DNA of 64,000 bases from Patescibacteria group bacterium. GTDB lineage: Bacteria > Patescibacteriota > Doudnabacteria > UBA920. The DNA lies in NCBI GenBank assembly GCA_013387205.1, contig WARV01000008.1, forward strand, positions 64,136 to 128,135, in the 5' to 3' direction. Below, piece by piece: positions 1 to 64,000 of the stretch; the stretch's first letter is position 1, and the number at the start of each line of letters is the position of its first letter. The notes under the pieces were generated by a model that worked only from the letters and a program-made list of their open reading frames with translations, searched no databases and was not told the origin of the DNA. The translations under genes were made by a program, and so were the position numbers.

Positions 1-175
1 TTAATTTTGTCATTGCGAGGAGCCCGCAGGGCGACGTGGCAATCTATTTTAGAGATCCTTCACCCTCAGATGCATTCGGGTTCAGGATGACGCCTAAAGG
101 CGTTAAGATTGCTTTGCTCCACCTTCGCTAAAGCTACGGCGGACAAGTCAGATGCATTCGCTCGCAATGACGACG
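1..175. repeat. Structured imperfect palindrome, repeat copy A (GTCATTGCGAG ... GTTAAGATTGCTT ... GCTCGCAATGAC); truncated by the window start
   Basis: Arms gtcattgcgag (8-18) and gctcgcaatgac (~160-172) are reverse complements. It shares motifs with copy B at 3345-3545. Confidence 0.5.
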
Positions 176-192
176 AGGATGAAAATTTAAAA

Positions 193-1695
193 ATGGCAAA
201 AAAACAATTTGACCACAAAATTTTGATAATCGGCTACGGGTCGGTTTCACAGTGCACGTTGCCAATTTTGTTAGAAAAATTGGATACGCCTTTGTCTAAC
301 ATTACCATCATGGATTTTGAAGACAAGGCCGCGGCGTTAAAACCATTTACCGACAAAGGCATAAATTTTGTCCGTAACCGCATCACTCCAGAAAATTTGG
401 ACAGCGAACTTTCCAAATATGTGGATGACGGCGGATTGTTAATTGATTTGGCCTGGAACATTGGTGCCAATGATATAATCGGCTGGTGCCACGACCACAA
501 TGTTTTATACGTTAACACCTCTGTGGAAGTTTGGGACTCCATAAAAGGCTTATTCACGGATTCTCCTTTCGAAAAATCACTTTATTTCAGGCAGATGAAA
601 CTGAGAGAAATGTCCAAAGACTGGAAAGATGCCACAACAGCAGTGGTTGACCATGGCGCGAATCCTGGATTAATTTCCCATTTCGTCAAACAGGGTTTAA
701 TTGATATTGCCAACAGAAAGATTTCCGACGGTAAAGCAACCGGCCAGGATAAAGATGAATTAGAGCAATTCATTAAAGACAGGGCGTTTAATAAGTTAGC
801 GCAAAAATTAAAAGTAAAAGTCATCCATTGCAGCGAGCGTGATACGCAAATCACAAACAAGCCGAAAGAGGTTGATGAATTCGTCGGCACCTGGAGTGTA
901 GAAGGCCTTCGTGAAGAAGGAACTGCTCCAGCAGAAATGGGATGGGGTTCTCATGAGAAAGAACTTCCCGCGTTGGCGCATGTGCCGCCGTTCGGTCCCA
1001 AGAACCAAATCTTTTTGGCGCAGATGGGCATGAACACCTGGGTCAGGTCCTGGATTCCGGACGAAGAAATTGTCGGTATGGTCATCCGCCACGGCGAAGC
1101 GTTCGGCCTTTCTGACAGATTGACTGTTTGGGATGGCGAACCTTTTGATGCTACAAAAGGCACATCTGATGAGGATTATAAAGGGAGAAAAGCACTTTAC
1201 CGTCCGACAGTCCACTATGCTTATATGCCTTGCCACGAGACTTTGTCCAGCATCTGCGAATTGCGCGGCAGGAATTATGAAATGCAATCAAAAGTCAGGA
1301 TTTTGGAAGACGAAATAACGTCCGGTGCGGATATCTTAGGTGCATTGCTCATGGGCCACGAATACAATTCCTGGTGGACCGGCAGCAATTTATCAATCGA
1401 GGAAGCCCGCAAGTTGGCTCCCGGCCAGAATGCCACGACTTTGCAGGTAGCCGCAGGGATAATGGGTGCTATTTTGTGGATGATAGAAAACCCGAAGAAA
1501 GGCATTTGCATACCGGATGATTTGCCGCACGATTTTGTACTGGATATTGCCAAACCGTATTTGGGCGAATTTATTTCTACGCCATCTGACTGGACCCCTA
1601 TGAAAAACCGCCAGGTCTTCTTTAAAGAAAATCCGTGCGCTTCAGGCAATCCTGAGGATCCGTGGCAATACGAGAATTTCCAGTTCATCGATTAA
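193..1695 (+). CDS. Homospermidine synthase-like / saccharopine-dehydrogenase-family NAD-binding protein
   Basis: The N-terminus KILIIGYGSVSQCTLPILLEKL resembles the Rossmann GFGSIG.GTLP motif of bacterial homospermidine synthases. Length is about 500 aa. The ORF-track start at 109 lies inside the upstream repeat, so the ATG at 193 is preferred. Confidence 0.55.
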   Translation: MAKKQFDHKILIIGYGSVSQCTLPILLEKLDTPLSNITIMDFEDKAAALKPFTDKGINFVRNRITPENLDSELSKYVDDGGLLIDLAWNIGANDIIGWCHDHNVLYVNTSVEVWDSIKGLFTDSPFEKSLYFRQMKLREMSKDWKDATTAVVDHGANPGLISHFVKQGLIDIANRKISDGKATGQDKDELEQFIKDRAFNKLAQKLKVKVIHCSERDTQITNKPKEVDEFVGTWSVEGLREEGTAPAEMGWGSHEKELPALAHVPPFGPKNQIFLAQMGMNTWVRSWIPDEEIVGMVIRHGEAFGLSDRLTVWDGEPFDATKGTSDEDYKGRKALYRPTVHYAYMPCHETLSSICELRGRNYEMQSKVRILEDEITSGADILGALLMGHEYNSWWTGSNLSIEEARKLAPGQNATTLQVAAGIMGAILWMIENPKKGICIPDDLPHDFVLDIAKPYLGEFISTPSDWTPMKNRQVFFKENPCASGNPEDPWQYENFQFID

Positions 1696-1744
1696 AAATA
1701 AAGCGACGAGAGAGCTTTAAGCGGCTCTCTCGTCGTGTATGTAA

Positions 1745-2077
1745 TTACTGGTTTATCAGCATAATCCCGATTAAGGCCAGGGCGGTTCCCGCAATGTGAA
1801 CGGGCTGAATCGTATCGCCGAAATACAGCCAACCGATAAGCATAACGCAAATGGTATAAGAAACCATCTGCATTATGCATAACCTGCCCAATTCCCATCG
1901 CTCCCTGAACATGTAAACGAACAAAATCATTTGGATGGTGTAAAGCACGATAGACGGCGGAATAAGCCAGTGGCTCAATCCGTGCCGCAATGAAGCGGAA
2001 TCGTTCGCGGCCTTTTTTAAAAAGGCATCAGCCACCGCTACGGAAATGCCCATTATTACCAGTATTAGAACTTTCAT
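1745..2077 (-). CDS. SMR/DMT-family small membrane transporter with 4 TM helices
   Basis: 110 aa with four hydrophobic helices. It sits between the two polyamine enzymes. MdtJI-type SMR proteins export spermidine (an inference). Confidence 0.55.
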   Translation of the reverse strand: MKVLILVIMGISVAVADAFLKKAANDSASLRHGLSHWLIPPSIVLYTIQMILFVYMFRERWELGRLCIMQMVSYTICVMLIGWLYFGDTIQPVHIAGTALALIGIMLINQ

Positions 2078-2134
2078 TTAGTTCCCCCTTGACCAAATAA
2101 TTTATCATTATTTTTATTTATAGTCAAGCCTAAG

Positions 2135-3340
2135 ATGACCAACCAACAAAAAGAATTTTTGCAAAAGATGGCCAAAGAGCATGGAACTCCCTTGTTCGTT
2201 ATTGACCACGAAATAATAAGAAATAATTTTAAAGAGTTCAGGGAAAAACTTCCTGATGTCCAGCCGTATTTCGCGGTAAAGGCTAACTCTAATCCGGAAA
2301 TAATCAAGACCATGTTCAACATGGGATCCAGCTTTGACGTGGCATCGATTTACGAATTCAAGCTGGTCCATAAGCATATTGAAGGCTGGCCGGATAAGGA
2401 AAGGCAAGATTTCATTTGGGACAAGGTTATTTACGCCAACACCATTAAACCGGCCAAGGTTTTGGCCAAGCTGAACCAGTATAAAATTTTAGTCACGTTT
2501 GATAATCTTGAAGAATTAAAAAAGATTAAACAGCACGCGCCTGACGTGGGATTAATTTTGCGCATTCGGGTGCCAAACACGGGCTCCATGGTAGAATTAT
2601 CATCTAAATTTGGCGCGCATCCTTCGGAAGCGGCGGATTTGATTTCCGAGGCAGCGAATATGGGCCTTGGCGTGGAAGGGATTAGTTTCCACGTAGGCAG
2701 CCAGTGCAATAATTTTGACAATTACGTGCAAGCGTTGAATTTGTCACATAACATTTTTAAAGAAGCTGAGCTGCGTGGTATTGAAATAGGTTTTACCGAC
2801 AAAGAAGGCAAAAAGAAAAAAGTTTTGGACATTGGCGGCGGTTTTCCAGTTAAGTATTCGCCGGACGTGAAATCTTTTGCCATGCTGGCCAAAAAACTGA
2901 ATTCGGAAATTAAAAGGCTGTTCGGCAAAGACAATATCCAGGTTATTGCCGAACCTGGCAGGTTTATGGTGGCCACTGCTTGTACATTGGTTACAAAAAT
3001 AATAGGCAAAGCAGTGCGCGACGGCAAGACTTGTTATTACTTGGACGACGGAGTTTACCACACTTTTTCCGGCCAGGTTTACGACCATCAACTGTATCCT
3101 TTGCATGCTTTTAAGGACGGAGAATTAAAGGTTTGCGCGACTTTCGGTCCGACTTGCGATGCTTTTGATACCATTTCTCTGGCCGATGAATTGCCCGAAG
3201 ATTTGCAGATTGATGATTTGCTTTACGCAGAGAATATTGGCGCTTATACATTGGCTTCGGCAACGGATTTTAACGGTTTTCCGGAAGCCAGAGTGCTGAA
3301 CATTAACGTAGAAGTAAAAGAAAAGCAGCCGGTAAAATAA
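2135..3340 (+). CDS. PLP-dependent ornithine/lysine decarboxylase (Orn/DAP/Arg decarboxylase family 2, alanine-racemase fold)
   Basis: Carries the PYFAVKANSNPEII motif (PLP-lysine region of ODC-type enzymes); length is 401 aa. Confidence 0.7.
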   Translation: MTNQQKEFLQKMAKEHGTPLFVIDHEIIRNNFKEFREKLPDVQPYFAVKANSNPEIIKTMFNMGSSFDVASIYEFKLVHKHIEGWPDKERQDFIWDKVIYANTIKPAKVLAKLNQYKILVTFDNLEELKKIKQHAPDVGLILRIRVPNTGSMVELSSKFGAHPSEAADLISEAANMGLGVEGISFHVGSQCNNFDNYVQALNLSHNIFKEAELRGIEIGFTDKEGKKKKVLDIGGGFPVKYSPDVKSFAMLAKKLNSEIKRLFGKDNIQVIAEPGRFMVATACTLVTKIIGKAVRDGKTCYYLDDGVYHTFSGQVYDHQLYPLHAFKDGELKVCATFGPTCDAFDTISLADELPEDLQIDDLLYAENIGAYTLASATDFNGFPEARVLNINVEVKEKQPVK

Positions 3341-3344
3341 CAAT

Positions 3345-3545
3345 TGAATCTACGAATTGGACGAACCTACCCCAACGGGGCCCCTTCGGGGCGAATCCCT
3401 ACGAAGCTGCGAATTGTATCAATGTCATTGCGAGCGAATGCCTCAAAGAGGTCCCTTTGGGGCATCTGAGCGAAGCAGTCCACCCTAAGGTTAAGATTGC
3501 TTCGTCTGTTGGATGCGCTCCAGGCTCGCAATGACAGAAAGCAAC
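3345..3545. repeat. Structured palindromic repeat, copy B, of the same family as 1-175
   Basis: gtcattgcgagcgaatgc ... ggttaagattgcttcg ... gctcgcaatgac. The long stem has a loop of about 90 nt. Confidence 0.5.
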
Positions 3546-3648
3546 CTTCAAAAAACGGCTAAATATTAGGTTTTAGCCGTTTATGATGCAGGATTGACAT
3601 AAGTCTTGGCTTAGTTTATAGTCATAAATAGGCATTAAATAAAAATAT

Positions 3649-3885
3649 ATGCAAGACGTAAATTTCCAACCAGTTTTTGATTACATAGATCAAACAAAAC
3701 AAGAATTGTTTGATAAATTAGCAAGTAAAGAAGATTTGAATATGCTCAAAAACTCTGTCGATGCCTATGCTAAACAATCAAAAGACATGTATCAGGAAGT
3801 AACTGTTTTGGTAGCCAAAGTCAGCAGAATGGAAAATTGGATTAAACAGGCATCCACAAAGTTAGGGATTGAATATCAAGTTTAA
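3649..3885 (+). CDS. Hypothetical small coiled-coil protein
   Basis: 78-aa ORF with coding-like composition; no family recognised. Confidence 0.35.
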   Translation: MQDVNFQPVFDYIDQTKQELFDKLASKEDLNMLKNSVDAYAKQSKDMYQEVTVLVAKVSRMENWIKQASTKLGIEYQV

Positions 3886-3920
3886 TTAATCATTAAAATA
3901 TCAGTCAAAGAAAGTTAATT

Positions 3921-4247
3921 ATGGCAAACGATTACTTAAAGAAAGAACCGTCAAAAACAGAAAAGTTGATTTACGAGCTGTATATGCAGCAACAGCAAAT
4001 GGACCGCGCATTATACACCAATTCCGCATTGCTTATGGCTTTGGCTATAGAAACGAAAATTTCACCGGAAGCACTGGCAGAGTTTTTGGTAAATGGCAAT
4101 GAGAAGATAAAAGAATACAGCGGAAAAGTCAACAAGAAAATTGAAGAACTGGAAAAGGAGCAACAGAAACAGCACCCTCATGGACATGACCATAGCCATG
4201 AAGGCCATGACCACAATCACGAAGCTCCAAAGGAAGAAGCTAAATAA
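3921..4247 (+). CDS. Hypothetical protein with a His-rich C-terminal tail (HPHGHDHSHEGHDHNHE)
   Basis: 108-aa ORF followed by a strong terminator. Confidence 0.45.
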   Translation: MANDYLKKEPSKTEKLIYELYMQQQQMDRALYTNSALLMALAIETKISPEALAEFLVNGNEKIKEYSGKVNKKIEELEKEQQKQHPHGHDHSHEGHDHNHEAPKEEAK

Positions 4248-4266
4248 ATCTTTAATTATGTTTTAT

Positions 4267-4303
4267 CAAGGGGCATCCTTGCTTTCAGGCAAGGATGCCC
4301 CTT
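4267..4303 (+). terminator. Rho-independent terminator
   Basis: aaggggcatccttgc-tttcag-gcaaggatgcccctt followed by gtatttgg. Confidence 0.6.
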
Positions 4304-4328
4304 GTATTTGGTAAATTTATGGTATAAT
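4303..4328 (+). promoter_or_regulatory. Candidate promoter: TTGTAT, 14-nt spacer, extended -10 TGGTATAAT
   Basis: tggtataat at 4320-4328, upstream of the DUF1653 gene. Confidence 0.3.
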
Positions 4329-4338
4329 TAAAGTAATT

Positions 4339-4569
4339 ATGGAAATCAAAAAAGGGTTATATAAACATTTTAAAGGGAATAATTACAAAGTAATCGGCGT
4401 TGCCAAGCATTCAGAGACTTTGGAAGATTGTGTTGTTTATGAGGCTCAATATGGCGAGCGGGGCTTGTGGGTCAGGCCGGCTAAGATGTTTTTGGAAAAC
4501 GTGGAAGTTGACGGCAAAATGGTTCCTAGGTTTGATTTTTTGTCTGAAGATGAAACTAAAATTACGTAA
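4339..4569 (+). CDS. DUF1653-family protein
   Basis: YKHFKGNNYKV ... ETLEDCVVYEAQYG ... WVRP ... MF matches the DUF1653 pattern. Confidence 0.55.
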   Translation: MEIKKGLYKHFKGNNYKVIGVAKHSETLEDCVVYEAQYGERGLWVRPAKMFLENVEVDGKMVPRFDFLSEDETKIT

Positions 4570-4623
4570 AAGACCACGTAATCAATTATATTTATATATA
4601 GCCAAACATTAAAAAATAAAACT

Positions 4624-5550
4624 ATGTCTAAAATAATAATTACTTCAGGTAAGAATTATGTTGATATAGACGCTTTAGCCTCGGCTTTAGCATTAAGGGA
4701 TTTATTAATTTTGGAAGGAGAAGACGCAGAAGCGGTTTTGGCCGGTCCTTTAAACCACAGCGTGAGCCCGGAAATAAAAAGTTGGGGATTGAATTACTCA
4801 ACTGAATTAAAATATTTGGATGTAGATTTTATATTAGTCGATGTTTCCGAGGCGAGCCATTTTCCGATGTTTTTAAATCAAAACAGGATTATTAAGATAT
4901 ATGACCACCACTTTAACTTTGCGGATTTTTGGAAAAAGAGCATCGGGAATAAAGCTGTCATAGAGCCGGTAGGGTCTTGCGCAACGTTAATCTGGGAGGA
5001 ATACGTAAAACAGGGAAAAGAAAAACAGATCAGTGCCATTAATTCTAACCTTTTGGCTACGGCAATCGTCTCAAATACTTTAAATTTCAATGCCAGTGTA
5101 ACTACCGACAGGGACAAGGCAGCTTTTGCAGGGCTCCAAAGCAGCATGAGTCTTGGCGGCGATTGGGTTAGGCGCTATTTTGACCAACAGGAGGACCAGG
5201 TTATTGATGACCCTTACCAATCTATTGTTAGGGATACGAAAGTACAAGATATATCCAACTTAGGGTTTGTTGTTGTTATAGGGCAAATTGAATTATGGGA
5301 CGGCAGTCAATTTACAAAAAACCATCAAAGCGTAATTAAAGACGCTTTAACCAGCTTTAACCAGGAACACTGGTTCTTTAGCTGCCCTAGTATCAGCGAA
5401 GGAAAGAATTACATTTACGCCGAAAGCGATAAAATTAAAGAAATGCTGAAAAGGATAATCGGTGCGAAATTCGAATCAAATTTAGGTGAAACTCCTAAGC
5501 TATGGCTCAGGAAAGAAATTTTTAACAAGCTTTACCAGTTAAAGGATTAA
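4624..5550 (+). CDS. DHH-family phosphoesterase (NrnA-like)
   Basis: DIDALASALAL motif I and the DHH motif (IYDHHFN). Confidence 0.6.
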   Translation: MSKIIITSGKNYVDIDALASALALRDLLILEGEDAEAVLAGPLNHSVSPEIKSWGLNYSTELKYLDVDFILVDVSEASHFPMFLNQNRIIKIYDHHFNFADFWKKSIGNKAVIEPVGSCATLIWEEYVKQGKEKQISAINSNLLATAIVSNTLNFNASVTTDRDKAAFAGLQSSMSLGGDWVRRYFDQQEDQVIDDPYQSIVRDTKVQDISNLGFVVVIGQIELWDGSQFTKNHQSVIKDALTSFNQEHWFFSCPSISEGKNYIYAESDKIKEMLKRIIGAKFESNLGETPKLWLRKEIFNKLYQLKD

Positions 5551-5553
5551 ATC

Positions 5554-6021
5554 ATGGAATTCAATAAAGAGTTTAGACCGAAAGTAGGGTTTGGGGTATA
5601 TATAATCAATGATAAAAATCAGATACTGTTAATGCATAGAATTGGATCGCATTCATCAAACACCTGGTGTCCTCCAGGAGGGCATTTGGAATTTAAAGAA
5701 AGTTTTTTAGATGGCGCTAAAAGAGAAACCAAAGAAGAATCAGGATTAGATATTGAGGATATTGAATTAGTTGGGGTAACAAATGATATTTACGAAACCG
5801 AAAACAAACATTATGTTACTTTGGCATTAAAAGCAAAGGCATATAAAGGTGAACCGAAAATTATAGAGCCGGATAAGTGTGATGAGGTTGCCTGGTTCGA
5901 TTTAGATAAGATGCCAAGTAATTTAATGCTGACTAATAAGAATTTTTTTAACAGCAATCCGGAATGCCTCTGCGGCAGCGGTAAGAAATATTTTGATTGC
6001 CATAAAAAACTTGGAAGCTAA
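5554..6021 (+). CDS. NUDIX hydrolase with a C-terminal SEC-C metal-binding motif
   Basis: Nudix box GGHLEFKESFLDGAKRETKEESG; C-terminus CLCGSGKKYFDCH. Confidence 0.7.
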   Translation: MEFNKEFRPKVGFGVYIINDKNQILLMHRIGSHSSNTWCPPGGHLEFKESFLDGAKRETKEESGLDIEDIELVGVTNDIYETENKHYVTLALKAKAYKGEPKIIEPDKCDEVAWFDLDKMPSNLMLTNKNFFNSNPECLCGSGKKYFDCHKKLGS

Positions 6022-6034
6022 TGCCTAATTCATC

Positions 6035-6607
6035 ATGGGAAAGAAATTAACTAAGCAGCAAAAACAGCTGGAACTGGGCAAAATAGCCAAAGAAATTGAA
6101 AAATGCAAAATTTGCAAAATCGATAAGGTTGGCATGGCGGTTCCAGGAGAAGGAAATCCGGATGCGGATATAATGTTTATCGGTGAAGCTCCGGGAAAAA
6201 AAGAAGCGGCCACAGGCCGTCCTTTTATTGGTAGGGCAGGGAAGCTGCTCAGGTCGCTTATTAATGAGGCGGGTTTAAAGGAAGAAGATGTTTTTATAAC
6301 CAGTCCCGTCAAATATTTGCCAATTTATATTACCCCTAAGCCGTCAGATATCGAGCATGGCAGGACGCATTTAAACGAACAGATTGCAATTATTGAACCA
6401 AAAATTATCGTATTGCTTGGCAATACTGCCTGCTTGGCGGTTTTAAAAGAAAAATGCTTTATAGCCAAAGACCATGGCAAGATAATTGAAAAAGGCGGGC
6501 GCAAATATTTAATCGCTTACCATCCGGCTGCGCCTCTGTATTCGCCAAAATTGCGCGATGAGATAAAGAAAGATTTTGAAAAACTTAAAAAGATCATTAA
6601 GGAATAG
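6035..6607 (+). CDS. Uracil-DNA glycosylase, family 4
   Basis: GEAPG motif (FIGEAPGKKE) and RPFIGRAGKLL. Confidence 0.8.
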   Translation: MGKKLTKQQKQLELGKIAKEIEKCKICKIDKVGMAVPGEGNPDADIMFIGEAPGKKEAATGRPFIGRAGKLLRSLINEAGLKEEDVFITSPVKYLPIYITPKPSDIEHGRTHLNEQIAIIEPKIIVLLGNTACLAVLKEKCFIAKDHGKIIEKGGRKYLIAYHPAAPLYSPKLRDEIKKDFEKLKKIIKE

Positions 6608-9166
6608 ATGAAAATGAAGAAGAAAAACCACGTCAAATTACCAATTCATGTCAGACCAGAACGGTATGAGATAATGCTCAAGCCGGATTTGGAGAATTTT
6701 TTGTTTGAAGGAGAAGAAACGATCTTTTTAACATTGGATAAATCAGTAAATGAAATTACTCTCCACTCCAAAGAATTGGAAATAGAATCGGCAGTATTTA
6801 GAGTTAAGAGTAAAGGGATAAGAGTTAAGAATATCAAATACGACGAAAAGGCGGAGACGATTATTTTTTCTTTTGCAGATAAACTGCCCAAAGGGGCAGG
6901 GGAATTGAAATTAAAATTCAAAGGCATTTTAAATGACAAAATGCGCGGATTTTACCGGAGCAAATACCACCATAAAGGCAAGGAAAGACACATGGCTACT
7001 ACGCAGTTTGAAGCGACTGATGCCAGGCGCGCCTTTCCTTGTTTTGACGAACCAGCGCAAAAAGCGATTTTCGACGTAACTTTAATGATTCCAAGCTTCA
7101 CAACCGCAATATCCAACACGATTGAAACTGAAGTCGTAGAACATACCAATGGGCTAAAGTCGGTTAAGTTCGCTTCGACCCCGAAAATGTCAACTTACCT
7201 TTTGGCCTTCATTGTCGGGGAATTCGAATGGATAGAAAGCAAAACCAAAGACGGGGTTGTGGTCAGGGTTTTTACAACACCGGGGAAAAAGCATCAGGCG
7301 AAATTCGCGCTTGGATGCGCGGTAAAATCACTGGAGTTTTACAATAATTATTTTGGCATTCCGTATCCGTTGCCGGTAATGGATTTAATTGCTATCCCGG
7401 ATTTTGAATCCGCGGCAATGGAAAACTGGGGAGCTGTTACTTACCGCGAATCCGCCCTGCTTGTTGATGAAGAACGTTCTTCAACCGCTAATAAAGAATG
7501 GGTGGCGATTGTCGTAGCTCATGAGCTGGCTCACCAGTGGTTCGGTAATTTAGTGACAATGGATTGGTGGACAGATTTGTGGCTGAACGAAGGCTTTGCG
7601 TCATACATGGAATATCTGGCAGTTGACCATATGTTTCCGAAATGGAACATGTGGACGCAGTATGTCGGCGGAAGATTCGCCAGGGCCTTGGATTTGGATT
7701 CGTTGGAACACACGCATCCAATTGAAATTGAGGTGCATCATCCGGACGAAATTGGAGAAATTTTTGATGAAGTCAGCTATGCCAAAGGCTCGGCCGTCAT
7801 CCGCATGCTGGCAGAATATTTAGGCGCGGAAACTTTCCGGAGAGGACTGGGTCATTACCTGAAAAAACACCAGTTCGGCAATGCAATAACATCTGATTTA
7901 TGGAAATCTTTTGAAGAAGTTTCCGGCAAGCCAGTAGGAAAAATAATGCAAAATTGGACGAGCAGGGCCGGTTATCCTTTGGTTAGCGTAGCTGACGGAG
8001 GAAAAATTTTGAACTTGAGCCAAAAAAGATTTTACAGCAGCCCGCTTTCGCTAAAAACTTCCAAAGACAATACTGTGTGGCAAATTCCTGTCAGCCTTTC
8101 ATCAGATAAAGACATGAATCAGGATAAAATAATTTTGGCATCAAAATCGCAGGCGATTAAATTGCCGGAAAATTTGAAATGGATAAAATTTAATGCCGGA
8201 CAAACCGGATTTTTCAGGACAAAATATCCTGAAAACCTGCTTGAAGGATTGTCGCAGCCAATAAAGGCAAAAAAACTTCCTGCTGCTGACCGATTGGGAA
8301 TTTTAAGCGATGCTTTTGCGTTAGTCGAAGCCGGGCAAATGCCGACTGTCGCGCTTTTGGAACTTTTAAAAAGTTATGAAGATGAAAATGATTATACGGT
8401 ATGGACAGAAATTATTTCTTGTCTAAGGACGCTGGACTCTTTGCTGTTTGAGACGGATGCCAGGAAGAAATTCAATGAATTCAGCCGCAAGATGCTTAAA
8501 AAAATAGCCGAACGCGTGGGGTGGGTTGCTAAAAAGCACGAAGACCATACGACTACGTTATTGCGCAGCCTGGTCTTGGTCAATTTAGGACACTTTGGCG
8601 ACAAGGATATAAAAACCAAATCTCTTAAAATGTTTTGGGGCAAAAAAAACATACCTGCGGATTTGCGCGGAATCGTCTATAGGATGGTGGCGGAAAACGG
8701 TTCCAATAAAGAATTTTTAGAGATGAAAAAAAGGTACGAGGCCGAACCTATGCATGAAGAGCAGGACAGGCTAGGCAGGAACATGGCATTTTTTGCTGAT
8801 GAAAAAATCCTGGCTAAGGTCTTTGATTTCGCCATGTCCGGCAAAGTCAGGATCCAGGATACGCCGTTTATAATAGGTTCGGGATTCTTTAATCCTGCCG
8901 GCAGGAACGCTGTGCTATCTTACGTTAAAAAGAATTGGAAAAATCTTGCTGATAAATTCGGCAGCGGCCACTTAATAGTAAGGTTTATCCACCCGATGGA
9001 TAGTTTTGTTTCAAAAGAGAAAGCGGATGAAATTGAACAATTCTTTAAAAAGTACCCGACTCCTTCGGCTAACAGGACCATAAAGCAGGTTTTGGAAAAA
9101 ATTATTTCCAACGACGCCTGGCTTAAGAGAGATTTAGATAGTATTAATGAATGGTTAAAAAAATAA
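6608..9166 (+). CDS. pepN: Aminopeptidase N (M1 family zinc metallopeptidase)
   Basis: GAMEN motif, then HELAHQWFGN ... 18 residues ... E (HEXXH-E); 852 aa. Confidence 0.85.
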   Translation: MKMKKKNHVKLPIHVRPERYEIMLKPDLENFLFEGEETIFLTLDKSVNEITLHSKELEIESAVFRVKSKGIRVKNIKYDEKAETIIFSFADKLPKGAGELKLKFKGILNDKMRGFYRSKYHHKGKERHMATTQFEATDARRAFPCFDEPAQKAIFDVTLMIPSFTTAISNTIETEVVEHTNGLKSVKFASTPKMSTYLLAFIVGEFEWIESKTKDGVVVRVFTTPGKKHQAKFALGCAVKSLEFYNNYFGIPYPLPVMDLIAIPDFESAAMENWGAVTYRESALLVDEERSSTANKEWVAIVVAHELAHQWFGNLVTMDWWTDLWLNEGFASYMEYLAVDHMFPKWNMWTQYVGGRFARALDLDSLEHTHPIEIEVHHPDEIGEIFDEVSYAKGSAVIRMLAEYLGAETFRRGLGHYLKKHQFGNAITSDLWKSFEEVSGKPVGKIMQNWTSRAGYPLVSVADGGKILNLSQKRFYSSPLSLKTSKDNTVWQIPVSLSSDKDMNQDKIILASKSQAIKLPENLKWIKFNAGQTGFFRTKYPENLLEGLSQPIKAKKLPAADRLGILSDAFALVEAGQMPTVALLELLKSYEDENDYTVWTEIISCLRTLDSLLFETDARKKFNEFSRKMLKKIAERVGWVAKKHEDHTTTLLRSLVLVNLGHFGDKDIKTKSLKMFWGKKNIPADLRGIVYRMVAENGSNKEFLEMKKRYEAEPMHEEQDRLGRNMAFFADEKILAKVFDFAMSGKVRIQDTPFIIGSGFFNPAGRNAVLSYVKKNWKNLADKFGSGHLIVRFIHPMDSFVSKEKADEIEQFFKKYPTPSANRTIKQVLEKIISNDAWLKRDLDSINEWLKK

Positions 9167-9288
9167 CTAATCATATAACCAATCTACAAATCCATACTAA
9201 TAATAACTAATGACAACTAATACTACCTTAGTACGCATTAGTTGTCATTGGTAATATTCGTTACATTAGTTGATTGGTTAATCAATGA

Positions 9289-10290
9289 ATGAACACAAAG
9301 AAATTTAAAAACAACAAGCAAGACATGATTAAAGCGGCAAAAATAATTAAAGCCGGAGGGCTTGTTGCGTTCCCAACGGAAACGGTTTACGGGCTCGGTG
9401 CCAATGCCTTGGATAAAAAAGCGGTCGCTAAGATTTTTAAGGCGAAAAGGCGCCCAAAATGGGACCCGATTATTTCCCATGTGGATTCGCTTGAAATGAT
9501 AGAATCTTTGGTCGGGAATCTTCCTGAGGATTTTTGGATTGTTTATACAAATTTCATGCCGGGACCGATAACCGTTTTGCTCGAAAAATCCAAAATTGTA
9601 CCCGATATTTTGACAGCCGGGAGTGAAAAAGTCTCTATTAGGATGCCAAGCGATAAAATTGCCAGGCGGCTTATTAAATTAAGTGGCGTGCCGATTGCCG
9701 CACCTAGCGCAAACTTATTTGGCAAAACCAGTCCGACAGACGCTAAGCACGTATTGTCAGATTTATCAGGAAAAATTGATGCGATAATCGATGGCGGACA
9801 AACAAAAGTCGGCGTGGAATCGACCGTATTGGATTTAACTGGCAAGGTGCCTGTAATTTTAAGGCCGGGAGGCATTACGAAAGAAGAATTGGAAAAAGTT
9901 TTGGGTAAAGTAAAGATTGCCAGCAAATCGATCGTGAAACCCAAAACCAACATGGCTTCGCCGGGTATGCATTTTAGGCATTATGCTCCAAAAGCGAAAT
10001 TGATTTTAACCAAAGGTGACCCCGAAAGCCTTAAAAGGGAAATTTCACTTTATCAAAAACAAGGAAAGCGGGTAGGGGTCATGCTGCCTAAAAACTGGAA
10101 AATTAAAACAGGTGCTGCCGCAAACTATAATTGGGGAAATTGGGATAATTTAAGACAATTGGCGCAAAATGTTTATAGAGGCTTAAGGTTTCTTGATGAC
10201 CAGGGCGTAGATATTATCATTTGCCCAAAACCAGAAGCTGAAAGTTTGGGCTTTGCGATAAACGACAGGCTTGAAAGGGCTTCCAAGTGA
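9289..10290 (+). CDS. tsaC: L-threonylcarbamoyladenylate synthase (Sua5/TsaC; the YrdC domain plus a Sua5 C-domain)
   Basis: GGLVAFPTETVYGLGANA. At 333 aa it is the long Sua5 type. The start could alternatively be the internal Met at about 9325. Confidence 0.8.
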   Translation: MNTKKFKNNKQDMIKAAKIIKAGGLVAFPTETVYGLGANALDKKAVAKIFKAKRRPKWDPIISHVDSLEMIESLVGNLPEDFWIVYTNFMPGPITVLLEKSKIVPDILTAGSEKVSIRMPSDKIARRLIKLSGVPIAAPSANLFGKTSPTDAKHVLSDLSGKIDAIIDGGQTKVGVESTVLDLTGKVPVILRPGGITKEELEKVLGKVKIASKSIVKPKTNMASPGMHFRHYAPKAKLILTKGDPESLKREISLYQKQGKRVGVMLPKNWKIKTGAAANYNWGNWDNLRQLAQNVYRGLRFLDDQGVDIIICPKPEAESLGFAINDRLERASK

Positions 10291-10601
10291 AACAAAAATT
10301 TCGGCAAACCTTTCAGCCATGGCTGTATAAACGTTTCCTATACTGACATGGAATCTTTGTATAATTGGACGGATGAGGGTATGAGATTGGAAATACGCTA
10401 ATATGTGATACCAATTTACGAATACATGCTAATGATACTAATAAATACGAATATTATCTAAGGGTAATCTTCTATAAGTATTAGTATTATTGGTATCATT
10501 AGTATTCAAAATTAGTATATTAGTATCATATTTTGGGTATTGCCAATACCTTCAAATTTTACTATAATGGATAAGACTTATTAACTAACAATTAGGCATA
10601 A

Positions 10602-12122
10602 ATGAAACCGAAAATTAAGCTCCTCCTCTCATTTTTAGGCATTTTAGTGTTAGCCGCCTCAGCTGTATGGATAGCTTTACCGCAAGGCAGCAAAATCGAC
10701 TTAAATAAACTCAAAATAAAATATTCCCAAAGCTTTAGAATCCATTTAGGATTGGACCTTCAGGGCGGATCGCACTTGGTTTACCAGGCTGATTTTAAGG
10801 ATATTAAAGACAGCGATAAAGCTGACGCTCTAAACGCTATCCGTGATACGGTTGAGCGCAGGGTTAACAGCTTTGGAGTCAGCGAACCCCTGGTGCAAGT
10901 TACAGGGACTGACCGTATTATCGTTGAATTGCCTGGCATTAAGGACGTCAACGAAGCCATTAACCAAATAGGCCAGACTCCGTTTTTGGAATTCAGGACA
11001 CAGAACCCGAACCCGCCAGAACTTAAGCCTAATAACAAGGGCGAAGTTGTCATTGACCCGAATTCCCAATGGATTCCAACCGGCTTGTCCGGCAAACAGC
11101 TCAAGAAAGCCAGTGTGGATTTTCAGCAGGGAAAGGGACTTAACAACGAAATAGTGGTCAGGCTGGAATTTAACGACGAAGGAAAAAAATTATTCTCTGA
11201 TATCACGACAGCAAATGTGGGCAAGCAGGTTGCCATCTTTTTGGACGGACAAATTTTGAGCGCTCCGGTCGTGCAAAATCCGATTACTGACGGCACTGCG
11301 ATAATTACCGGAAACTTTACGACCCAGCAGGCCAAAGATTTGGCCACCAGACTCAACAGTGGAGCCCTTCCGGTTCCTATAAAGTTGATTTCGCAGCAGA
11401 ACGTTGGCGCCACGCTAGGAAAAGAATCTGTCCAGAAATCCATCATAGCGGGACTTATTGGTCTTATCATGATTGCCTTGTTCATGATTATGTATTACCG
11501 TTTCCCGGGTTTTTTGGCAGTTATCGCTTTGCTAATTTACGCCGTGGTTTCTTTGGCAGTATTTAAAATCGGCATTTCGTTTACCGCAGTTTTGCTTGTG
11601 GGATTTTTCTTCTTCCTTGGACTTACTGTGAATTTTTGGTTTGGCATTTTGGCGCTCTTGAGTTATATCTTATTGATGTTCCTGAAAGGATTATCTCCGG
11701 TTACTCTAACCTTGGCAGGCATCGCTGGTTTCATTTTGTCCATCGGTATGGCAGTTGACGCCAACATTCTTATTTTCGAGCGCGTAAAAGAAGAAATAAG
11801 GGCAGGCAAAGAAATCCACAAAGCCGTTGATGACGGTTTTGCCAGAGCCTGGCTGTCCATCCGTGATTCAAACGTTTCCAGCTTAATTACTACCGCCATC
11901 CTTTATATTTTCGGCAGCCCGTCCATTAAAGGTTTTGCAGTTACGCTGGGGATTGGTATTTTAATCTCCATGTTTACGGCCATAACCGTCACCAGGACTT
12001 TCCTGAGGCTGTTTGTTGGCAATAACATTATGACCCATCCGTGGCTGTTTGGAGTAAGCAAGTTAAAACCAGAAAAGAAAGATGCTCCGAATACGAATCA
12101 AGAACCTGTAACAACAATATAA
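10602..12122 (+). CDS. secD: Protein translocase subunit SecD
   Basis: LGLDLQGGSHLVY motif; 506 aa with C-terminal TM helices; followed by secF. Confidence 0.85.
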   Translation: MKPKIKLLLSFLGILVLAASAVWIALPQGSKIDLNKLKIKYSQSFRIHLGLDLQGGSHLVYQADFKDIKDSDKADALNAIRDTVERRVNSFGVSEPLVQVTGTDRIIVELPGIKDVNEAINQIGQTPFLEFRTQNPNPPELKPNNKGEVVIDPNSQWIPTGLSGKQLKKASVDFQQGKGLNNEIVVRLEFNDEGKKLFSDITTANVGKQVAIFLDGQILSAPVVQNPITDGTAIITGNFTTQQAKDLATRLNSGALPVPIKLISQQNVGATLGKESVQKSIIAGLIGLIMIALFMIMYYRFPGFLAVIALLIYAVVSLAVFKIGISFTAVLLVGFFFFLGLTVNFWFGILALLSYILLMFLKGLSPVTLTLAGIAGFILSIGMAVDANILIFERVKEEIRAGKEIHKAVDDGFARAWLSIRDSNVSSLITTAILYIFGSPSIKGFAVTLGIGILISMFTAITVTRTFLRLFVGNNIMTHPWLFGVSKLKPEKKDAPNTNQEPVTTI

Positions 12123-12264
12123 ATTAACCTAGTTATTCTAATTAACCTAGTTGACCTAAATAAATCCCAATAACCAAAGAAATCAAGTTTTGGCTTTAGA
12201 AATTAGGCATTAGACATTATTTAGAATAATTAGAACAATTAGGTCAATTAGAAATTTAAATACT
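12123..12264. repeat. Palindromic intergenic element, family R1 ('aattag / ctaatt' word repeats), copy 1
   Basis: Arms of the aattaacctagttattctaatt ... aattagaacaattaggtcaattag type. The same element is found at 24054 and 39296. Confidence 0.55.
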
Positions 12265-13158
12265 ATGTTCCAAACATTAAAATATTACAAACTATGGTTC
12301 GCGGTTTCCGGGATTATCTTGCTTTTCGGGATTGTTTCACTTTCAGTTTACGGCCTTAAGCTGGGGATAGATTTTAAAGGCGGTACGCTAGCGGAAATCC
12401 AATTCAGCAAGGCTTACGACATAAGCAAAGTCCGTGAATCGGTAAGCCAGTCGGGGATAGGGAACTTCCAGCTGCAAACTGCGGAAAACAACACCATAAT
12501 CATAAAAACCGAAGGATTGGACAAAGAAAAGCATGATTTGATGCTGAATAACATAAAAACCCAAGTAGGAGATTTTAAGGAGATCAGGCTTGATTCCATT
12601 GGTCCGATTGTCGGAAAGGAGCTGAAAAAGAATGCGGTATACCAGTTAGTTATAGTTTCGCTCGGGATTGTGATTTACATTGCGTATGCTTTCAGACGCG
12701 TAGCCAAACCGGTGACATCCTGGAGGTTCGGTTGGTCTGCTGTTATTGCTTTGCTGCATGACTTGCTGTTCGTATTGGGAATTTTTTCCATCCTCGGCCA
12801 TTTCAAAGGCGTTGAAGTGGACAGCTTGTTCGTTACTGCAATGCTCACGGTCTTGGGATTCTCAGTCCACGATACGATTGTGGTTTTTGACAGGATTAGG
12901 GAAAACTTAAAAGTTTACGCGGGTGAAAGCATTGAGTTCGTCGTCAACCATAGCATCAGCCAGACTATAGTCAGGTCTTTAAATACCAGCTTGACCGTGT
13001 TGTTCGTCCTTCTGGCCTTGTTACTGTTCGGCGGAGAAACGATTAGGTATTTTGTTTTTGCCTTATTCATCGGAATTATTGTTGGAACATACTCTTCGAT
13101 ATTCATTGCAAGTCCAGTTTTGGTTTTATGGCAAAATTGGAAAACAAAAAAAGCATAA
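12265..13158 (+). CDS. secF: Protein translocase subunit SecF
   Basis: GIDFKGGT motif; 6 TM helices. Confidence 0.85.
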   Translation: MFQTLKYYKLWFAVSGIILLFGIVSLSVYGLKLGIDFKGGTLAEIQFSKAYDISKVRESVSQSGIGNFQLQTAENNTIIIKTEGLDKEKHDLMLNNIKTQVGDFKEIRLDSIGPIVGKELKKNAVYQLVIVSLGIVIYIAYAFRRVAKPVTSWRFGWSAVIALLHDLLFVLGIFSILGHFKGVEVDSLFVTAMLTVLGFSVHDTIVVFDRIRENLKVYAGESIEFVVNHSISQTIVRSLNTSLTVLFVLLALLLFGGETIRYFVFALFIGIIVGTYSSIFIASPVLVLWQNWKTKKA

Positions 13159-13159
13159 T

Positions 13160-13192
13160 GTCAAAAACCCCCTAAAAAGGGGGTTTTTTAGT
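13160..13192 (+). terminator. Rho-independent terminator
   Basis: aaaaccccctaaaaagggggtttttt. Confidence 0.7.
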
Positions 13193-13196
13193 GTAT

Positions 13197-13225
13197 TTGA
13201 CAAGTATATTGGTTTATGATATACT
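13197..13225 (+). promoter_or_regulatory. Sigma-70-like promoter: TTGACA, 17-nt spacer, TATACT
   Basis: Consensus -35 at 13197-13202, exact 17-nt spacer, -10 at 13220-13225, about 95 nt upstream of the ATG at 13321. Confidence 0.5.
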
Positions 13226-13320
13226 AAGTGAAATTAACGAATTATTAATAATTTGTAACTGAAAGTTTCAGATAATAATTTTCTTCAGTTATCGATTATT
13301 AGTCATTAGTTTCAAATTTT

Positions 13321-14415
13321 ATGGGAATTCTTGATACAATTATCCATACTAAACAAAGCGAATCTCTTACGCAATTCAAGCCTGCTGAAATAGTCAGGGA
13401 AATTTTGGCTAGCTTAAAGGAACGCGACAAACAAATTTTAATGCATAGGTATGGCCTTGAAGGCAAAGAAACCAAAACCTTGGCCGCCATTGGAGCTGAA
13501 CAGAATTTAACCAGGGAACGCGTGCGCCAGATTGAAAAAGATTTGATGAAAAATTTGCGTAAGTCCAGCATAAAACTGGAACCTTTTTCCAAGACAAAAG
13601 AATTTTTGCTCAATATTTTTGCCGAACACGGCAGGATTATTGCCGAGGAAAACTTGCTGTTGTATTTGAATATCAAGGACGAAGAAGAGAAAAATGCGAT
13701 TGTATTTTTGCTGCATTTAATTGAAGAATTGGATAATTTTATCCATGATAACTACAAGAAAAGCTGGGTAACGGTTTTATTCAATGAAAATTTGCTGCAT
13801 ACTTTCACCGGTGAAAGCAAGCAGATTTTGTCTTCCAGTACCAAGCCGCTCCCTTCGGAAGAATTTTTGGCGCATTTCAAGCAGACTGATTTTTACCAGC
13901 AAAACCAGGCTGAATTGAGCGATAAAATCATTTTGAATTTTTTGGAACTGACTGTCCATATTGAAAAGAACGTTTACGGGCATTGGGGATTGTCTAACTG
14001 GAAAGAAATCAACCCGAAAGATGTCGGCGACAAAGCTTATCTGGTCATGAAATACCATGGCAAGCCGGAACACTATTCCGCAATCACCGAAATGATCAAC
14101 AAAGCCAAATTCGACAACAGAACTGCATTTAAAGAAACTGTCCATAACGAATTAATCAAAGATTCCCGTTTTATCCTTATCGGAAGGGGTATATACGCCC
14201 TGTCTGAATGGGGTTACAAGCCGGGCGTGGTCGCGGACGTGATCATTGAAATCTTAAAGCAAGCAGGGCAGCCTTTGACTCGCGACAAAATTATTGAAGA
14301 TGTCTTAAAGAGGCGCATGGTCAAGAAAAATACCATTTTAGTCGGCTTATCAAACAAGAAAATTTTTAAGAAAATCGGAAAGAACCTTTACGCCTTGCAA
14401 GACGGCGTGCAATAA
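13321..14415 (+). CDS. Sigma-70 region-4-like HTH domain protein (putative regulator)
   Basis: ILMHRYGLEGKETKTLAAIGAEQNLTRERVRQIEKDLMKNLRK resembles sigma-70 region 4; the rest is unassigned. Confidence 0.5.
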   Translation: MGILDTIIHTKQSESLTQFKPAEIVREILASLKERDKQILMHRYGLEGKETKTLAAIGAEQNLTRERVRQIEKDLMKNLRKSSIKLEPFSKTKEFLLNIFAEHGRIIAEENLLLYLNIKDEEEKNAIVFLLHLIEELDNFIHDNYKKSWVTVLFNENLLHTFTGESKQILSSSTKPLPSEEFLAHFKQTDFYQQNQAELSDKIILNFLELTVHIEKNVYGHWGLSNWKEINPKDVGDKAYLVMKYHGKPEHYSAITEMINKAKFDNRTAFKETVHNELIKDSRFILIGRGIYALSEWGYKPGVVADVIIEILKQAGQPLTRDKIIEDVLKRRMVKKNTILVGLSNKKIFKKIGKNLYALQDGVQ

Positions 14416-14506
14416 TTTTAAAACAGTCAAGAAGTAGTCTTGAAAAGCAGCTTTTCAGGCTAATTCTGAAGGCAAACCCCCTACTTGATACAAAAATATA
14501 AATTAC

Positions 14507-15823
14507 GTGTTTGAAGGAATTTTTCCTAATTTCATAACCATATTCCAAACATCCGCTCTTTTTTTCGCCAAGGGCGGATGGGTCTTTGTCGTTTGGATGA
14601 TAATCTATATCCTGTATAAGATGTACCGCAAGGAAATTGAGCACCAGTATGTCCACGGCATAGAATGGATTTTTTTCAATATAAAAGTTCCAAAAGATAA
14701 CCTGACCAGCACCCTGGCCGTAGAAAATATTTTTGCCCAGCTGCATTCTTTGCATTCAGGATTGACATTTGCGCAAATTTACGTAGAAGGCAGGGTGCAG
14801 TTGTGGTATAGTTTGGAACTTGTCAGCATGGGAGGAAAAATATCTTTCATAATCAGGCTGCCGAAACAGACTAAGGATTTGGTTCAAGCCTCTTTTTACG
14901 CGCAATACCCGAACGCGGAAATTACAGAGGTGGCCGATTATATGGAGAATATCCAGTTTGATCCGGATACTACGACGGATTTTGACATTTGGGGTACGGA
15001 ATGGAAGCTGGAAGAAAACTTTACTTTGCCTTTAAAGACTTACCGGGATTTTGAACATCCGGCATCCGAAGAAAAAATTATAGACCCGTTGCAGGCGCAC
15101 TTTGAATCTTTAAGCATAATGCAACCTCATGAATTTTATGGCGTGCAGATTATAATCCAGACAATAGCGGACAATGACTGGAAACCGGCTTCTGAACGTA
15201 AAGCTAAAGAGCTGACCGGCGAGGAAATCCCGCATCATAAGAGTTTCGTTGATATTTTGCTTACTCCTTTGGATTGGTTTGCCAGTTTGGGCCATGGCGG
15301 GCATGGGCACGACCATGGACACGATGAAAACAAGCCAAGGAATAACTGGATGAGCATGACTGACGTAGAAAAAGAGCGCGTAACTTTAGTGCAAAGGAAA
15401 ATGGGAAAACCGGGATATAAAACTAAAATCAGGCATTTATATATTGCGCCAAAAGACAAATTCGATCCCGCGAAAAAAGGTATCATTATCGGTTCTTATC
15501 GCTTTTTGGGATCTACCTTGACAAATAAGCTCAGGCCTGACGTTTCAAATACTTGGACCGGGGGCGAATATGTTTTTTCGCCAACTTTAGAAAAACCATA
15601 TTTGGATTATAAAATTAAGAAAAGAAAGCGATTTATTTTCAAAGGCTATAAAAACCGCGATATCCATTTGGGCCTGCCCATGTTCGTCTTAAATACTGAG
15701 GAGCTGGCCACGCTTTACCATTTCCCGATTACCAGCGAACTCAGGCAGATTTTGGCTTCTGTCGAAAAAACGGAAAGCAAAAAGACCCAGCCGCCTACCA
15801 ATTTGCCTATTTCTAATTTTTAA
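14507..15823 (+). CDS. Membrane protein (N-terminal TM helices) with an HGGHGHDHGHDE His-rich segment; putative partner of the downstream ATPase
   Basis: Hydrophobic N-terminus; His-rich insert; 67 nt upstream of the ATPase. Confidence 0.45.
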   Translation: MFEGIFPNFITIFQTSALFFAKGGWVFVVWMIIYILYKMYRKEIEHQYVHGIEWIFFNIKVPKDNLTSTLAVENIFAQLHSLHSGLTFAQIYVEGRVQLWYSLELVSMGGKISFIIRLPKQTKDLVQASFYAQYPNAEITEVADYMENIQFDPDTTTDFDIWGTEWKLEENFTLPLKTYRDFEHPASEEKIIDPLQAHFESLSIMQPHEFYGVQIIIQTIADNDWKPASERKAKELTGEEIPHHKSFVDILLTPLDWFASLGHGGHGHDHGHDENKPRNNWMSMTDVEKERVTLVQRKMGKPGYKTKIRHLYIAPKDKFDPAKKGIIIGSYRFLGSTLTNKLRPDVSNTWTGGEYVFSPTLEKPYLDYKIKKRKRFIFKGYKNRDIHLGLPMFVLNTEELATLYHFPITSELRQILASVEKTESKKTQPPTNLPISNF

Positions 15824-15890
15824 TTTTTTGATATTGTTGATGGACGCCTTTGGGGAATCCCCAAGAGGCGTCCATCAAAGGTAAAAATAT

Positions 15891-17918
15891 ATGAGCCAGA
15901 CAGGCAGAGAAGAAATTACCGTGTTTGCCAAAACCAACTTCCGCAATAAGGAGGTGCCTTTTGGCATTAAAACCGACGACCGCAGAAGGCATATGTATTT
16001 AATCGGTAAAACCGGCATGGGCAAAACGACCATGATGGAAAACATGGTCATCCAGGATATCCGCAACGGGCATGGCGTGGCATTTTTGGACCCTCACGGT
16101 GATTCGGTGCAGAGAATCCTAAATTGCGTCCCGAATAACAGGGTAAACGACGTGGTGTATTTCAATCCGGCCGACATGGAATACCCGCTGGCTTTCAATA
16201 TTTTAGAAGCGGTTGACGCCAAATATAAGCACTTGGTGGCTTCCGGCCTTATGGGCGTGTTTACGAAAATTTGGGCCAACTTATGGTCTGCCAGGATGGA
16301 ATATATCTTGAATAACACTATTTTGGCGCTGCTCGACAGTCCAGGCAATACTCTTCTTGGAATTACCAGGATGTACGTAGATAAAAAATACCGCAAAAAA
16401 ATCGTTGATAATATTAAAGACCCGATGGTCAGGGCATTTTGGACCGATGAATTCGCGAACTATAACGAAAAATACCGCACCGAAGCCATTGCGCCAATCC
16501 AAAACAAAGTCGGGCAGTTTTTGTCGTCCGCGATTATCCGCAATATTGTCGGCCAGCCGAAAAGCACTATTGACCTTAGGGAGATAATGGACAAGCAGAA
16601 AATTTTGATCATGGATTTGTCCAAAGGAAAAGTCGGTGAAGACAACTCTGCTTTGCTTGGCGCCATGGTGGTTACCAAATTGCAGCTGGCAGCCATGTCC
16701 CGCACGGACATTCCCGAGCACGAAAGAAAAGATTTCTATTTGTATGTGGACGAGTTCCAGAATTTCGCCACGGAAAGTTTTGCGACAATTTTGTCCGAAG
16801 CCCGCAAATACCGTTTAAACCTGGTTGTCGGGCACCAGTATATGGGCCAGCTTGTACACGAGCGCAATACTAAAGTTAAAGACGCAATTTTGGGCAACGT
16901 CGGCACGATGGTTGTTTATAGGATTGGCGCAGAAGATGCGGAAATCTTGGTCAAGGAATTTGAGCCGGTTTTTGAAGCGATAGATATGGTTAACCTGCCA
17001 AAGTATAATATAATTTTGAAATTGATGATCAATGGCGTGGCGAGCGAGCCTTTTTCAGCCATCACCTTGCCGCCAAGCCCGGATTTCGTGACTGGCAATT
17101 CGGAAAAAGTCATTAAAGTTTCAAGGGAAAGGTATACTAACCCTGTCCACGAAGTAGAAGATAAGATATCACGCTGGATGGGCGCTGAATTCCACCAGGA
17201 ATCCGCCATGCTCATTGGCGAAGCTGCTGAAGAATCTGTTAGCGCACCTAATCAAGAGCCGCAAGTAATAGCGGCTCCTATAAAGCCCGAAAATATCCAA
17301 AAAGCCGAAATTAATCCCGCGCCGGAACAAACAAGCCAGGAAATTGGCAATGTTATCCAGCCGCAGCCGGTAATTTTTGCCAATCCGATTGAAGTGGCGC
17401 CTAAACCTGTAGAAAATAAACAAGAAGCCGTGCAAAGTTCCGCAGCTCCATTAATAGTCCAACAACCGGAAAAAACCGTATCTGAAAATAATTTTCCGGA
17501 AAAAACCAACCCGGTTGTTGCTTACCAGGAAAACCATAATGCCCAACAGAGGGAAACGAGATCGCCGTTATTTAGAAGTGAAAATAGGACGCATAAACCG
17601 CACAAGCCCCATGCAAGCCATGGCCATTCAAGCCATTCTTCCCATTATAAGCCCCACCATAAAACCCCAAGCAACCACCATGTAAAAAAAGAAAACCCGA
17701 TTTGGGATACTGTCGCTAGCCTGCAAAAAGACAAAAGAGACCAGGATAAAAAGATGCTAGGGCGGATTTTTGACTCAAATGATTCCCATAAAACTGTCCA
17801 ATCAAACAGTCAGGCAGTAAACGAACAAGATAGGCAAAATGAGCAATCGCAAAAAAATAACGATAACAACACCGACGGAAAAAAGGTCTTAAATCCCGGC
17901 GAATCGCATAAGTTTTAA
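15891..17918 (+). CDS. VirD4/TraG/TrwB-like type IV coupling-protein ATPase (FtsK/HerA superfamily), soluble, with a low-complexity His/Pro-rich C-terminal tail
   Basis: Walker A LIGKTGMGKTT; FLDPHGD; Walker B YLYVDEFQNF; RLNLVVGHQYMGQL; tail HKPHKPHASHGHSSHSSHYKPHH. Confidence 0.6.
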   Translation: MSQTGREEITVFAKTNFRNKEVPFGIKTDDRRRHMYLIGKTGMGKTTMMENMVIQDIRNGHGVAFLDPHGDSVQRILNCVPNNRVNDVVYFNPADMEYPLAFNILEAVDAKYKHLVASGLMGVFTKIWANLWSARMEYILNNTILALLDSPGNTLLGITRMYVDKKYRKKIVDNIKDPMVRAFWTDEFANYNEKYRTEAIAPIQNKVGQFLSSAIIRNIVGQPKSTIDLREIMDKQKILIMDLSKGKVGEDNSALLGAMVVTKLQLAAMSRTDIPEHERKDFYLYVDEFQNFATESFATILSEARKYRLNLVVGHQYMGQLVHERNTKVKDAILGNVGTMVVYRIGAEDAEILVKEFEPVFEAIDMVNLPKYNIILKLMINGVASEPFSAITLPPSPDFVTGNSEKVIKVSRERYTNPVHEVEDKISRWMGAEFHQESAMLIGEAAEESVSAPNQEPQVIAAPIKPENIQKAEINPAPEQTSQEIGNVIQPQPVIFANPIEVAPKPVENKQEAVQSSAAPLIVQQPEKTVSENNFPEKTNPVVAYQENHNAQQRETRSPLFRSENRTHKPHKPHASHGHSSHSSHYKPHHKTPSNHHVKKENPIWDTVASLQKDKRDQDKKMLGRIFDSNDSHKTVQSNSQAVNEQDRQNEQSQKNNDNNTDGKKVLNPGESHKF

Positions 17919-17933
17919 ATTACAAGGAAAATT

Positions 17934-17962
17934 AAATGGCTCAACCATCGGTTGAGCCATTT
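17934..17962. terminator. Bidirectional terminator hairpin between convergent genes
   Basis: aatggctcaacc-atcg-gttgagccattt. Confidence 0.55.
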
Positions 17963-17974
17963 AAGATACCTGAT

Positions 17975-18295
17975 TTAGAGATATTTTTTAATTTCAGCTT
18001 CTACTGTGGATTTCGGCGCTGCGCCAATGAGCTCGCCAACCATTTTCCCGTCTTTAAAGAATTTCAGTGTCGGGATGCTCATAATGTTGAACCTTGAAGC
18101 GAGCATGTTGTTTTCATCCACGTTGACTTTCCCGACTTTTAATTTTCCTTCATACTCGGTTGCAAGCTCGTCCACAATCGGCCCTAAAACCTTGCAAGGT
18201 CCGCACCAGACTGCCCAAAAATCCACCATCACCGGAAGAGGGGAATTTAATACTTCAGACTCAAAATTTTGTTCTGTTATTGTTATTTCAGACAT
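17975..18295 (-). CDS. trxA: Thioredoxin
   Basis: WAVWCGPCK active site. Trimmed to MSEITITEQ (106 aa) with a GGAG ribosome-binding site upstream. Confidence 0.85.
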   Translation of the reverse strand: MSEITITEQNFESEVLNSPLPVMVDFWAVWCGPCKVLGPIVDELATEYEGKLKVGKVNVDENNMLASRFNIMSIPTLKFFKDGKMVGELIGAAPKSTVEAEIKKYL

Positions 18296-18540
18296 TTGTT
18301 TACTCCGATCCGAATACACCCTATTTCCGAACTCTTTTTTTAGTTCATTCGGATAATTCGGCCTTGCCCGCCATGGCTTTAGCGACGGCGGGATGTATTC
18401 GGAGATTAGAATCGCTACTAACCATTTTATCCACAATAAATAGCTTTGTCAATGTGATTAATTGCGATATAATTTTAATAGAATTTCCGTAATAAAAATG
18501 TAAATAAAACCTCAATTAAAAAACGAAAATCAACAGGGGA

Positions 18541-19524
18541 TTGATGGCTAAAATTAAAATATCAAAGAAAAATTGGTGGTGGATTTTAATACCGGCTCTG
18601 GCTTTACAGGCTCAAATTATCGGCTTGTTGTTTTTTGGGCCAGCCACAAGCTTGCAGACCCAAACCAGTGCGAAAAGAGCCGCATCTATCCCGCTCACTC
18701 CTTCCGTTTTAGGTGCGTCAACCATGATAAGGGGTGGCCAAGCCCAGGACAGCCAGCCGGAATACAAAAAAATAAAAGAACTTGATTTTAATGATATCGG
18801 CGCAAAAAGCGTTTTGGCTTTTGATATGGATTCCGGATATGTTTTAGGCGAAAAAAATCCTGACATGAAGATGCCGATAGCCAGTTTAACCAAGCTCATG
18901 ACCGGGCTTGTTTCTTACGAGACTTTGGATTTTGGCGCTTTGGCGGAAATTCCGGACAAAACGCTTATTAATATTGCCCCAGTACTTCATTTACAGGCAA
19001 GTGATAAGGTGTTAATTTGGGATTTGTTTAATTCCATGATAATCGGGTCGAATAATGACTCGGCTCAGGTACTGTCCATACTGGCAAAACAGGCAACGGG
19101 AAAAGATTTTATCGATTTAATGAATGAAAAAGCCGCGTTTTTAAACATGGAAAATACCAAATTCAGCAATCCGCTTGGTTTTGATAGCGGCTTAAATTAT
19201 TCCACGGCCAATGATTTGAAAATTTTAGTTTTGCAAACCCAAAAACTGGCAGCATTTGCGAATTTAGGGAAAAAAACAGATTACAGTTTTTCTTCGCAAT
19301 CCGGCAGAATTTATAAAACCTCGGCAACAAATAAGCTAATTACGAGATATCCGGAAATCGAAGCTGTTAAAACCGGTTTTACGGAAACAGCCCAGGGAGC
19401 AATGATAAGCAAACTCAACATAAACGGGCATAAGATTATTTTAGAAATTTTAGGAAGCCCTAACCGTGAAAAAGATACTTTGGAGCTGGAAAGGCAGATT
19501 ATTGAAAGTTTCGGGTTAAGATGA
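18541..19524 (+). CDS. D-alanyl-D-alanine carboxypeptidase (S11, PBP5-like)
   Basis: Signal/TM N-terminus; SLTKLMT (SxxK); SNND (SxN). Confidence 0.7.
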   Translation: MMAKIKISKKNWWWILIPALALQAQIIGLLFFGPATSLQTQTSAKRAASIPLTPSVLGASTMIRGGQAQDSQPEYKKIKELDFNDIGAKSVLAFDMDSGYVLGEKNPDMKMPIASLTKLMTGLVSYETLDFGALAEIPDKTLINIAPVLHLQASDKVLIWDLFNSMIIGSNNDSAQVLSILAKQATGKDFIDLMNEKAAFLNMENTKFSNPLGFDSGLNYSTANDLKILVLQTQKLAAFANLGKKTDYSFSSQSGRIYKTSATNKLITRYPEIEAVKTGFTETAQGAMISKLNINGHKIILEILGSPNREKDTLELERQIIESFGLR

Positions 19525-19563
19525 CATCTAAAATCTTACCCGCATTTGTCCTAATAACAGCAA

Positions 19564-19572
19564 AATGGTATA
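19564..19572 (+). promoter_or_regulatory. Extended -10 element TGGTATAAT
   Basis: aaaatggtataattaag, upstream of the MITE-like element and mraY. Confidence 0.3.
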
Positions 19573-19596
19573 ATTAAGTAAATTATTTAGAGCTGG

Positions 19597-19758
19597 TCTC
19601 AAAACCTCATTTTGGCTGCAATTTCAGAATTTTGGCATCTTGTCAGAAAAAATTTCTCGACTTAGCTTTAGCTAAACCTTAAAATTTATTTCTGCCAATC
19701 TGCTCGAAATTCTGAAATTTCGCCTGAAAACCACGTTATGAGACCAGCTCTAACAAGA
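19597..19758. mobile_element. MITE-like element with 15-bp perfect terminal inverted repeats (TTAGAGCTGGTCTCA / TGAGACCAGCTCTAA) and nested internal inverted repeats
   Basis: Terminal inverted repeats at 19597-19611 and 19744-19758. Internal aatttcagaattttggc / gaaattctgaaatttcgcc. Confidence 0.5.
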
Positions 19759-19777
19759 ACCTGGTACAAATACTGCT

Positions 19778-20815
19778 ATGCAAAATGCGGATCTCGCAAA
19801 AATTTTAATTTTGACTTCTTTCGGTTTCGTGTTCGCATTGGGCTGCACCCCTCTTTTAACCTCATTTTTATATAAATACAAGCTCGGAAAACAAATCAGG
19901 AATGACGGGACAACCCCATTATTTTCAAAATTGCATTTGTCTAAAGAAGGGACGCCGACCATGGGCGGAATTTTGGTGTGGGGAACTCCGGTTGCCTTGC
20001 TGGTTTTGTTCTGGATTTTGGGAAGCTGGTTTAAAATTGACGTGTTCAGCAAATTGAATTTTTTAAGCAGGAAAGAAACTCTTTTGCCTATGGGGGCGCT
20101 TATCGGCGCATCCTTGGTCGGCCTTTTGGATGACTGGCTGGACATAAAAAAAAGAGGGCATAATGGAAGAGGTTTAAGGTTCAGGTTCAAGCTGTTTTTG
20201 TATTTAGCGGTCGCCATGATAGGAGCGTGGTGGTTTTATTTTAAGCTTGGTTTTAGCGTAGTGTATGTTCCTTTTTTGGGAAATATTGATTTCGGCTGGT
20301 TTTACATTCCGTTTTTCATTTTAGCCGTGGTATCTACGAGTTTTGCCGTAAACGAAACAGATGGCTTGGACGGTTTGGCAGGCGGAATTTTAATGATAGC
20401 TTTCTTTTTGTATGGCCTAATAGCCATCTTGCAGGGCAAGATCGATTTGGCAAGCTTAATCGGGGTGGTGTGCGGAGCTTTGCTGGCATTTTTATGGTTT
20501 AACGTCCATCCTGCAAGGTTTTTCATGGGCGATACTGGTTCTATGGGGCTTGGCGTGCTATTGGCAATAGTCGCTTTTTTGACCAATTCGGTTTTTATTC
20601 TGGCATTCATAGGTTTTATTTTCATGGTTGAAGCTCTGTCCATTTTCCTTCAACTATTTTGGAAAAAAACATTTAAAAGAAAATTATTTTTATCTTCGCC
20701 AATTCACCATCATTTCCAGGCTTTGGGCTGGCCTGAAGCAAAAATCACCATGCGTTTTTGGATAATTTCCGCGGTCATGGGGATAATCGGAATTGTGATA
20801 TATTTCGTAGGATAA
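19778..20815 (+). CDS. mraY: Phospho-N-acetylmuramoyl-pentapeptide transferase
   Basis: VNETDGLDGLAGG and FFMGDTGSMGLG motifs; 10 TM helices. Confidence 0.9.
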   Translation: MQNADLAKILILTSFGFVFALGCTPLLTSFLYKYKLGKQIRNDGTTPLFSKLHLSKEGTPTMGGILVWGTPVALLVLFWILGSWFKIDVFSKLNFLSRKETLLPMGALIGASLVGLLDDWLDIKKRGHNGRGLRFRFKLFLYLAVAMIGAWWFYFKLGFSVVYVPFLGNIDFGWFYIPFFILAVVSTSFAVNETDGLDGLAGGILMIAFFLYGLIAILQGKIDLASLIGVVCGALLAFLWFNVHPARFFMGDTGSMGLGVLLAIVAFLTNSVFILAFIGFIFMVEALSIFLQLFWKKTFKRKLFLSSPIHHHFQALGWPEAKITMRFWIISAVMGIIGIVIYFVG

Positions 20816-20936
20816 AACAAATTAAAAATTTAAATATCAAAATGTAAAATGACAGTGTAAAATCTAAAATTAAACAGGTATTATAACTTTACATTTTACT
20901 TTGTCATTTTTAATTTTGATTTTTACACTTTAAGTT

Positions 20937-22508
20937 TTGCCACATATGTATTCCTTACTTATCAAGAACGCTAAGGTTATCGACGGCATCAGCGACACGG
21001 CAAGAATTGCCGATGTTGCAATTCAAGGCGACCAGATAGTAAATATTGACGACAAAATCGATACTGGCGCGGAAAAAATAATTGATGCCACTGGGAAAAT
21101 TTTAGCACCTGGTTTTATTGATATTCAGAACCACAGCGACAGTTACTGGCAGATTTTTGACAACCCGAATTTAAGCAGCCTGATAACCCAAGGGTTCACG
21201 ACTGTCTTAATTGGCAACTGTGGGGCAAGCTTGGCGCCGCTTTTAAGCCATGACGCGCTAAATTCCATCCAAAAATGGCATAATTTGGAAGCCGTAAATA
21301 TAAACTGGCAATCGTTCAGCGAATATATTGAAACCCTGGCCAAACAAAAATTTGCCTGCAACATCGCAAGCCTTGTCGGCTACTCCACTTTAAGAAGAGG
21401 TGTTGTCGGCGACCAGATTAGGGGGCTGGAAAAGCAGGAAATGGAAGCTTTGAAGAAAGTCTTAATTGAAAGCTTGGAGTCCGGGGCTTTTGGGCTTTCC
21501 AGCGGGTTGTCTTACGCCCATGAAATAATTATTTCCGAGCTGGAACTTTTTGAACTGGCAAAAATTTTAAAGAAGAAAGATTCATTGTTTTCCGTGCATT
21601 TAAGGAGCGAAGGATCGGAAATCTTGGAAGCTTTGGATGAAGCGCTGGATATTGCGAGGAGTTCCGAGGTCAATTTAAAAATTTCCCATCTCAAAGTCAA
21701 ATACGAAAACAACTGGCCAAAGATGCAGGATGTTTTGGGGCATTTGGATACCGCATACCACAAAGGGATTAACGTGCATTTTGACTCTTATCCTTACGAT
21801 ACAGTCTGGCAGGTGCTTTATTCCTATTTGCCGAAATGGGCGATTGAAGGCGGGCGCGCCATGATGCTCAAGAACTTTGCCGATCCGGTCCAAAAAAACA
21901 AAATATTGACGCATTTGAATAATTCTTTTTCAAAATTCCCTTCAATGATGGTTGCCTCGACTGCAAATAGGCTTAATTTTATGGGCAAGACCATCGGGCA
22001 GATTGCAAAAAATTTGGAAACTTCCAGCGAACAGGCGGTTTTGCATCTTATCCAGAACGGGGGCAGCGAGGTTTTGGTTTTTGAACAGAATTTGAGCATG
22101 GACCAGGTTGGTGATTTAATTGTTCATCCTTTGGCTTTTGCGGCCACTGACGGCGCGGGATTTTCTGAGAATGTTTCGAATAAGTTAGTCCATCCGAGAT
22201 GCTTTGGCACAGCTCCAAAATTCATTAACCTCGCAGTCAAACGGGGCCTAAGCATGCAGCAAGCCATAAAAAAATTAACATCCGGACCGGCTAAAAAAAT
22301 CGGCTTGAAAAAAAGAGGCGAGATTAAAATCGGGAATTTTGCTGACTTGGTTTTGTTTGACCAAAATAATTTGGCCGACATGGCAACTTATGAAAATCCT
22401 TACCAGTTCAGCCGCGGCATCGAGTATGTGTTCGTAAACGGAAAGGCTGTGGTTGCAGAAGGAAAAATTACCAACACATTGCCAGGATATGCGTTAAGAA
22501 AGGTGTGA
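20937..22508 (+). CDS. Amidohydrolase-family protein (D-aminoacylase / N-acyl-D-amino-acid deacylase-like)
   Basis: N-terminus IKNAKVIDG ... APGFIDIQNHSD (metal-binding H-x-H-like region); 523 aa. Confidence 0.55.
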   Translation: MPHMYSLLIKNAKVIDGISDTARIADVAIQGDQIVNIDDKIDTGAEKIIDATGKILAPGFIDIQNHSDSYWQIFDNPNLSSLITQGFTTVLIGNCGASLAPLLSHDALNSIQKWHNLEAVNINWQSFSEYIETLAKQKFACNIASLVGYSTLRRGVVGDQIRGLEKQEMEALKKVLIESLESGAFGLSSGLSYAHEIIISELELFELAKILKKKDSLFSVHLRSEGSEILEALDEALDIARSSEVNLKISHLKVKYENNWPKMQDVLGHLDTAYHKGINVHFDSYPYDTVWQVLYSYLPKWAIEGGRAMMLKNFADPVQKNKILTHLNNSFSKFPSMMVASTANRLNFMGKTIGQIAKNLETSSEQAVLHLIQNGGSEVLVFEQNLSMDQVGDLIVHPLAFAATDGAGFSENVSNKLVHPRCFGTAPKFINLAVKRGLSMQQAIKKLTSGPAKKIGLKKRGEIKIGNFADLVLFDQNNLADMATYENPYQFSRGIEYVFVNGKAVVAEGKITNTLPGYALRKV

Positions 22509-22531
22509 TAATATCAGTTAACTTTACTATG

Positions 22532-22567
22532 AGCATCCCGGCTTTTTGAGCCGGGATGCTTTTTGTT
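22532..22567 (+). terminator. Rho-independent terminator
   Basis: gcatcccggc-tttttga-gccgggatgc-ttttt. Confidence 0.65.
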
Positions 22568-22652
22568 TATAAAACGCTGAGGATTTTGTTAATCACCAAA
22601 AATATGGTAAAATTAATTCAAGAATATTGATGCAATAGACACAGATAACCAG

Positions 22653-24053
22653 ATGAATTTAAAAGAATTGCAAGGAAAACTTGTTGCGGTTTTGGGGTTT
22701 GGCTTAGAAGGCCAGGCTATAACCAGGTATTTACTGAAACACGGCATAAAACCCGTGTTGTTTGATGAAAAGATATGGGATAAATGGGATAAGGACCGGC
22801 AGAGTTTGATAAAATCTCTGGATATCAATTTTATTTTTGGTCCTGATTGCTACAAAGAATTGGCCGGATTTGATATAATTTTCCGCAGTCCAGGCATCCC
22901 ATTGTCAAAGGTCAAAGGTCAAAGGTCAGATGTTGTGATTACTTCCCAGACCAAATGGTTTTTTGAGCATTGCCCCTGTAAAATAATAGGCGTGACCGGA
23001 ACAAAAGGGAAAGGGACAACATCGACTTTAATATCGGAAATATTAAAGTTGCAATTTCGAATTTCGAATTTCGAATTTCAAGTTTATTTAACTGGAAATA
23101 TCGGTAAGGAACAGCCTTTGGATTTTTTGGATAATTTAACAAAGGATGATTGGGTGGTTTACGAGCTTTCCAGTTTCCAGCTGCAGGACTTGGATAGGAG
23201 CCCACACATCGGTGTTGTATTAATGGTCACCCAGGAACATCTTGATTACCATAAAGACGTTGAAGAATATTGCCAGGCAAAAGAATCAATCGTTAAATTC
23301 CAATCCGTAGAAGATTATTCGGTTATAAACATGGATTACGAAAGTTCGGTTAAAATTGGCAATAACGGAGCCGGACAAAAGAGGTATTTCAGCGCCCGGG
23401 GCAAGTCCGGTGTAGATTGCTATGTTAAAGACGGGGCATTTTACTTGAAAAACAATGGCTCATCCCCGGATGAGCCATTCGTTGAAGCCAAAGATTTACA
23501 GCTTAGGGGTGAGCATAATTGGGAAAACGTCTGTGCTGCCGCTACTGCGGCTATTTCTGCCGGATGCAGCTTGGATACCGTAAAAACAGGGGCTTTAGCT
23601 TTTAAAGGCTTAGAACACCGCCTGGAATTTGTTGATGAGAAAAACGGCGTAAAATATTACAACGATTCATTTTCCACCACTCCGGAAACAGCTATTGCCG
23701 CAATCAAGTCTTTCAGCGAACCGGAGATTGTTATCTTAGGCGGTTCGTCCAAGAATTCTGATTTTACAGAGCTTGGCAAAACTATTGTCGAATCGAAAAA
23801 TATCAAATGTTTGGTGCTTATAGGCCTGGAATCCGGCAGGATTTTGGATGCAATAAATTCCAGCGGAAAAATAGAGGCGCAAATTTTGCAAGGCGCTGAA
23901 TCAATGCAAGAAATTTTTGGACAGATTGCTTCCGTAGCAAAAGCGGGAGATGTTGTTTTGTTAAGCCCGGCCTGCGCGTCTTTTGGGATGTTCAAGAATT
24001 ATAAAGATAGGGGAGAGCAGTTTAAATTTTTCGTTGAAAAATTTAAAAATTGA
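22653..24053 (+). CDS. murD: UDP-N-acetylmuramoylalanine--D-glutamate ligase
   Basis: KLVAVLGFGLEGQA; GVTGTKGKGTTST P-loop. Contains two heptamer tandem-repeat tracts. Confidence 0.85.
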   Translation: MNLKELQGKLVAVLGFGLEGQAITRYLLKHGIKPVLFDEKIWDKWDKDRQSLIKSLDINFIFGPDCYKELAGFDIIFRSPGIPLSKVKGQRSDVVITSQTKWFFEHCPCKIIGVTGTKGKGTTSTLISEILKLQFRISNFEFQVYLTGNIGKEQPLDFLDNLTKDDWVVYELSSFQLQDLDRSPHIGVVLMVTQEHLDYHKDVEEYCQAKESIVKFQSVEDYSVINMDYESSVKIGNNGAGQKRYFSARGKSGVDCYVKDGAFYLKNNGSSPDEPFVEAKDLQLRGEHNWENVCAAATAAISAGCSLDTVKTGALAFKGLEHRLEFVDEKNGVKYYNDSFSTTPETAIAAIKSFSEPEIVILGGSSKNSDFTELGKTIVESKNIKCLVLIGLESGRILDAINSSGKIEAQILQGAESMQEIFGQIASVAKAGDVVLLSPACASFGMFKNYKDRGEQFKFFVEKFKN

Positions 24054-24179
24054 CCTAATTAACCTAATTGTTCCTAATTATTCTAAATAATGCATAAAGA
24101 TTTTTAAAAATTAGAGATTGGGATTTATTTAGGTTAATTAGAATAATTAGAGCAATTAGAATAATTTTAATTCTAATCA
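24054..24179. repeat. Palindromic intergenic element, family R1, copy 2
   Basis: tgacctaattaacctaattgttcctaattattctaaataa ... atttaggttaattagaataattagagcaattagaataatt. Confidence 0.6.
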
Positions 24180-25289
24180 ATGTCTAAAAAAAACCAAATT
24201 AAAATTGACTATGCGCTTTTATTGATAGTAGGTGCTCTCTTGGCTTTCGGCTTGGCTGCTTTGTATTCCGCGTCGACTGTAGAATCGTACAAAAAATTCG
24301 GTAATACTACTTACTACATAACGCATCAGCTGGCCAATGGAGTGCTTATCGGGCTTGTCGGCATGTATATCTGTTATAAATTAGATTATCATTATTGGCA
24401 AAAATGGCTTCCTTGGATTATCGTAATTTCCCTTGCCCTTTTGGCAGCAGTTAAGCTTAGTTCATTCGGTTCTTCTGCGGGAGGTGCGGCCAGATGGCTA
24501 AATTTAGGCTTTGTGACTTTCCAACCTTCAGAAATTGCCAAGTTAGCTATTATATTTTACCTGGCTTCGTGGATAGATAAAAAACATAAAGATTTGAATG
24601 ATTTTGCATATGGCGTACTGCCGTCTTTGGTTATTATTGGCCTGTTTGCCGGCCTTATTATTTGGCAGCCGGATATGGGTACAATGCTGGTTCTAATTGC
24701 CGTGTCTGTTTCCATGCTTTTTGTCGCCGGTATTGATTGGCAATACTTTTTATGGACTATTTTGGCGGGAATTTTAGGGCTTCTCGCTTTGGTAAAATTT
24801 GAGCCATATAGGGCAAGAAGGATAACCTCTTTCATTAATCCGGCCATTGACCCGCAAGGGATCAGTTACCATATCAACCAGGCTCTTTTAGCGATTGGCG
24901 CCGGGCAATTGTGGGGCTACGGATACGGCTTGTCCAGGCAGAAATACAACTATCTTCCTGAAGTCATGGGCGATTCAATATTCGCGGTAATTGCAGAGGA
25001 ATTAGGATTCATTCGCGTGGTGCTGTTGCTGCTTTTGTTCGTAATTTTTGCCGTCAAAGGCTTTTCTATTGCGAAAAACGCTCCTGATGATTTTGGACGC
25101 CTAACTGCTTTCGGGATTACCATATGGATTACAGCACAAGCCTTGATTAATATTGGCGCGATGGTCAAGATTTTGCCGCTAACCGGCATTCCGCTGCCAT
25201 TTTTCAGTTATGGCAGCACCGCCTTGCTGTTAAATTTGTCGGCAGTAGGGATTTTATTAAATATTGCAAAACAATCACCAGCCAGATAA
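24180..25289 (+). CDS. ftsW: SEDS-family peptidoglycan glycosyltransferase FtsW/RodA
   Basis: 10-TM SEDS architecture with a conserved C-terminal GGxxxxxxG-like region, in mraY-murD context. Confidence 0.8.
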   Translation: MSKKNQIKIDYALLLIVGALLAFGLAALYSASTVESYKKFGNTTYYITHQLANGVLIGLVGMYICYKLDYHYWQKWLPWIIVISLALLAAVKLSSFGSSAGGAARWLNLGFVTFQPSEIAKLAIIFYLASWIDKKHKDLNDFAYGVLPSLVIIGLFAGLIIWQPDMGTMLVLIAVSVSMLFVAGIDWQYFLWTILAGILGLLALVKFEPYRARRITSFINPAIDPQGISYHINQALLAIGAGQLWGYGYGLSRQKYNYLPEVMGDSIFAVIAEELGFIRVVLLLLLFVIFAVKGFSIAKNAPDDFGRLTAFGITIWITAQALINIGAMVKILPLTGIPLPFFSYGSTALLLNLSAVGILLNIAKQSPAR

Positions 25290-25294
25290 AAAAA

Positions 25295-27481
25295 ATGGGG
25301 AAAAACCAGAAAAAATTCAGGCTCCATATCCACCAAAACTTGTCGATTTCGGTAAGTGCTGAAAGCAAGCTGAAACCTGCGAGTGTTTTTAGCATGCGGA
25401 GTTTTTTTGTTTCAGCATTATTAAAAATTTTCAAATCGATTTACGAATTTTGTTATTTTATCGGGAACGCTATTATAAAGTTTTCGTCTTTGGCAATCAT
25501 TTTTTCTAAAAACGAAGTTTTTAGGACAAAACAATTTTTCTTGAAAAGAATTAAAATATTAGCTCAGCCCGAATATTTTAAAACATTAGCTGTCTTCACT
25601 TTTGTTTTGATAGTGAGCATCTTAGGACTGCAGTCTTTTAAAATTGTCGCCAAGGGGTTGGAAATAAAACAGAGCGTGCTTGGGATTACGGCAATCGGCA
25701 ATAAATACATGTTAGGCGCAAAAAAATCTCTGGAAAAGCAAAACATCGGTTCAGCTGAAGACAGTTTTATAAGAGCATATAATGCTTATAAAGACGGCCA
25801 GAAACAGCTTTCCGGCGCAGAAAATTCAATTAACTTAATACTTGGCCTTTTCCCGCAAAAAAAAGACGCGGAGAATCTCTTAAAGGCAGCTTCGCTGGTT
25901 TCCCAGAGCGGGGCAATGCTCACTTCGGCTTACCAGGATATCTCCAGCCTTAAATTTAACGCCACGGGAATATCTTCCGATCGCCCCGTTCCTGAAGTTT
26001 TTGAGTCTCTGGATAACTCATTGTCAATTGTAGGACAAAACCTGGAAACGGCAGGTTCGCTTTTAAAAACAATCAACCTTTCTTCAATTCCTAAAAATCA
26101 GCAGCCAAATTTTCTTGAATTGGAATCCGGCGTCAATGCTTTAAAATTGTCTTTAAGCAATACCAGGGACATGTTTTCAATAATAAAGAACTTATCCATG
26201 GGAAAACAGCGGATACTGATGCTTTTTGAAAACAACAACGAACTGCGGGCAACGGGCGGATTTATGGGCACGTTCGGCGACATCCAGGTGTCTAACGGGG
26301 TTATGGAAAAAATTAAAATCAGCAGCATTTATGATTTAGACGGGCAGCTTGAAGAAAAAATCATGCCGCCAAACCCGCTGCTGGCGGTGAATGGCCGGTG
26401 GTTTTTAAGGGATGCGAATTGGTTCTCTGATTTTTCATTTTCCGCAAAAAAAATAATTGGTTTTTATGAAAAAGAAGGCGGGGAGACGCCTGATACGGTT
26501 ATTGCAATGACTCCTTCTTTGATTGTCGATATGCTGAAAATTACCGGACCGGTAAATTTGCCCGCGCATGGGGTAAGCCTTGATTCTGATAATTTCATTG
26601 AACAAACCCAGATTGCGACATCCGCTGATGAATACAGGCAAAATACTCCAAAACAGGTTCTTGCTGACTTTGTCCCGGTTTTCTTGCAGAAAATCAGCAA
26701 CCTAAAACCGCAGGATTATCCTGCGGTACTGGAGGTTTTGCAAAAAAACCTGAACGGCAAGCAGATTCTTGCATACTCAAGGAATCCTTTGTTGCAAAAA
26801 AAGCTGGAAGAATACCATTGGGCAGGGCAAATTTTCGGCACGGACAGGGACTTCCTTTCAGTAGTCAGTAGCAACCTGGGCGGCACAAAAACCGATTTAT
26901 ATACTAACCAGCAGATAAATTTGAAAAGCACGATAGATAGCGAGGGGTATATTGTCAACGAACTGCAGATTACCAGGACCAATAGTTTGCCGAAACTGGA
27001 AGACACTAACAATAACAGTTTTATAAGGATTTATGTGCCTAAAGGATCGACTTTAATCAGTAATTTAGGGTTTGATTATAAAAATTTGGATAACGCGGCT
27101 GATAAGGCTTACAAAACTGACGCTGATGTCCATGAGTGGGAAAAAAACTCGGTTAAGGATTTGGTTTCCGGAATGCTCATTGGAACCGAGTCGGGCAAAA
27201 CATATTTCGGCAATTGGCTGAACGTGGAAGGCGGGGAAACCAAAACTGCAAAATTGTCTTACCGGCTGCCTTTTAAAATTAAAGATATTGACCATTATAG
27301 CTTATTAATCCAAAAGCAGGCTGGCGCTATTGACCAAAGCTTAAGTTACGAACTGGATTTTCCGGACAGGTCTATTGCATGGAAAAATTTCAGCGACGCG
27401 GAAATTAATCAGAATAAATTAAATACGGAAATTATTTTAAATAAAGACTACTTGTTGGGCCTGGTATTAAATTCAAAATAA
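25295..27481 (+). CDS. DUF4012 domain-containing protein, membrane-anchored (common in CPR)
   Basis: NNNELRATGGFMGTFGDIQV motif. The N-terminal start is uncertain and may be an internal Met. Confidence 0.5.
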   Translation: MGKNQKKFRLHIHQNLSISVSAESKLKPASVFSMRSFFVSALLKIFKSIYEFCYFIGNAIIKFSSLAIIFSKNEVFRTKQFFLKRIKILAQPEYFKTLAVFTFVLIVSILGLQSFKIVAKGLEIKQSVLGITAIGNKYMLGAKKSLEKQNIGSAEDSFIRAYNAYKDGQKQLSGAENSINLILGLFPQKKDAENLLKAASLVSQSGAMLTSAYQDISSLKFNATGISSDRPVPEVFESLDNSLSIVGQNLETAGSLLKTINLSSIPKNQQPNFLELESGVNALKLSLSNTRDMFSIIKNLSMGKQRILMLFENNNELRATGGFMGTFGDIQVSNGVMEKIKISSIYDLDGQLEEKIMPPNPLLAVNGRWFLRDANWFSDFSFSAKKIIGFYEKEGGETPDTVIAMTPSLIVDMLKITGPVNLPAHGVSLDSDNFIEQTQIATSADEYRQNTPKQVLADFVPVFLQKISNLKPQDYPAVLEVLQKNLNGKQILAYSRNPLLQKKLEEYHWAGQIFGTDRDFLSVVSSNLGGTKTDLYTNQQINLKSTIDSEGYIVNELQITRTNSLPKLEDTNNNSFIRIYVPKGSTLISNLGFDYKNLDNAADKAYKTDADVHEWEKNSVKDLVSGMLIGTESGKTYFGNWLNVEGGETKTAKLSYRLPFKIKDIDHYSLLIQKQAGAIDQSLSYELDFPDRSIAWKNFSDAEINQNKLNTEIILNKDYLLGLVLNSK

Positions 27482-27493
27482 CTCTTCAAAATA

Positions 27494-29101
27494 ATGCTAA
27501 ACAGGATTAAAAACATCGAAGCGAATTTTTCAATATCCAAAGCCGCGTTCATAATAGGCTTTTTTACGCTGCTGACAAAGTTTTTGGCTATTTACCGCGA
27601 GAGGCTGTTTGCATCGACCTTCGGGCAAAACCAAATTCTGGATTCTTATTTCGCGGCGTTCAGGATCCCTGATTTCGTGACAAACTTATTCATATTAAAC
27701 ACGCTTGCCGTTGCTTTTATTCCGGTTTATACGGAAATTTTAACCAAAGACAAAAAGAAGACCGATGAAATCGCGGCGTCCATCCTTAATTTGGTCCTTT
27801 TGGGGATTTCCGGCATTTGCCTTATTTTATTTTTGTTTTCGGGTTACTTAACACAAAAATTAGTCCCCGGTTTTAACCAGGAATATTACAGCTACACGTT
27901 GAATTTAACCAGGTTGTTTTTGCTCTCTCCGGTAATTTTTGCGGCATCCACAATCTTCGGCGGAATTTTGAACGCACAGAAAAAATTCCTTGTTGCGAGT
28001 ATTGCGCCGATATTTTACAATCTGGGAATTATCTTCGGGGTAATATTTTTATATCCTCGTTTTGGCGTAATGGGCTTGGGGTACGGGGTGGTACTGGGTG
28101 CAATTGTCCAGATGCTCATCCAATGGATCAGCACAAGCCAGATTGGATTTTCCATAAAGCCTATTTTAAACTTTAAGGATAATTACGTCGTCAGGATTTG
28201 GAAACTTTACGTACCAAGGATTTTTACGTTCGATTTGGCGAATGTCACGCTGCTGCTTGGTACAATGATCGGGTCAAAACTGATTGCAGGTTCCATATCC
28301 GCGTTAAACCAGGCTTACAATTTAGAATCAGTTCCCGTTAGTATTTTTGCCTACTCATTGGCCCTGGCTTCGTTTCCGGTACTTTCTGAATTTTTTGCGC
28401 TTAAAAATGACAGGGCTTTTACAAAATCAATATCCCAAACAATACAGCAAGTTCTATTTTTCATTATCCCAATATCGATTTTAATGCTATTGATGAGGGC
28501 GTATATTGTCAGGCTTATTTTAGGAGCCGGGAATTTCAACTGGGAAGATACCATTAGGACCTTTAACGTGCTGGGAATTTTCAGCTTTTCCCTGTTCAGT
28601 CAAAGCCTTACGACGGTCCTTTCCAGGGCTTTTTACGCCAGACAAAATACAAAAGTTCCGGTTTACATCAACTTGTTTGCCATTTTCTTAAATATTATTT
28701 TCTCCGTAATATTAGGATACAAGTATGGAGTAGCCGGGATTACGGCGGCATTTGTGATTTCCAGCATCGTAAGCGCGATTTTATTGTTTATTGTCCTAAG
28801 GCACCATTTGAAGGATTCGCTCGGCGAGGAAAATATTGAAACCTTAAAAGAGTTCGACCAAAACTTGTCCAGTTCCGTAACAAAGATAATTATTTCCAGT
28901 ATTGTTATGGGCTTGGTCAGCTATGCATCCATTTACTTTCTGGCGCCTTTTGTTGACACCAGGACTGTTGTCGGGATTTTAATCCAATCCGGCTTGGCCA
29001 GTATTTTCGGCGGTATCTGCTATATGCTTACAGGAAAGCTTTTAAAACTGACTGAGGCCAAATATATGCTGGATTTCTTTCGCAAATTACTGTATATTTA
29101 A
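27494..29101 (+). CDS. murJ: Lipid II flippase MurJ
   Basis: N-terminus LAIYRERLFASTFGQNQILDSYFAAFRIPD; 14 TM helices. Confidence 0.85.
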   Translation: MLNRIKNIEANFSISKAAFIIGFFTLLTKFLAIYRERLFASTFGQNQILDSYFAAFRIPDFVTNLFILNTLAVAFIPVYTEILTKDKKKTDEIAASILNLVLLGISGICLILFLFSGYLTQKLVPGFNQEYYSYTLNLTRLFLLSPVIFAASTIFGGILNAQKKFLVASIAPIFYNLGIIFGVIFLYPRFGVMGLGYGVVLGAIVQMLIQWISTSQIGFSIKPILNFKDNYVVRIWKLYVPRIFTFDLANVTLLLGTMIGSKLIAGSISALNQAYNLESVPVSIFAYSLALASFPVLSEFFALKNDRAFTKSISQTIQQVLFFIIPISILMLLMRAYIVRLILGAGNFNWEDTIRTFNVLGIFSFSLFSQSLTTVLSRAFYARQNTKVPVYINLFAIFLNIIFSVILGYKYGVAGITAAFVISSIVSAILLFIVLRHHLKDSLGEENIETLKEFDQNLSSSVTKIIISSIVMGLVSYASIYFLAPFVDTRTVVGILIQSGLASIFGGICYMLTGKLLKLTEAKYMLDFFRKLLYI

Positions 29102-29106
29102 TGAAT

Positions 29107-29231
29107 ATGGAATTAAACAATATCAGGAATTTTTGCATAGATTCTTCATTATTTTCTCTCCTAGCAGGAGAGATAGCCTGAAAGGCTAGAGAGGTTGAAC
29201 CGTTGTTCATCGTAATAAACAGATAATATTT
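29107..29231 (+). repeat. Duplicated lepA 5' end (33 nt, 28/33 identical) followed by an inserted hairpin element (tctctcctagcaggagaga)
   Basis: atggaattaaacaatatcaggaatttttgcata at 29107, versus atggaactaagtaacatcaggaatttttgcata at 29232. Confidence 0.6.
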
Positions 29232-31061
29232 ATGGAACTAAGTAACATCAGGAATTTTTGCATAATCGCTCATATTGACCACGGCAAGTCCACTTTAGCT
29301 GACCGGCTTTTAGAAATTACCAATACGGTATCCAAACGTGAAATGAAAGACCAGATACTTGACCAAATGGATCTTGAGCGCGAACGCGGTATTACCATCA
29401 AATTGCAACCCGTTAGGATGGAATATAAAATTCCAAATAAAATCCAAGATCCAAATTCCCAAACCTTAAATCCTAAATCTTATATCTTAAATTTAATCGA
29501 CACACCGGGCCATGTGGACTTTACATATGAAGTTTCGCGCTCTTTAGCCTGCTGCGAAGGCGCAATTTTAGTTGTAGACAGCACCCAAGGAATCGAAGCC
29601 CAGACTTTGGCTAACGTGTATCTAGCCTTAGAGCACGATTTAACCTTGATTCCGGTTGTCAATAAAATTGACCTGCCGAATTCCGACAAGAAAAAAACCG
29701 CGGAAGAATTAAAAGCGGCCTTTGGATTTACTGATAACGAAATTTTATATGCTTCGGGAAAAACCGGCGAAGGCGTGGAAGGAATTTTAGATGCCGTGGT
29801 GGAACGCGTTGCTCCGCCAAAAGGCGAAAGCAGCAAAGCTTTAAGAGCTTTGATTTTCGATTCGGTTTACGATATTCACCGCGGAGTTATCGTCTTTGTC
29901 AGGATTATGGACGGACAGCTTTTTCCGCGCGAAAAAATATATATGCTCGGTAGCGAAACCCAGGCAGAGAGCCTTGAGGTCGGGTATTTCCATCCAAAAA
30001 TGGAAAAAAGCGGACAATTGAAAACCGGAGAAGTCGGGTATATTGTCACGGGATTGCGGGATGTAAGCAAAGCCAGGGTCGGGGACACAGTCACGCTTTG
30101 GGAAATTCGCCAGGAAGCATTGCCGCTTCCAGGATACAAGCAGATTAAACCAATGGTTTACGCGACAATTTTCCCGGTTTCAGGAGACGACTATCCGCTG
30201 CTTCGCGACGCAATGGAAAAATTAAAGCTTTCAGATTCAGCTTTGGAATTTGAACCTATAAACATCCCTTCAATCGGCTTTGGATTCAGGACTGGCTTTT
30301 TAGGGCTTCTACACATGGATATTGTGCAGGAGCGTCTTAGCCGCGAGTATGATTTGGATTTGGTACTCACTGCACCATCTGTGGCTTACCGCGTAGTAAA
30401 AACCGATAATACGGAAATTTATATCCATAACCCGGCAGAATTCCCAGACCCATCAGTCATAAAAGAACTGTACGAGCCGTGGATGATGGTAAATATTTTA
30501 ACCCCGTCCGATTACATTGGCCCGATTATGGAAATTGCCACGCAGCGCAGGGCGATATCTAAAGACATTAAATACATCGGCAAAGACAGGGTGGATATGC
30601 ATTTTGAAATGCCTTTGGCTAATATTATTTTGGATTTTTATGATAAGTTAAAGAGCGTGTCTTCTGGTTATGCTTCTTTAAATTACGATTTTATCGAAGA
30701 AAGAATTGGGGATTTGGTCAAAGTTGATGTTTTGGTCGCAGGCGAGCCTGTTCCGGCATTGGCAGCGATTATGCATCGCAGCGTCGCGCATGTGGAAGGG
30801 AAAGAACTGATTGAAAAATTAAAGAAATTGATTCCGCGCCACCAGTTTGAAATCGCGCTTCAGGCTGCAATCGGCGGAAAAGTCATTGCGCGCGAAACCA
30901 TTTCAGCCTTGAGAAAAGACGTTACCGGCTACTTGTATGGTGGCGACGTCACCCGTAAAATGAAACTTTTGAACAAACAGAAAAAAGGCAAAAAGAGAAT
31001 GAAAAAAATCGGGAAAGTAGATATACCGCAGGAAGCCTTCCTCGCTGTGCTTAAAAAATAA
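29232..31061 (+). CDS. lepA: Elongation factor 4 (LepA)
   Basis: NFCIIAHIDHGKSTLADRLL; DTPGHVDF. It has an insertion of about 10 aa before DTPGH. Confidence 0.9.
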   Translation: MELSNIRNFCIIAHIDHGKSTLADRLLEITNTVSKREMKDQILDQMDLERERGITIKLQPVRMEYKIPNKIQDPNSQTLNPKSYILNLIDTPGHVDFTYEVSRSLACCEGAILVVDSTQGIEAQTLANVYLALEHDLTLIPVVNKIDLPNSDKKKTAEELKAAFGFTDNEILYASGKTGEGVEGILDAVVERVAPPKGESSKALRALIFDSVYDIHRGVIVFVRIMDGQLFPREKIYMLGSETQAESLEVGYFHPKMEKSGQLKTGEVGYIVTGLRDVSKARVGDTVTLWEIRQEALPLPGYKQIKPMVYATIFPVSGDDYPLLRDAMEKLKLSDSALEFEPINIPSIGFGFRTGFLGLLHMDIVQERLSREYDLDLVLTAPSVAYRVVKTDNTEIYIHNPAEFPDPSVIKELYEPWMMVNILTPSDYIGPIMEIATQRRAISKDIKYIGKDRVDMHFEMPLANIILDFYDKLKSVSSGYASLNYDFIEERIGDLVKVDVLVAGEPVPALAAIMHRSVAHVEGKELIEKLKKLIPRHQFEIALQAAIGGKVIARETISALRKDVTGYLYGGDVTRKMKLLNKQKKGKKRMKKIGKVDIPQEAFLAVLKK

Positions 31062-31070
31062 GACAAAAGA

Positions 31071-31116
31071 AGCGCGCCTCAGACCCATTCGGTTGAGGCG
31101 CGCTGAAGTTTTTATT
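31071..31116. terminator. Bidirectional rho-independent terminator
   Basis: agcgcgcctc ... gaggcgcgct with a T-run to the right and an A-run to the left. Confidence 0.65.
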
Positions 31117-31321
31117 ATTCAGGATTTAGCCGTGCGATTGTGATAACGTTATTGCAAAAGGCTAATGACAGATCTTTTTGGGGCATTGCGAGTTCGATCT
31201 GAAGGATTGGGTGATCGAAAAGTGGGTCTATGGGCGGATTGATTGTGAAATTTTTTGATCCGCCTGGTTCTAACCCATGACATTCATCATGCAAATACTT
31301 AGCTATTTCCTTCAAAGTCAT
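31115..31321 (-). CDS. Hypothetical protein (GC-rich; possibly the C-terminal part of an interrupted gene)
   Basis: 68-aa ORF with a GAGGAA ribosome-binding site. It is in the same frame as 31352-31540 and separated from it by a single TAG. Confidence 0.4.
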   Translation of the reverse strand: MTLKEIAKYLHDECHGLEPGGSKNFTINPPIDPLFDHPILQIELAMPQKDLSLAFCNNVITIARLNPE

Positions 31322-31351
31322 AGTTTCCTCACTTAGATTTGTTTTAAAAAC

Positions 31352-31540
31352 CTAGCTGCTGCGGTTGCTGTGTCCTTCCTGGCGGAGATCCCGTCGCGCG
31401 TTCCGGAAATCCACCGGATCGATTCTGGGTTGTTCCCAGATATCACGTTTTGCCAAAGCCGCAAGTTCGCTGCTTGTTTTGCCGGCTCCTTCTAAAGCCT
31501 GTGCGGTATCTTCCTCTGTGGCTCGCCCTAAATTATCCAT
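31352..31540 (-). CDS. Hypothetical protein (GC-rich, about 55% GC)
   Basis: Strong AAGGAGGAG ribosome-binding site 10 nt upstream of the ATG; 62 aa. Confidence 0.45.
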   Translation of the reverse strand: MDNLGRATEEDTAQALEGAGKTSSELAALAKRDIWEQPRIDPVDFRNARRDLRQEGHSNRSS

Positions 31541-31672
31541 CTATAGTGTTACTCCTCCTTCCGCTGTAAAATAGCAAAAATTTTGGGTTTAATCAAGGCG
31601 ATTCCAAAATAAACTCCGACGTAACCATACGCTGGAATCGGCGGCGGACGAGAAGTGTAATGTTATTTTAGC

Positions 31673-31702
31673 GAATGGCTCAAGCCTAGGCTTGAGCCAT
31701 TC
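31673..31702. promoter_or_regulatory. Perfect 30-nt palindrome (14-bp arms): gaatggctcaagcc-ta-ggcttgagccattc
   Basis: Read directly from the sequence. No adjacent U-tract, so it is not a canonical terminator. Confidence 0.4.
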
Positions 31703-31870
31703 AACCTCAATAAAATGAGGGGTTTTATAATATTACCAAAAAGTATGCTAAAATAAAGACATGTTCAGAAACAGGAAAGTTTTAAACCGGATAATGTATG
31801 TCTTGGCCATAATCATGATTGCTTCCATGGTTTTGGTATTGTTTGGTTTTTCGTTATTTAAATAAATATA

Positions 31871-31910
31871 ATCCGAATTACCCGAATCTTATCCAAATGA
31901 CCCGAAAACG
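31871..31910. repeat. Partial copy (left arm) of palindromic element family R2
   Basis: atccgaattacccgaatcttatccaaatgacccgaaaa matches the left arms at 40018 and 59100. Confidence 0.5.
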
Positions 31911-31965
31911 ATATTCGTAGTTCGTAGAGATTCGTTGATTCGTTCCATTTGCAGATTCGATTTTT

Positions 31966-32478
31966 ATGTTTAAGTTTGACCTGCACCACAATGAAAACCT
32001 GGTCGAAATGTTCAGGAAATCGGAAATGGTTTTAGCCAAGCCGGTCCTTGCGATTTTTGTTTTTATTTATATTCCCTGGTATTTCTTAATCAAGTATGAA
32101 CTTGTCGCTGATTACAAAAACATCCTTTTGGCTTGGACAACTCTTGTTCTTATTTTTGGGATTCATAGGTACTTATTATGGCTTTTGAATGTCTGCCTGC
32201 TTACCAGCCAGAGATTTGTGATGGTGGAGTACAAAAGCTTGTTTAAAAAGAAAGTGGTGGAAATTCATCTTGATAAAATCAGTAACATCAGCTATTCGAC
32301 ATCAGGTATTTTTTCCTCCTTGTTCGGTTTTGGCGATTTGCATGTCCAATTTTCGGGATCGTCGGAAATGATAATTGCCAAAAACATCAGCCAGCCATCT
32401 AAAGTTAAAGATAAAATTTGGAAAGCGGCAAAGGCAGCAACACATAAAAGCGTTCACTCAGTTGTTGCGATGGAATAA
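31966..32478 (+). CDS. Membrane protein with a bacterial PH domain (YdbT/DUF304-like)
   Basis: Two N-terminal TM helices followed by a soluble domain of about 90 aa; bPH_2-like pattern. Confidence 0.45.
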   Translation: MFKFDLHHNENLVEMFRKSEMVLAKPVLAIFVFIYIPWYFLIKYELVADYKNILLAWTTLVLIFGIHRYLLWLLNVCLLTSQRFVMVEYKSLFKKKVVEIHLDKISNISYSTSGIFSSLFGFGDLHVQFSGSSEMIIAKNISQPSKVKDKIWKAAKAATHKSVHSVVAME

Positions 32479-32515
32479 TTTTTGTCAATTATGTCAATTT
32501 TGTTCAATTCTAATT

Positions 32516-32887
32516 ATGGATCGCAAAATCCTTCTATCATCAAAGATAACTTTAGCAATACTGGCTGTATTTTTAGGATTCCTGTGCAATATTAAATACA
32601 AGCAATGGGCCAGCCAAAAGGCTATTGAAAAAGAAAAGACAAGCCTGGCCCTGCAGGCAGACCAGTTGGATAAAAAGAACCAGGAACTCGACCAGTCGCT
32701 TTCTTACCTGAATTCCCAAAGTTTCAAGGAAAGGGTAGCCAGGCAGCAGCTGAACTTAAAAAAAGACGGTGAGACAGTTTATAATTTTTCAAATCCGCAG
32801 GTTAGCCCTGGCGATGACGGTGCTAACCAAAAATCAGGCAAAAGCAATATCCAAAAATGGTGGGAATATTTTTACGACAATAAATAA
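32516..32887 (+). CDS. Septum-formation initiator family protein (FtsB/DivIC-like)
   Basis: Single N-terminal TM helix and a coiled coil (KTSLALQADQLDKKNQELDQSLSYLNSQSFKERVARQQLNL). Trimmed to the ATG at 32516. Confidence 0.5.
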   Translation: MDRKILLSSKITLAILAVFLGFLCNIKYKQWASQKAIEKEKTSLALQADQLDKKNQELDQSLSYLNSQSFKERVARQQLNLKKDGETVYNFSNPQVSPGDDGANQKSGKSNIQKWWEYFYDNK

Positions 32888-32900
32888 TTAAATACAAGAT

Positions 32901-33791
32901 ATGAAAAAACTTAAAAAGTGGCACATAGTATCAATAAGTTTAGTTGTAGTAATTTTGGCAGGGCTAACAGGTTTAGGCTTTTGGCTGTCCAAGGGCAAAA
33001 TTACGCAAACAAAGGCAAAAATTTATAAAGTACTTCCTTTCCCAATGGCACTGGTCAATAACCATCCTTTGACCATGAAGAATTTTTTGAGCCGGTTAGA
33101 TTCAGCTAAGGTATTTTACGATAAATCAGGCACGAAATACGACGAAACCGGACTGGAAGAAGCCATTGCAAACAAAATGGTTGATGAGGAAAAAATTAAC
33201 ATTTTGGCGAAAACCAATAACGTCAGCGTAAAAGACAGCGAAATTAACGACGAATATTCTGTCAGAGCCAAGTCTGCGGACTTGGAAGGCAAGAAGAACT
33301 TCGAAGATCTTTTGAAAAGCTATGGCCTAAATACCGCGTCGTTCAAAAGCGATGTCATAAGGCCTGACCTTTTGGCGACAAATTTAGTGGTGTGGTTTAA
33401 CGCCCAAAAAAACCTTAACTCCGACCAGTATAAGCTGGCTGACGACTTGATGAAAAAGATCGAAAGCGGCCAGTCAATGGAAGACATTGCTTCAAAATTC
33501 TCCCAGGAAGACGCTACAAAAATGACTCAGGGCGATTTGGGTTTTATTGAAATTAACGGTGTCCTGCCTGAACTTAAGGAAACATTGGATTCCATGTCTG
33601 CCGGCCAGTCAAAAATTGCCGCCAGCCGCTACGGCATCCATATTTTAAAGCTTGAAGAGAAAGACAATAATGGCGAAAATAACGGCGCCAGGATGCATAT
33701 TAAGCAGATTTTCATCAAACCGAATGATTTTGAAAAGTGGTTTAAAGACGAAACGCAAAATTTCAAAGTTAAAAAAATAGTTAAAATTTAG
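32901..33791 (+). CDS. Parvulin-type peptidyl-prolyl cis-trans isomerase (PrsA/SurA-like), membrane-anchored
   Basis: N-terminal TM helix; C-terminal rotamase domain GDLGFI ... GQS ... YGIHILKLEE. Confidence 0.6.
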   Translation: MKKLKKWHIVSISLVVVILAGLTGLGFWLSKGKITQTKAKIYKVLPFPMALVNNHPLTMKNFLSRLDSAKVFYDKSGTKYDETGLEEAIANKMVDEEKINILAKTNNVSVKDSEINDEYSVRAKSADLEGKKNFEDLLKSYGLNTASFKSDVIRPDLLATNLVVWFNAQKNLNSDQYKLADDLMKKIESGQSMEDIASKFSQEDATKMTQGDLGFIEINGVLPELKETLDSMSAGQSKIAASRYGIHILKLEEKDNNGENNGARMHIKQIFIKPNDFEKWFKDETQNFKVKKIVKI

Positions 33792-33871
33792 AAATTAAAA
33801 AAGAAGTAGTCTTGAAAAGCTGCTTTTAAGGCGATATTCCAGAATTTTGAGACTACTTCAAGCAAACAAAT

Positions 33872-35767
33872 ATGGAAAATGAGGTCGTAAAATACATAAA
33901 AGAGGCCCGACAACATGGCTTAAGCGATCTTGAAATAAAACAAAATTTGCTCAATGTTGGCTGGGAAGCCGATGCAGTTGAGGATAGTTTTGCGTATGTC
34001 AAAGCTTCAGAAAATAAGCCTTTGGCAAACCGCGACGAAGATATTAAAACTCACGCGTCTCAGACCCCCGACCAATATTATAAAAGAACCCTTGGCGATA
34101 CCGGTGGTGTTGCGCATGGTATAAATTCTGTTAAGCCTGCTCAGTTACCACACGAAGAACCGCAAATGGCTGCAAAACCTGCTTCTGTCCAAACCAACCT
34201 CCCGCAGCATGCACTAAATATTTCCAAAAAACAATCAATCTTCAAAAATCCAAAATTTTGGACTAGCATTATTTTACTGGCTATGATTGGAGTCGGCGGC
34301 TATGCGTATTACACTTACGCCTATAACTCTCCTGAAAAAATTTGGAATAAGTTCGTAAAATCTGAAAAAAGCAGTATTTTTGAAAGCAATTTCACTTACG
34401 CATATGCGGATAAAGGTAAAATTTCCAGCGATAACAAAGATCTGGCTTCCTTAAAAGGCATAAAACTCTCGTTTGCAGGGGATTCATACGTAAATTCCAC
34501 AGACCCGAATAACACGCAGTCCAGTTCAAAGTTCCAATATTCGTTCAGCAGCGGAAATACCAGCATCAGCACCGGAGCGGAATATATCCTGCTGAATAAA
34601 AATTTTTACCTGAATGTTGGCGATAACCCTTTTTTGTCCAAAATCTTGGATTCTGTAAGCAAGGGTAAAAAATATGACTGGATAAAAATCGATTTAGGCG
34701 CGATTCAGGATGAAATGGCAAAAAGCAATAAAGACGGCCTGGATAAGTTTAATGAAATATTCAATCCAAGTTTTAAGCAGGAATTAGCAAATATTTGGGA
34801 AAACGCGACATTGGTTAAAATAGATAAATATCTCGGCAGGGAAAAAGTCGGCGACGTTAACACCCTTCATTTTAAAAATTCCCTGGACAAGCAGGCTTTA
34901 AAAGACGCGATAAGGCAATACGCGGATAAGATAATAAATGCTTTAAACGAAAAAGAAACAAATCCTGAAAATAAACTAAAAGATGAGGATAGAAACGCTC
35001 TCTATTCGGCCATAAACAGTTTAATTGATAAAACCAACATTTCGGAATTTGAAACATGGATTGGCATAAAAGATTTTAAGTTATACAAAGTCCATCTGGT
35101 AACCAGTGCTCCTTCTGTGGCGTCTATTGCCAATCTGGCGTCTACGGAATATTCAGACATGGCAAATCTGCCCACGCAAAACAGCGACACCAAAAAAATA
35201 TCGGACATCAGGCAGTTATCGGCAGCCTTGGAAAGCTACCATAAAGATAAGGGCGGTTACCCGGAAGCGAACAACGGCGTTCCCACGGATATTTCACCGT
35301 TTTATGTTGCAGTCGTCCCTGTTGCCCCAAGCGCTACGGGCAATTGCACGGATTTTTATAATACATACTGGTATACGCCAAAAGGCGAAAAGAAAACAGT
35401 GAACGGCAAAACATTATACAGTTCGTTCGAATATACTTTTTGCATTGGCACAGACCAGGGAATGTACAAAGCGGGAATTGGCAAGCTGACACCATCAGGA
35501 ATTGAAATCCCCATAACCTGTCCCGGCACGCCGGAGCAATGCAGTAAGCCAAGCCAAAACCAAGATAAAACCAGGGATGAAAAAATCAATGAATTTATTT
35601 CAAAAATTGATTTTGCGGGCGAAATAAGAATTGACATGGTTTATTCCAATTACGGAAAGGCCAAGCAGCTGGAAGCGCCAAAAGAATATTTTGATGTAGT
35701 GAATGAATTAAAAAATACCCAATCCCAATCAAATTTTAAAAAAAGTTTGACTGGCAACATAAGATAA
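33872..35767 (+). CDS. Hypothetical membrane-anchored protein with a pseudopilin-like (GspG-type) segment
   Basis: TM helix around residue 140. DIRQLSAALESYHKDKGGYPEAN matches the D..R..DL..L..AL..Y....G.YP pattern. Confidence 0.4.
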   Translation: MENEVVKYIKEARQHGLSDLEIKQNLLNVGWEADAVEDSFAYVKASENKPLANRDEDIKTHASQTPDQYYKRTLGDTGGVAHGINSVKPAQLPHEEPQMAAKPASVQTNLPQHALNISKKQSIFKNPKFWTSIILLAMIGVGGYAYYTYAYNSPEKIWNKFVKSEKSSIFESNFTYAYADKGKISSDNKDLASLKGIKLSFAGDSYVNSTDPNNTQSSSKFQYSFSSGNTSISTGAEYILLNKNFYLNVGDNPFLSKILDSVSKGKKYDWIKIDLGAIQDEMAKSNKDGLDKFNEIFNPSFKQELANIWENATLVKIDKYLGREKVGDVNTLHFKNSLDKQALKDAIRQYADKIINALNEKETNPENKLKDEDRNALYSAINSLIDKTNISEFETWIGIKDFKLYKVHLVTSAPSVASIANLASTEYSDMANLPTQNSDTKKISDIRQLSAALESYHKDKGGYPEANNGVPTDISPFYVAVVPVAPSATGNCTDFYNTYWYTPKGEKKTVNGKTLYSSFEYTFCIGTDQGMYKAGIGKLTPSGIEIPITCPGTPEQCSKPSQNQDKTRDEKINEFISKIDFAGEIRIDMVYSNYGKAKQLEAPKEYFDVVNELKNTQSQSNFKKSLTGNIR

Positions 35768-35789
35768 CACTAAGAGTATAATTAAAAAG

Positions 35790-35816
35790 ATCCGGCCGGT
35801 TGCCGGTCTTTTTAAT
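35790..35816 (+). terminator. Rho-independent terminator
   Basis: gatccggccggttgccggtcttttt. Confidence 0.55.
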
Positions 35817-35858
35817 TTCACCAATTTAAGATATAATAAGTACAAGTATTTTTTTATC

Positions 35859-36980
35859 ATGCCCAAAATTTTATACCGCACTTGGATTGAAATTGACAAG
35901 AAAGCGGTCAGTCACAATTTTTTAACCTTCAAAAAACTTATTAACACAAAAACCAAGCTTTTAGGCGTGGTTAAATCCAATGCGTACGGCCATGAACTAA
36001 TGGGTTTTTCACGCGTCTTAAGCGATTTGGGCATTGACTGGCTGGGTGTGGATTCCATAACCGAAGCGCATACGCTCAGGCGCCATAAAATAAATAACCG
36101 GATTTTGGTTTTGGGATATACGCTCCCGGCAAATTTTGATTTGGCAGGCAACCACGGCATTGCTTTGACTATTTCTGATTTTATAAATTTAGGAATGGCC
36201 AAAAAACATAAAGGCGATATTACCATCCACTTGAAAATTGATACTGGAATGCACAGGCAGGGATTTTTGCTTAAAGACCTGCCAAAAGCATTATCGATCA
36301 TTAAAAATTCCAAGAACATAAAGCTGCAGGGGGTTTATACGCATTTTGCGGCAGCCAAAGCCCCGGATTGGTCAGGCCAAACCCAAAAACAGATTGAGCA
36401 ATTTGAAAAAGCAGTTGCTTTGGCAAAAAAAATCCAGCCAAACATTATTGCCCATGCTTCGGCATCTGCCGGAACGTTAAATTATGCTTTCGCGCACTTT
36501 GACATGGTCAGGGTTGGTGCCGGGCTTTATGGCTTGTGGCCATCTTTAGAAACTAAGCTCAGCAAGGAAAAACAATTGCAGCTAAAACCGGTTTTAACCT
36601 GGAAGACAATTATCAGCGAAGTAAAAACCCTTGAAAAAGGCGAAAAAATCGGGTATGATTTTACGGAAGAACTAAAAAGAAAAACCCGGGTTGCCATATT
36701 GCCGATTGGCTATTGGCACGGATACTGGAGGGCGCTTTCCGGCAAGGCTTGTGTTCTTGCTGGGGGTAAAAGAGCCAAAGTTTTAGGCCGTATCAGCATG
36801 GACATGACGGCAATTGACATAACTGATGCAAGCCAAGCCAAAGTCGGGGACGAAGTAGTGTTAATTGGAAGGCAGGGCAAGGAAAATATCACGGCTGATG
36901 AATTGGCAGAAATCGCAGGAACAACAAATTATGAAATAATCACCAGGATTAATCCATTAATAAAAAAGTTCTTTATATAA
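35859..36980 (+). CDS. alr: Alanine racemase
   Basis: GVVKSNAYGHE (PLP-lysine motif); 373 aa. Confidence 0.85.
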   Translation: MPKILYRTWIEIDKKAVSHNFLTFKKLINTKTKLLGVVKSNAYGHELMGFSRVLSDLGIDWLGVDSITEAHTLRRHKINNRILVLGYTLPANFDLAGNHGIALTISDFINLGMAKKHKGDITIHLKIDTGMHRQGFLLKDLPKALSIIKNSKNIKLQGVYTHFAAAKAPDWSGQTQKQIEQFEKAVALAKKIQPNIIAHASASAGTLNYAFAHFDMVRVGAGLYGLWPSLETKLSKEKQLQLKPVLTWKTIISEVKTLEKGEKIGYDFTEELKRKTRVAILPIGYWHGYWRALSGKACVLAGGKRAKVLGRISMDMTAIDITDASQAKVGDEVVLIGRQGKENITADELAEIAGTTNYEIITRINPLIKKFFI

Positions 36981-36986
36981 CATTAC

Positions 36987-37062
36987 GCCGGCTTAGCTCA
37001 TCTGGTAGAGCAGCGGTATCGTAAACCGCAGGTGGTCGGTTCAAGTCCGACAGCCGGCTCCA
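36987..37062 (+). tRNA. tRNA-Thr (anticodon CGU)
   Basis: Manual cloverleaf: acceptor GCCGGCT/AGCCGGC, D arm GCTC/GAGC, anticodon loop ATCGTAA, T loop TTCAAGT, CCA end. Confidence 0.8.
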
Positions 37063-37076
37063 TTTTATCAGAAATT

Positions 37077-37685
37077 ATGAAAATTCCTAAAGGCGCAAAA
37101 CGGGTTTTTAAGGGAATTATTTTTGACGTTTACCAATGGCAGCAAAAGATGTTTGATGGAAGCCTTGAAACGTTTGAGGCAATAAAAAGGCAAAAGACTG
37201 TTGTTATAATCCCTACATTCAAAAATAAAATAGTTCTCATTAAACAAAAGCAGCCAAATACAGGCTGGTTTTATAGTTTTCCAAGCGGCAGGATGGATAA
37301 GCAAGACAAAAACCCCAAAACGGCCGCTTTAAGGGAATTAAAAGAAGAGACAGGACTTACCCCAAAGAAGGTCGTCTTATGGAAAACCATAAATAATGGC
37401 GGGAAAACCGACCATGATGTATACATATTTTTAGCTAAAGACTGCCGTAAAACGCACGAGCAACAACTGGATGCGGGTGAAAAAGTCAAAGTATACAACT
37501 TCGCTTTTGACGAATTCCTAAAATTGTCAGATAGCGAATATTTTATCGAAAAATCAATTTTAATTGATCTATTAAAGGCAAGATTAAGCAAAAAGTATTG
37601 CGAGATGCTCAAAAAAGCGTTTTTTGGCAATTTGTCAAGCCTGCCAAAAACCGCCAGTCTTGCCAAGCCCGGCATTTTTTGTTAA
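37077..37685 (+). CDS. NUDIX hydrolase (ADP-ribose pyrophosphatase-like)
   Basis: Nudix box GRMDKQDKNPKTAALRELKEETG. Trimmed from the ORF-track start, which overlapped the tRNA. Confidence 0.6.
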   Translation: MKIPKGAKRVFKGIIFDVYQWQQKMFDGSLETFEAIKRQKTVVIIPTFKNKIVLIKQKQPNTGWFYSFPSGRMDKQDKNPKTAALRELKEETGLTPKKVVLWKTINNGGKTDHDVYIFLAKDCRKTHEQQLDAGEKVKVYNFAFDEFLKLSDSEYFIEKSILIDLLKARLSKKYCEMLKKAFFGNLSSLPKTASLAKPGIFC

Positions 37686-37702
37686 ACTAAGTCCGTTATA
37701 TT

Positions 37703-37972
37703 ATGCAAGACCCCAATCAAATCCCTCAAGAGGAAGCGGCAAAAAAAGAATTCAAGCAAAAGAGAAAAGTTGTCATGGTCGTTTTTGCCGATGCGGCGCT
37801 GGAGTTCGCAATAATGATCTTCCTGCCGTTGTTCGTCTTTATAGAAATTGGCAAAAAATATAACCTGATGCATAATGCCTGGTATTTGATTTTTGGGCTC
37901 ATCCTGGCTCTAAGCATTAGCGCAATTTCAATAGGCACAAGAGCGATAGATTTCAAAAAAAGATTAAAATAA
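37703..37972 (+). CDS. Small 2-TM membrane protein, possibly AtpZ/AtpI-like
   Basis: 89 aa with two TM helices, immediately upstream of atpB. Confidence 0.35.
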   Translation: MQDPNQIPQEEAAKKEFKQKRKVVMVVFADAALEFAIMIFLPLFVFIEIGKKYNLMHNAWYLIFGLILALSISAISIGTRAIDFKKRLK

Positions 37973-37993
37973 TTAAATTTACAAAGATTTTTC

Positions 37994-38869
37994 ATGCTTG
38001 CCATACCACCATTAGCTGCTGAAACAATATTTTATATAGGTTCTTTCCCGGTAACCAACTCTTACATAAATTCTACCATTGTCGTTATCGGCTTTATTAT
38101 CTTCGCTTTCATAATAAACGCCGCAATAAAAAAATATTATCCGCTGAAAAAAGCCCCCAAAGGCATACTTAACTTTTTTGAGGGTGTTTTGGAATTTTTG
38201 CTGGGTTATATCGATAACGTTACAAAAGACCGCAAAAAAACCATCAGGTTTTTGCCGTTAGTCGGTTCCCTGTTCTTGTTTATTTTGGTTTCAAACTGGA
38301 TGGGCTTGCTGCCTGGAATCGGATCCATTGGCATAACGGAAATGGTTAACGGCCACGCAGAATTTATCCCGATTTTCCGTCCCGCTAATACCGATTTGAA
38401 CATGACCCTTTCTATGGCGGTTTTAGCCGTTACAGCTTCCCATTTCTTAGGCATCGTCACCATTGGGTTCTTTAAATACGCAAACAAATTCATTAAATTC
38501 GGGGATTTATACCAGGCTATAAAAAGCATGAAGCCTGTGAATATTTTAACCGCGGTTATTGAATTTTTCGTAGGCTTAATTGAAATTGTTTCCGAAGTGG
38601 CAAAAATGGTTTCGCTTTCTTTGAGGCTTTTGGGCAATATTTTCGCAGGAGAAGTCCTTTTGACCGTGTTGGCCGGCTTAATCCCATTTTTAATTCCTCT
38701 TCCGTTTATGGCTTTGGAATTATTGGTTGGCTTTATCCAGGCAGTCGTATTTTCCATGTTGGCGCTGGTTTACTTGACTATGGCTACTGCAGAAACCCAT
38801 GGCCACGCTGAAACGGGACATGACGAATCTTTTGCCGAAGCCGAAGAAAACCAAACACCGGCAGTTTAA
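37994..38869 (+). CDS. atpB: F0F1 ATP synthase subunit a
   Basis: LSLRLLGNIFAGEVL (the essential Arg motif). Confidence 0.85.
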   Translation: MLAIPPLAAETIFYIGSFPVTNSYINSTIVVIGFIIFAFIINAAIKKYYPLKKAPKGILNFFEGVLEFLLGYIDNVTKDRKKTIRFLPLVGSLFLFILVSNWMGLLPGIGSIGITEMVNGHAEFIPIFRPANTDLNMTLSMAVLAVTASHFLGIVTIGFFKYANKFIKFGDLYQAIKSMKPVNILTAVIEFFVGLIEIVSEVAKMVSLSLRLLGNIFAGEVLLTVLAGLIPFLIPLPFMALELLVGFIQAVVFSMLALVYLTMATAETHGHAETGHDESFAEAEENQTPAV

Positions 38870-39020
38870 AAATTATTCAATTGCGAATTTCGAATTGCGA
38901 ATTTCCGCCAGCTGGCGAATCGTGATCCGTGATACGTAATTGACAAATTAATACCCGCAAGGAGACGTTAAACTAAAATCAATTACGATAATAGTCTACT
39001 GAGCGGGAAAGAAAGGGTGA

Positions 39021-39242
<222 letters not shown>

Positions 39243-39295
39243 AATTAGTTTTAGACTCTTGGGAGAAGATTTCTCCTTTGAGCTTATAACTAATT

Positions 39296-39442
39296 CCCAA
39301 ATTTTTAATTGACCTAATTAACCTAATTGTTCCTAATTATTCTAAATAAATCCCAATTTCTAATTACACAAATATTAGACATTGGATCATTAGTCATTAT
39401 TTAGGTTAATTAGAATAATTAGAGCAATTAGAATAATTCTTT
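39296..39442. repeat. Palindromic intergenic element, family R1, copy 3
   Basis: tgacctaattaacctaattgttcctaattattctaaataaatcccaat ... atttaggttaattagaataattagagcaattagaataatt. Confidence 0.6.
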
Positions 39443-40018
39443 ATGATAATCGATATCCATCAAATTTCTCAACTCTTGATCCCAATTGCCCACGCGGCAG
39501 AAGAAGCCGCAAACACGGAATCTTCCGGAGGCGCCTTGGCGACTTTGGGCGTTAACTGGAAATTATTTATTGCCCAACTGGTTAACTTCGGCATAATTTT
39601 GGCCGTCCTTTGGAAATTTGTCTTCATTCCAGTGGCAAAACAGCTTACTGAAAGAACAGAAAAAATTGAAAAATCGTTAAGCGATGCCGACAGGATAACT
39701 AAAGAAAAGGATGAATTCACCAAATGGCGCGAAGCCGAAATTTCCAAGACTAAAGCCCAAGCGGCCACGATAGTCGCAGCAGCGGAAAGCGAGGCTAATA
39801 AAGCCAAGCAGCAGATAGCCGAACAGACCAAGCAGGAACAGGATAAAATTATCAGGCAGGCCAAAGATTTGATTGAATCGGAAAAGCAGAAAGCAGTCAG
39901 GGATATTAAGTCTGAGGTGGCGGAAATGGTTACTGCGGCTACAGAAAAGATTTTAAGGCAAAAATTGGACAATAAGACAGATAAGGAATTGATTAAGGAA
40001 TCATTAAAAAGTATATAA
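39443..40018 (+). CDS. atpF: F0F1 ATP synthase subunit b
   Basis: N-terminal TM helix and a long charged coiled coil. Confidence 0.75.
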   Translation: MIIDIHQISQLLIPIAHAAEEAANTESSGGALATLGVNWKLFIAQLVNFGIILAVLWKFVFIPVAKQLTERTEKIEKSLSDADRITKEKDEFTKWREAEISKTKAQAATIVAAAESEANKAKQQIAEQTKQEQDKIIRQAKDLIESEKQKAVRDIKSEVAEMVTAATEKILRQKLDNKTDKELIKESLKSI

Positions 40019-40105
40019 TCCGAATTACCCGAATTCTATCCAAATGCCCCGAAAAGGGAAAAGCATTTGGGGTATTCGGATAACTATTCGGAGCATTAGG
40101 ATTAT
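40018..40105. repeat. Palindromic element family R2, full copy, ending 4 nt before the atpH ATG and containing its AGGA ribosome-binding site
   Basis: atccgaattacccgaattctatccaaatgccccgaaaaggg ... tttggggtattcggataactattcggagcattaggattat; the two halves are reverse complements. Confidence 0.6.
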
Positions 40106-40109
40106 GTAA

Positions 40110-40502
40110 ATGAAAATCTCTCCCCAACAATACGCTCAAAGCCTTTTTGACGCCATAAGCGAAACTAACCCCAAGGACCACGATTTGATCATGGACAATT
40201 TTGTAAAGATTTTGGCAAAGAACGGGGACTTGGATAAATATCCGGAAATCGAAAAGGAATTTAGGTCGTTGCAGCTGAAAGATAAAGGGATTAAAGAAGC
40301 AGAAATAACCTTAGCAAGGCCGCATGAAGTATCGCACGAAATAGTACAGGAACTGAATAAGATAATCGGCAACAAAGTTGAAGTTAAAACTAAGATTGAT
40401 GAAAACCTGATAGGCGGAGTGGTGGTAAGGGTAGACGACCAGCTTATAGACGCCAGCGTAAAAAAACAGCTTGAAAATTTAAACCAATCACTTAAATCAT
40501 AA
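40110..40502 (+). CDS. atpH: F0F1 ATP synthase subunit delta (short form)
   Basis: C-terminus IGGVVVRVDDQLIDASVKKQLENL (OSCP signature). 130 aa, versus about 177 aa typically. Confidence 0.7.
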   Translation: MKISPQQYAQSLFDAISETNPKDHDLIMDNFVKILAKNGDLDKYPEIEKEFRSLQLKDKGIKEAEITLARPHEVSHEIVQELNKIIGNKVEVKTKIDENLIGGVVVRVDDQLIDASVKKQLENLNQSLKS

Positions 40503-40524
40503 AACTTTAATCTAAATTAATTTT

Positions 40525-42027
40525 ATGGCAAACTCTGACACAATCGTAAAACAACTCAAAGACAAGATCGCCGGTTTTTCACCTGACGTGAAAATTGAAA
40601 AAGTCGGCACGGTTTTGGAAGTCGGCGATGGCGTGGCACGCATTAGCGGACTTAAAGAAGCCGCCAGCATGGAAATGCTTGATTTCGGGCATGGCACTTT
40701 TGGCGTGGCTTTGAACCTTGAAGAAAACATGGTCGGTAGCATTGTTTTGGGTGATTATCACCAAATCAAAGTTGGCGACATAGTTAAGCCTACAGGAAGA
40801 ATCTTGTCCGTGCCGGTAGGTGAAAATTTGATTGGCAGAACCGTTGATGCATTGGGCAGGCCAAAAGACGGCAAAGGCGAGATTAAGGCAGATGGGTTTT
40901 ATCCGGTAGAAAAAATCGCTCCCGGCGTTATTACCAGGCAAAAAGTGAAACAACCGGTACAGACCGGTATTAAAACTATTGACGCCTTAATTCCAGTCGG
41001 CCGCGGACAGCGCGAACTTATTATTGGCGACCGTCAAACCGGAAAGACCGCAATTGCTATTGACGCAATTATCAACCAAAAAGGCCAGGACATGATTTGT
41101 GTTTACGTGGCTGTAGGACAAAAAGAAAGCAAAGTGGCAAGAATTGTGTCTGAGCTGGAAAAATACGGAGCTATGGAATATACCATTGTGGTTTCCGCTT
41201 CGTCTTCTGAACCGGCAGCGCTTTCTTATATTGCCCCGTATTCCGGATGCGCTATTGGCGAATATTTCATGGATAAAGGAAAAGATGTTTTGGTCATTTA
41301 CGACGATTTATCCAAGCAGGCTGTGGCTTACCGCGAAATCTCTTTGCTGCTCCGCAGGCCTCCGGGAAGAGAAGCTTATCCGGGAGACGTGTTTTATCTC
41401 CATTCCAGGTTGTTGGAGCGCGCTGCCAAGCTGAATCCGGATTTCGGCGGCGGATCTTTGACTGCCTTGCCGATTATAGAAACCCAGGCAGGGGACATTT
41501 CTGCCTACATTCCCACCAACGTAATTTCCATTACCGACGGGCAAATTTTCTTGGAATCGGATTTGTTCTACAAAGGCATTAGACCGGCTTTAAACGTTGG
41601 ACTGTCCGTGTCTCGCGTGGGGTCCGACGCCCAGACCAAAGCCATGAAAAAAGTGGCAGGCAAGTTAAAGCTGGCCATGGCGCAATTCAGGGAATTGGAA
41701 GCTTTTGCTTCTTTCGGTTCAGACTTGGACGAAGCCACCAAGAAACAATTGGAATTAGGACGCAGGCTGACTGAAGTATTAAAACAGCCGCAATTCCAGC
41801 CTCTGCCATTGGAAAGAGAAGTTACCATTCTTTACGCAGTCAACAACGGATACTTTAACGAAATTCCGGTTGAAAAGGTGCGCGATGCGGAAGAAAAATT
41901 ATATTCATTCATGGAAGCCAATGGTAAAGATGTTTTGGAAAGCATTAAAGCAACCAAAGAATTGAATGACGACACAGAGTCTAAGTTAAAAGAATTGATA
42001 ACCCAGTTTGTGCAATCTGTAAAATAA
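40525..42027 (+). CDS. atpA: F0F1 ATP synthase subunit alpha
   Basis: GDRQTGKT P-loop; 500 aa. Confidence 0.95.
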
Positions 42028-42065
42028 ATACCATAAGCTATACGCTATAAACTAAACGCTACTAT

Positions 42066-42965
42066 ATGGCCGGAATGATAGATATAAAAAGAAGAATAAA
42101 GTCAGTGCAGAGCACGCGCAAAATTACGCGCGCCATGCAGCTGGTTTCGGGCGCCAAAATGCGCAGGGCGCAAAACGCAGCACTGTCTTCGCGCACTTAT
42201 TCAGATTTGGCTTGGGAACTCATTAAAAACCTGTCAAAAACCCAGGAGTTAAGCCCGGCGTTGCTTAAAGTCCATCCCAAAGCGCAAAAAATGGCTGTAT
42301 TGCTCATTTCCAGCAATAAGGGCTTTGTTGGAAGCCTTAACACAAATCTCTTGCCCAAGCTTAAATCTTTAATTAGCGAAACTGGCCTTGAAACAGAAGT
42401 GATTGTTTACGGGCAGAAGGGAAAAGAAGCTACGGTTAGAAACGCGCTTTCTGTAACGGCAGATTTTGAAAAGTACGAACGGACAATTCAGCCGGAAGAT
42501 GTTTATCCTATTTCCAAACTCATAAGCGATTTGTATAAAACTGGAAAATATAAAAGCGTGGTTATAATTTACAGCCACTTTGTTTCTACGCTACAGCAGA
42601 TTCCCACAGTAAAACAGCTTTTGCCATTTGAGCAGGACATTATCACCAAAGCACATAAAAGAAAAACAGAAGATGACAACGAAGACGGCGGAATTGTCGG
42701 TTACGGATATAACTATTTGTTTGAACCCAACCCAAAATTAGTATTCAACCATTTGCTGCCCAGGATTATTGAAAGCCAGATTTACCAGACCATGCTCGAA
42801 GCCAACGCATCCGAACATAGCGCCCGTATGATTATGATGAAAAACGCCACTGACGCGGCATCTGACATTATTTCCGACCTGACATTGACTTATAACCAAT
42901 TAAGGCAAAGCAAAATTACCACCGAACTTACGGAAATCACTGCCGGAAAAATCGCCTTGGAATAA
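42066..42965 (+). CDS. atpG: F0F1 ATP synthase subunit gamma
   Basis: IKRRIKSVQSTRKITRAMQLVSGAKMRRAQ N-terminus; C-terminus ITTELTEI. Confidence 0.9.
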   Translation: MAGMIDIKRRIKSVQSTRKITRAMQLVSGAKMRRAQNAALSSRTYSDLAWELIKNLSKTQELSPALLKVHPKAQKMAVLLISSNKGFVGSLNTNLLPKLKSLISETGLETEVIVYGQKGKEATVRNALSVTADFEKYERTIQPEDVYPISKLISDLYKTGKYKSVVIIYSHFVSTLQQIPTVKQLLPFEQDIITKAHKRKTEDDNEDGGIVGYGYNYLFEPNPKLVFNHLLPRIIESQIYQTMLEANASEHSARMIMMKNATDAASDIISDLTLTYNQLRQSKITTELTEITAGKIALE

Positions 42966-42972
42966 GGAATTT

Positions 42973-43227
42973 ATGGAACAAGAATTTTTTGAAAATAACA
43001 ACGGCCATAACAAAGACGAACTTATTACTAAGATTGCAATACTTTTAGATCCGGATGGCGGCGAAATTATTGCCAACCAAATAATTTCAGGAAAAGAAAT
43101 CGAACCAGAAACGGAAGAATACAAGAAAACAGAAGATATTATAAAATCACTTCTTCATTTGTCTATCCCGGAAATTGAACAGTGGTGCAAGGATAATGAA
43201 ATGGATATATCTAACAATGCTAATTAA
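42973..43227 (+). CDS. Hypothetical acidic small protein inserted between atpG and atpD
   Basis: 84-aa ORF that fits the intergenic gap tightly; no family recognised. Confidence 0.35.
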   Translation: MEQEFFENNNGHNKDELITKIAILLDPDGGEIIANQIISGKEIEPETEEYKKTEDIIKSLLHLSIPEIEQWCKDNEMDISNNAN

Positions 43228-43265
43228 ACTTTTAAACTTAAAATTTTAAATCTTTAATCTATTAA

Positions 43266-44651
<1,386 letters not shown>

Positions 44652-44670
44652 TAGCTTGTTAAATTAAATT

Positions 44671-45123
44671 ATGAGCAAACTCTATTTCAAATTAGTAACT
44701 CCAGAAAAGACTGTCGCCGACCAGGAGGCGGACAGTTTGTCATGTCCTACTTCTTTGGGGCAAATTACCATTTTGCCCGGCCATATTCCGTTAGTCGGCA
44801 ACCTTGTTCCAGGAGAACTTGTGATTAAATCCGGCAATAGCGAGCTGTTTTTGAACGTGACCGGCGGGTTTGTGGAAGTAAGACCAAACAACCAAATAGT
44901 GATTTTGGCAGATGCCGCTGAACATCATTACGAAATAGATGAGCAGCGGGCAAAGGAAGCCGTTGAACGGGCCAAGAAAGCCATGACCGAGACAAAGCTG
45001 AGCGCACAGGAACACGCGCAAGTCACGGCAGCCCTCGAAAGAAGTTTGGCAAGACTGAATGTCGCTAAAAAACACGCGCACAGAAAAACTCCAATTACCG
45101 GTGAAGGAGTATTTAATGAGTAA
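44671..45123 (+). CDS. atpC: F0F1 ATP synthase subunit epsilon
   Basis: Beta-sandwich N-terminus (LVTPEK ... ILPGHIPLV) plus a helical C-terminus. Confidence 0.8.
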   Translation: MSKLYFKLVTPEKTVADQEADSLSCPTSLGQITILPGHIPLVGNLVPGELVIKSGNSELFLNVTGGFVEVRPNNQIVILADAAEHHYEIDEQRAKEAVERAKKAMTETKLSAQEHAQVTAALERSLARLNVAKKHAHRKTPITGEGVFNE

Positions 45124-45167
45124 CGCTGATGTCGCGCTGGCTTACTGCAACCGCTGATTAAGCGCTA

Positions 45168-45917
45168 ATGATTATGATCACCAAACACAACATCAATTTA
45201 GAAAAAAACCCGCTAACCAATTTTGGTATGCGGGTTTTGAATATGCTTGTGGAAAACTCTAACCAAACTTATATTGCCGGAGGGACTGTTCGCGATATTT
45301 TATTAAAACGCAAACTGCGTGATTTTGACATTGCAACAGACCTGCAACCGGAAACAGTATGGAATCTGCTAGAACAAAACTTTTCTGCCAAGCGATACAG
45401 GTCAGAAAAACATTTGCATTTTGGCGTATCAAAAATCCAATTAAAAAATTCCGCTGAAATCGATATTACAACCTTCAGAAAAGAGGTTTACAAAGAGCAA
45501 ATGTATCCGAAAGTTGTTTTTGTTGAAAGTGCCAAGCAGGATAGCAAAAGACGCGACTTTACCATAAATTCCTTATATTTAAGCAATAATTTAACAGATA
45601 TATTAGATTTCCACAAAGGCGTTGCTGATTTAAAAAACAAAGTAATCAGATTTATCGGCAACCCGAAAAAAAGAATCAGGGAAGATCCTTTGCGCATCAT
45701 CCGCGCTTTGAGATTAGCTCTAATTTTGGATTTCAAGCTGGAAAAAAATACTGCCAAAGCTATTCAAAAGCATTTTGATGAAATTAAAAATATTACTTCA
45801 TCAAAAACTTTTTCTGAAATTAATAAATTGAAAAATATCAAAAAGAAAAATTTTCTAAAACATCTCATAACTGACAGAAAATCTCTTGACAATTATTTGG
45901 AAAAGTTTTACTATTAA
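45168..45917 (+). CDS. tRNA nucleotidyltransferase / poly(A) polymerase family head-domain protein (short, 249 aa)
   Basis: IAGGTVRDILL ... DFDIAT (Pol-beta-like nucleotidyltransferase motif G[SG]x9-13Dh[DE]h) and RDFTINSL. Confidence 0.6.
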   Translation: MIMITKHNINLEKNPLTNFGMRVLNMLVENSNQTYIAGGTVRDILLKRKLRDFDIATDLQPETVWNLLEQNFSAKRYRSEKHLHFGVSKIQLKNSAEIDITTFRKEVYKEQMYPKVVFVESAKQDSKRRDFTINSLYLSNNLTDILDFHKGVADLKNKVIRFIGNPKKRIREDPLRIIRALRLALILDFKLEKNTAKAIQKHFDEIKNITSSKTFSEINKLKNIKKKNFLKHLITDRKSLDNYLEKFYY

Positions 45918-46115
45918 AATAGAAACAACGGAGAATAAAACTGAAACAGATATTTAAAATCAGAAATTCAAAATAAATTTTGTGACGCGGATTCGAAATT
46001 AATTCGGTTGCGGAAAAAAATTTTTTCACTACTCAGCCGCTTTAAGCGGATAAAACAGAGTAGAAAATTAAGAAGCTCTGCCAAAATTAGTAGAGCTTTA
46101 AGGGAGACTAGTACA

Positions 46116-46190
46116 ATGGCTACTAAGAAGAAAGCTGCAAAGAAGCCAGCAAAGAAGAAAAAAGTCGCTGCGAAAAAGAAGCGCGCCTAG
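46116..46190 (+). CDS. Tiny lysine-rich basic peptide (MATKKKAAKKPAKKKKVAAKKKRA)
   Basis: AAGGGAGA ribosome-binding site 8 nt upstream; followed by a strong terminator. Histone-H1-like composition. Confidence 0.3.
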   Translation: MATKKKAAKKPAKKKKVAAKKKRA

Positions 46191-46221
46191 TTCTTCTCCA
46201 CTCCGACTTGTCGGAGTAGCA

Positions 46222-46262
46222 AAACCGTCCTCAAAACATTAGGACGGTTTTGTTTTTGGTTT
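46222..46262 (+). terminator. Rho-independent terminator
   Basis: ccgtcctcaaaacattaggacgg-ttttgttttt. Confidence 0.6.
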
Positions 46263-46345
46263 TTGATGGCGGGACATAAACTATTATTTACAAAAAAGCG
46301 CCATTACCCGTATAACTTTTACGGATTGGCGCTTTTGAGCTGTAG

Positions 46346-47209
46346 TTAGTGTGTTATTGGCACATCTTTATACAAAGGAGGCAATAGTGAAAAGATCAGC
46401 TTAACCATTTTAATCTCATTGTCTTTTCCCCGCCACTCCTTAAGTGCGCAGGTCGAAGGAAACTCAATCTTTGGATTGCAAGACCTGGTGATTACGTGGA
46501 TGTAAGTGAGGGAAAAGGGTACCCCACCCACCAATATCCTATCACGCTCACCAACTGTTTCTTTCTGCGCAGGCTTAACAACCAACTTAGTTAAGTACTC
46601 CTTGTCGGTAAGCTTGACCAACGCGTCTTTGAGAGCAGGACCTGTTTCTACGCTCGGGTAGTCAGCCTTACTAGTGTCGATGCTGGTAGGATAGGTCATG
46701 GCCGTAAGAAATCCAGTATCTTTATTGCATACTTCCAGCTGGCTAACTTGCCAGTCACCGGAAAGAATTTGCGGAGACTGCTGCTCAGCGCACTCTGCCA
46801 GAAGAGGATTCTTTTTGCCTCTCTTGAAAACTTCACGGAACTGCCGGCAAACATCGTTTATAACACCCCATTTGGACCAAGGTAACGGTTCAAACAGGTC
46901 AATCCGCGCAACATTGTTTTCAATGGAAAAAATTAGGTATATTGCGCTACAGATATTTAAGTCTCCGCTAACTTGTGCGTTGTCGAGCTGGCAGCTGCGA
47001 AACGGCGCGTCCACAACGTTACCCCAAACGCTGAACCAAAGTTTATACAGGTAATTCGGCACCAGCACCTCCACGGTTCCGTGCGTTTTTGGCAAGAAAT
47101 TATCAGCATTTGATGATTCTGTGGGTAAAAAGAACCTGGCTAACAGGTTACTGAATCTTCTGGGACCGACTGGATACTTAAGTAGTAGTCTGCGAATTAC
47201 AGCTTCCAT
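46346..47209 (-). CDS. Hypothetical protein (island cargo)
   Basis: 287-aa ORF, about 48% GC; no family recognised. Confidence 0.45.
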   Translation of the reverse strand: MEAVIRRLLLKYPVGPRRFSNLLARFFLPTESSNADNFLPKTHGTVEVLVPNYLYKLWFSVWGNVVDAPFRSCQLDNAQVSGDLNICSAIYLIFSIENNVARIDLFEPLPWSKWGVINDVCRQFREVFKRGKKNPLLAECAEQQSPQILSGDWQVSQLEVCNKDTGFLTAMTYPTSIDTSKADYPSVETGPALKDALVKLTDKEYLTKLVVKPAQKETVGERDRILVGGVPFSLTYIHVITRSCNPKIEFPSTCALKEWRGKDNEIKMVKLIFSLLPPLYKDVPITH

Positions 47210-48077
47210 ATATTTTCCTCCTAAAACTTTTCCTAAATTAATGACGGATTTGTAAAGAAAAATAAATAACTAGCCATTCAGATATTTTTGTAATCTTTAA
47301 AAACTTTAGAGTATGGCTTAACGACAAGGAAAAATAACGGCTTGGATATTATCTATCTCTTTTGATTAAATGTAGCGGACACTGTTCGAATCTAAAAAAT
47401 CGATAAAAAACATTTACGATTATAAATTTATAACTGTAGTTCTCCTAAGAGGTTTTGTGGTTTTTTTAGTCCTAACTTGCTTAGGGATATATCAAAAACC
47501 ACCAATATTTATTGGTGGTTTTTGATGGCGGCGAGCCAAAAACCACGCTCGAACTTTGGAGTTGGTCTGTCAGCATCTTGCCGCGCTTACCGAATGAAAC
47601 ACCCAAATTAAACAGCTATTTGAGCAAGGAATACGCGAGCCAACGCTGGCGGTAATTCTCTAAAAAAGTTATAATATAGCCATAAACCATTAACAAAACT
47701 CTTATGGACACGAAACAAAAAGATAACTTTACGGACGTATTAGACCATTTATCCAGCAACGATTCATCAGCGAATAGCGATAGCAGCGCTGGGTCAGGCC
47801 AAGTTGTTGGCGCGGACGGCCAAGTTGTAACTTTAGGTAATAAAGACGGACAAAATACCTCTATGGATAATTAAGCTGAATCTACTTGAACTTACAGTTA
47901 CTACCAAGAGTCTAAACACTTAAATATAATCGGCGAAAAATCAAAATTAGGAGCGCGGCAGTAGGCAACAAATACGCTGTAGGAAATAAAGGCGGCGGTA
48001 GAAAGTCAGCTTTTCAAGAGCAGGCTGACGCTGCCTTTTTTGCTGACCTCTGGAACGGCCGGTTAAAGAAGGAACGT

Positions 48078-48428
48078 ATGCAACGCAAAATCCAAAAAGG
48101 CAGATACGGCGCTAAGCATATTCTCGCTGTTAAAATCCTTGAGGGAAACGATAAGTTGCTTGCTAAACTTTTAGATAAATTCTTCCCTGACCAAATTAGC
48201 CACACTGACCCTGTTGCGGGATATTTCGTGAGTAGAGATGAATTAGAGCGCCAAAGACTGCAACTAAAGCAGTTAATTGAAGATACTAAAGCTCAAGCTG
48301 GCGGGCTTTTTGAGTCTGAACCTGAACCGATAAGCAAAGCCGAAGAGGAGCAAATAATAAAGGCCTTTCGTAATTTCGGAATGATTAAGGAAGATGATAA
48401 AGCAACGGAGTCAGAAACCGTGAGTTAG
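48078..48428 (+). CDS. Hypothetical protein (island cargo). The frame is open upstream without an ATG, so it may use a non-ATG start
   Basis: The upstream in-frame stretch encodes ... YAVGNKGGGRKSAFQEQADAAFFADLWNGRL ..., reminiscent of the N-termini of phage small terminases (weak). Confidence 0.35.
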   Translation: MQRKIQKGRYGAKHILAVKILEGNDKLLAKLLDKFFPDQISHTDPVAGYFVSRDELERQRLQLKQLIEDTKAQAGGLFESEPEPISKAEEEQIIKAFRNFGMIKEDDKATESETVS

Positions 48429-48489
48429 GTGGTAGGGTAAAAAGGTGTTATAATATAAGCGAAATAACACAACTTTAAGAAACAAAAAT

Positions 48490-49362
48490 ATGGAAAACAA
48501 TATAGGCAATAATATGCCACCAAGACCTGAACCAAGTCATGCTAATTCTGCTATGCCGACAGTTAACAGAAAATGGTATAAGCATAAAGGGATAATTGCA
48601 ATCATAATTTTAACCGTGATTGCGGGTGTTGTTGTTTGGGGTTACACATTGAATCAACCGCAAAATTTAGGTGCCATAACCAATGTTATAAACAGAAAAA
48701 AGTTAGCAGCTTCCAATTCGTTAATTTACCCAGGAGCCAAATTAACCGCTGTCAAAAAAAACAATGACGGAACTTCTTCTGTTGGATACGAAACATATGG
48801 AGATAACGTTCAATCATTTTATGCAGAACAACTTAAACAATTAGGATGGAATAAAGTAGCCGAATTGGGAGCCGCAGATATGACTTTATGCGGAGGCGAT
48901 TGGGGCGGCACATACGAAAAAGACGGCCAAAAATTTAAGTTGCATATATGTGGGCCTGATTCAGGAGATTTCCAGAAAGATATCAGTTTTTACTTTTACA
49001 ATGTCGAGCCAGAAAAAGTTTTAGGTGATAATTTATCAGGCGGGACTTTAAGCTGCGTTACTGATGCAAAAATTAATCTAACGAGTGCCTGCGCCACCCA
49101 AGACACTATAAAAATCACTTTGAATACACAGCGTCCAGAGTTGAATAAATTTCAGGTTTATATAACGGGTGAAAAATATACGAGCTTCCCTGACGTAAAT
49201 GCTATTGCTAGCAATTCCACTGTAAAAGAAGTTGATATCCCATACGACATTACAAAATGGGGTAATATCCAAAAAGTGCAGGTTACCCCCGTTATCACAA
49301 GCGATGGGACATTTTATTGCAGCGAACAAGCGGTTGAATCAGCTGTAAAAACTTGTAATTAA
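48490..49362 (+). CDS. Membrane-anchored hypothetical protein (island cargo)
   Basis: TM helix at residues about 33-55; Cys-containing extracytoplasmic domain. Confidence 0.45.
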   Translation: MENNIGNNMPPRPEPSHANSAMPTVNRKWYKHKGIIAIIILTVIAGVVVWGYTLNQPQNLGAITNVINRKKLAASNSLIYPGAKLTAVKKNNDGTSSVGYETYGDNVQSFYAEQLKQLGWNKVAELGAADMTLCGGDWGGTYEKDGQKFKLHICGPDSGDFQKDISFYFYNVEPEKVLGDNLSGGTLSCVTDAKINLTSACATQDTIKITLNTQRPELNKFQVYITGEKYTSFPDVNAIASNSTVKEVDIPYDITKWGNIQKVQVTPVITSDGTFYCSEQAVESAVKTCN

Positions 49363-49391
49363 ACTTTGGCAAAAAGTAATTTAATAGGAAA

Positions 49392-49416
49392 GTCCGACGA
49401 TTTGTCGGGCTTTTCT
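49392..49416 (+). terminator. Weak terminator hairpin
   Basis: ccgacgatttgtcgg-gcttttct. Confidence 0.35.
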
Positions 49417-49468
49417 ATTTGGTTTATTCTTTCTGGATAAATTAAAGCAATCCGAGTAAAATTAACTT

Positions 49469-51145
49469 ATGGACAACGCTGAAAACCCGAACTCAAATAA
49501 CAGCAATCCCCTTTTGACCACTAAAGATTTAGTCAGCCTTTTGTCATCTAAGTTCCAAAGAAATGAGCAAGTAAGGGATACTAGCAATTACAGGTATGTC
49601 ATATACGCTAGAAAATCGACGGAGAACGCCGAAAAACAGGTCAGGTCGCTATCTGACCAAGTTATTGAATGTAAGCAATTAGCCGAAAAGGAAAACTTAA
49701 AAATTATATCGGTTATCACCGAATCGGAATCGGCCAAAGAGCCGGACATTCGGCCAAAGTTTCGGCAGATGTTGGAAGATATGAAAAGCGGAAAATTTGA
49801 GGGGGTAATTGCGTGGCATCCTGACCGGCTGGCGCGTAATATGAAAGACGCCGGTGAGATTATAGATTTGCTGGACAAGGAACTTATTAAAGATTTAAGG
49901 TTTGTCAGTTACGTTTTTGTAAACGATACGGCCGGCAAAATGATGTTGGGTATTTCTTTTGTCCTGTCTAAACAGTATTCGGACAAGTTGAGCGACGATG
50001 TTTTGCGAGGCAATAAACGGAGCATTGAAGAGGGTAAATATCTTGGCCGCGTTAAACACGGCTATTACAAGGACGCAAATCAATTACTGCGGCCGGACGG
50101 CGATAATTTCCTTCTTATAAAGCAAGCCTTTCAATTACGGCTACAAGGTAAAACGATTGACGAGATTAAGGACTTTTTACACGCGCATAATTATTCGCTG
50201 CGGCAGCCCAACGGCCAGCATAAACTTTACAGGATAGATAAAAAGCGTGTTTCGGACTTTCTTAAAGACCCAGCCTATACTGGCGTGCTTATACGTGGCG
50301 ATAACATTGTGGATTTAACCGAAAAATACCAATTCGTTCCTGTTATTTCGGTAGATGACTTTTTAAAAATTAACAAACTCACTCTGTCCAAAGCGTTTCG
50401 CTTGGTCAAGAAATTCTATCCGCCTAATAAGATTAAAGCCGACCTGTTTCGGGGTTTGGTAACTTGCGGTGAATGTAACGAAATTATGTCATCGGGAATT
50501 ACAACCAAGCCCAAAGTCGGCAAGTCTTATTTTTACTTTCGTTGCGAAACTGACCGCTGTCCGGTAAAAGACAAATCCGTTAGGGCTAAAGTTATTGTGG
50601 ACTCGGCTTGCGAGTATTTAGAGCAAAATCAATTTAGCAGCCCAAAAGCCTATGAGCATTATAAAAAGGAATCGGCCAAAGTTTTTACCGAGCGACTGGC
50701 TGATGTTAAAAAGCAGCACGATGTTTTAGTGGCTTCCAAGCGTGAGGGTGAAAAGCGGCTATCTAAAATTAAAGACTTCTTGCTAAAGGAAGATGACCAA
50801 GCGCTAAGGGAATCATTTAAGGCCGATTTAGCCACAAAAGAAAAAGAATTAACAGAACTGGCCGAGCAAATATCCAAACTCAAAGCAGCTTTGCACACTA
50901 AAAAGACGGCGATTTTAAATTATCCGCAGTTTCTCGAACTTTTAGTTAAACTGCCCGTGGTTATTAGACAAACTAAGAATATGCAGGACTTAGACTTCCT
51001 TATACGAAAAATCTTCTCGAACTTTATTATCAGCAAACAAAAAACGGCTCAAATAAAACTAAATGAACCGTTTAATGCCCTCCTTGGGGTGGCAAAAATG
51101 CCCGAAAGTATACAATGGCGGGGACGGCGGGGCTCGAACCCGTAA
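49469..51145 (+). CDS. Large serine recombinase (resolvase catalytic domain, recombinase domain and zinc ribbon)
   Basis: YVIYARKSTENAEKQVRSLSDQ (catalytic Ser); HPDRLARN; CGECN ... C ... C zinc ribbon; 558 aa. The last 10 codons are antisense to tRNA-Asp. Confidence 0.8.
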   Translation: MDNAENPNSNNSNPLLTTKDLVSLLSSKFQRNEQVRDTSNYRYVIYARKSTENAEKQVRSLSDQVIECKQLAEKENLKIISVITESESAKEPDIRPKFRQMLEDMKSGKFEGVIAWHPDRLARNMKDAGEIIDLLDKELIKDLRFVSYVFVNDTAGKMMLGISFVLSKQYSDKLSDDVLRGNKRSIEEGKYLGRVKHGYYKDANQLLRPDGDNFLLIKQAFQLRLQGKTIDEIKDFLHAHNYSLRQPNGQHKLYRIDKKRVSDFLKDPAYTGVLIRGDNIVDLTEKYQFVPVISVDDFLKINKLTLSKAFRLVKKFYPPNKIKADLFRGLVTCGECNEIMSSGITTKPKVGKSYFYFRCETDRCPVKDKSVRAKVIVDSACEYLEQNQFSSPKAYEHYKKESAKVFTERLADVKKQHDVLVASKREGEKRLSKIKDFLLKEDDQALRESFKADLATKEKELTELAEQISKLKAALHTKKTAILNYPQFLELLVKLPVVIRQTKNMQDLDFLIRKIFSNFIISKQKTAQIKLNEPFNALLGVAKMPESIQWRGRRGSNP

Positions 51146-51192
51146 CCTCTCGCGTGACAGGCGAGTGCTCTAACCAATTGAGCTACGCCCCC
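51116..51192 (-). tRNA. tRNA-Asp (anticodon GUC)
   Basis: Manual fold: GGGGGCG acceptor, D arm GCTC/GAGC, anticodon loop CTGTCAC, T loop TTCGAGC, CCA end. Confidence 0.8.
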
Positions 51193-51268
51193 AAATATTA
51201 AGTTCTAAATCCTAATTTCTAAACTCTAAATATTGCTAAAGGATATGGCCAAAGGCCAGACGAAGCTT

Positions 51269-51345
51269 TAGCGAAGTCTGGTGCCGGAGGGTGGAATTGC
51301 ACCGCCGACCTTGGGCTTATGAGTCCCACGCTCTAACTAACTGAG
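51269..51345 (-). tRNA. tRNA-Met or tRNA-Ile2 (anticodon CAU), with an atypical T arm
   Basis: Acceptor GCCGGAG/CTCCGGC, anticodon loop CTCATAA, CCA end. The T loop TGCAATT has one stem mismatch. Confidence 0.6.
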
Positions 51346-51465
51346 CTACTCCGGCTTATTGCTGTTTAAACTAAAACCCTCCGGACAGAGGGTAAAAATC
51401 TGTCACGATTTTCAGGTTTTTAACCTAGTCAGTTTTCCATATCCATAATTGATGAAAAACTAGCT

Positions 51466-51541
51466 TGGTTGCGGGACCCGGACTCGAACCGGGAACCTCA
51501 AGGTTATGAGCCTTGCGAGCTGCCAATTGCTCTATCCCGCG
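51466..51541 (-). tRNA. Initiator-like tRNA-fMet (anticodon CAU) with a C1:A72 mismatch
   Basis: CGCGGGA ... TCCCGCA-A-CCA, anticodon loop CTCATAA, T loop TTCGAGT. Confidence 0.7.
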
Positions 51542-51722
51542 ATAATAACTGATATATTATAATATACAATTAAAAATTAATCAAATCCACATTTCACAAT
51601 TCAAACAAAGCCGGGTCTTTACTGCCAAATATTTGTCAACAAATGCGTAAAATTGATATAATAATAACAACAATATACTAGACGGTTTTAACGTCTTATC
51701 TAATAGAAATAACAAATAAAAC

Positions 51723-52757
51723 ATGATAAATACAATACTTTATGTGGTATCAGCGGTGCTCTTTGCAGGTATGGCTGTTTTGGCATATCTTTTGATAGAC
51801 TTAAAAAAGCAAGCAGAGAAACCTCAAGATGATAACAGCCTAAAGGTAATGATGGAATGGATGAAAGAGATTAAAAGCGGCACGGACAAAACCCGCGATT
51901 CCATGCAGCAGAGCATTAACGAAACGAATAAAGCCATTAACGAAAGATTGGATAATGCGGCAAGAGTGATTGCGGGACTTCAGGGCAAACTAGGAGAAAT
52001 GACTCAAATTGGACCGGATATTCGCAGATTGTCGGAAGTCTTAGCCAGCCCAAAAGCCCGCGGTAATTTTGGAGAAGAAATGCTGGAAAGCTTGCTTGCG
52101 GAAACTTTGCCGAAATCAGTTTATGGCATACAGTATAAATTCAAAAATGGCGAGACCGTAGACGCTTACGTATCCATCGATAATAAAATTTTGCCCATCG
52201 ACAGCAAATTCAGCATGGAAAATTTCAGGATGTTTAAAGAAGCTAAAGACGACGATACTGCGGAGACTTTGAAAAAAGCGTTCCTTAAAGACGTAAAAAA
52301 GCGCATAGACGAAATTCATAAAAAATATATTTTGCCGCAAGAGAACACTTTTGACTTTGCCTTAATGTATGTGCCAAGCGAAGGAGTTTATAGCGAGATT
52401 GTGGAATCTTTGGAAACCATGGCATATTGCCGCAAACAAAACGTCATCCCGGTAAGTCCTAACACTTTATTTGCATACATGCGCATTGTTATTGTGTCTT
52501 TGCGCGGCCAGCAAATAAATGATGCAGCTCAAGAAATTATGAAGATGATTTCCGGTATAAAACAGGAAAGCGAAAAATTCGGGCGGAATTTGGAAATTTT
52601 AGGAAAACATATAGTAAACGCAGGCAGCGCTTACACAACTGTCGGCAACGATTTCGCCAAACTCAAAACCAGCATAACAAACGCTGCCACATTACAGCTC
52701 AAAGAAGCTCCAGAGGCCAAAGAAACGGTTATAGAAACACAAAAATTATTAGATTAA
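51723..52757 (+). CDS. rmuC: DNA recombination protein RmuC
   Basis: N-terminal TM helix, coiled coil, then a nuclease-like C-domain (DAYVSIDNKILPIDSKF ... FALMYVPSEGVY). Confidence 0.75.
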   Translation: MINTILYVVSAVLFAGMAVLAYLLIDLKKQAEKPQDDNSLKVMMEWMKEIKSGTDKTRDSMQQSINETNKAINERLDNAARVIAGLQGKLGEMTQIGPDIRRLSEVLASPKARGNFGEEMLESLLAETLPKSVYGIQYKFKNGETVDAYVSIDNKILPIDSKFSMENFRMFKEAKDDDTAETLKKAFLKDVKKRIDEIHKKYILPQENTFDFALMYVPSEGVYSEIVESLETMAYCRKQNVIPVSPNTLFAYMRIVIVSLRGQQINDAAQEIMKMISGIKQESEKFGRNLEILGKHIVNAGSAYTTVGNDFAKLKTSITNAATLQLKEAPEAKETVIETQKLLD

Positions 52758-52786
52758 ACTATGCGTGTTGGTATTTTCATAAGATT

Positions 52787-53263
52787 ATGAAAAAAAACGA
52801 CAAAATTAGCATTACCGGATTTACATTAATTGAGTTGCTGGTAGTAATAGCTATTGTAGGCCTGCTTGCATCAGTGCTCCTTATGACCTTGAACAACGCA
52901 AGGATAAAAGCCAGAGACGTAAAAAGAAAGTCCGACGCTGCTCAGCTCGCAAAAGCACTGGCTTTATATTACGACAGTAACCAGTCAAAATACCCCTTAG
53001 GGCCCATATCTACCGTTAACGGCGATTGGCCGGCGGCTTTCAAGCAGCAGATGGAGCCATTCGTTTCGGCGTTGCCAAAAGATCCTCTTGCCAATAATTT
53101 AAACAGATTTTATGAAATACTGCTCTGGCCTTCGAGTATATGCAAAGACCATTATGTGATTCTTGTAGTACTGGAAGACGCGGCAAATATGAGCCCTTCT
53201 GACAATACATGCGATTATCCGACTAATTTTGGCTGGGTATTTCAGGACTTGGGCGCTCCTTAA
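52787..53263 (+). CDS. Prepilin-type N-terminal cleavage/methylation domain protein (type IV pilin / T2SS pseudopilin)
   Basis: GFTLIELLVVIAIVGLLA prepilin motif; DVKRKSDAAQLAKALALYYDSNQSKYP. Confidence 0.7.
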   Translation: MKKNDKISITGFTLIELLVVIAIVGLLASVLLMTLNNARIKARDVKRKSDAAQLAKALALYYDSNQSKYPLGPISTVNGDWPAAFKQQMEPFVSALPKDPLANNLNRFYEILLWPSSICKDHYVILVVLEDAANMSPSDNTCDYPTNFGWVFQDLGAP

Positions 53264-53586
53264 AATAGCCCATGCGCTGCACTGCCTCATTTGGTGGCAA
53301 TGTTTTAAATTGGTATAATAATTTCAGCCATTTTGCCGCGAAATCCGTCTTAACTATCAAAAATAAACCCCGCACAACCTGATTTATCTATTTTTACAGC
53401 AATAAATATCAACAAAGAAGATTACTATCAAACACAAAGATATTTAAAAATACTTAATTTAAAGTTAGGATTAATAATTAATTTTCAAAGCTTATATTTA
53501 AAACCTCAAAGGGTGATAAATTTTTTAAAAATTAATTTTCCGAAGTTATTTCGCAGATTCGAATAATTTCGAAGTTTCGAACCATT

Positions 53587-54105
53587 ATGCCAATTAGAAA
53601 TCCTGACCAAAGAGTCGGAGTGTTCGTGGATGTGCAGAATTTATATTATTCTGCACGCAATATTTACAACGCCAGGGTAAAATTTAATGAAGTTTTAAAC
53701 GAGGCCGTGGCAGGGCGCAAACTTATCCGCGCTATTGCCTATGTCGTGGAAGCCAACATGCCGGAAGAGCACACGTTTTTTGAGGCTTTGGAAAAGGCTG
53801 GCTTTGAAGTTAAAAGAAAAGAACTGCAAACCTTTGCCGGCGGCCACCAAAAAGGCGATTGGGACGTAGGGATAGCTATGGACATCGTAAAGTTAATGAA
53901 TAAACTGGATGTCGTGGTGTTGTGTAGCGGCGATGGCGATTATGTTCCACTTTTGGAATACATGCAAATGTCCGGGCAATTTACGGAAACCTTAGCATTT
54001 GGCAAATCGTGCAGCGGAAAAATTAAAGAGCTGACCGATTATTTCATTGACCTTGATGAAAACCCCAGAAAATTCTTAATGCCAATTCGTAACGGAAGGA
54101 AATAA
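53587..54105 (+). CDS. NYN-domain (LabA/DUF88-like) putative RNase
   Basis: VGVFVDVQNLYYSAR ... VVLCSGDGDYVPLL. Confidence 0.65.
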   Translation: MPIRNPDQRVGVFVDVQNLYYSARNIYNARVKFNEVLNEAVAGRKLIRAIAYVVEANMPEEHTFFEALEKAGFEVKRKELQTFAGGHQKGDWDVGIAMDIVKLMNKLDVVVLCSGDGDYVPLLEYMQMSGQFTETLAFGKSCSGKIKELTDYFIDLDENPRKFLMPIRNGRK

Positions 54106-54136
54106 ACCGACCCTAAAATTTACATGTTTGTTAGCC

Positions 54137-54179
54137 CTCTTCTCCTAGCCAGGAGAAGAGATGGAGATGAGGTCGAAAC
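54137..54179. repeat. Left bracket of the DUF559 cassette: 10-bp-stem hairpin ctcttctcct-agcc-aggagaagag plus inverted repeat gatgaggtcgaaac
   Basis: Read directly from the sequence. The partner on the right is at 54530-54577. Confidence 0.6.
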
Positions 54180-54530
54180 ATGACAACAGACCCAAATTTT
54201 GTAAAACTATCCAGGCAGTTAAGAAAAAACCAGACACCTTGGGAAAAGAAATTATGGATGCACTTAAAGGGCAGTAAGTTTTATGGTTATAAGTTTAAAA
54301 GGCAGACAGTAATCGGCTCATTTATTTATGACTTTAGCTGCTTTGAAAAGAAGCTTCTAATTGAGCTAGATGGTTCCCAACATACAAATGATGAGATAAA
54401 GCATAAAGACCAGGCAAAAGAAGACTTTGCCAGAAAGCTAGGCTATCAGATACTAAGATTTTACAATTACGATATTGCTAATAACCTCGAAGGTGTATTA
54501 GAAAAAATAGAATTAACAATCAACCGCTAG
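54180..54530 (+). CDS. DUF559 endonuclease-domain protein (Vsr/PD-(D/E)xK-like)
   Basis: LR.NQT.WEKKLW.HL ... KFKRQ ... IYDF ... LLIELDG.QH ... ILRFYNYDI, the DUF559 pattern; 116 aa. Confidence 0.65.
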   Translation: MTTDPNFVKLSRQLRKNQTPWEKKLWMHLKGSKFYGYKFKRQTVIGSFIYDFSCFEKKLLIELDGSQHTNDEIKHKDQAKEDFARKLGYQILRFYNYDIANNLEGVLEKIELTINR

Positions 54531-54577
54531 TTCGACCTCATCCGGCCTGCGGCCACCTTCTCCTTGCCAGGAGAAGA
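54530..54577. repeat. Right bracket: inverted repeat gttcgacctcatc, a GC hairpin, and hairpin cttctcct-tgcc-aggagaag (which provides the ribosome-binding site for the PIN gene)
   Basis: Reverse complement of the left bracket (13/14 and 8/10). Confidence 0.6.
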
Positions 54578-54587
54578 GGAAAAATAC

Positions 54588-55037
54588 ATGAAAATTGTTT
54601 TAGACACAAATGTCCTGATTAACGGATTTAAAGATGATTACTCCTTTGAAAAACGCATCATAGACGAGGTTTTGGAAGGAAAGTTACAGGCCTATGCCAA
54701 CAGGCAAACATTGCGTGAAAATAGGCTAATTTCCTCGCAATTGATAGATAACGACGAATACAGGCACCAATTAGACGATTTATTTAGCAAAATCCATTGG
54801 GTTGTTAACCGTAGGCAAATTCATGTAGTTGACGATCCTGAAGATAACAAAATATTGGAAAGTGCTGTTGAAGCCGAAGCGGATTATTTAATTACCAGCG
54901 ATAACGACTTGCTAAAACTAAAAGCATATCAAGACATAGAAATAGTAACCCCATCCCAGTTTTGGTCCAAATACAAAGACGAAGGCAATGACTTATGGAA
55001 GCAATGGACAAACTTCATTAGAAATGACAAAAATTAA
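54588..55037 (+). CDS. PIN-domain nuclease (VapC-like toxin family)
   Basis: MKIVLDTNVLI ... and a later ITSDNDLL acidic motif. The start was trimmed to the ATG 8 nt after the AGGAGAAGAGG site. Confidence 0.6.
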   Translation: MKIVLDTNVLINGFKDDYSFEKRIIDEVLEGKLQAYANRQTLRENRLISSQLIDNDEYRHQLDDLFSKIHWVVNRRQIHVVDDPEDNKILESAVEAEADYLITSDNDLLKLKAYQDIEIVTPSQFWSKYKDEGNDLWKQWTNFIRNDKN

Positions 55038-55069
55038 AAAAATGACAAAATTGACAAAAATAATCAAAA

Positions 55070-55457
55070 ATGGAAAAAGACTTTAAAAATTGGTTACATA
55101 AAAAAGAAAATATACACAACTGCAAATCCTAGGCCTTATTATCACGAACGGGAAATCTGGTATTGTTCTTTTGGTATAAATGTCGGTTTTGAGCAAGACG
55201 GCAAAGGAGAAGATTGTTTCAGGCCCGTTTTAATATTTAGAAAATTCAATAATGAAATTTTTTGGGCAGCACCGTTAACATCGGCGCTCAAGAATTCACC
55301 ATACTATCAAATTATAAAGTTTAGCGATAGGCAAAGTTCAGTAATTTTATCACAAATTCGTTTGATTGACGCAAAAAGATTGGGCTATAAAATTGGCACT
55401 TTGGATAAAAACCAATTTTCTGAAACAATAAAAAACCTCAAAGCATTACTGCCTTGA
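55070..55457 (+). pseudogene. MazF/PemK-family mRNA-interferase toxin gene with a +1 frameshift (or sequencing error) in an A-run near the 5' end
   Basis: ATG frame gives MEKDFKNWLHKKENIHNCKS followed by TAG. The +1 frame continues as PRPYYHEREIWYCSFGINVGFEQDGK ... VLIF ... AAPLTSA ... ILSQIRLIDAKRLGYKIGTL, which aligns with MazF. Confidence 0.55.
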
Positions 55458-55530
55458 GCTTTGCAATTTTAACCCCCGCCGAAGCGGGGTCGGGCCGAAG
55501 CCATTTAGTAACTATATTGTACACCCTTTT

Positions 55531-58500
55531 ATGACGTTTGTCAAGAATAGCGACTTACTTGAAAATTTAAACAAAGAACAAAAAGAGGCTGTTGTTCATA
55601 AAGATGGGCCGCTTTTGATTGTGGCTGGGGCAGGCACGGGTAAAACCACAGTAATCACCAGAAAAATCGCGCACTTAATTGAACAAGGCCAGGCCAAGCC
55701 TGATGAAATTTTAGCTTTGACTTTTACGGAAAAAGCTGCCGGGGAAATGCAGGAACGCGTGGATATTTTATTGCCTTTGGGCTATCACGACTTGTGGATT
55801 TCTACTTTTCATAGCTTTTGCCAAAGAATTTTGGAGCAGCATGGCTTGGATATTGGCCTTCCGGGCGATTTTAAAATACTAACCGACGTCCAACAATGGG
55901 TAATGGTGCATAATAATTTGAATAAGTTTAATCTTGATTATTATAGGCCCCTGGGCAACCCCAAAAAATTCATTTCTGCGCTTTTAAAACATTTTTCCAA
56001 ATGCAAAGACGAGCTGATTACTCCTGGAGAATATTTAAATCATGCTGAAAGCCTGAGGCTTGGGACTGATCAACCTTCGAAAAAGAAAAGTAAAAATGTA
56101 GGGGCGGATCTCATCCGCCCTAAAATCGGGAAGGTAAGATCTTCCCCTACAACTACTGCATTAATCGAACAACCTGTTGCAACTGAAGACATGGATGAAA
56201 CTGAAATCTTCAGGCTGGAAGAAGTAGCCAATGCTTACCACACTTACCAAAAAATGCTTTTGGACGGCAATTTCCTGGATTTTGCGGATTTGATAAATTA
56301 TACTTTGGAACTGTTTAAAAAGCGCCCTAAGATCCTCGAGTATTACCAAAACAAGTTCAAATATATTTTGGTGGATGAATTCCAGGATACCAATTACGCC
56401 CAGTACCAGCTGGTAAAAATGCTGTCTGGCAACAATGGAAATTTAACCGTGGTTGGCGATGACGACCAGTCCATATATAAGTTCCGCGGCGCCAGCGTCT
56501 CCAATATCTTAAAATTCCAAGAAGATTACCCCAAACTAAAACAAATTACCTTGGTGGAAAATTACCGGAGCAGCCAGGAAATTTTGGATTTGGCTTATAA
56601 TTTTATCCAATTAAACAATCCGGACAGGCTGGAAGTTAAATTAAAAATCGACAAGAGGTTAAAATCTTCAAATAAAACGGATGCGGTAATTCAAGTTTTA
56701 GAAGGCAAGGATTTAAGCGACGAACTGAATTCTGTCGCAAAAAAAATCTTAGAATTGAAGGAAAACAATAAGGATTCGACTTGGAACGATTTTGCCGTTT
56801 TAATCCGCAGCAACTCCGCGGCAGACGAATTATTACCCATACTTTCTTCATACAACATCCCGCATACCTTTGTTGCCAATACCGGGCTTTACAAAAAGCC
56901 GCTAATCGCCAGCTTAATAGCTTATATCAAGCTTTTGGATAATTTCCACGATTCATTCAGCCTTTACAGGGTGCTATGTTTTGCTGATTTTGGGATTAAG
57001 CCTGATGAAATTTCCACAATGCTGGAAAACTCAGCCAAAAAAACCTTGTCTTTGTATGAAATTTTGCAGGTAGCGGATTTAGACCCATCCTTGAGTAGCG
57101 AGACTAAAGCAAGCATAAAAAAGTTTGTTTCTTTCCTGCATAAGCATGCCGATTTGGCGCAAAGCAAATCCGCAACCGAATGCTTTGTCGACATTGTCTC
57201 AGACCTGCATTTGCAAAAAAAACTCCAGGCGCAGAATTTGGAAAACGCGGAAAACCGCGAACTGCTCGAACAATTTTACAAAAAAATAGAAAATTTCACA
57301 CAGGAAAGCGCAGACAAAAGCATTCATTATTTTATCCATCTGCTGGATTTGGAAATGGAGGCAGGGGACGAAGGACAGATAAAATTCGACCCGAACCTGG
57401 GCCCGGAAAGCCTTAAGGTTTTAACTGTGCACGCGGCCAAAGGATTGGAATTTTCCCATGTATTTATTATCAATATGGTTGACCAAAGGTTTCCGACCAG
57501 AGCCAGGAAGGATTCCATAGAAATTCCGACAAGTTTGGTTAAAGACATTTTGCCGGAAGGGGACTTCCACTTACAGGAAGAGCGCAGGTTATTTTACGTT
57601 TCACTAACCCGCGCTAAAACGAATTTATATTTAAGCTGGGCCAAAGATTATGGCGGAAAAACCTTAAAAAAACCCTCGCAATTTTTAGTTGAAGCTAAGC
57701 TGGTGCCAAGCGAAAAAGTATCCGCCGCCACAGGAAAAGTCATTTTCACCAAACCCGCGCCGCAAAAGATAGTTTTCCAGCAGCTGCCAAACAGTTTTTC
57801 TTTTTCCAAAATCAAAGCATTTAAAAATTGCCCGCTTGAATATAAATATAGATATTATTTGAAATTCCCTACCAAGGGCAATCGGTATTTAAGCTTTGGA
57901 CAAACCATCCATTTAACCTTTGAACAATTTTTAAAGGATTATTTAAAAAGGCTGAATTCCAAGCAGCAGGATTTATTTGGAAATACGCCCGGCAAAATTG
58001 AAATTGGAAGCCGTGAATTTTTAGAGCAGCTTTACCATCAAAATTGGATTGACGAATGGTACCAAAGCAAATCGCAAAAAGAAATGTACAGGAAGAGAGG
58101 ATTAAAGATGCTCAGGACATTTTACGATTACGCTTCGCAAAATATTCCAGCGCCAAAATTCATTGAGCAGAGCTTTAATATGAAAATTGACAAGTATTTC
58201 TTTAACGGCAAAATCGACAGGGCAGACCTGCTCCAGGACGGCAGGATAATGATTTTGGACTATAAAACAAGCGAAAAAGTGCCAAAAAAAACAGACAAAG
58301 ACGACTTAGACCAACTGTATATTTACCAATGGGCGGCTCAGGAGCACCTGAATGAAAAGGTGGGCGGTTTGGCTTATTGGTATTTGGACGAAAATAAATT
58401 TGTCCAGGAAGAAGTGGCGCCTGAAGAAAAAATCGCAAAACTTAAAAACGATCTTTTAGAAACCATTGAAAAGATTATATACACAATAAAGTACGATTTA

Positions 58501-58560
58501 TTTAAACAAGAACACGATAAGCTGCACGACCATCATTGCGAATTTGAAAACCTAGAATAG
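55531..58560 (+). CDS. UvrD/PcrA-family helicase with a C-terminal PD-(D/E)xK (RecB/Cas4-like) nuclease domain
   Basis: AGAGTGKTTVIT Walker A; DEFQDTN; VENYRSS; C-terminus ILDYKTSEK ... QLYIYQWAA. Confidence 0.75.
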   Translation: MTFVKNSDLLENLNKEQKEAVVHKDGPLLIVAGAGTGKTTVITRKIAHLIEQGQAKPDEILALTFTEKAAGEMQERVDILLPLGYHDLWISTFHSFCQRILEQHGLDIGLPGDFKILTDVQQWVMVHNNLNKFNLDYYRPLGNPKKFISALLKHFSKCKDELITPGEYLNHAESLRLGTDQPSKKKSKNVGADLIRPKIGKVRSSPTTTALIEQPVATEDMDETEIFRLEEVANAYHTYQKMLLDGNFLDFADLINYTLELFKKRPKILEYYQNKFKYILVDEFQDTNYAQYQLVKMLSGNNGNLTVVGDDDQSIYKFRGASVSNILKFQEDYPKLKQITLVENYRSSQEILDLAYNFIQLNNPDRLEVKLKIDKRLKSSNKTDAVIQVLEGKDLSDELNSVAKKILELKENNKDSTWNDFAVLIRSNSAADELLPILSSYNIPHTFVANTGLYKKPLIASLIAYIKLLDNFHDSFSLYRVLCFADFGIKPDEISTMLENSAKKTLSLYEILQVADLDPSLSSETKASIKKFVSFLHKHADLAQSKSATECFVDIVSDLHLQKKLQAQNLENAENRELLEQFYKKIENFTQESADKSIHYFIHLLDLEMEAGDEGQIKFDPNLGPESLKVLTVHAAKGLEFSHVFIINMVDQRFPTRARKDSIEIPTSLVKDILPEGDFHLQEERRLFYVSLTRAKTNLYLSWAKDYGGKTLKKPSQFLVEAKLVPSEKVSAATGKVIFTKPAPQKIVFQQLPNSFSFSKIKAFKNCPLEYKYRYYLKFPTKGNRYLSFGQTIHLTFEQFLKDYLKRLNSKQQDLFGNTPGKIEIGSREFLEQLYHQNWIDEWYQSKSQKEMYRKRGLKMLRTFYDYASQNIPAPKFIEQSFNMKIDKYFFNGKIDRADLLQDGRIMILDYKTSEKVPKKTDKDDLDQLYIYQWAAQEHLNEKVGGLAYWYLDENKFVQEEVAPEEKIAKLKNDLLETIEKIIYTIKYDLFKQEHDKLHDHHCEFENLE

Positions 58561-58717
58561 CTCTCTACTAAATACTAATTCTTCTACTAAATACGAAATA
58601 ATACTAAAGATACTAAATCTAATATCAGTAATGATATCAATTAAGGTGGTTTTAAGGCTTTTAGTATATTTAGTACTTTTAGTATTTAGTAGAAGGTAGA
58701 AGTATGGTATAATAAAT

Positions 58718-59092
58718 ATGTTGAAATCTCCAAAACAACAAGTTGCTTACATAATTATCAGCACGCTCTTGGCGGGTTTTTCACTGGGATCAATAATCAA
58801 TTTTACCGATCCCTTTACTGCCAGCAAGATAACCCACGGTTTCTTTTATCTGAGTTTGTTCATTTTTAGTTTAGGAATTTTCACGACAATCGGCCTGCTA
58901 ATAAGGAAATGGTTTAACCCGGCCCTGTTCGTGATAAATTTAAACAATAGCTTCAGGCAGGCTCTGCTGATTTCACTTTTAATCATCGCATCCTTCTTAT
59001 TACTGGCAAACAAGCTGTTGTTTTGGTGGGTTGAGGCAAGCTTAGCGCTATTTTTGATATTTTTAGAGGCATTCTTAAATCTTAAAGTCTGA
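58718..59092 (+). CDS. Small 4-TM membrane protein, hypothetical
   Basis: 124-aa hydrophobic ORF. Confidence 0.35.
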   Translation: MLKSPKQQVAYIIISTLLAGFSLGSIINFTDPFTASKITHGFFYLSLFIFSLGIFTTIGLLIRKWFNPALFVINLNNSFRQALLISLLIIASFLLLANKLLFWWVEASLALFLIFLEAFLNLKV

Positions 59093-59099
59093 TAACATA

Positions 59100-59185
59100 A
59101 TCCGAATTATCCGAATCTTATCCAAATGACCCGAAAAGGGAACCGTTTGGGGCATTCGGATAGTAATTCGGGGCATTAGGATTAT
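59100..59185. repeat. Palindromic element family R2, full copy, ending 4 nt before the pheS ATG and containing its ribosome-binding site
   Basis: atccgaattatccgaatcttatccaaatgacccgaaaagggaaccgtttggggcattcggatagtaattcggggcattaggattat. Confidence 0.6.
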
Positions 59186-59189
59186 TTTA

Positions 59190-60179
59190 ATGATCAACAT
59201 TGACCAAATCAAGCAATCTTTCGAGCAGGATATAAAAGCTATCACTGATGTTGAGAGTTTGAAAGTTAAGTATCTGGGTAGAAAGCAGGGGCTTTTAACT
59301 TTGGCTTTTAAAGAACTGGTAAATTTAGACCAGGCCCAAAGGCAAAAACTAGGCCCTTTGTTAAATTCTTTGAAAAAGGAAATTGAAAACGCAATATTAA
59401 ATTTGGAAAAACAATCTGCGTCAAGTTCAGAAAAAGCCGATTTAACAGTACCTCCAATTTCTGAAATGACCGGGATGCTGCACCCCTTAAGCAAAACCCA
59501 AAAAGACCTGGAAGATATCTTTCTTTCCTTGGGCTTTACGGTTGAAAACGGCCCTGAAATAGAAAGCGATTATAATAATTTCGTTGCTTTAAACTTTCCA
59601 GATGACCATCCGGCGCGCGACATGCAAGATACTTTTTACATAAAAGGGCCCGAGACCAAAGACCCGCATAAAAAATTGGTAATGCGTACGCATACTTCGC
59701 CCGTGCAAGTCAGGTTCATGAAAACCCACAAACCGCCGTTTGCCATTATTGTTCCCGGAACTGTTTATAGGAACGAGGCTACAGATGTCACCCACGAATA
59801 CACGCTTACCCAACTGGAAGGCTTGGTCGTAGGGGAAGATGTGAATTTCGCGAACATGGTCTGGACGCTGGATTACGTCTTAAAAAAGTATTTCGGGTCT
59901 GATATAAAAACAAAAATTTTGCCGACATATTTCCCGTTCGTAGAACCGGGAGCTGAATTGGCAATGTCCAGCCCGCGTTTTAAGGATGGAAAATGGGTGG
60001 AAATGCTGGGCTGCGGCATGGTCCATCAAAATGTTTTCAAGCACGCCGGCTACCAGACGGGTAAATACCAGGGATTCGCCTTTGGTTTTGGCACCATGAG
60101 ATTCCCTTTAATGAAGCATGGAATTCCTGACATCAGGCTGCTTCATGAAAATAATTTGCAATTTTTAAGCCAATTCTAA
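59190..60179 (+). CDS. pheS: Phenylalanine--tRNA ligase alpha subunit
   Basis: TQLEGLVVGEDVNFANMVWTLDYVLKKYFG and FPFVEPGAEL (class II motifs). Confidence 0.9.
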   Translation: MINIDQIKQSFEQDIKAITDVESLKVKYLGRKQGLLTLAFKELVNLDQAQRQKLGPLLNSLKKEIENAILNLEKQSASSSEKADLTVPPISEMTGMLHPLSKTQKDLEDIFLSLGFTVENGPEIESDYNNFVALNFPDDHPARDMQDTFYIKGPETKDPHKKLVMRTHTSPVQVRFMKTHKPPFAIIVPGTVYRNEATDVTHEYTLTQLEGLVVGEDVNFANMVWTLDYVLKKYFGSDIKTKILPTYFPFVEPGAELAMSSPRFKDGKWVEMLGCGMVHQNVFKHAGYQTGKYQGFAFGFGTMRFPLMKHGIPDIRLLHENNLQFLSQF

Positions 60180-60295
60180 GAGCCGCGGAAAAATCGCGGA
60201 TAGCAACGCCCCAAAGGGGCCGCTTTGTGGCTGATAAAACGCTGAAATAAATCAATATAGTTTTAAATAGTATTAATTTTAAATACGTTCATTCT

Positions 60296-61846
60296 ATGGA
60301 CGAACAAAAACAAGAACAAAAAAATTATCCAGACGAAACCCCTTCGGGAATACCGCTGGAAGCTTTGCGTGCGAAAAGTGAAGGTACAGCACAGGAAAAA
60401 GAAGAATACATGTTTTTCAACGTCATGCCTAAGGTGAAAGTGGAAGAAAAATTGGTTGAACCATCCATAAAAATCAGCGAATCTGACGTTAAAAAAGAAG
60501 CCAAAACCGAAAGTGCTTTTATTTTAGTGGTACAAAAATATAAAAAAATTATTATAATTTCCGTTGCTTCGATAATCCTTGGTTTGGCAGGATATTTCGC
60601 ATATTATAAACTGGTGGTTCAAAAACAGAAAGAAACAGAAGCAATGTTGAATAATCTTGCATTTGTAAATAAAAAGGCCGCAAACATCCCAAATCCTGAA
60701 AACCAAAGCAAAAGCGAAGATGCGGCCGCCAAATCTACCACGCCGAAAGAATGGCAATTAAAATATTTCAATAATGAAGCTTGCCAGGACATGGCCACAT
60801 GCGGAGACAATGCCGATCCTGACCATGACGGACTGGTTAATATAGATGAATTTAAACTTGGAACTGACCCGAATAATCCGGATTCCGACCAGGACGGATT
60901 ATCAGACGGCGATGAAGCGCACGTATTCGGCACTAGTCCGCTTAATTCCCATACCGCTGGCGATCCTAAATATTCAGATGCGGATTTCATTAAAGGCGGG
61001 TATGACATTAACCACCCTGACAAAAAATTTACTGACGATCAAATTAAGGACTTGGGCAATTTGATGACTGAAAAAGGCCTGCATCCGCCGACTTTGGAAA
61101 CCTTGCAAAGCGTGCTTAATTCCGTTTATCATTTTGGAGAGATCCAGCCAGGCGCTACCAGCAGTTTAGACAGTATCAAAACTTCAACCACGTCGCAGCA
61201 GACAAACCTTGACAGCTTTGACCAAAGCGTCGAAGCCAAGCAGGACCGAGACACCCAGAGAAGCCTTGCAATTAAAAACATTGGCATTGCTCTGATAAAA
61301 TATTATGCAGATAATAAATCTTATCCCAAGACCGGAATCTTTTCTGAAATGGTTGATTCTGTTAAATTATACTTTAAAACTGCAGTTAACCCCAAAGACC
61401 CTATTAATATAGACCCGTACGTTTACAGCTACGCGCCAAACCCGGATGCCAGCGATTATCTTTTAAGTTTTTACAGCGAAGTTGCCGGGCAGCTAATTAA
61501 AAAACATGCCAGCGATGCCCTAAAGGATAAATCAGTGGAAGAAGCGGCAATTTTCGACGACCAGAGAAAAGCTGATTTGGAATCCTTGCAAACCGCACTG
61601 CTTCTTTATTCCAACAAAAACGTTGCGGGCGACCAGGCTTACGTATTCCCTACGGTTGAAAAATATAAATCAGCCATAATGCCGGCATACATTACCGCAA
61701 TCCCCAAAGACCCGAAGACGGGCGCAGATTACGAATACAAAGTCTCCGGCACGTTTAGCACCTTTACCTTAAAGGCCATACTTGATAACCCAAAGCCAGG
61801 AACAACGGGATATTTATGCAACCAGGAAGAATGCAGAGAATATTAA
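60296..61846 (+). CDS. Hypothetical membrane-anchored extracytoplasmic protein with thrombospondin-type-3-like Ca-binding repeats and two pseudopilin-like segments
   Basis: DPDHDGLVNIDEFKLGTDPNNPDSDQDGLSDGDE; RDTQRSLAIKNIGIALIKYYADNKSYPKTG; QRKADLESLQTALLLYSNKN. Confidence 0.45.
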   Translation: MDEQKQEQKNYPDETPSGIPLEALRAKSEGTAQEKEEYMFFNVMPKVKVEEKLVEPSIKISESDVKKEAKTESAFILVVQKYKKIIIISVASIILGLAGYFAYYKLVVQKQKETEAMLNNLAFVNKKAANIPNPENQSKSEDAAAKSTTPKEWQLKYFNNEACQDMATCGDNADPDHDGLVNIDEFKLGTDPNNPDSDQDGLSDGDEAHVFGTSPLNSHTAGDPKYSDADFIKGGYDINHPDKKFTDDQIKDLGNLMTEKGLHPPTLETLQSVLNSVYHFGEIQPGATSSLDSIKTSTTSQQTNLDSFDQSVEAKQDRDTQRSLAIKNIGIALIKYYADNKSYPKTGIFSEMVDSVKLYFKTAVNPKDPINIDPYVYSYAPNPDASDYLLSFYSEVAGQLIKKHASDALKDKSVEEAAIFDDQRKADLESLQTALLLYSNKNVAGDQAYVFPTVEKYKSAIMPAYITAIPKDPKTGADYEYKVSGTFSTFTLKAILDNPKPGTTGYLCNQEECREY

Positions 61847-61872
61847 AACCGCAGATACGCTGATTAACGCAG

Positions 61873-62283
61873 ATGACTCAGATGATTACAAATCACAATA
61901 AATATGTATACCTGTACCAAAATTTGACCCAAAAGATAATCCGTGCATTATATAATGTATATAATCGGCTAGGATACGGCTATAGAGAAAAGGAATTCCA
62001 AAAAGCATTTGCGGAAGAACTGATAAAATTTGGTTTGAAATTTTCAAGGGAATTATATTGCCGATTAATGTATGAAGACAAATTAATAGCAAAATTTTAT
62101 ATTGATTTTTTAATATAAAATAAAGTCGTAGTAGAGCTTAAAGTTGCAGAGGAATTCTATCGAAAACACTTCAATCAGATAATGGTTTATTTAAAAACAA
62201 ACAATATTCAACTAGGACTATTGGCAATTTTCATAAAAAGAAAGGTAATAATTAAAAGAATAATCAACCAGAAATCAGCGTAA
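61873..62283 (+). pseudogene. GxxExxY-family (PD-(D/E)xK-like) gene interrupted by an in-frame TAA at 62116-62118
   Basis: ... LGYGYREKEFQKAFAEEL ... AKFYIDFLI-TAA-NKVVVELKVAEEFYRKHFNQIMVYLKTNNIQLGLLAIF in one frame. Confidence 0.55.
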
Positions 62284-62312
62284 TCAGCGATTATCTGCGT
62301 ATCAGCGGTCTT

Positions 62313-64000
62313 ATGAAATTATCGTACAACCTCCTAAAACAATTTGTTAATACCAAACACAGTCCGCAGGAACTTGCGCGGATAGTTACCGAGCATTCTT
62401 TGGAAATGACCGTGCAAGAAAAAGCATCCGGGGATTTTTCGGGGATAATTACTGCAAAAGTTTTGGAAATTAACAAACACCCTAATGCTGACAGGCTTAG
62501 AATTGTTAAAGCGGAAGCTGGCGGTAAAATTTATGACCCCATAGTTTGCGGCGCTTTTAATTTTGGCGTAGGGGACATGGTCGCACTGGCCCTACCCGGA
62601 GCGAAAATCGCGCAAAACATCCACTCTGAAGCGCATGAGCCTTTCGTCCTGCAAAAGGCCAAAATTAGGGGAGTGGAAAGCCAAGGCATGATTTGTGCGG
62701 CCTTTGAGCTTGGTTTGGAAGACAAACCCGGAGAAGGAATAATGCTTTTGGATAAAAATACCAAAACAGGAATAAGCCTAAACAAAGTTTTAACCGCATC
62801 CGAACAGGTTTTTGAAGCATCCCTGCCAGCTAACAGGCCAGACTTGTTTTCCCATTTGGGAATGGCCAGGGAAATAGCCGCTATCTTGAATGCAAAAATC
62901 AAAGAACCGAAACTGAATCTGCCACGGGTAAATCCTTCTAAAACCTGGAAAGTATCTGTCTTAGATAAAACCTTGTGCCCAAAATACATTGGCGCGCGCC
63001 TGTCCGGCATCCAAATTAAAGAATCCCCGAAATTTATCCAGGATACATTAAAAGCTGTCGGTATCAGGCCGCTAAATAACGTAGTTGATATCACAAACTA
63101 TGTAATGATTGAACTTGGCCAGCCTTTGCATGCATTTAACGCCAAAAAAGTAACCGGCAACATAATTGTCAGGAAAGCAAAACCTCAAGAAAAATTTTCA
63201 GGCATAAACCATAAAGATTACGAACTGGACATTAGCATGCTGGTAATTGCCGACGAAGCCAAATCTTTGGCCTTGGCTGGTATTATCGGCGGATTAAACA
63301 GCGAAATTAACGATAATACTTTCGACATAATCCTTGAGGCTGCGAATTTTAACGGCATTAATGTCAGGAAGACATCAAGAAAATTAGGAATCAGGACAGA
63401 CAGCAGCCACTTGTTCGAAAAACAATTGCATCCAAAACAGGCGGATATGGGTATTGCCAGGGCTATTTCTTTGCTGCAAACTTATGCCGGCGCAAAGCTT
63501 GAATCTATAAATATATCAAAGCTACCGGAAAAAACCTCAAAGGCGGTTAAATTCACCACTGAAGGTGTAAACAAACTGCTCGGGTCTAATTTTAAAGCCA
63601 ATGAAATTAAAAAACTTCTTTCAAGGTTCCAAATTAAAGTTAGCGGCAACAAAACCATGTCAGCCACTCCGCCATGGTGGAGGACAGACCTGGAAAACGA
63701 AGCGGATATGGCAGAAGAAGTCTTGAAACTTGCCGGATATAATTCCATTAAGCTGCAACCCTTACAGGTTCCGCCCGTGGTTGCCTTTGAATATAATCAT
63801 TTATTCAACCAATACATCCGGGAAAGCAAAGAGCTTTGGGCCCGCTTGGGATTTGCCGAGGCGCAGAATTATAATTTTGTGTCTGAAAACGATATTATAA
63901 AATTCGGAGCGAACCCCAAAGATTATATCGCCGTGGAAAATCCGTTAAGCAGGGACCAGGCTTTCTTAAAACGGCATTTATTGATCCCTTTGCTAAAAAA
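62313..64000 (+). CDS. pheT: Phenylalanine--tRNA ligase beta subunit (5' partial; continues beyond the window)
   Basis: MKLSYNLLKQFV ... the tRNA-binding domain ITAKVLEI ... HPNADRL ... V, and the B3/4 region. Open frame to the window end; absent from the ORF track because it is open-ended. Confidence 0.85.
   Translation, partial: MKLSYNLLKQFVNTKHSPQELARIVTEHSLEMTVQEKASGDFSGIITAKVLEINKHPNADRLRIVKAEAGGKIYDPIVCGAFNFGVGDMVALALPGAKIAQNIHSEAHEPFVLQKAKIRGVESQGMICAAFELGLEDKPGEGIMLLDKNTKTGISLNKVLTASEQVFEASLPANRPDLFSHLGMAREIAAILNAKIKEPKLNLPRVNPSKTWKVSVLDKTLCPKYIGARLSGIQIKESPKFIQDTLKAVGIRPLNNVVDITNYVMIELGQPLHAFNAKKVTGNIIVRKAKPQEKFSGINHKDYELDISMLVIADEAKSLALAGIIGGLNSEINDNTFDIILEAANFNGINVRKTSRKLGIRTDSSHLFEKQLHPKQADMGIARAISLLQTYAGAKLESINISKLPEKTSKAVKFTTEGVNKLLGSNFKANEIKKLLSRFQIKVSGNKTMSATPPWWRTDLENEADMAEEVLKLAGYNSIKLQPLQVPPVVAFEYNHLFNQYIRESKELWARLGFAEAQNYNFVSENDIIKFGANPKDYIAVENPLSRDQAFLKRHLLIPLLK

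Follow-up and report, generated by a model that had tools for sequence, protein, structure and literature searches.

A probable large serine recombinase mini-element at the 3' end of a tRNA-Asp gene in a Patescibacteria group bacterium

Why should the gene of a large serine recombinase (LSR) end inside a tRNA gene that reads on the opposite strand? The question is raised by a locus in the 64-kb stretch of DNA analysed here (the window). The LSR gene (49469-51145, + strand) codes in its integrated form for 558 residues. Its stop codon is the TAA at 51143-51145, so that the gene overlaps the 3' end of tRNA-Asp(GUC) (51116-51192, - strand) by 30 nt in antisense, just as an earlier note on this DNA had described. 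The tRNA gene is intact (Rfam score 65.2 bits) and belongs to one operon with two tRNA-Met genes (51279-51355 and 51466-51541, - strand); tRNA calls and Rfam thus agree with the three-tRNA cluster reported before. A promoter-like site of the operon is located at 51584-51556 (- strand). From the orientation of the genes and this predicted promoter, the tRNA operon reads antisense into the LSR gene.

The protein matches all three Pfam families that were proposed for it, PF00239, PF07508 and PF13408. Every family-invariant residue is kept, including the catalytic S50 and C333, C336, C359 and C364 of the zinc ribbon, which were rightly described as intact. The best fold matches of the AF2 model are full-length LSR complexes with DNA (E 2e-20), and the sequence identity to solved LSRs is 13-17%. 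Residues 1-551 are coded by the DNA of the element and the last seven, GRRGSNP, by the antisense sequence of tRNA-Asp. Residues 541-558 are disordered in the model.

Our reading, to which we give a probability of roughly 85%, is that the segment 47526-51121 is an LSR mini-element located between the CCA end of tRNA-Asp and the intrinsic terminator of the tRNA operon, where it arrived by the mechanism proposed below. The element is about 3.6 kb long. Its integration target is tRNA-Asp(GUC), and the 3' end of this tRNA is the right half of attB. Both attachment sites, which the earlier note had suggested defining, have the common core ATGGCGG. The attR site (51090-51145, + strand) consists of the P arm, which is the 3' coding end of the LSR gene, the core at 51115-51121 and the B' half-site, which is the acceptor and T arm of tRNA-Asp. 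The attL site (47525-47560, + strand) consists of the core at 47525-47531 and the P' half-site. It is important to compare the two right arms. In attR the T-loop motif GCTCGAACC is found at 51132-51140, with the GAAC of the tRNA at +21, while the T-loop-like motif of attL, GCTCGAACT, occupies 47547-47555 and has its GAAC at +26, counted from the T of TGG. Measured from the core, the distance to GAAC is therefore longer in the left site by exactly 5 bp than in the genuine T-loop. According to a published rule for LSRs, the zinc-ribbon (ZD) motif of attB is 5 bp nearer to the centre than that of attP. Two copies of the pattern TGGCGG-N19-GAAC are present in the window, where 0.04 would be expected, and attL is conserved in the related loci L002, L004, L089 and L090. 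A mirrored motif was sought in the left arms and was not found; a recognisable shared motif is present only in P' and B'. The B arm of attL is formed by a perfect 17-bp hairpin (100% complementary) followed by a T-run (47491-47526). L002 has a homologous hairpin, and the structure is the predicted intrinsic terminator of the tRNA operon, now displaced.

The overlap of the open reading frame (ORF) with the tRNA and the short repeats could also be coincidental, with no element present. The tRNA-like copies at 46267 and 47547, which had been put forward as degenerate repeats of the tRNA 3' segment, are only 8-9-mers and singly at chance level by blastn-short. What stands of that proposal is TGGCGG...GCTCGAAC at 47526-47554, which the relatives identify as the true left att site. 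The GC content is equally unremarkable. The block 46257-51192 had been described as a GC-richer island; its value is 0.409 compared with 0.407 for the window, at the 65th percentile among windows of the same size. The block is inside the variation of the window, a foreign origin is not indicated by its GC content relative to the 64 kb, and the argument from composition falls. However, coincidence is rejected by a census of the family. Among 76 complete homologue ORFs from CPR/Patescibacteria with 33-60% identity, 57 end inside an opposite-strand tRNA gene, with 16 isoacceptors represented, and one further ORF ends inside a tmRNA gene. When 44 loci were scanned at offsets from 13 to 40 after the upstream copies of the first 6 nt of the tRNA, GAAC was found at +26 in 25 cases and at the other offsets in 0-2 cases each. 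With this position-specific peak, the two low expectations for repeats in the window (0.04 above, 0.01 for the 15-mer below) and the known circles and empty site, a chance arrangement is hardly credible.

These homologues appear to form a large clade of LSR elements in bacteria of the candidate phyla radiation (CPR/Patescibacteria) that routinely target the 3' ends of tRNA and tmRNA genes. A literature search found no publication on this LSR clade, which is apparently undescribed. The remark in the earlier note that a serine recombinase at a tRNA is uncommon is correct for the literature; in this clade it is the rule.

The circular forms show how the overlap arises. Three independent circular contigs of 4.6, 4.9 and 8.0 kb were found, which are elements of relatives and not the copy of the window; the 4.6-kb circle is represented by L090 and L091, which are circularly permuted relative to each other, and the terminal overlaps are 30 nt in L089 and 123 nt in L077. 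Whole elements of the clade range from 2.9 to 8 kb. In every circular form the LSR ORF reads through attP, and the reconstructed attP gives an in-frame tail of 43-50 residues in 21 of 22 loci, the other frames mostly stopping early. The stop codon falls within the tRNA because attP lies inside the recombinase gene. In the window the corresponding 3' tail of 43 codons is stranded at 47532-47663 (+ strand), in the LSR frame only in the circular form. It is broken by a TGA at 47595-47597, where L002 has TGG, and the codons downstream of this TGA are still conserved. The AF2 confidence for the recombinase tail is low.

This allows us to propose the following mechanism. In the circular form attP would be situated within the 3' end of the recombinase ORF, and the T-loop-like motif of P' (YYCGAACTT) would be shifted outwards from the core by 5 bp relative to the T-loop of the tRNA in B'. 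It is by such an offset that the zinc-ribbon domain of LSRs tells attP from attB. Strand exchange would take place within the common TGGCGG, at tRNA nucleotides 71-72 as judged from the geometry, and would leave the tRNA intact. Integration would fuse the recombinase ORF to antisense tRNA sequence, which would explain the 30-nt overlap and the protein end ...WRGRRGSNP, and would strand the last 43-44 or so recombinase codons at the other end of the element. The exchange of the tail, the small acidic protein described below and the antisense transcription from the tRNA operon may jointly set directionality and expression.

An empty site, which was to be looked for in relatives, is found in L093. 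ATP synthase, the CCA enzyme, the small basic ORF, the tRNA cluster and RmuC are all present there, an LSR is missing, and the terminator hairpin abuts the CCA end of tRNA-Asp. In L002 the same site is occupied by the element. Between the window and L002 the identity is 86% for the LSR and 81% for the non-coding DNA of the element, and for the host genes only 60% (AtpC) and 48% (CCA enzyme). The element is far more alike than the housekeeping genes, which is a sign of mobility. The earlier proposal of an integrative element targeting the tRNA 3' end thus agrees with the tRNA overlaps, the circles, the empty site, the attL motif and this contrast in identity.

Compared with L093, L096 and L004/L005, the tRNA cluster together with the element is inverted relative to its flanks (CCA enzyme/RmuC). 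Therefore, the empty site is not a simple precise deletion of the locus of the window. The inversion could also suggest that the host has domesticated the recombinase as an invertase or rearrangement enzyme for the tRNA cluster, the overlap being a regulatory arrangement. In locus L009, moreover, a pair of inverted tRNA-Ala genes encloses two LSR copies. However, no inverted att-like repeat is present at the putative end-points of the inversion in the window, the same LSR clade is found on free circles with defence cargo and at 16 different tRNA species, and the attL/attR architecture with its split tail is of the integration type. Such an enzyme is very unlikely here.

The integrative element proposed above contains few genes besides the recombinase. 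The ORFs listed in the earlier note at 46346-47209 (- strand), 47704-47874, 48078-48428 and 48490-49362 are all present, the first of them to the left of the element. The second of them (+ strand) codes for a small acidic protein of 56 residues with the motif KDNFTDV...DGQVVTLG. In the circles, and in the clades that target Asp, Glu, Pro and Arg tRNAs, it directly follows the tail. It belongs to the core genes of this element family, and it may be a directionality factor or regulator. The third, ORF116, has its annotated ATG at 48078, and its conserved frame reaches back to 47916 without a start codon (47916-48428, + strand); the L002 orthologue (129 residues, 65% identity) has an ATG and the N-terminus GNKYALGNKGGGRK. 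The cargo ORF290 (48490-49362, + strand) begins with a transmembrane segment, and the part behind it is extracytoplasmic. It has no match in Pfam or PADLOC, and its family is rare: of 1.84 billion representatives only 34 match at E<=1e-3. Between this cargo and the recombinase gene there is a strong terminator-like hairpin of 17 pairs (49383-49419, + strand). The elements of relatives carry defence genes as cargo.

Might these small genes be phage leftovers, and the block a remnant of a prophage or phage satellite with a serine integrase? The LSR matches phrog_95 "integrase" in the PHROG search, a 150-residue gene upstream in L089 matches small-terminase/HTH PHROGs (8.6e-8), and three homologous loci occur in a viral contig collection. 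However, genes for capsid, portal, tail, large terminase or lysis were found neither in the element of the window nor in the three circles, nor beside the LSR in L086, a contig of that collection. Whole elements are too small, at the sizes given above, to favour this origin, and even the best phage integrases are only about 24% identical to the LSR. The small-terminase-like N-terminus noticed earlier is weak: ORF116 of the window has no HMM support for a terminase and no family match in PHROG, Pfam and PADLOC-type searches. A phage origin is therefore improbable.

To the left of the element lies a recombinase-less segment of 1.26 kb (46273-47516) with ORF287 (46346-47209, - strand). It is flanked by the 15-nt direct repeat GGTTTTTGATGGCGG, which is exact at 46258-46272 and 47517-47531 (two copies, 0.01 expected from shuffles). 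The repeat described earlier is thus exact and not due to chance; its positions were 1-2 nt off. The left copy forms the junction J1 (46258-46275, + strand), a copy of the attB left arm with the core (GGTTTTTGA-TGGCGG-GAC), which directly follows the small basic ORF's terminator. Within it, TGGCGGGAC at 46267-46275 is identical to the 9 nt with which the tRNA-Asp allele of L002, L093 and L096 starts, and J1 looks like a displaced scar of the tRNA-Asp 3' end. The segment is missing from the syntenic L002. ORF287 has no homologue but itself among 5.8 billion proteins and no match in Pfam, PHROG or PADLOC, and the left end of the segment has no GAAC-at-+26 motif or P'-type arm. The segment was thus added at the site of the LSR element without a recombinase of its own, either as a cassette gained by accretion or as what an older insertion left behind as a scar. 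Of the two possibilities raised before, an integrative element or two nested remnants, the element at the tRNA 3' end is upheld; the two units are in tandem, ORF287 segment left and LSR element right, and not nested. Terminator-type B arms are found at many loci. The 15-nt repeat is peculiar to this window among 22 loci, which gives no indication that accretion is general.

The copy in the window may be decaying with its recombinase intact; owing to the TGA in the tail (47595) and the missing start of ORF116, efficient re-integration may be lost. This leads to the question of whether the copy is an immobilised relic, which entered by the same route and is now fixed, the recombinase being kept for another reason or not yet lost. 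Such a reading concerns the activity of the element and not its origin. The broken tail, the lost start codon, the occupied site in L002 and the host-like composition would fit it. However, the LSR ORF is intact at every invariant residue and as close to the L002 copy as noted above in spite of hosts that differ far more, and the attL and attR motifs are intact. These two sites suffice for excision, and the tail matters only at the next integration, if at all. We consider a relic possible, although the less probable state.

It is important to compare this clade with known systems. With the phage LSRs (Listeria A118/LI, phiC31, Bxb1, SPbeta and TP901-1) it shares the order of catalytic domain, recombinase domain and zinc ribbon with coiled-coil insertion, and the right half-sites follow the 5-bp zinc-ribbon rule. 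Unlike them, it targets tRNA and tmRNA 3' ends, with the universal T-loop as the attB motif, and its attP is inside the recombinase ORF, so that integration removes a C-terminal tail of about 44 residues. Its elements are of 3-8 kb without phage genes.

The tyrosine-integrase islands and prophages (P4-like; Islander/TIGER) also enter the 3' part of a tRNA and keep it intact, their integrase gene adjoins the att site, and the site becomes a hotspot with scars, as seen here in the displaced 20-nt tRNA-Asp 3' fragments of L096. The enzyme family and the chemistry are different. In those islands a long block replaces the 3' half of the tRNA; this is absent in the LSR clade, where the identity is only 6-15 nt (CCA, discriminator and first acceptor bases). 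The cis-mobilisable elements (CIMEs) and the accretion next to integrative elements known from streptococci depend on tyrosine integrases. By analogy, the ORF287 segment may be compared with CIMEs, being recombinase-less, flanked by att-derived direct repeats and in tandem with a recombinase-bearing element; it differs in the left end without a P'-type arm.

A published survey covered 297 cases; in only 14 of them was a serine integrase found at a t(m)RNA gene, which was termed previously unreported. Of 937 tycheposons of Prochlorococcus, a minority of 27 have a large serine recombinase, while most have a tyrosine recombinase and many have replication genes (Hackl et al., bioRxiv 10.1101/2020.12.28.424599). 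Tycheposons and the present LSR elements are both small cargo-carrying integrative elements at tRNA genes of streamlined genomes. No replication genes were recognised in the LSR elements, and for tycheposons neither a split-gene attP nor the T-loop motif has been described.

The SSV1-type archaeal integrase gene has attP inside it and is split by integration, and in mycobacteriophages with integration-dependent immunity attP is located in the phage's own gene and the repressor is affected. Both systems use tyrosine recombinases, while in the present clade a serine recombinase would lose a short tail. By analogy with them, integration would alter the C-terminus or integrity of a protein of the element, so that the form of the protein could report the integrated state.

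The recombinase gene of the element (49469-51145, plus strand) codes for 558 residues and matches the Pfam families PF00239, PF07508 and PF13408. The catalytic domain PF00239 covers residues 44-191 (5.4e-23), and the scores of PF07508 and PF13408, the recombinase and zinc-ribbon families, exceed the curated cut-offs. The serine nucleophile S50 of the YARKS motif is invariant in the 35 family members compared, and C333, C336, C359 and C364 are invariant in the family, which confirms the catalytic motif and zinc ribbon that the earlier note had read from the sequence. In the AF2 model the helices 392-440 and 444-477 give the zinc-ribbon domain its long coiled-coil insertion, and residues 541-558, the end of the integrated form, are disordered with pLDDT below 50. 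The top Foldseek matches are full-length large serine recombinase (LSR) complexes (E 2e-20), and a PHROG integrase family is matched at 1.8e-60. An exact look-up of the sequence found none on record, and a scan of the genome collection with this protein alone gave a sole, unrelated match at 23% identity. The identity is 13-17% to solved LSR structures and about 24% to phage integrases. Domains and fold mark it as a bona fide LSR that is far from the characterised members.

The stop codon of the LSR (TAA, 51143-51145) is located 30 nt within the gene for tRNA-Asp(gtc) on the minus strand (51116-51192; ARAGORN, with Rfam in agreement), as the earlier note had proposed. Two tRNA-Met genes come next in the ARAGORN prediction, and all three tRNAs are confirmed by Rfam. 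The C-terminus of the protein, WRGRRGSNP, is an antisense reading of the CCA end, acceptor stem and T arm of tRNA-Asp. The core ATGGCGG is common to the two ends of the element, attL (47525-47531) and attR (51115-51121), of which attR adjoins the LSR gene. The tRNA-like copies noticed earlier are present near 46267 and 47547 on the plus strand, but each alone is a chance-level 8-mer in a blastn-short search of the tRNA against the window. These short sites become persuasive through the comparison of relatives and not from blastn-short alone: the syntenic relative L002 (LSR 86% identical to that of the window) and L004, which is also at tRNA-Asp (LSR 59% identical), repeat the sequence TGGCGG-CGA...ACGCYCGAACTTTGG at the element's far end.

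An empty target site was found in a further relative, L093, where the gene order is ATP synthase, CCA enzyme, small basic ORF, tRNA-Met, tRNA-Met, tRNA-Asp, hairpin and RmuC. The hairpin adjoins the CCA end of tRNA-Asp, there is no recombinase between the CCA enzyme and RmuC, and the tRNA block is oriented opposite to that of the window. In the window a 17-bp hairpin with perfect pairing and a T-run (47491-47526) forms the left, target-side half-site (B arm) of attL, and a terminator hairpin adjoins the core at many other loci. Together with the hairpin of L093, this indicates that the element sits between the tRNA and the tRNA's own terminator. The view of an integrative element at the tRNA 3' end was right in substance. 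The higher GC content attributed to the block was not observed, since its value of 0.409, compared with 0.407 for the window, is at the 65th percentile of windows of the same size; GC and skew over the region gave no signal of foreign origin.

The LSR has very many relatives in metagenome bins of candidate-phyla-radiation (CPR) bacteria or Patescibacteria. The best 120 are 45-100% identical to it and 539-614 residues long, with source names such as Parcubacteria, Saccharimonadales, Daviesbacteria and Woesebacteria, among others. The C-termini of many of them resemble antisense tRNA, and one ends in ...GGDGGARTRNLSRDRRVL, which is exactly the tRNA-Asp of the window in a different reading frame. 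With the family alignment, 80 metagenomic loci and three from a viral contig collection were gathered. In this set, which is not de-replicated and includes a few near-duplicates, 57 of the 76 ORFs whose end is present on the contig stop within a tRNA gene on the opposite strand. In all 57 the tRNA 3' end faces the recombinase; 16 isoacceptors are targeted, most frequently Pro-UGG. Several of the remaining ORFs enter tRNA-like sequence at the contig end. One more stops in a tmRNA gene (L059, 11619-12014), so the clade also targets ssrA. Overlap with a tRNA is the rule of this LSR family. One locus (L009, 5419-11668) has two LSR copies between two inverted tRNA-Ala(UGC) genes, which may have arisen by insertion in tandem or by a rearrangement through the recombinase.

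The attachment sites have a common geometry. At the 44 loci with a tRNA starting TGG on the plus strand, upstream copies of the first six tRNA bases were located and the distance to the following GAAC was counted from the T of TGG. GAAC is found at position 26 in 25 cases, while every other offset from 13 to 40 occurs in 0-2 cases. The T-loop GAAC of the tRNAs is found at position 21, so that the T-loop-like motif in the half-site of the element sits exactly 5 bp further out. By a rule already published for serine integrases, the zinc-ribbon motif takes up positions 16-24 of the half-site in attP but 11-19 in attB (Rutherford et al. 2013). The right half-sites of the element (P') and of the target (B') obey this 5-bp rule; in the left arms (P and B), inspection by eye over several loci revealed no matching zinc-ribbon motif. 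By this geometry the central dinucleotide would lie at antisense positions 5-6, corresponding to tRNA nucleotides 71-72, a placement that fits the observed identity blocks of 6-7 nt. The attL-attR distance, which is the element size, is 2.9-7.5 kb across the loci and 3590 bp in the window. A second TGGCGG-N19-GAAC is present at 48299-48327 inside the cargo gene ORF116, making two matches in the 64-kb window compared with 0.04 expected. It falls in an in-frame stretch of about 93 nt missing from the L002 orthologue, and could be a chance match or an internal att-like scar.

When attP was reconstructed by joining the left side of attR to the right side of attL, the recombinase reading frame was extended by 43-50 residues in 21 of 22 loci. 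The other two frames meet early stops in most loci, typically within 1-30 codons. This in-frame extension indicates that the circular form encodes a longer enzyme, and that the tRNA supplies the few last residues of the integrated form. The motif G-(R/G)-x5-(L)-E-L-aromatic and a hydrophobic end recur among the tails, which are otherwise weakly conserved; part of this conservation arises because the DNA motif itself is coding (GAA CTT is Glu-Leu). An AF2 model of the tail in the circle-form protein is a long helix, but with pLDDT of 35-56 it is unusable as evidence. In the window the stranded tail (47532-47663) has TGA at 47595-47597 where L002 has TGG. Conservation continues over the next 21 codons, which suggests that the nonsense mutation is recent or that the TGA is a sequencing error.

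The longer form was also found directly. The homologous proteins P0044 and P0054 do not end in a tRNA-like sequence and continue with ...GG-x5-LEL(F/Y)... for about 44 residues, and both are encoded on circular contigs. Excised circles are seen in three relatives: L090 and L091, independent assemblies that are circular permutations of one sequence of about 4.6 kb; L089, with an exact terminal overlap of 30 nt; and L077, a circular contig of 8.0 kb (1-8153) with a 123-nt overlap. In these circles the recombinase ORF runs uninterrupted across the attachment site, which in L090 is TGGCGGGGACGAAGGGACTCTGCTCGAACTTT and has 11 nt in common with the tRNA-Asp 3' end. No recognisable replication or virion genes were present in any circle examined. 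Recombination of attP with attB over a 2-bp crossover, as would be expected of an LSR, has indirect support from the circles, the integrated forms and the empty site. The L077 circle has the LSR in attP form and carries a CBASS pair (SMODS and Cap15), a HEPN_LA2681 protein and a LexA-like S24 repressor, the last of which hints at SOS-controlled mobility.

The host proteins of the window and L002 are 60% (AtpC) and 48% (CCA enzyme) identical, whereas their recombinases are 86% identical and the non-coding left ends of the elements 81% identical at the DNA level. This much closer relation of the elements argues for their horizontal spread. Relative to the CCA-enzyme and RmuC flanks, the tRNA-Met/Met/Asp cluster with its element is inverted in the window (45168-52757) compared with L093, L096 and L004/L005, so that the window and L002 also differ from these loci by an inversion. 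Inversion by the LSR itself might produce such a flipped block; no inverted att-like copy is present at the far breakpoint, and this cause was rejected. L002 and L093 conserve, downstream of the CCA-enzyme gene, a small lysine-rich ORF of 60 residues (46008-46190 in the window, C-terminal half ...MATKKKAAKKPAKKKKVAAKKKRA) that has a terminator of its own. Just past the intact tRNA of L096, the tRNA-Asp 3' end recurs as two displaced fragments (9126-9340), one of 20 nt and preceded by a hairpin, with 2.7 kb of variable genes (GT4, HSP20) beyond the tRNA. These features mark the locus as a hotspot, and the displaced fragments look like scars of earlier integrations. In L004 (6112-6838) and L005 (7062-7785) an insert of about 640 bp interrupts the second tRNA-Met gene at the anticodon. 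The insert holds a group I intron (Rfam RF00028, 62.8 bits) as well as a PDDEXK_5 ORF; group I introns have already been published for tRNA genes of Patescibacteria (PMC13011429). Also in the window, an ORF at 52787-53263 starts, in translation, with MKKNDKISITGFTLIELLVVIAIVGLLASV, a typical type IV prepilin N-terminus.

The 15-nt direct repeat described in the earlier note is exact (GGTTTTTGATGGCGG, 46258-46272 and 47517-47531; 0.01 copies expected). The 1.26 kb between its copies is missing from L002 and contains ORF287 (46346-47209, minus strand), whose protein has no detectable homologue. The repeat consists of the B arm and core and flanks what may be a cis-mobilisable element. The left junction, TGGCGGGAC, resembles a displaced tRNA-Asp 3' end and not a P' arm, and this end is without the P' motif. 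In L002 the LSR and tRNA-Asp are separated by a segment of about 800 bp with an S51 peptidase gene (5258-6060). A P'-type arm (GAAC at +26) opens this segment and a hairpin adjoining the tRNA closes it, so that this chromosome holds attP-like and attB-like sites in direct order. Both segments can be read as putative remnants or add-ons that share this site and lack a recombinase. The 14-15-nt repeat of the window type is unique among 22 loci, so that cassettes bracketed by repeats are not taken as a family trait or an integron-like platform.

All the other ORFs listed by the earlier note were found. After attL, the stranded tail is followed by an acidic protein of 56 residues (47704-47874), ORF116 (47916..48428, annotated ATG at 48078), the membrane protein ORF290 (48490-49362), a strong hairpin (49383-49419) and the recombinase. 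The place of the acidic protein, whose motif is DN(F/L)TD...DGxx(V/I)TLG, is constant across the clades that target Asp, Glu, Pro and Arg and across the circles. This constancy makes it a core gene; it is a candidate directionality factor or regulator. A promoter-like site for the tRNA operon is found at 51584-51556 on the minus strand, and there is no strong terminator between the tRNA and the recombinase gene, which makes antisense read-through into the latter likely. The conserved N-terminal part of ORF116 is without a start codon. This loss and the TGA in the tail suggest decay of this copy; the window element is an ordinary, possibly decaying member of the clade.

ORF287, ORF116 and ORF290 match nothing in Pfam, PHROGs or PADLOC, and ORF290 has only 34 distant representatives. 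The candidate anti-phage cargo of the relatives includes an AriA/OLD-like ATPase (8e-24), PDC-S42 (7e-93), an Ltp-like lipoprotein, the CBASS pair with its HEPN protein and LexA-like repressor, DUF4238 and a DUF6414/AAA pair. The small-terminase-like N-terminus proposed for ORF116 has no HMM support in the window. Such a protein, with an HTH and of the kind by which a PICI-like phage satellite could hijack the packaging of a helper, is found only in some relatives (L089, phrog_2538, 8.6e-8). Neither the window element nor the complete circles have virion structural, packaging or lysis genes, which speaks against a prophage. The element ORFs examined have no Pfam match of the kind expected of an integrative conjugative or mobilisable element (relaxase, oriT or type IV secretion). 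The recombinase is a serine enzyme and not the IntI tyrosine integrase of an integron, and the single repeat-bracketed segment of the window is no general trait of the family. Atypical base composition, absent here, is not required of genomic islands.

These observations allow us to propose, at a probability of roughly one third, a CPR-wide clade of LSRs that would be specialists for tRNA and tmRNA genes. The universal T-loop would serve as the zinc-ribbon motif of attB, easing retargeting between tRNA species, and attP would lie within the ORF of the recombinase. Integration would then exchange a C-terminal helix of about 44 residues for a few tRNA-antisense residues, and this exchange might act as a sensor of the integration state that sets the direction of the reaction, possibly together with the acidic protein. 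If true, it would let minimal, defence-carrying elements of 3-8 kb manage with almost no accessory genes; the split tail suggests a new coupling of the recombinase form to the integration state. In CPR bacteria, where little is known about mobile elements, such mini-elements appear to be a main carrier of defence genes. Testable att sites follow directly for dozens of new integrases, and are of practical interest because the acceptor and T-arm sequences of tRNAs are conserved in all organisms. The value for further work is in the clade and its mode of integration, namely the targeting of tRNA 3' ends, the T-loop as attB motif and the splitting of the recombinase gene.

Serine integrases are regarded as avoiding tRNA genes. 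Our full-text literature search, whose coverage is incomplete so that an earlier account is possible, found no description of the CPR clade, of an attP site within the gene of a serine recombinase or of the T-loop motif. A whole clade with tRNA genes as its rule bears on the question why these genes attract integrases. The main survey of integrative elements placed serine integrases at t(m)RNA genes in 14 of 297 cases, and considered this use previously unreported and in need of experimental proof. Among the tycheposons, a few LSR-bearing members are located at tRNA hotspots. The att architecture of the present clade is a natural illustration, replicated many times over, of the 5-bp attP/attB rule.

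Follow-up and report, generated by a model that had tools for sequence, protein, structure and literature searches.

A DUF559 nuclease gene bracketed by triplex-type repeat modules suggests a partner protein for BoxC/PIT/TM repeats

Results

A DUF559 endonuclease gene lies between two inverted modules

The window, by which we mean the whole 64-kb stretch of DNA analysed, carries a small nuclease gene placed between an NYN gene and a PIN_3 gene and bracketed by two repeat modules in inverted orientation (Table 1). The 351-nt ORF opens with the ATG at 54180 and closes with a TAG whose last base, at 54530, touches the right inverted-repeat arm. Its assignment to DUF559 in the initial annotation is borne out by Pfam, in which PF04480 scores 115.3 bits against a cut-off of 20.6; the same search of the protein gives no Vsr match, only DUF559 plus a sub-threshold MTES_1575. 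Residues D51, E62, D64 and H68 fall in columns that are invariant among 26 compared sequences, and the D...ExD..H criterion is met. A search of the PDB with the protein returns 3HRL, an uncharacterised structure, as its sole match, and no homing enzyme.

Table 1. Positions of the genes and repeat features discussed in the text
Feature	Position	Strand	Remarks
Direct repeat of the lepA start region, 41 nt, 83% identical	29099-29139 and 29224-29264 (span 29099..29264)	+	Flanks the insert with the solo module
Solo module, same family	29155..29195	+	8/8 stem pairs; 8/8 triplets, P 0.00175
NYN gene, upstream	53587..54105	+	Host backbone; 92-96% identical in relatives with other genes in the NYN-PIN slot
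Left module	54137..54173	+	10/10 stem pairs; 10/10 G*G:C, A*A:T, T*A:T triplets; P 0.0005
Left inverted-repeat arm GATGAGGTCGAA	54166..54177		12/12 complementary to 54531-54542; overlaps the left third segment
DUF559/YcjD-family PD-(D/E)XK (Vsr-fold) endonuclease gene, 116 aa	54180..54530	+	PF04480 E 1.6e-33; PDB 3HRL E 1e-19
Right inverted-repeat arm TTCGACCTCATC	54531..54542		Begins one base past the stop codon
Right module	54535..54579	-	9/9 triplets, P 0.00065
PIN_3 gene, downstream	54588..55037	+	Host backbone, outside the cassette; RBS within the right module

The initial annotation had described this gene as bracketed by hairpins and an inverted repeat, and a coordinate check located all of these elements. 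On the left, the pyrimidine arm CTCTTCTCCT (54137-54146), an AGCC loop and the purine arm AGGAGAAGAG (54151-54160) form the 10-bp stem that had been proposed. They are followed by an ATG loop and by GAGATGAGGT (54164-54173), which includes a GAGG resembling a Shine-Dalgarno (SD) sequence, 7 nt 5' of the start codon. On the right, the plus strand reads CTTCTCCT (54557-54564), TGCC, AGGAGAAG (54569-54576), a hairpin with 8/8 pairs, preceded by the GC mini-hairpin GGCC-TGC-GGCC (54544-54554); both had been predicted. Read on the minus strand, the right module has the order CCTCTTCTCCT, GGCA, AGGAGAAGG, a second loop TGGCCGCAGGCC that holds the mini-hairpin as GGCC-GCA-GGCC, and a third segment GGATGAGGT (54535-54543); this long-loop variant also occurs in two related loci, L083 and L085. 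The inverted repeat joining the two flanks is real over 12 of 12 ungapped positions, while the 13/14 match first reported is reached only with one indel.

A third copy of the hairpin had been placed at the 5' end of lepA, and it is indeed found there (29155-29173), inside an 84-nt insert. The complete solo module reads TCTCTCCT, AGC, AGGAGAGA, a second loop TAGCCTGAAAGGCT with a mini-hairpin, and AGAGAGGT (29188-29195). When lepA relatives were searched for an empty site, the best was only 77% identical and none had a module at this place. Second loops measure 12 and 14 nt in the right and lepA modules, both with a mini-hairpin; the two loops of the left module are 4 and 3 nt long.

What the initial annotation missed is the third segment. 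In all three modules of the window the purine arm is followed by its own mirror image, with A or T facing A, and the match is significant in each (P <=0.002 against random window segments). As far as can be judged from sequence, the hairpin and its GATGAGGT flank are thus one unit, of the BoxC/PIT/TM class of intrastrand triplex repeats. Given the pyrimidine and purine arms and the mirrored third segment, such a single strand can fold into either a hairpin or an intrastrand purine-motif triplex. The 64 kb contain no module of 9 nt or more besides these three, and none appeared in ten block-shuffles. The hairpin pattern is met twice in the window against 0.01 expected. Outside the cassette, the window holds a single solo module.

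The modules also touch the expression signals of the adjoining genes. The left third segment supplies the SD of the nuclease gene, and the plus-strand purine arm of the right module, AGGAGAAGAGG, that of the PIN gene; as had been proposed, its GAGG stands 8 nt before the ATG at 54588. There is no promoter-like site directly upstream and no T-run terminator feature in the flanking hairpins. Folded as RNA, the whole cassette forms a long closing stem (-120 kcal/mol, z -4.3), and the right flank alone folds no better than its shuffles (z -1.3).

Modules accompany DUF559 genes across phyla

For comparison, 80 genome loci from many phyla were picked by protein similarity to DUF559. Since the loci were chosen in this way, the statistics below do not give the fraction of all modules that lie near a DUF559 gene. 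When a strict module detector was applied to 69 DUF559 genes from many phyla, a sense-strand module was observed within 120 nt upstream of 43, an antisense module downstream of 22, and both at 18, with about 0.9 expected by chance per flank over the 69 genes. Module density falls from 6.84/kb within 150 nt of a DUF559 gene to 0.59/kb at 150-500 nt, and past 1 kb it is 0.07/kb, compared with 0.002/kb in block-shuffled sequence; the enrichment near the genes is about 100-fold. Roughly one in three of the sampled genes has no detectable module.

The spacing of inward-facing module pairs in the 80 loci is bimodal. Eighteen pairs are gene-less doublets with gaps of 10-83 nt, 53 pairs have gaps of 317-477 nt that hold one DUF559 ORF each, and no pair has a gap between 83 and 317 nt. 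The ORF lies within 0-11 nt of the inner module ends, and the third segment mostly ends 3-11 nt 5' of the start codon. In Deinococcus the inverted repeat is about 52 nt long and extends past the module. The polarity is not universal: in a few loci and two plasmid examples the third segments face outward. Past the third segment no conserved cleavage-like motif was found, TCGAA being present there in 16 of 246 modules. Repeat sequence that has been translated accounts for many 'extended' DUF559 proteins and for odd peptides such as PLSP..GRGEG, which calls for caution in annotation.

Module type and protein lineage also go together. The modules that bracket a single locus resemble each other more closely than they do those of different loci (permutation P 0.003). 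Two proteins, L039_3992 and L042_4237, are 57% identical and both have the CCCCCTTT module type, while each is only 41-43% identical to a paralogue in its own genome, whose module subtype differs. Judging by these sequences, paralogue lineages each keep their own module subtype across phyla.

Genomic context and possible signs of movement

Homologues that are 67-71% identical are observed between unrelated housekeeping genes. One contig has two copies together with a gene-less doublet, and the doublet is missing from the same gene pair in a relative. The bracket thus exists elsewhere both with and without its gene, a comparison that the initial annotation had called for; brackets around DUF559 homologues occur in many phyla. 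Solo modules and doublets of the same kind are also found at a distance from all DUF559 genes, and even in frame inside a helicase gene.

In the window, the nuclease-plus-repeat unit leaves the NYN-PIN-helicase gene string unbroken, and relatives without the cassette likewise have PIN_3 beside NYN. The NYN-PIN slot of these relatives contains other genes and no module; in locus L087 it contains a 23S rRNA intervening-sequence ORF (PF05635) with a 19-nt inverted repeat of its own. Flanking repeats confined to this locus, with an identical arrangement at the orthologous site of relatives, would have removed the evidence of mobility. Recurring brackets, gene-less doublets, unrelated contexts and the different content of the orthologous slot show that this is not the situation here. 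The comparative data therefore support the earlier suggestion that the gene is carried by, or inserted into, a palindromic repeat, or that the whole is a minimal mobile cassette; actual movement is unproven.

For the gene-carrying unit, the comparison yielded no pair of empty and filled sites whose boundaries could be read exactly; nor was a target-site duplication seen where the unit begins and ends in the window, and Pfam found no transposase domain. Gene-less doublets are present at other sites, but none of the gene-carrying sites had a counterpart with an allelic empty doublet, and the orthologous NYN-PIN slot of relatives holds other genes. The spacers of the doublets vary in both length and sequence and share no conserved target at their centre. 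Plasmids and phages seldom carry the unit: it was found in 36 of 72,556 plasmid records and in 2 of 50,697 phage records. The uninterrupted palindrome GAGGTYGAA-N0-30-TTCRACCTC has 120 matches in viral contigs, none with flanking modules; hence these are taken to be chance hairpins.

ycjD and the repeats of E. coli K-12

The E. coli member of the family, ycjD, ends in a module, and further copies adjoin it. The consensus CCCTCNCCC N3-6 GGGNGAGGG N3 GGGNGAGGG is met there as at many related loci. In K-12, one of the 23 listed TM_ECO copies is near ycjD, and the degenerate module that abuts the gene is not in the list. The gene itself is matched in 5426 of 5426 E. coli genomes, and in both strains examined it is located between sapF and fabI. 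If ycjD is fixed in E. coli, it is not actively moving there, and domestication fits better than a jumping gene.

Published work on the E. coli repeats provides a background for these observations. Four of the five inverted pairs of K-12 face inward with gaps of 16-27 nt (PMC4666352, Table 1). The TM module forms a stable triplex in vitro, as judged by CD and NMR on oligonucleotides only, without an in vivo footprint (Holder et al., PMC4666352). Earlier work found no promoter or terminator activity of TM repeats, and the E. coli loci that carry them are unusually prone to instability (PMC4666352).

Comparison with known systems

The closest relatives of the modules are the BoxC/PIT/TM_ECO repeats (Bachellier, 1990s; Hoyne & Maher 2000; Holder et al. 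2015, PMC4666352), whose origin is unexplained. Both share a pyrimidine arm, a purine arm and a mirror third strand (class II purine motif), and both occur as solos and as close inverted pairs. Most related loci fit the published TM_ECO consensus. The window copies, however, are AT-richer and do not match it, and hence are not TM_ECO sensu stricto; in two of the three the second loop is also of 12-14 nt with a mini-hairpin, compared with the published N3 (TM_ECO loops are N3-6 and N3, and ITxF searches loops of 1-6 nt). The published TM work names no associated protein, says that mobility functions were not found, and makes no mention of ycjD or of an endonuclease (PMC4666352). We likewise found nothing in open-access papers and bioRxiv that links DUF559, ycjD or PF04480 to BoxC/PIT/TM repeats.

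In organisation, the units resemble RAYT genes with their REP and REPIN sequences (Nunvar 2010; Bertels & Rainey 2011, PMC3116915). There too, a usually single-copy nuclease-type gene is flanked by inverted hairpin repeats, the repeat is also scattered over the genome, singly or in inverted doublets, stable vertical inheritance of the gene is seen in some species, and protein lineage and repeat subtype co-vary. The flank criterion of inverted repeats plus gene-less doublets is met by the DUF559 units. Membership itself is ruled out by the protein, a PD-(D/E)XK enzyme of Vsr fold and not an HUH/Y1 (IS200-like) transposase; the modules moreover have an extra mirror third strand, and no activity has been shown.

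Vsr and the Vsr-like homing enzyme I-Bth0305I belong to the same fold superfamily, in the clade 'VSR, DUF559, DUF2726' (PMC3424549). The window protein differs in matching DUF559 only and in lacking a neighbouring cytosine methyltransferase and an intron or intein context; with no Vsr profile match and with NYN and PIN_3 as neighbours, a Vsr/Dcm repair endonuclease was rejected. Like TIR transposons and MITEs, the unit has terminal inverted repeats, here of about 37-45 nt, and gene-less short versions. It was not assigned to them, given the structured-repeat ends, the lack of a DDE or other known transposase domain, and no duplication seen at the boundaries. The intervening-sequence ORFs of 23S rRNA are also small ORFs in inverted repeats, with an unrelated protein, an unrelated repeat sequence and no triplex-type third strand. 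An integron gene cassette was rejected on account of the inverted, not direct, flanks and of the absence of an integrase among the neighbouring genes.

Known structural classes were considered as well. Rfam found only tRNAs, both in the region (E up to 10) and in the whole window (gathering cut-offs), and the hammerhead resemblance of GAUGAGGUCGAAAC is accordingly superficial. Four G3 tracts are present in GC-rich relatives, but the modules of the window keep their mirror symmetry without G-runs; a G-quadruplex is therefore not the conserved feature. Nor is the third segment a direct repeat re-pairing with the pyrimidine arm, as the mirror match outnumbers the direct-repeat match by 162 to 61 across loci.

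Discussion

We see roughly an even chance that this is a compact nuclease-plus-repeat unit which is selfish or was once mobile. The anatomy, the association across phyla, the bimodal spacing, the varied contexts and the absence from the orthologous slot are observed, while the action of the nuclease on its modules, the movement of the unit and the mode of that movement are inferred. The nuclease would recognise the flanking modules, either folded on a transient single strand or as duplex. Nicking beside the modules could then allow module pairs, with or without the gene, to be copied or moved to new intergenic sites, and the gene-less doublets and solo modules would be non-autonomous derivatives. 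Structure-directed nicking is plausible in view of Vsr, an enzyme whose nicking is specific for structures and mismatches. By analogy, the inferred logic would parallel that of RAYT genes with inverted REP sequences and REPIN doublets, a PD-(D/E)XK nuclease replacing the Y1 transposase. Against this reading stands the fact that, to our knowledge, no small DUF559 protein has a known nuclease activity or a known specificity for DNA. The lack of an empty/filled pair and of a target-site duplication, the apparent constancy of ycjD in E. coli, the missing in vivo footprint, the outward-facing brackets, the genes without a detectable module and the choice of loci by protein similarity likewise weigh against it.

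Among the alternatives, a homing-type invasion is unlikely without being negligible. Here the inverted doublet would have existed beforehand, and a free-standing homing gene would have cut its centre and been copied in by break repair. Short-spacer doublets and gene-filled ones with nothing in between would suit this reading, as would an ORF that fits so closely to the inner module ends, and the Vsr-like catalytic domain does occur in a known homing enzyme (Steczkiewicz 2012 table). Yet the doublet spacers offer no conserved central target, outward-facing brackets exist, no gene-carrying site has an allelic empty doublet, ycjD is matched in all 5426 E. coli genomes and is at one site in the two strains examined, and the only PDB match is 3HRL.

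It is quite doubtful that the protein is instead a housekeeping host enzyme that resolves the hairpins or triplexes of the repeats, the nearby modules being incidental (through repeat turnover or action in cis). The instability of TM loci in E. coli (PMC4666352), the match of ycjD in all 5426 E. coli genomes with synteny in the two examined, and a module density that falls smoothly with distance from the gene would agree with such a role. However, it leaves unexplained the precise inverted bracket with its ORF-sized spacing, the cross-phylum co-variation of subtypes, and the presence of the gene with its flanks at different sites in close relatives.

Still less probable is the proposal that the modules are cis-regulatory RNA or DNA signals, which supply the SD, a panhandle that hides it or is cut by RNase III, and 3' stabilisation, other copies being unrelated. 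The position of the third segment before the start codon, the strong fold of the whole cassette as RNA, the SD given to the PIN gene by the right arm and the lack of a promoter-like site directly upstream all speak in its favour. But the downstream copy has its purine strand on the antisense strand, outward brackets give no SD, and the same modules occur far from DUF559 genes; moreover, the mirror symmetry is conserved although, according to the cited literature, RNA does not form purine-motif triplexes. Finally, chance palindromes or ordinary terminators beside an ordinary gene can practically be dismissed: intergenic hairpins are common and the right flank alone folds unremarkably, but the excess of the hairpin pattern, the triplet match in each module, the enrichment across 80 loci and the absence of T-runs are incompatible with such an origin.

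Returning to the nuclease-plus-repeat unit, its recurrence from candidate-phyla bacteria to E. coli suggests that the nuclease is the missing partner protein of the repeats. In its broadest form the proposition is tentative, with slightly more against it than for it: YcjD-family DUF559 nucleases may be dedicated partner enzymes of BoxC/PIT intrastrand-triplex repeats, a second, RAYT-independent system of 'repeat plus domesticated nuclease' that spans candidate-phyla bacteria, cyanobacteria, Deinococcus and proteobacteria including E. coli K-12, and that would explain the origin, spread and instability of repeats that have gone unexplained since the 1990s.

Hundreds of genomes carry BoxC/PIT/TM repeats, with copies in the thousands, but no origin, function or associated protein has been found for them; YcjD/DUF559, for its part, is a very widespread nuclease family without a known role. 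The physical link between the two across phyla gives both a testable function, and E. coli K-12 has ycjD as well as 23 TM_ECO copies. Should the nuclease indeed read the triplex or hairpin in folded form, it would be one of few natural examples of a protein that targets non-B DNA for genome rearrangement, and small repeats would have a further, new way of spreading into genomes.

Anatomy of the bracketed gene

The bracketed gene, which is co-oriented with its neighbours, encodes a DUF559 protein, as the initial annotation had stated (Pfam match, E 1.6e-33). Its best solved-structure match is 3HRL, an uncharacterised "endonuclease-like protein" (E 1e-19), and D51, E62, D64 and H68 are invariant in 26 DUF559 homologues. 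The hairpins, inverted repeat and GC mini-hairpin reported to surround it are likewise all present in the sequence, the hairpin pattern occurring twice in the window versus 0.01 times expected.

After every purine arm comes a mirror-image purine-rich segment, with A or T opposite A; the two arms and this third segment make up what we call a module. The left module reads AGGAGAAGAG, then ATG, then GAGATGAGGT; the right one (minus strand) reads AGGAGAAGG, a 12-nt loop holding the GC mini-hairpin, then GGATGAGGT; and a solo module at lepA reads AGGAGAGA, a 14-nt loop holding a mini-hairpin, then AGAGAGGT. Purine-motif triplets (G*G:C, A*A:T, T*A:T) fit at 10/10, 9/9 and 8/8 positions, respectively (each P <=0.002). 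No further module of this kind exists in the 64 kb, and none arose in ten block-shuffles of the window. The "inverted repeat" GATGAGGTCGAA of the initial annotation is largely the module's third segment.

Features of the window and of comparison loci
Feature	Position	Strand	Remarks
lepA start region, direct repeat	29099-29139 and 29224-29264		41 nt, 83% identical
Fourth tRNA gene	36987-37059	+	
Three clustered tRNA genes	51119-51541	-	directly upstream of RmuC gene
NYN gene	53587-54105	+	upstream of DUF559 gene
Left hairpin	54137-54160		10 bp
Inverted repeat	54166-54177 vs 54531-54542		perfect, 12 nt; hugs DUF559 start and stop codons
DUF559 gene	54180-54530	+	116 aa; full-length Pfam match
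GC mini-hairpin	54544-54554		
Right hairpin	54557-54576		8 bp; purine arm 8 nt before PIN start codon
PIN_3 gene	54588-55037	+	downstream of DUF559 gene; UvrD-type helicase gene next
TGCAG-rich outer repeats, L001	2880-2915 and 3360-3420		
TGCAG-rich outer repeats, L085	1436-1470 and 4960-5200		
Outward-facing third segments, L293	318-763		Synechocystis plasmid DUF559
Outward-facing third segments, L294	316-740		Deinococcus plasmid DUF559

The region upstream of the NYN gene (53350-53550) is very AT-rich (17-25% GC vs ~40% elsewhere) and is possibly the promoter region of the NYN-DUF559-PIN string. The ~490-nt gap between the PIN and helicase genes (55040-55530) has no ORF of at least 40 aa on the gene strand; it contains AT-rich direct repeats (ATGACAAAA...) and a disrupted reading frame containing REIWYCSFGINVGFEQD, a motif that we take to resemble PemK/MazF-type toxins. 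Relatives carry a small gene at this position (a 137-aa ORF or PDDEXK_3), and the gap may be a decayed gene.

The flanks have the layout of a known repeat class

The same layout was described by Holder et al. 2015 (PMC4666352) for a repeat named BoxC in the 1990s, then PIT elements (Hoyne and Maher 2000) and finally TM_ECO, and the window flanks share it. TM_ECO is a class II purine-motif intrastrand triplex with the consensus CCCTCNCCC-N3-6-GGGNGAGGG-N3-GGGNGAGGG, present in 23 copies in E. coli K-12 and 3610 across 262 proteobacterial genomes; the triplex is stable in vitro and has not been detected in vivo (PMC4666352). The same authors associate it with local genome instability, list five closely spaced inverted pairs in K-12, and never found mobility functions nearby (PMC4666352). 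The text of that paper mentions neither ycjD nor any endonuclease.

Modules accompany DUF559 genes across phyla

For comparison, 80 genome loci encoding relatives at 40-60% identity were fetched by way of the protein and not the modules. They come from Saccharibacteria, Doudnabacteria, Melainabacteria, alpha-, beta-, gamma- and deltaproteobacteria, Chloroflexi, Nitrospirota and others; many are MAG contigs, with start codons placed from alignments. With a strict detector, a sense-strand module lies within 120 nt upstream of 43 of 69 DUF559 genes, an antisense module just downstream of 22, and both flanks are occupied in 18, while chance would give ~0.9 modules per flank over all 69 genes; about a third of the sampled genes have no detectable module. 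Module density reaches 6.84/kb in the 150 nt next to the gene, drops to 0.59/kb at 150-500 nt and is 0.07/kb at distances over 1 kb, compared with 0.002/kb in block-shuffled sequence. The third segment ends mostly 3-11 nt ahead of the start codon and thus doubles as a Shine-Dalgarno sequence, and the downstream module mostly begins 0-5 nt past the stop codon. Mirror symmetry wins over a direct-repeat match by 162 to 61 (P ~1e-11), with GGGGGAAGG/GGAAGGGGG and GGGGGAGA/AGAGGGGG as examples that are not self-symmetric. Mis-called N- and C-terminal extensions of database homologues, such as "...REVEx-M" and "...FDLTLPSPCQERRG", are flanks translated through. As far as sequence comparison can tell, the association is general across phyla.

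Outside the modules, loci of Saccharibacteria and other candidate phyla carry short inverted TGCAG-rich repeats, e.g. ACTGCAGACTGCA and CTGCAGCTGCAG, which could represent either a further layer of the element or a target that it prefers.

Module pairs with and without a gene

Pair spacing was measured with a slightly looser detector than the 69-gene count. Inward-facing pairs are strictly bimodal: 18 have a spacer of 10-83 nt and 53 a spacer of 317-477 nt, the length of one DUF559 ORF, with no inward-facing pair in between. Of the K-12 inverted pairs, 4/5 face inward, with gaps of 16-27 nt (Table 1 of PMC4666352). One contig (L085) holds two DUF559 cassettes of different module subtypes and a gene-less doublet between rpiB and rpe; in its relative L084 the rpiB-rpe gap is 66 nt, without a module. 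Outward-facing brackets are a minority that includes the Synechocystis and Deinococcus plasmid copies, the latter with an inverted repeat of ~52 nt reaching past the module. Hence, an inverted arrangement of modules around the gene is conserved, whereas its polarity varies.

Gene and flanks in different contexts

Four comparisons suggest that gene and modules move, or moved, as a unit. Within a locus the two modules are more similar than those of different loci (permutation P 0.003). In two paralogue lineages, moreover, the module subtype stays the same from one phylum to another: the CCCCCTTT-type copies found on one Nitrospirota and one deltaproteobacterial contig share 57% identity, and each is only 41-43% identical to its same-genome paralogue, whose flanks are of the GGGAG(A/G)GG type.

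The closest relatives of the window protein (67-71%) occupy different gene contexts, one between transketolase and a small uncharacterised ORF beside rpe, another between galT and a small ORF adjoining tpiA. Many relatives have an NYN neighbour 92-96% identical to that of the window, in a common gene order RmuC...NYN-[X]-PIN_3...UvrD; slot X is occupied by a 211-aa ORF, a 130-aa ORF or a 23S_rRNA_IVP gene, and never by DUF559 or a module. The initial annotation, which offered a minimal mobile cassette as one possibility, held that flanking repeats absent elsewhere together with an identical arrangement at the orthologous locus would remove the evidence of mobility; slot and contexts both differ, the opposite outcome.

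In one close relative (L087 4020-4482, same in L088) the 23S_rRNA_IVP gene (PF05635) in the NYN-PIN slot is bracketed by its own 19-nt inverted repeat (AACATTTAACCTTTGACAT / ATGTCAAAGGTCAAATGTT, 18/19), and at adjacent junctions others have PDDEXK_3, HepT/NTP_transf_2 or small ORFs of unknown identity; the RmuC-NYN-PIN-UvrD backbone is apparently a hotspot where small bracketed genes collect. One relative also has a consensus module in frame within its UvrD-like helicase (L091 6547-6608, same in L092 3253-3314), where it is translated as ...PSPGPDKSGPPSPNGRGEGEGE... in a hypervariable linker. The equivalent window position (56100-56150) has two small hairpins, GGGCGGAT-CTC-ATCCGCCC and GGGAAG-GTAAGAT-CTTCCC, which form no canonical module.

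At lepA, an 84-nt insert with the solo module separates the two repeat copies. The upstream copy begins a dead 26-aa ORF (29101-29181) overlapping the murJ stop codon, and lepA translation starts in the downstream copy. In 80 lepA relatives (<=77% identity) this position is without a module. The arrangement could reflect a long target duplication, a captured gene end or slippage at the structure.

The E. coli homologue ycjD

The E. coli DUF559 homologue, ycjD, has a match in 5426/5426 complete genomes and lies between sapF and fabI in both strains examined. In strain 042 the end of the coding sequence extends into a consensus module (L081 931-975), and more copies precede fabI; in K-12 the abutting module is partly deleted and has lost the third-strand box that 042 keeps. 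TM_ECO number 9 of Holder et al. (PMC4666352) is 168 nt from the K-12 ycjD stop codon. In the K-12 ycjD-fabI spacer (L082 1821-1965), a 39-nt piece of the ycjD 3' coding end recurs 106 nt downstream at 90% identity, both copies adjoining a degenerate module, a geometry resembling that at lepA in the window.

The 120 best named YcjD relatives come from Escherichia, Shigella, Enterobacter, Kluyvera, Klebsiella, Leclercia and allies, and none from Salmonella, which is reported to lack TM_ECO (PMC4666352). This lends only weak support to a ycjD-TM_ECO link, because most database entries are unnamed. The YcjD subfamily is rare on plasmids (36/72,556 records) and phages (2/50,697 records).

Discussion

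Anatomy, association, bimodal spacing, varied contexts and absence from the orthologous slot are observed, and we consider a linked nuclease-repeat unit their best explanation, at roughly even confidence; small DUF559 proteins have no known activity. The nuclease would recognise its own flanking modules, most plausibly on a transiently single strand that has folded into a hairpin or triplex, and nicking beside them would allow module pairs, with or without the gene, to be copied or moved. RAYT genes, flanked by inverted REPs and accompanied by REPIN doublets, follow the same logic. If fixed and single-copy, ycjD would fit a domesticated state in E. coli, and the copies in candidate phyla give a more mobile impression. 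Movement itself is inferred: for a gene-carrying unit, no exact junction between an empty and a filled site came to light, and target duplications were not observed. In the window, the modules donate the Shine-Dalgarno sequences of both the nuclease and the PIN gene, and no promoter-like or terminator-like sites bracket the cassette, an arrangement compatible with operon expression. Folded as a single strand, the entire cassette forms a long panhandle (z -4.3), which, speculatively, could also limit translation or invite RNase III cleavage.

Invasion of already existing doublets by a homing gene is a possible but distinctly less favoured source of the gene-carrying units. Somewhat less probable again is a host enzyme that processes these structures. 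That the flanks are purely cis-regulatory is improbable. Chance can essentially be dismissed.

The bracket around the DUF559 gene is real, and more general than the initial annotation could see. The repeat class and the protein family are each already known; their tight cross-phylum pairing appears undescribed in open-access papers and bioRxiv, and opens two long-standing unknowns to direct experiment.
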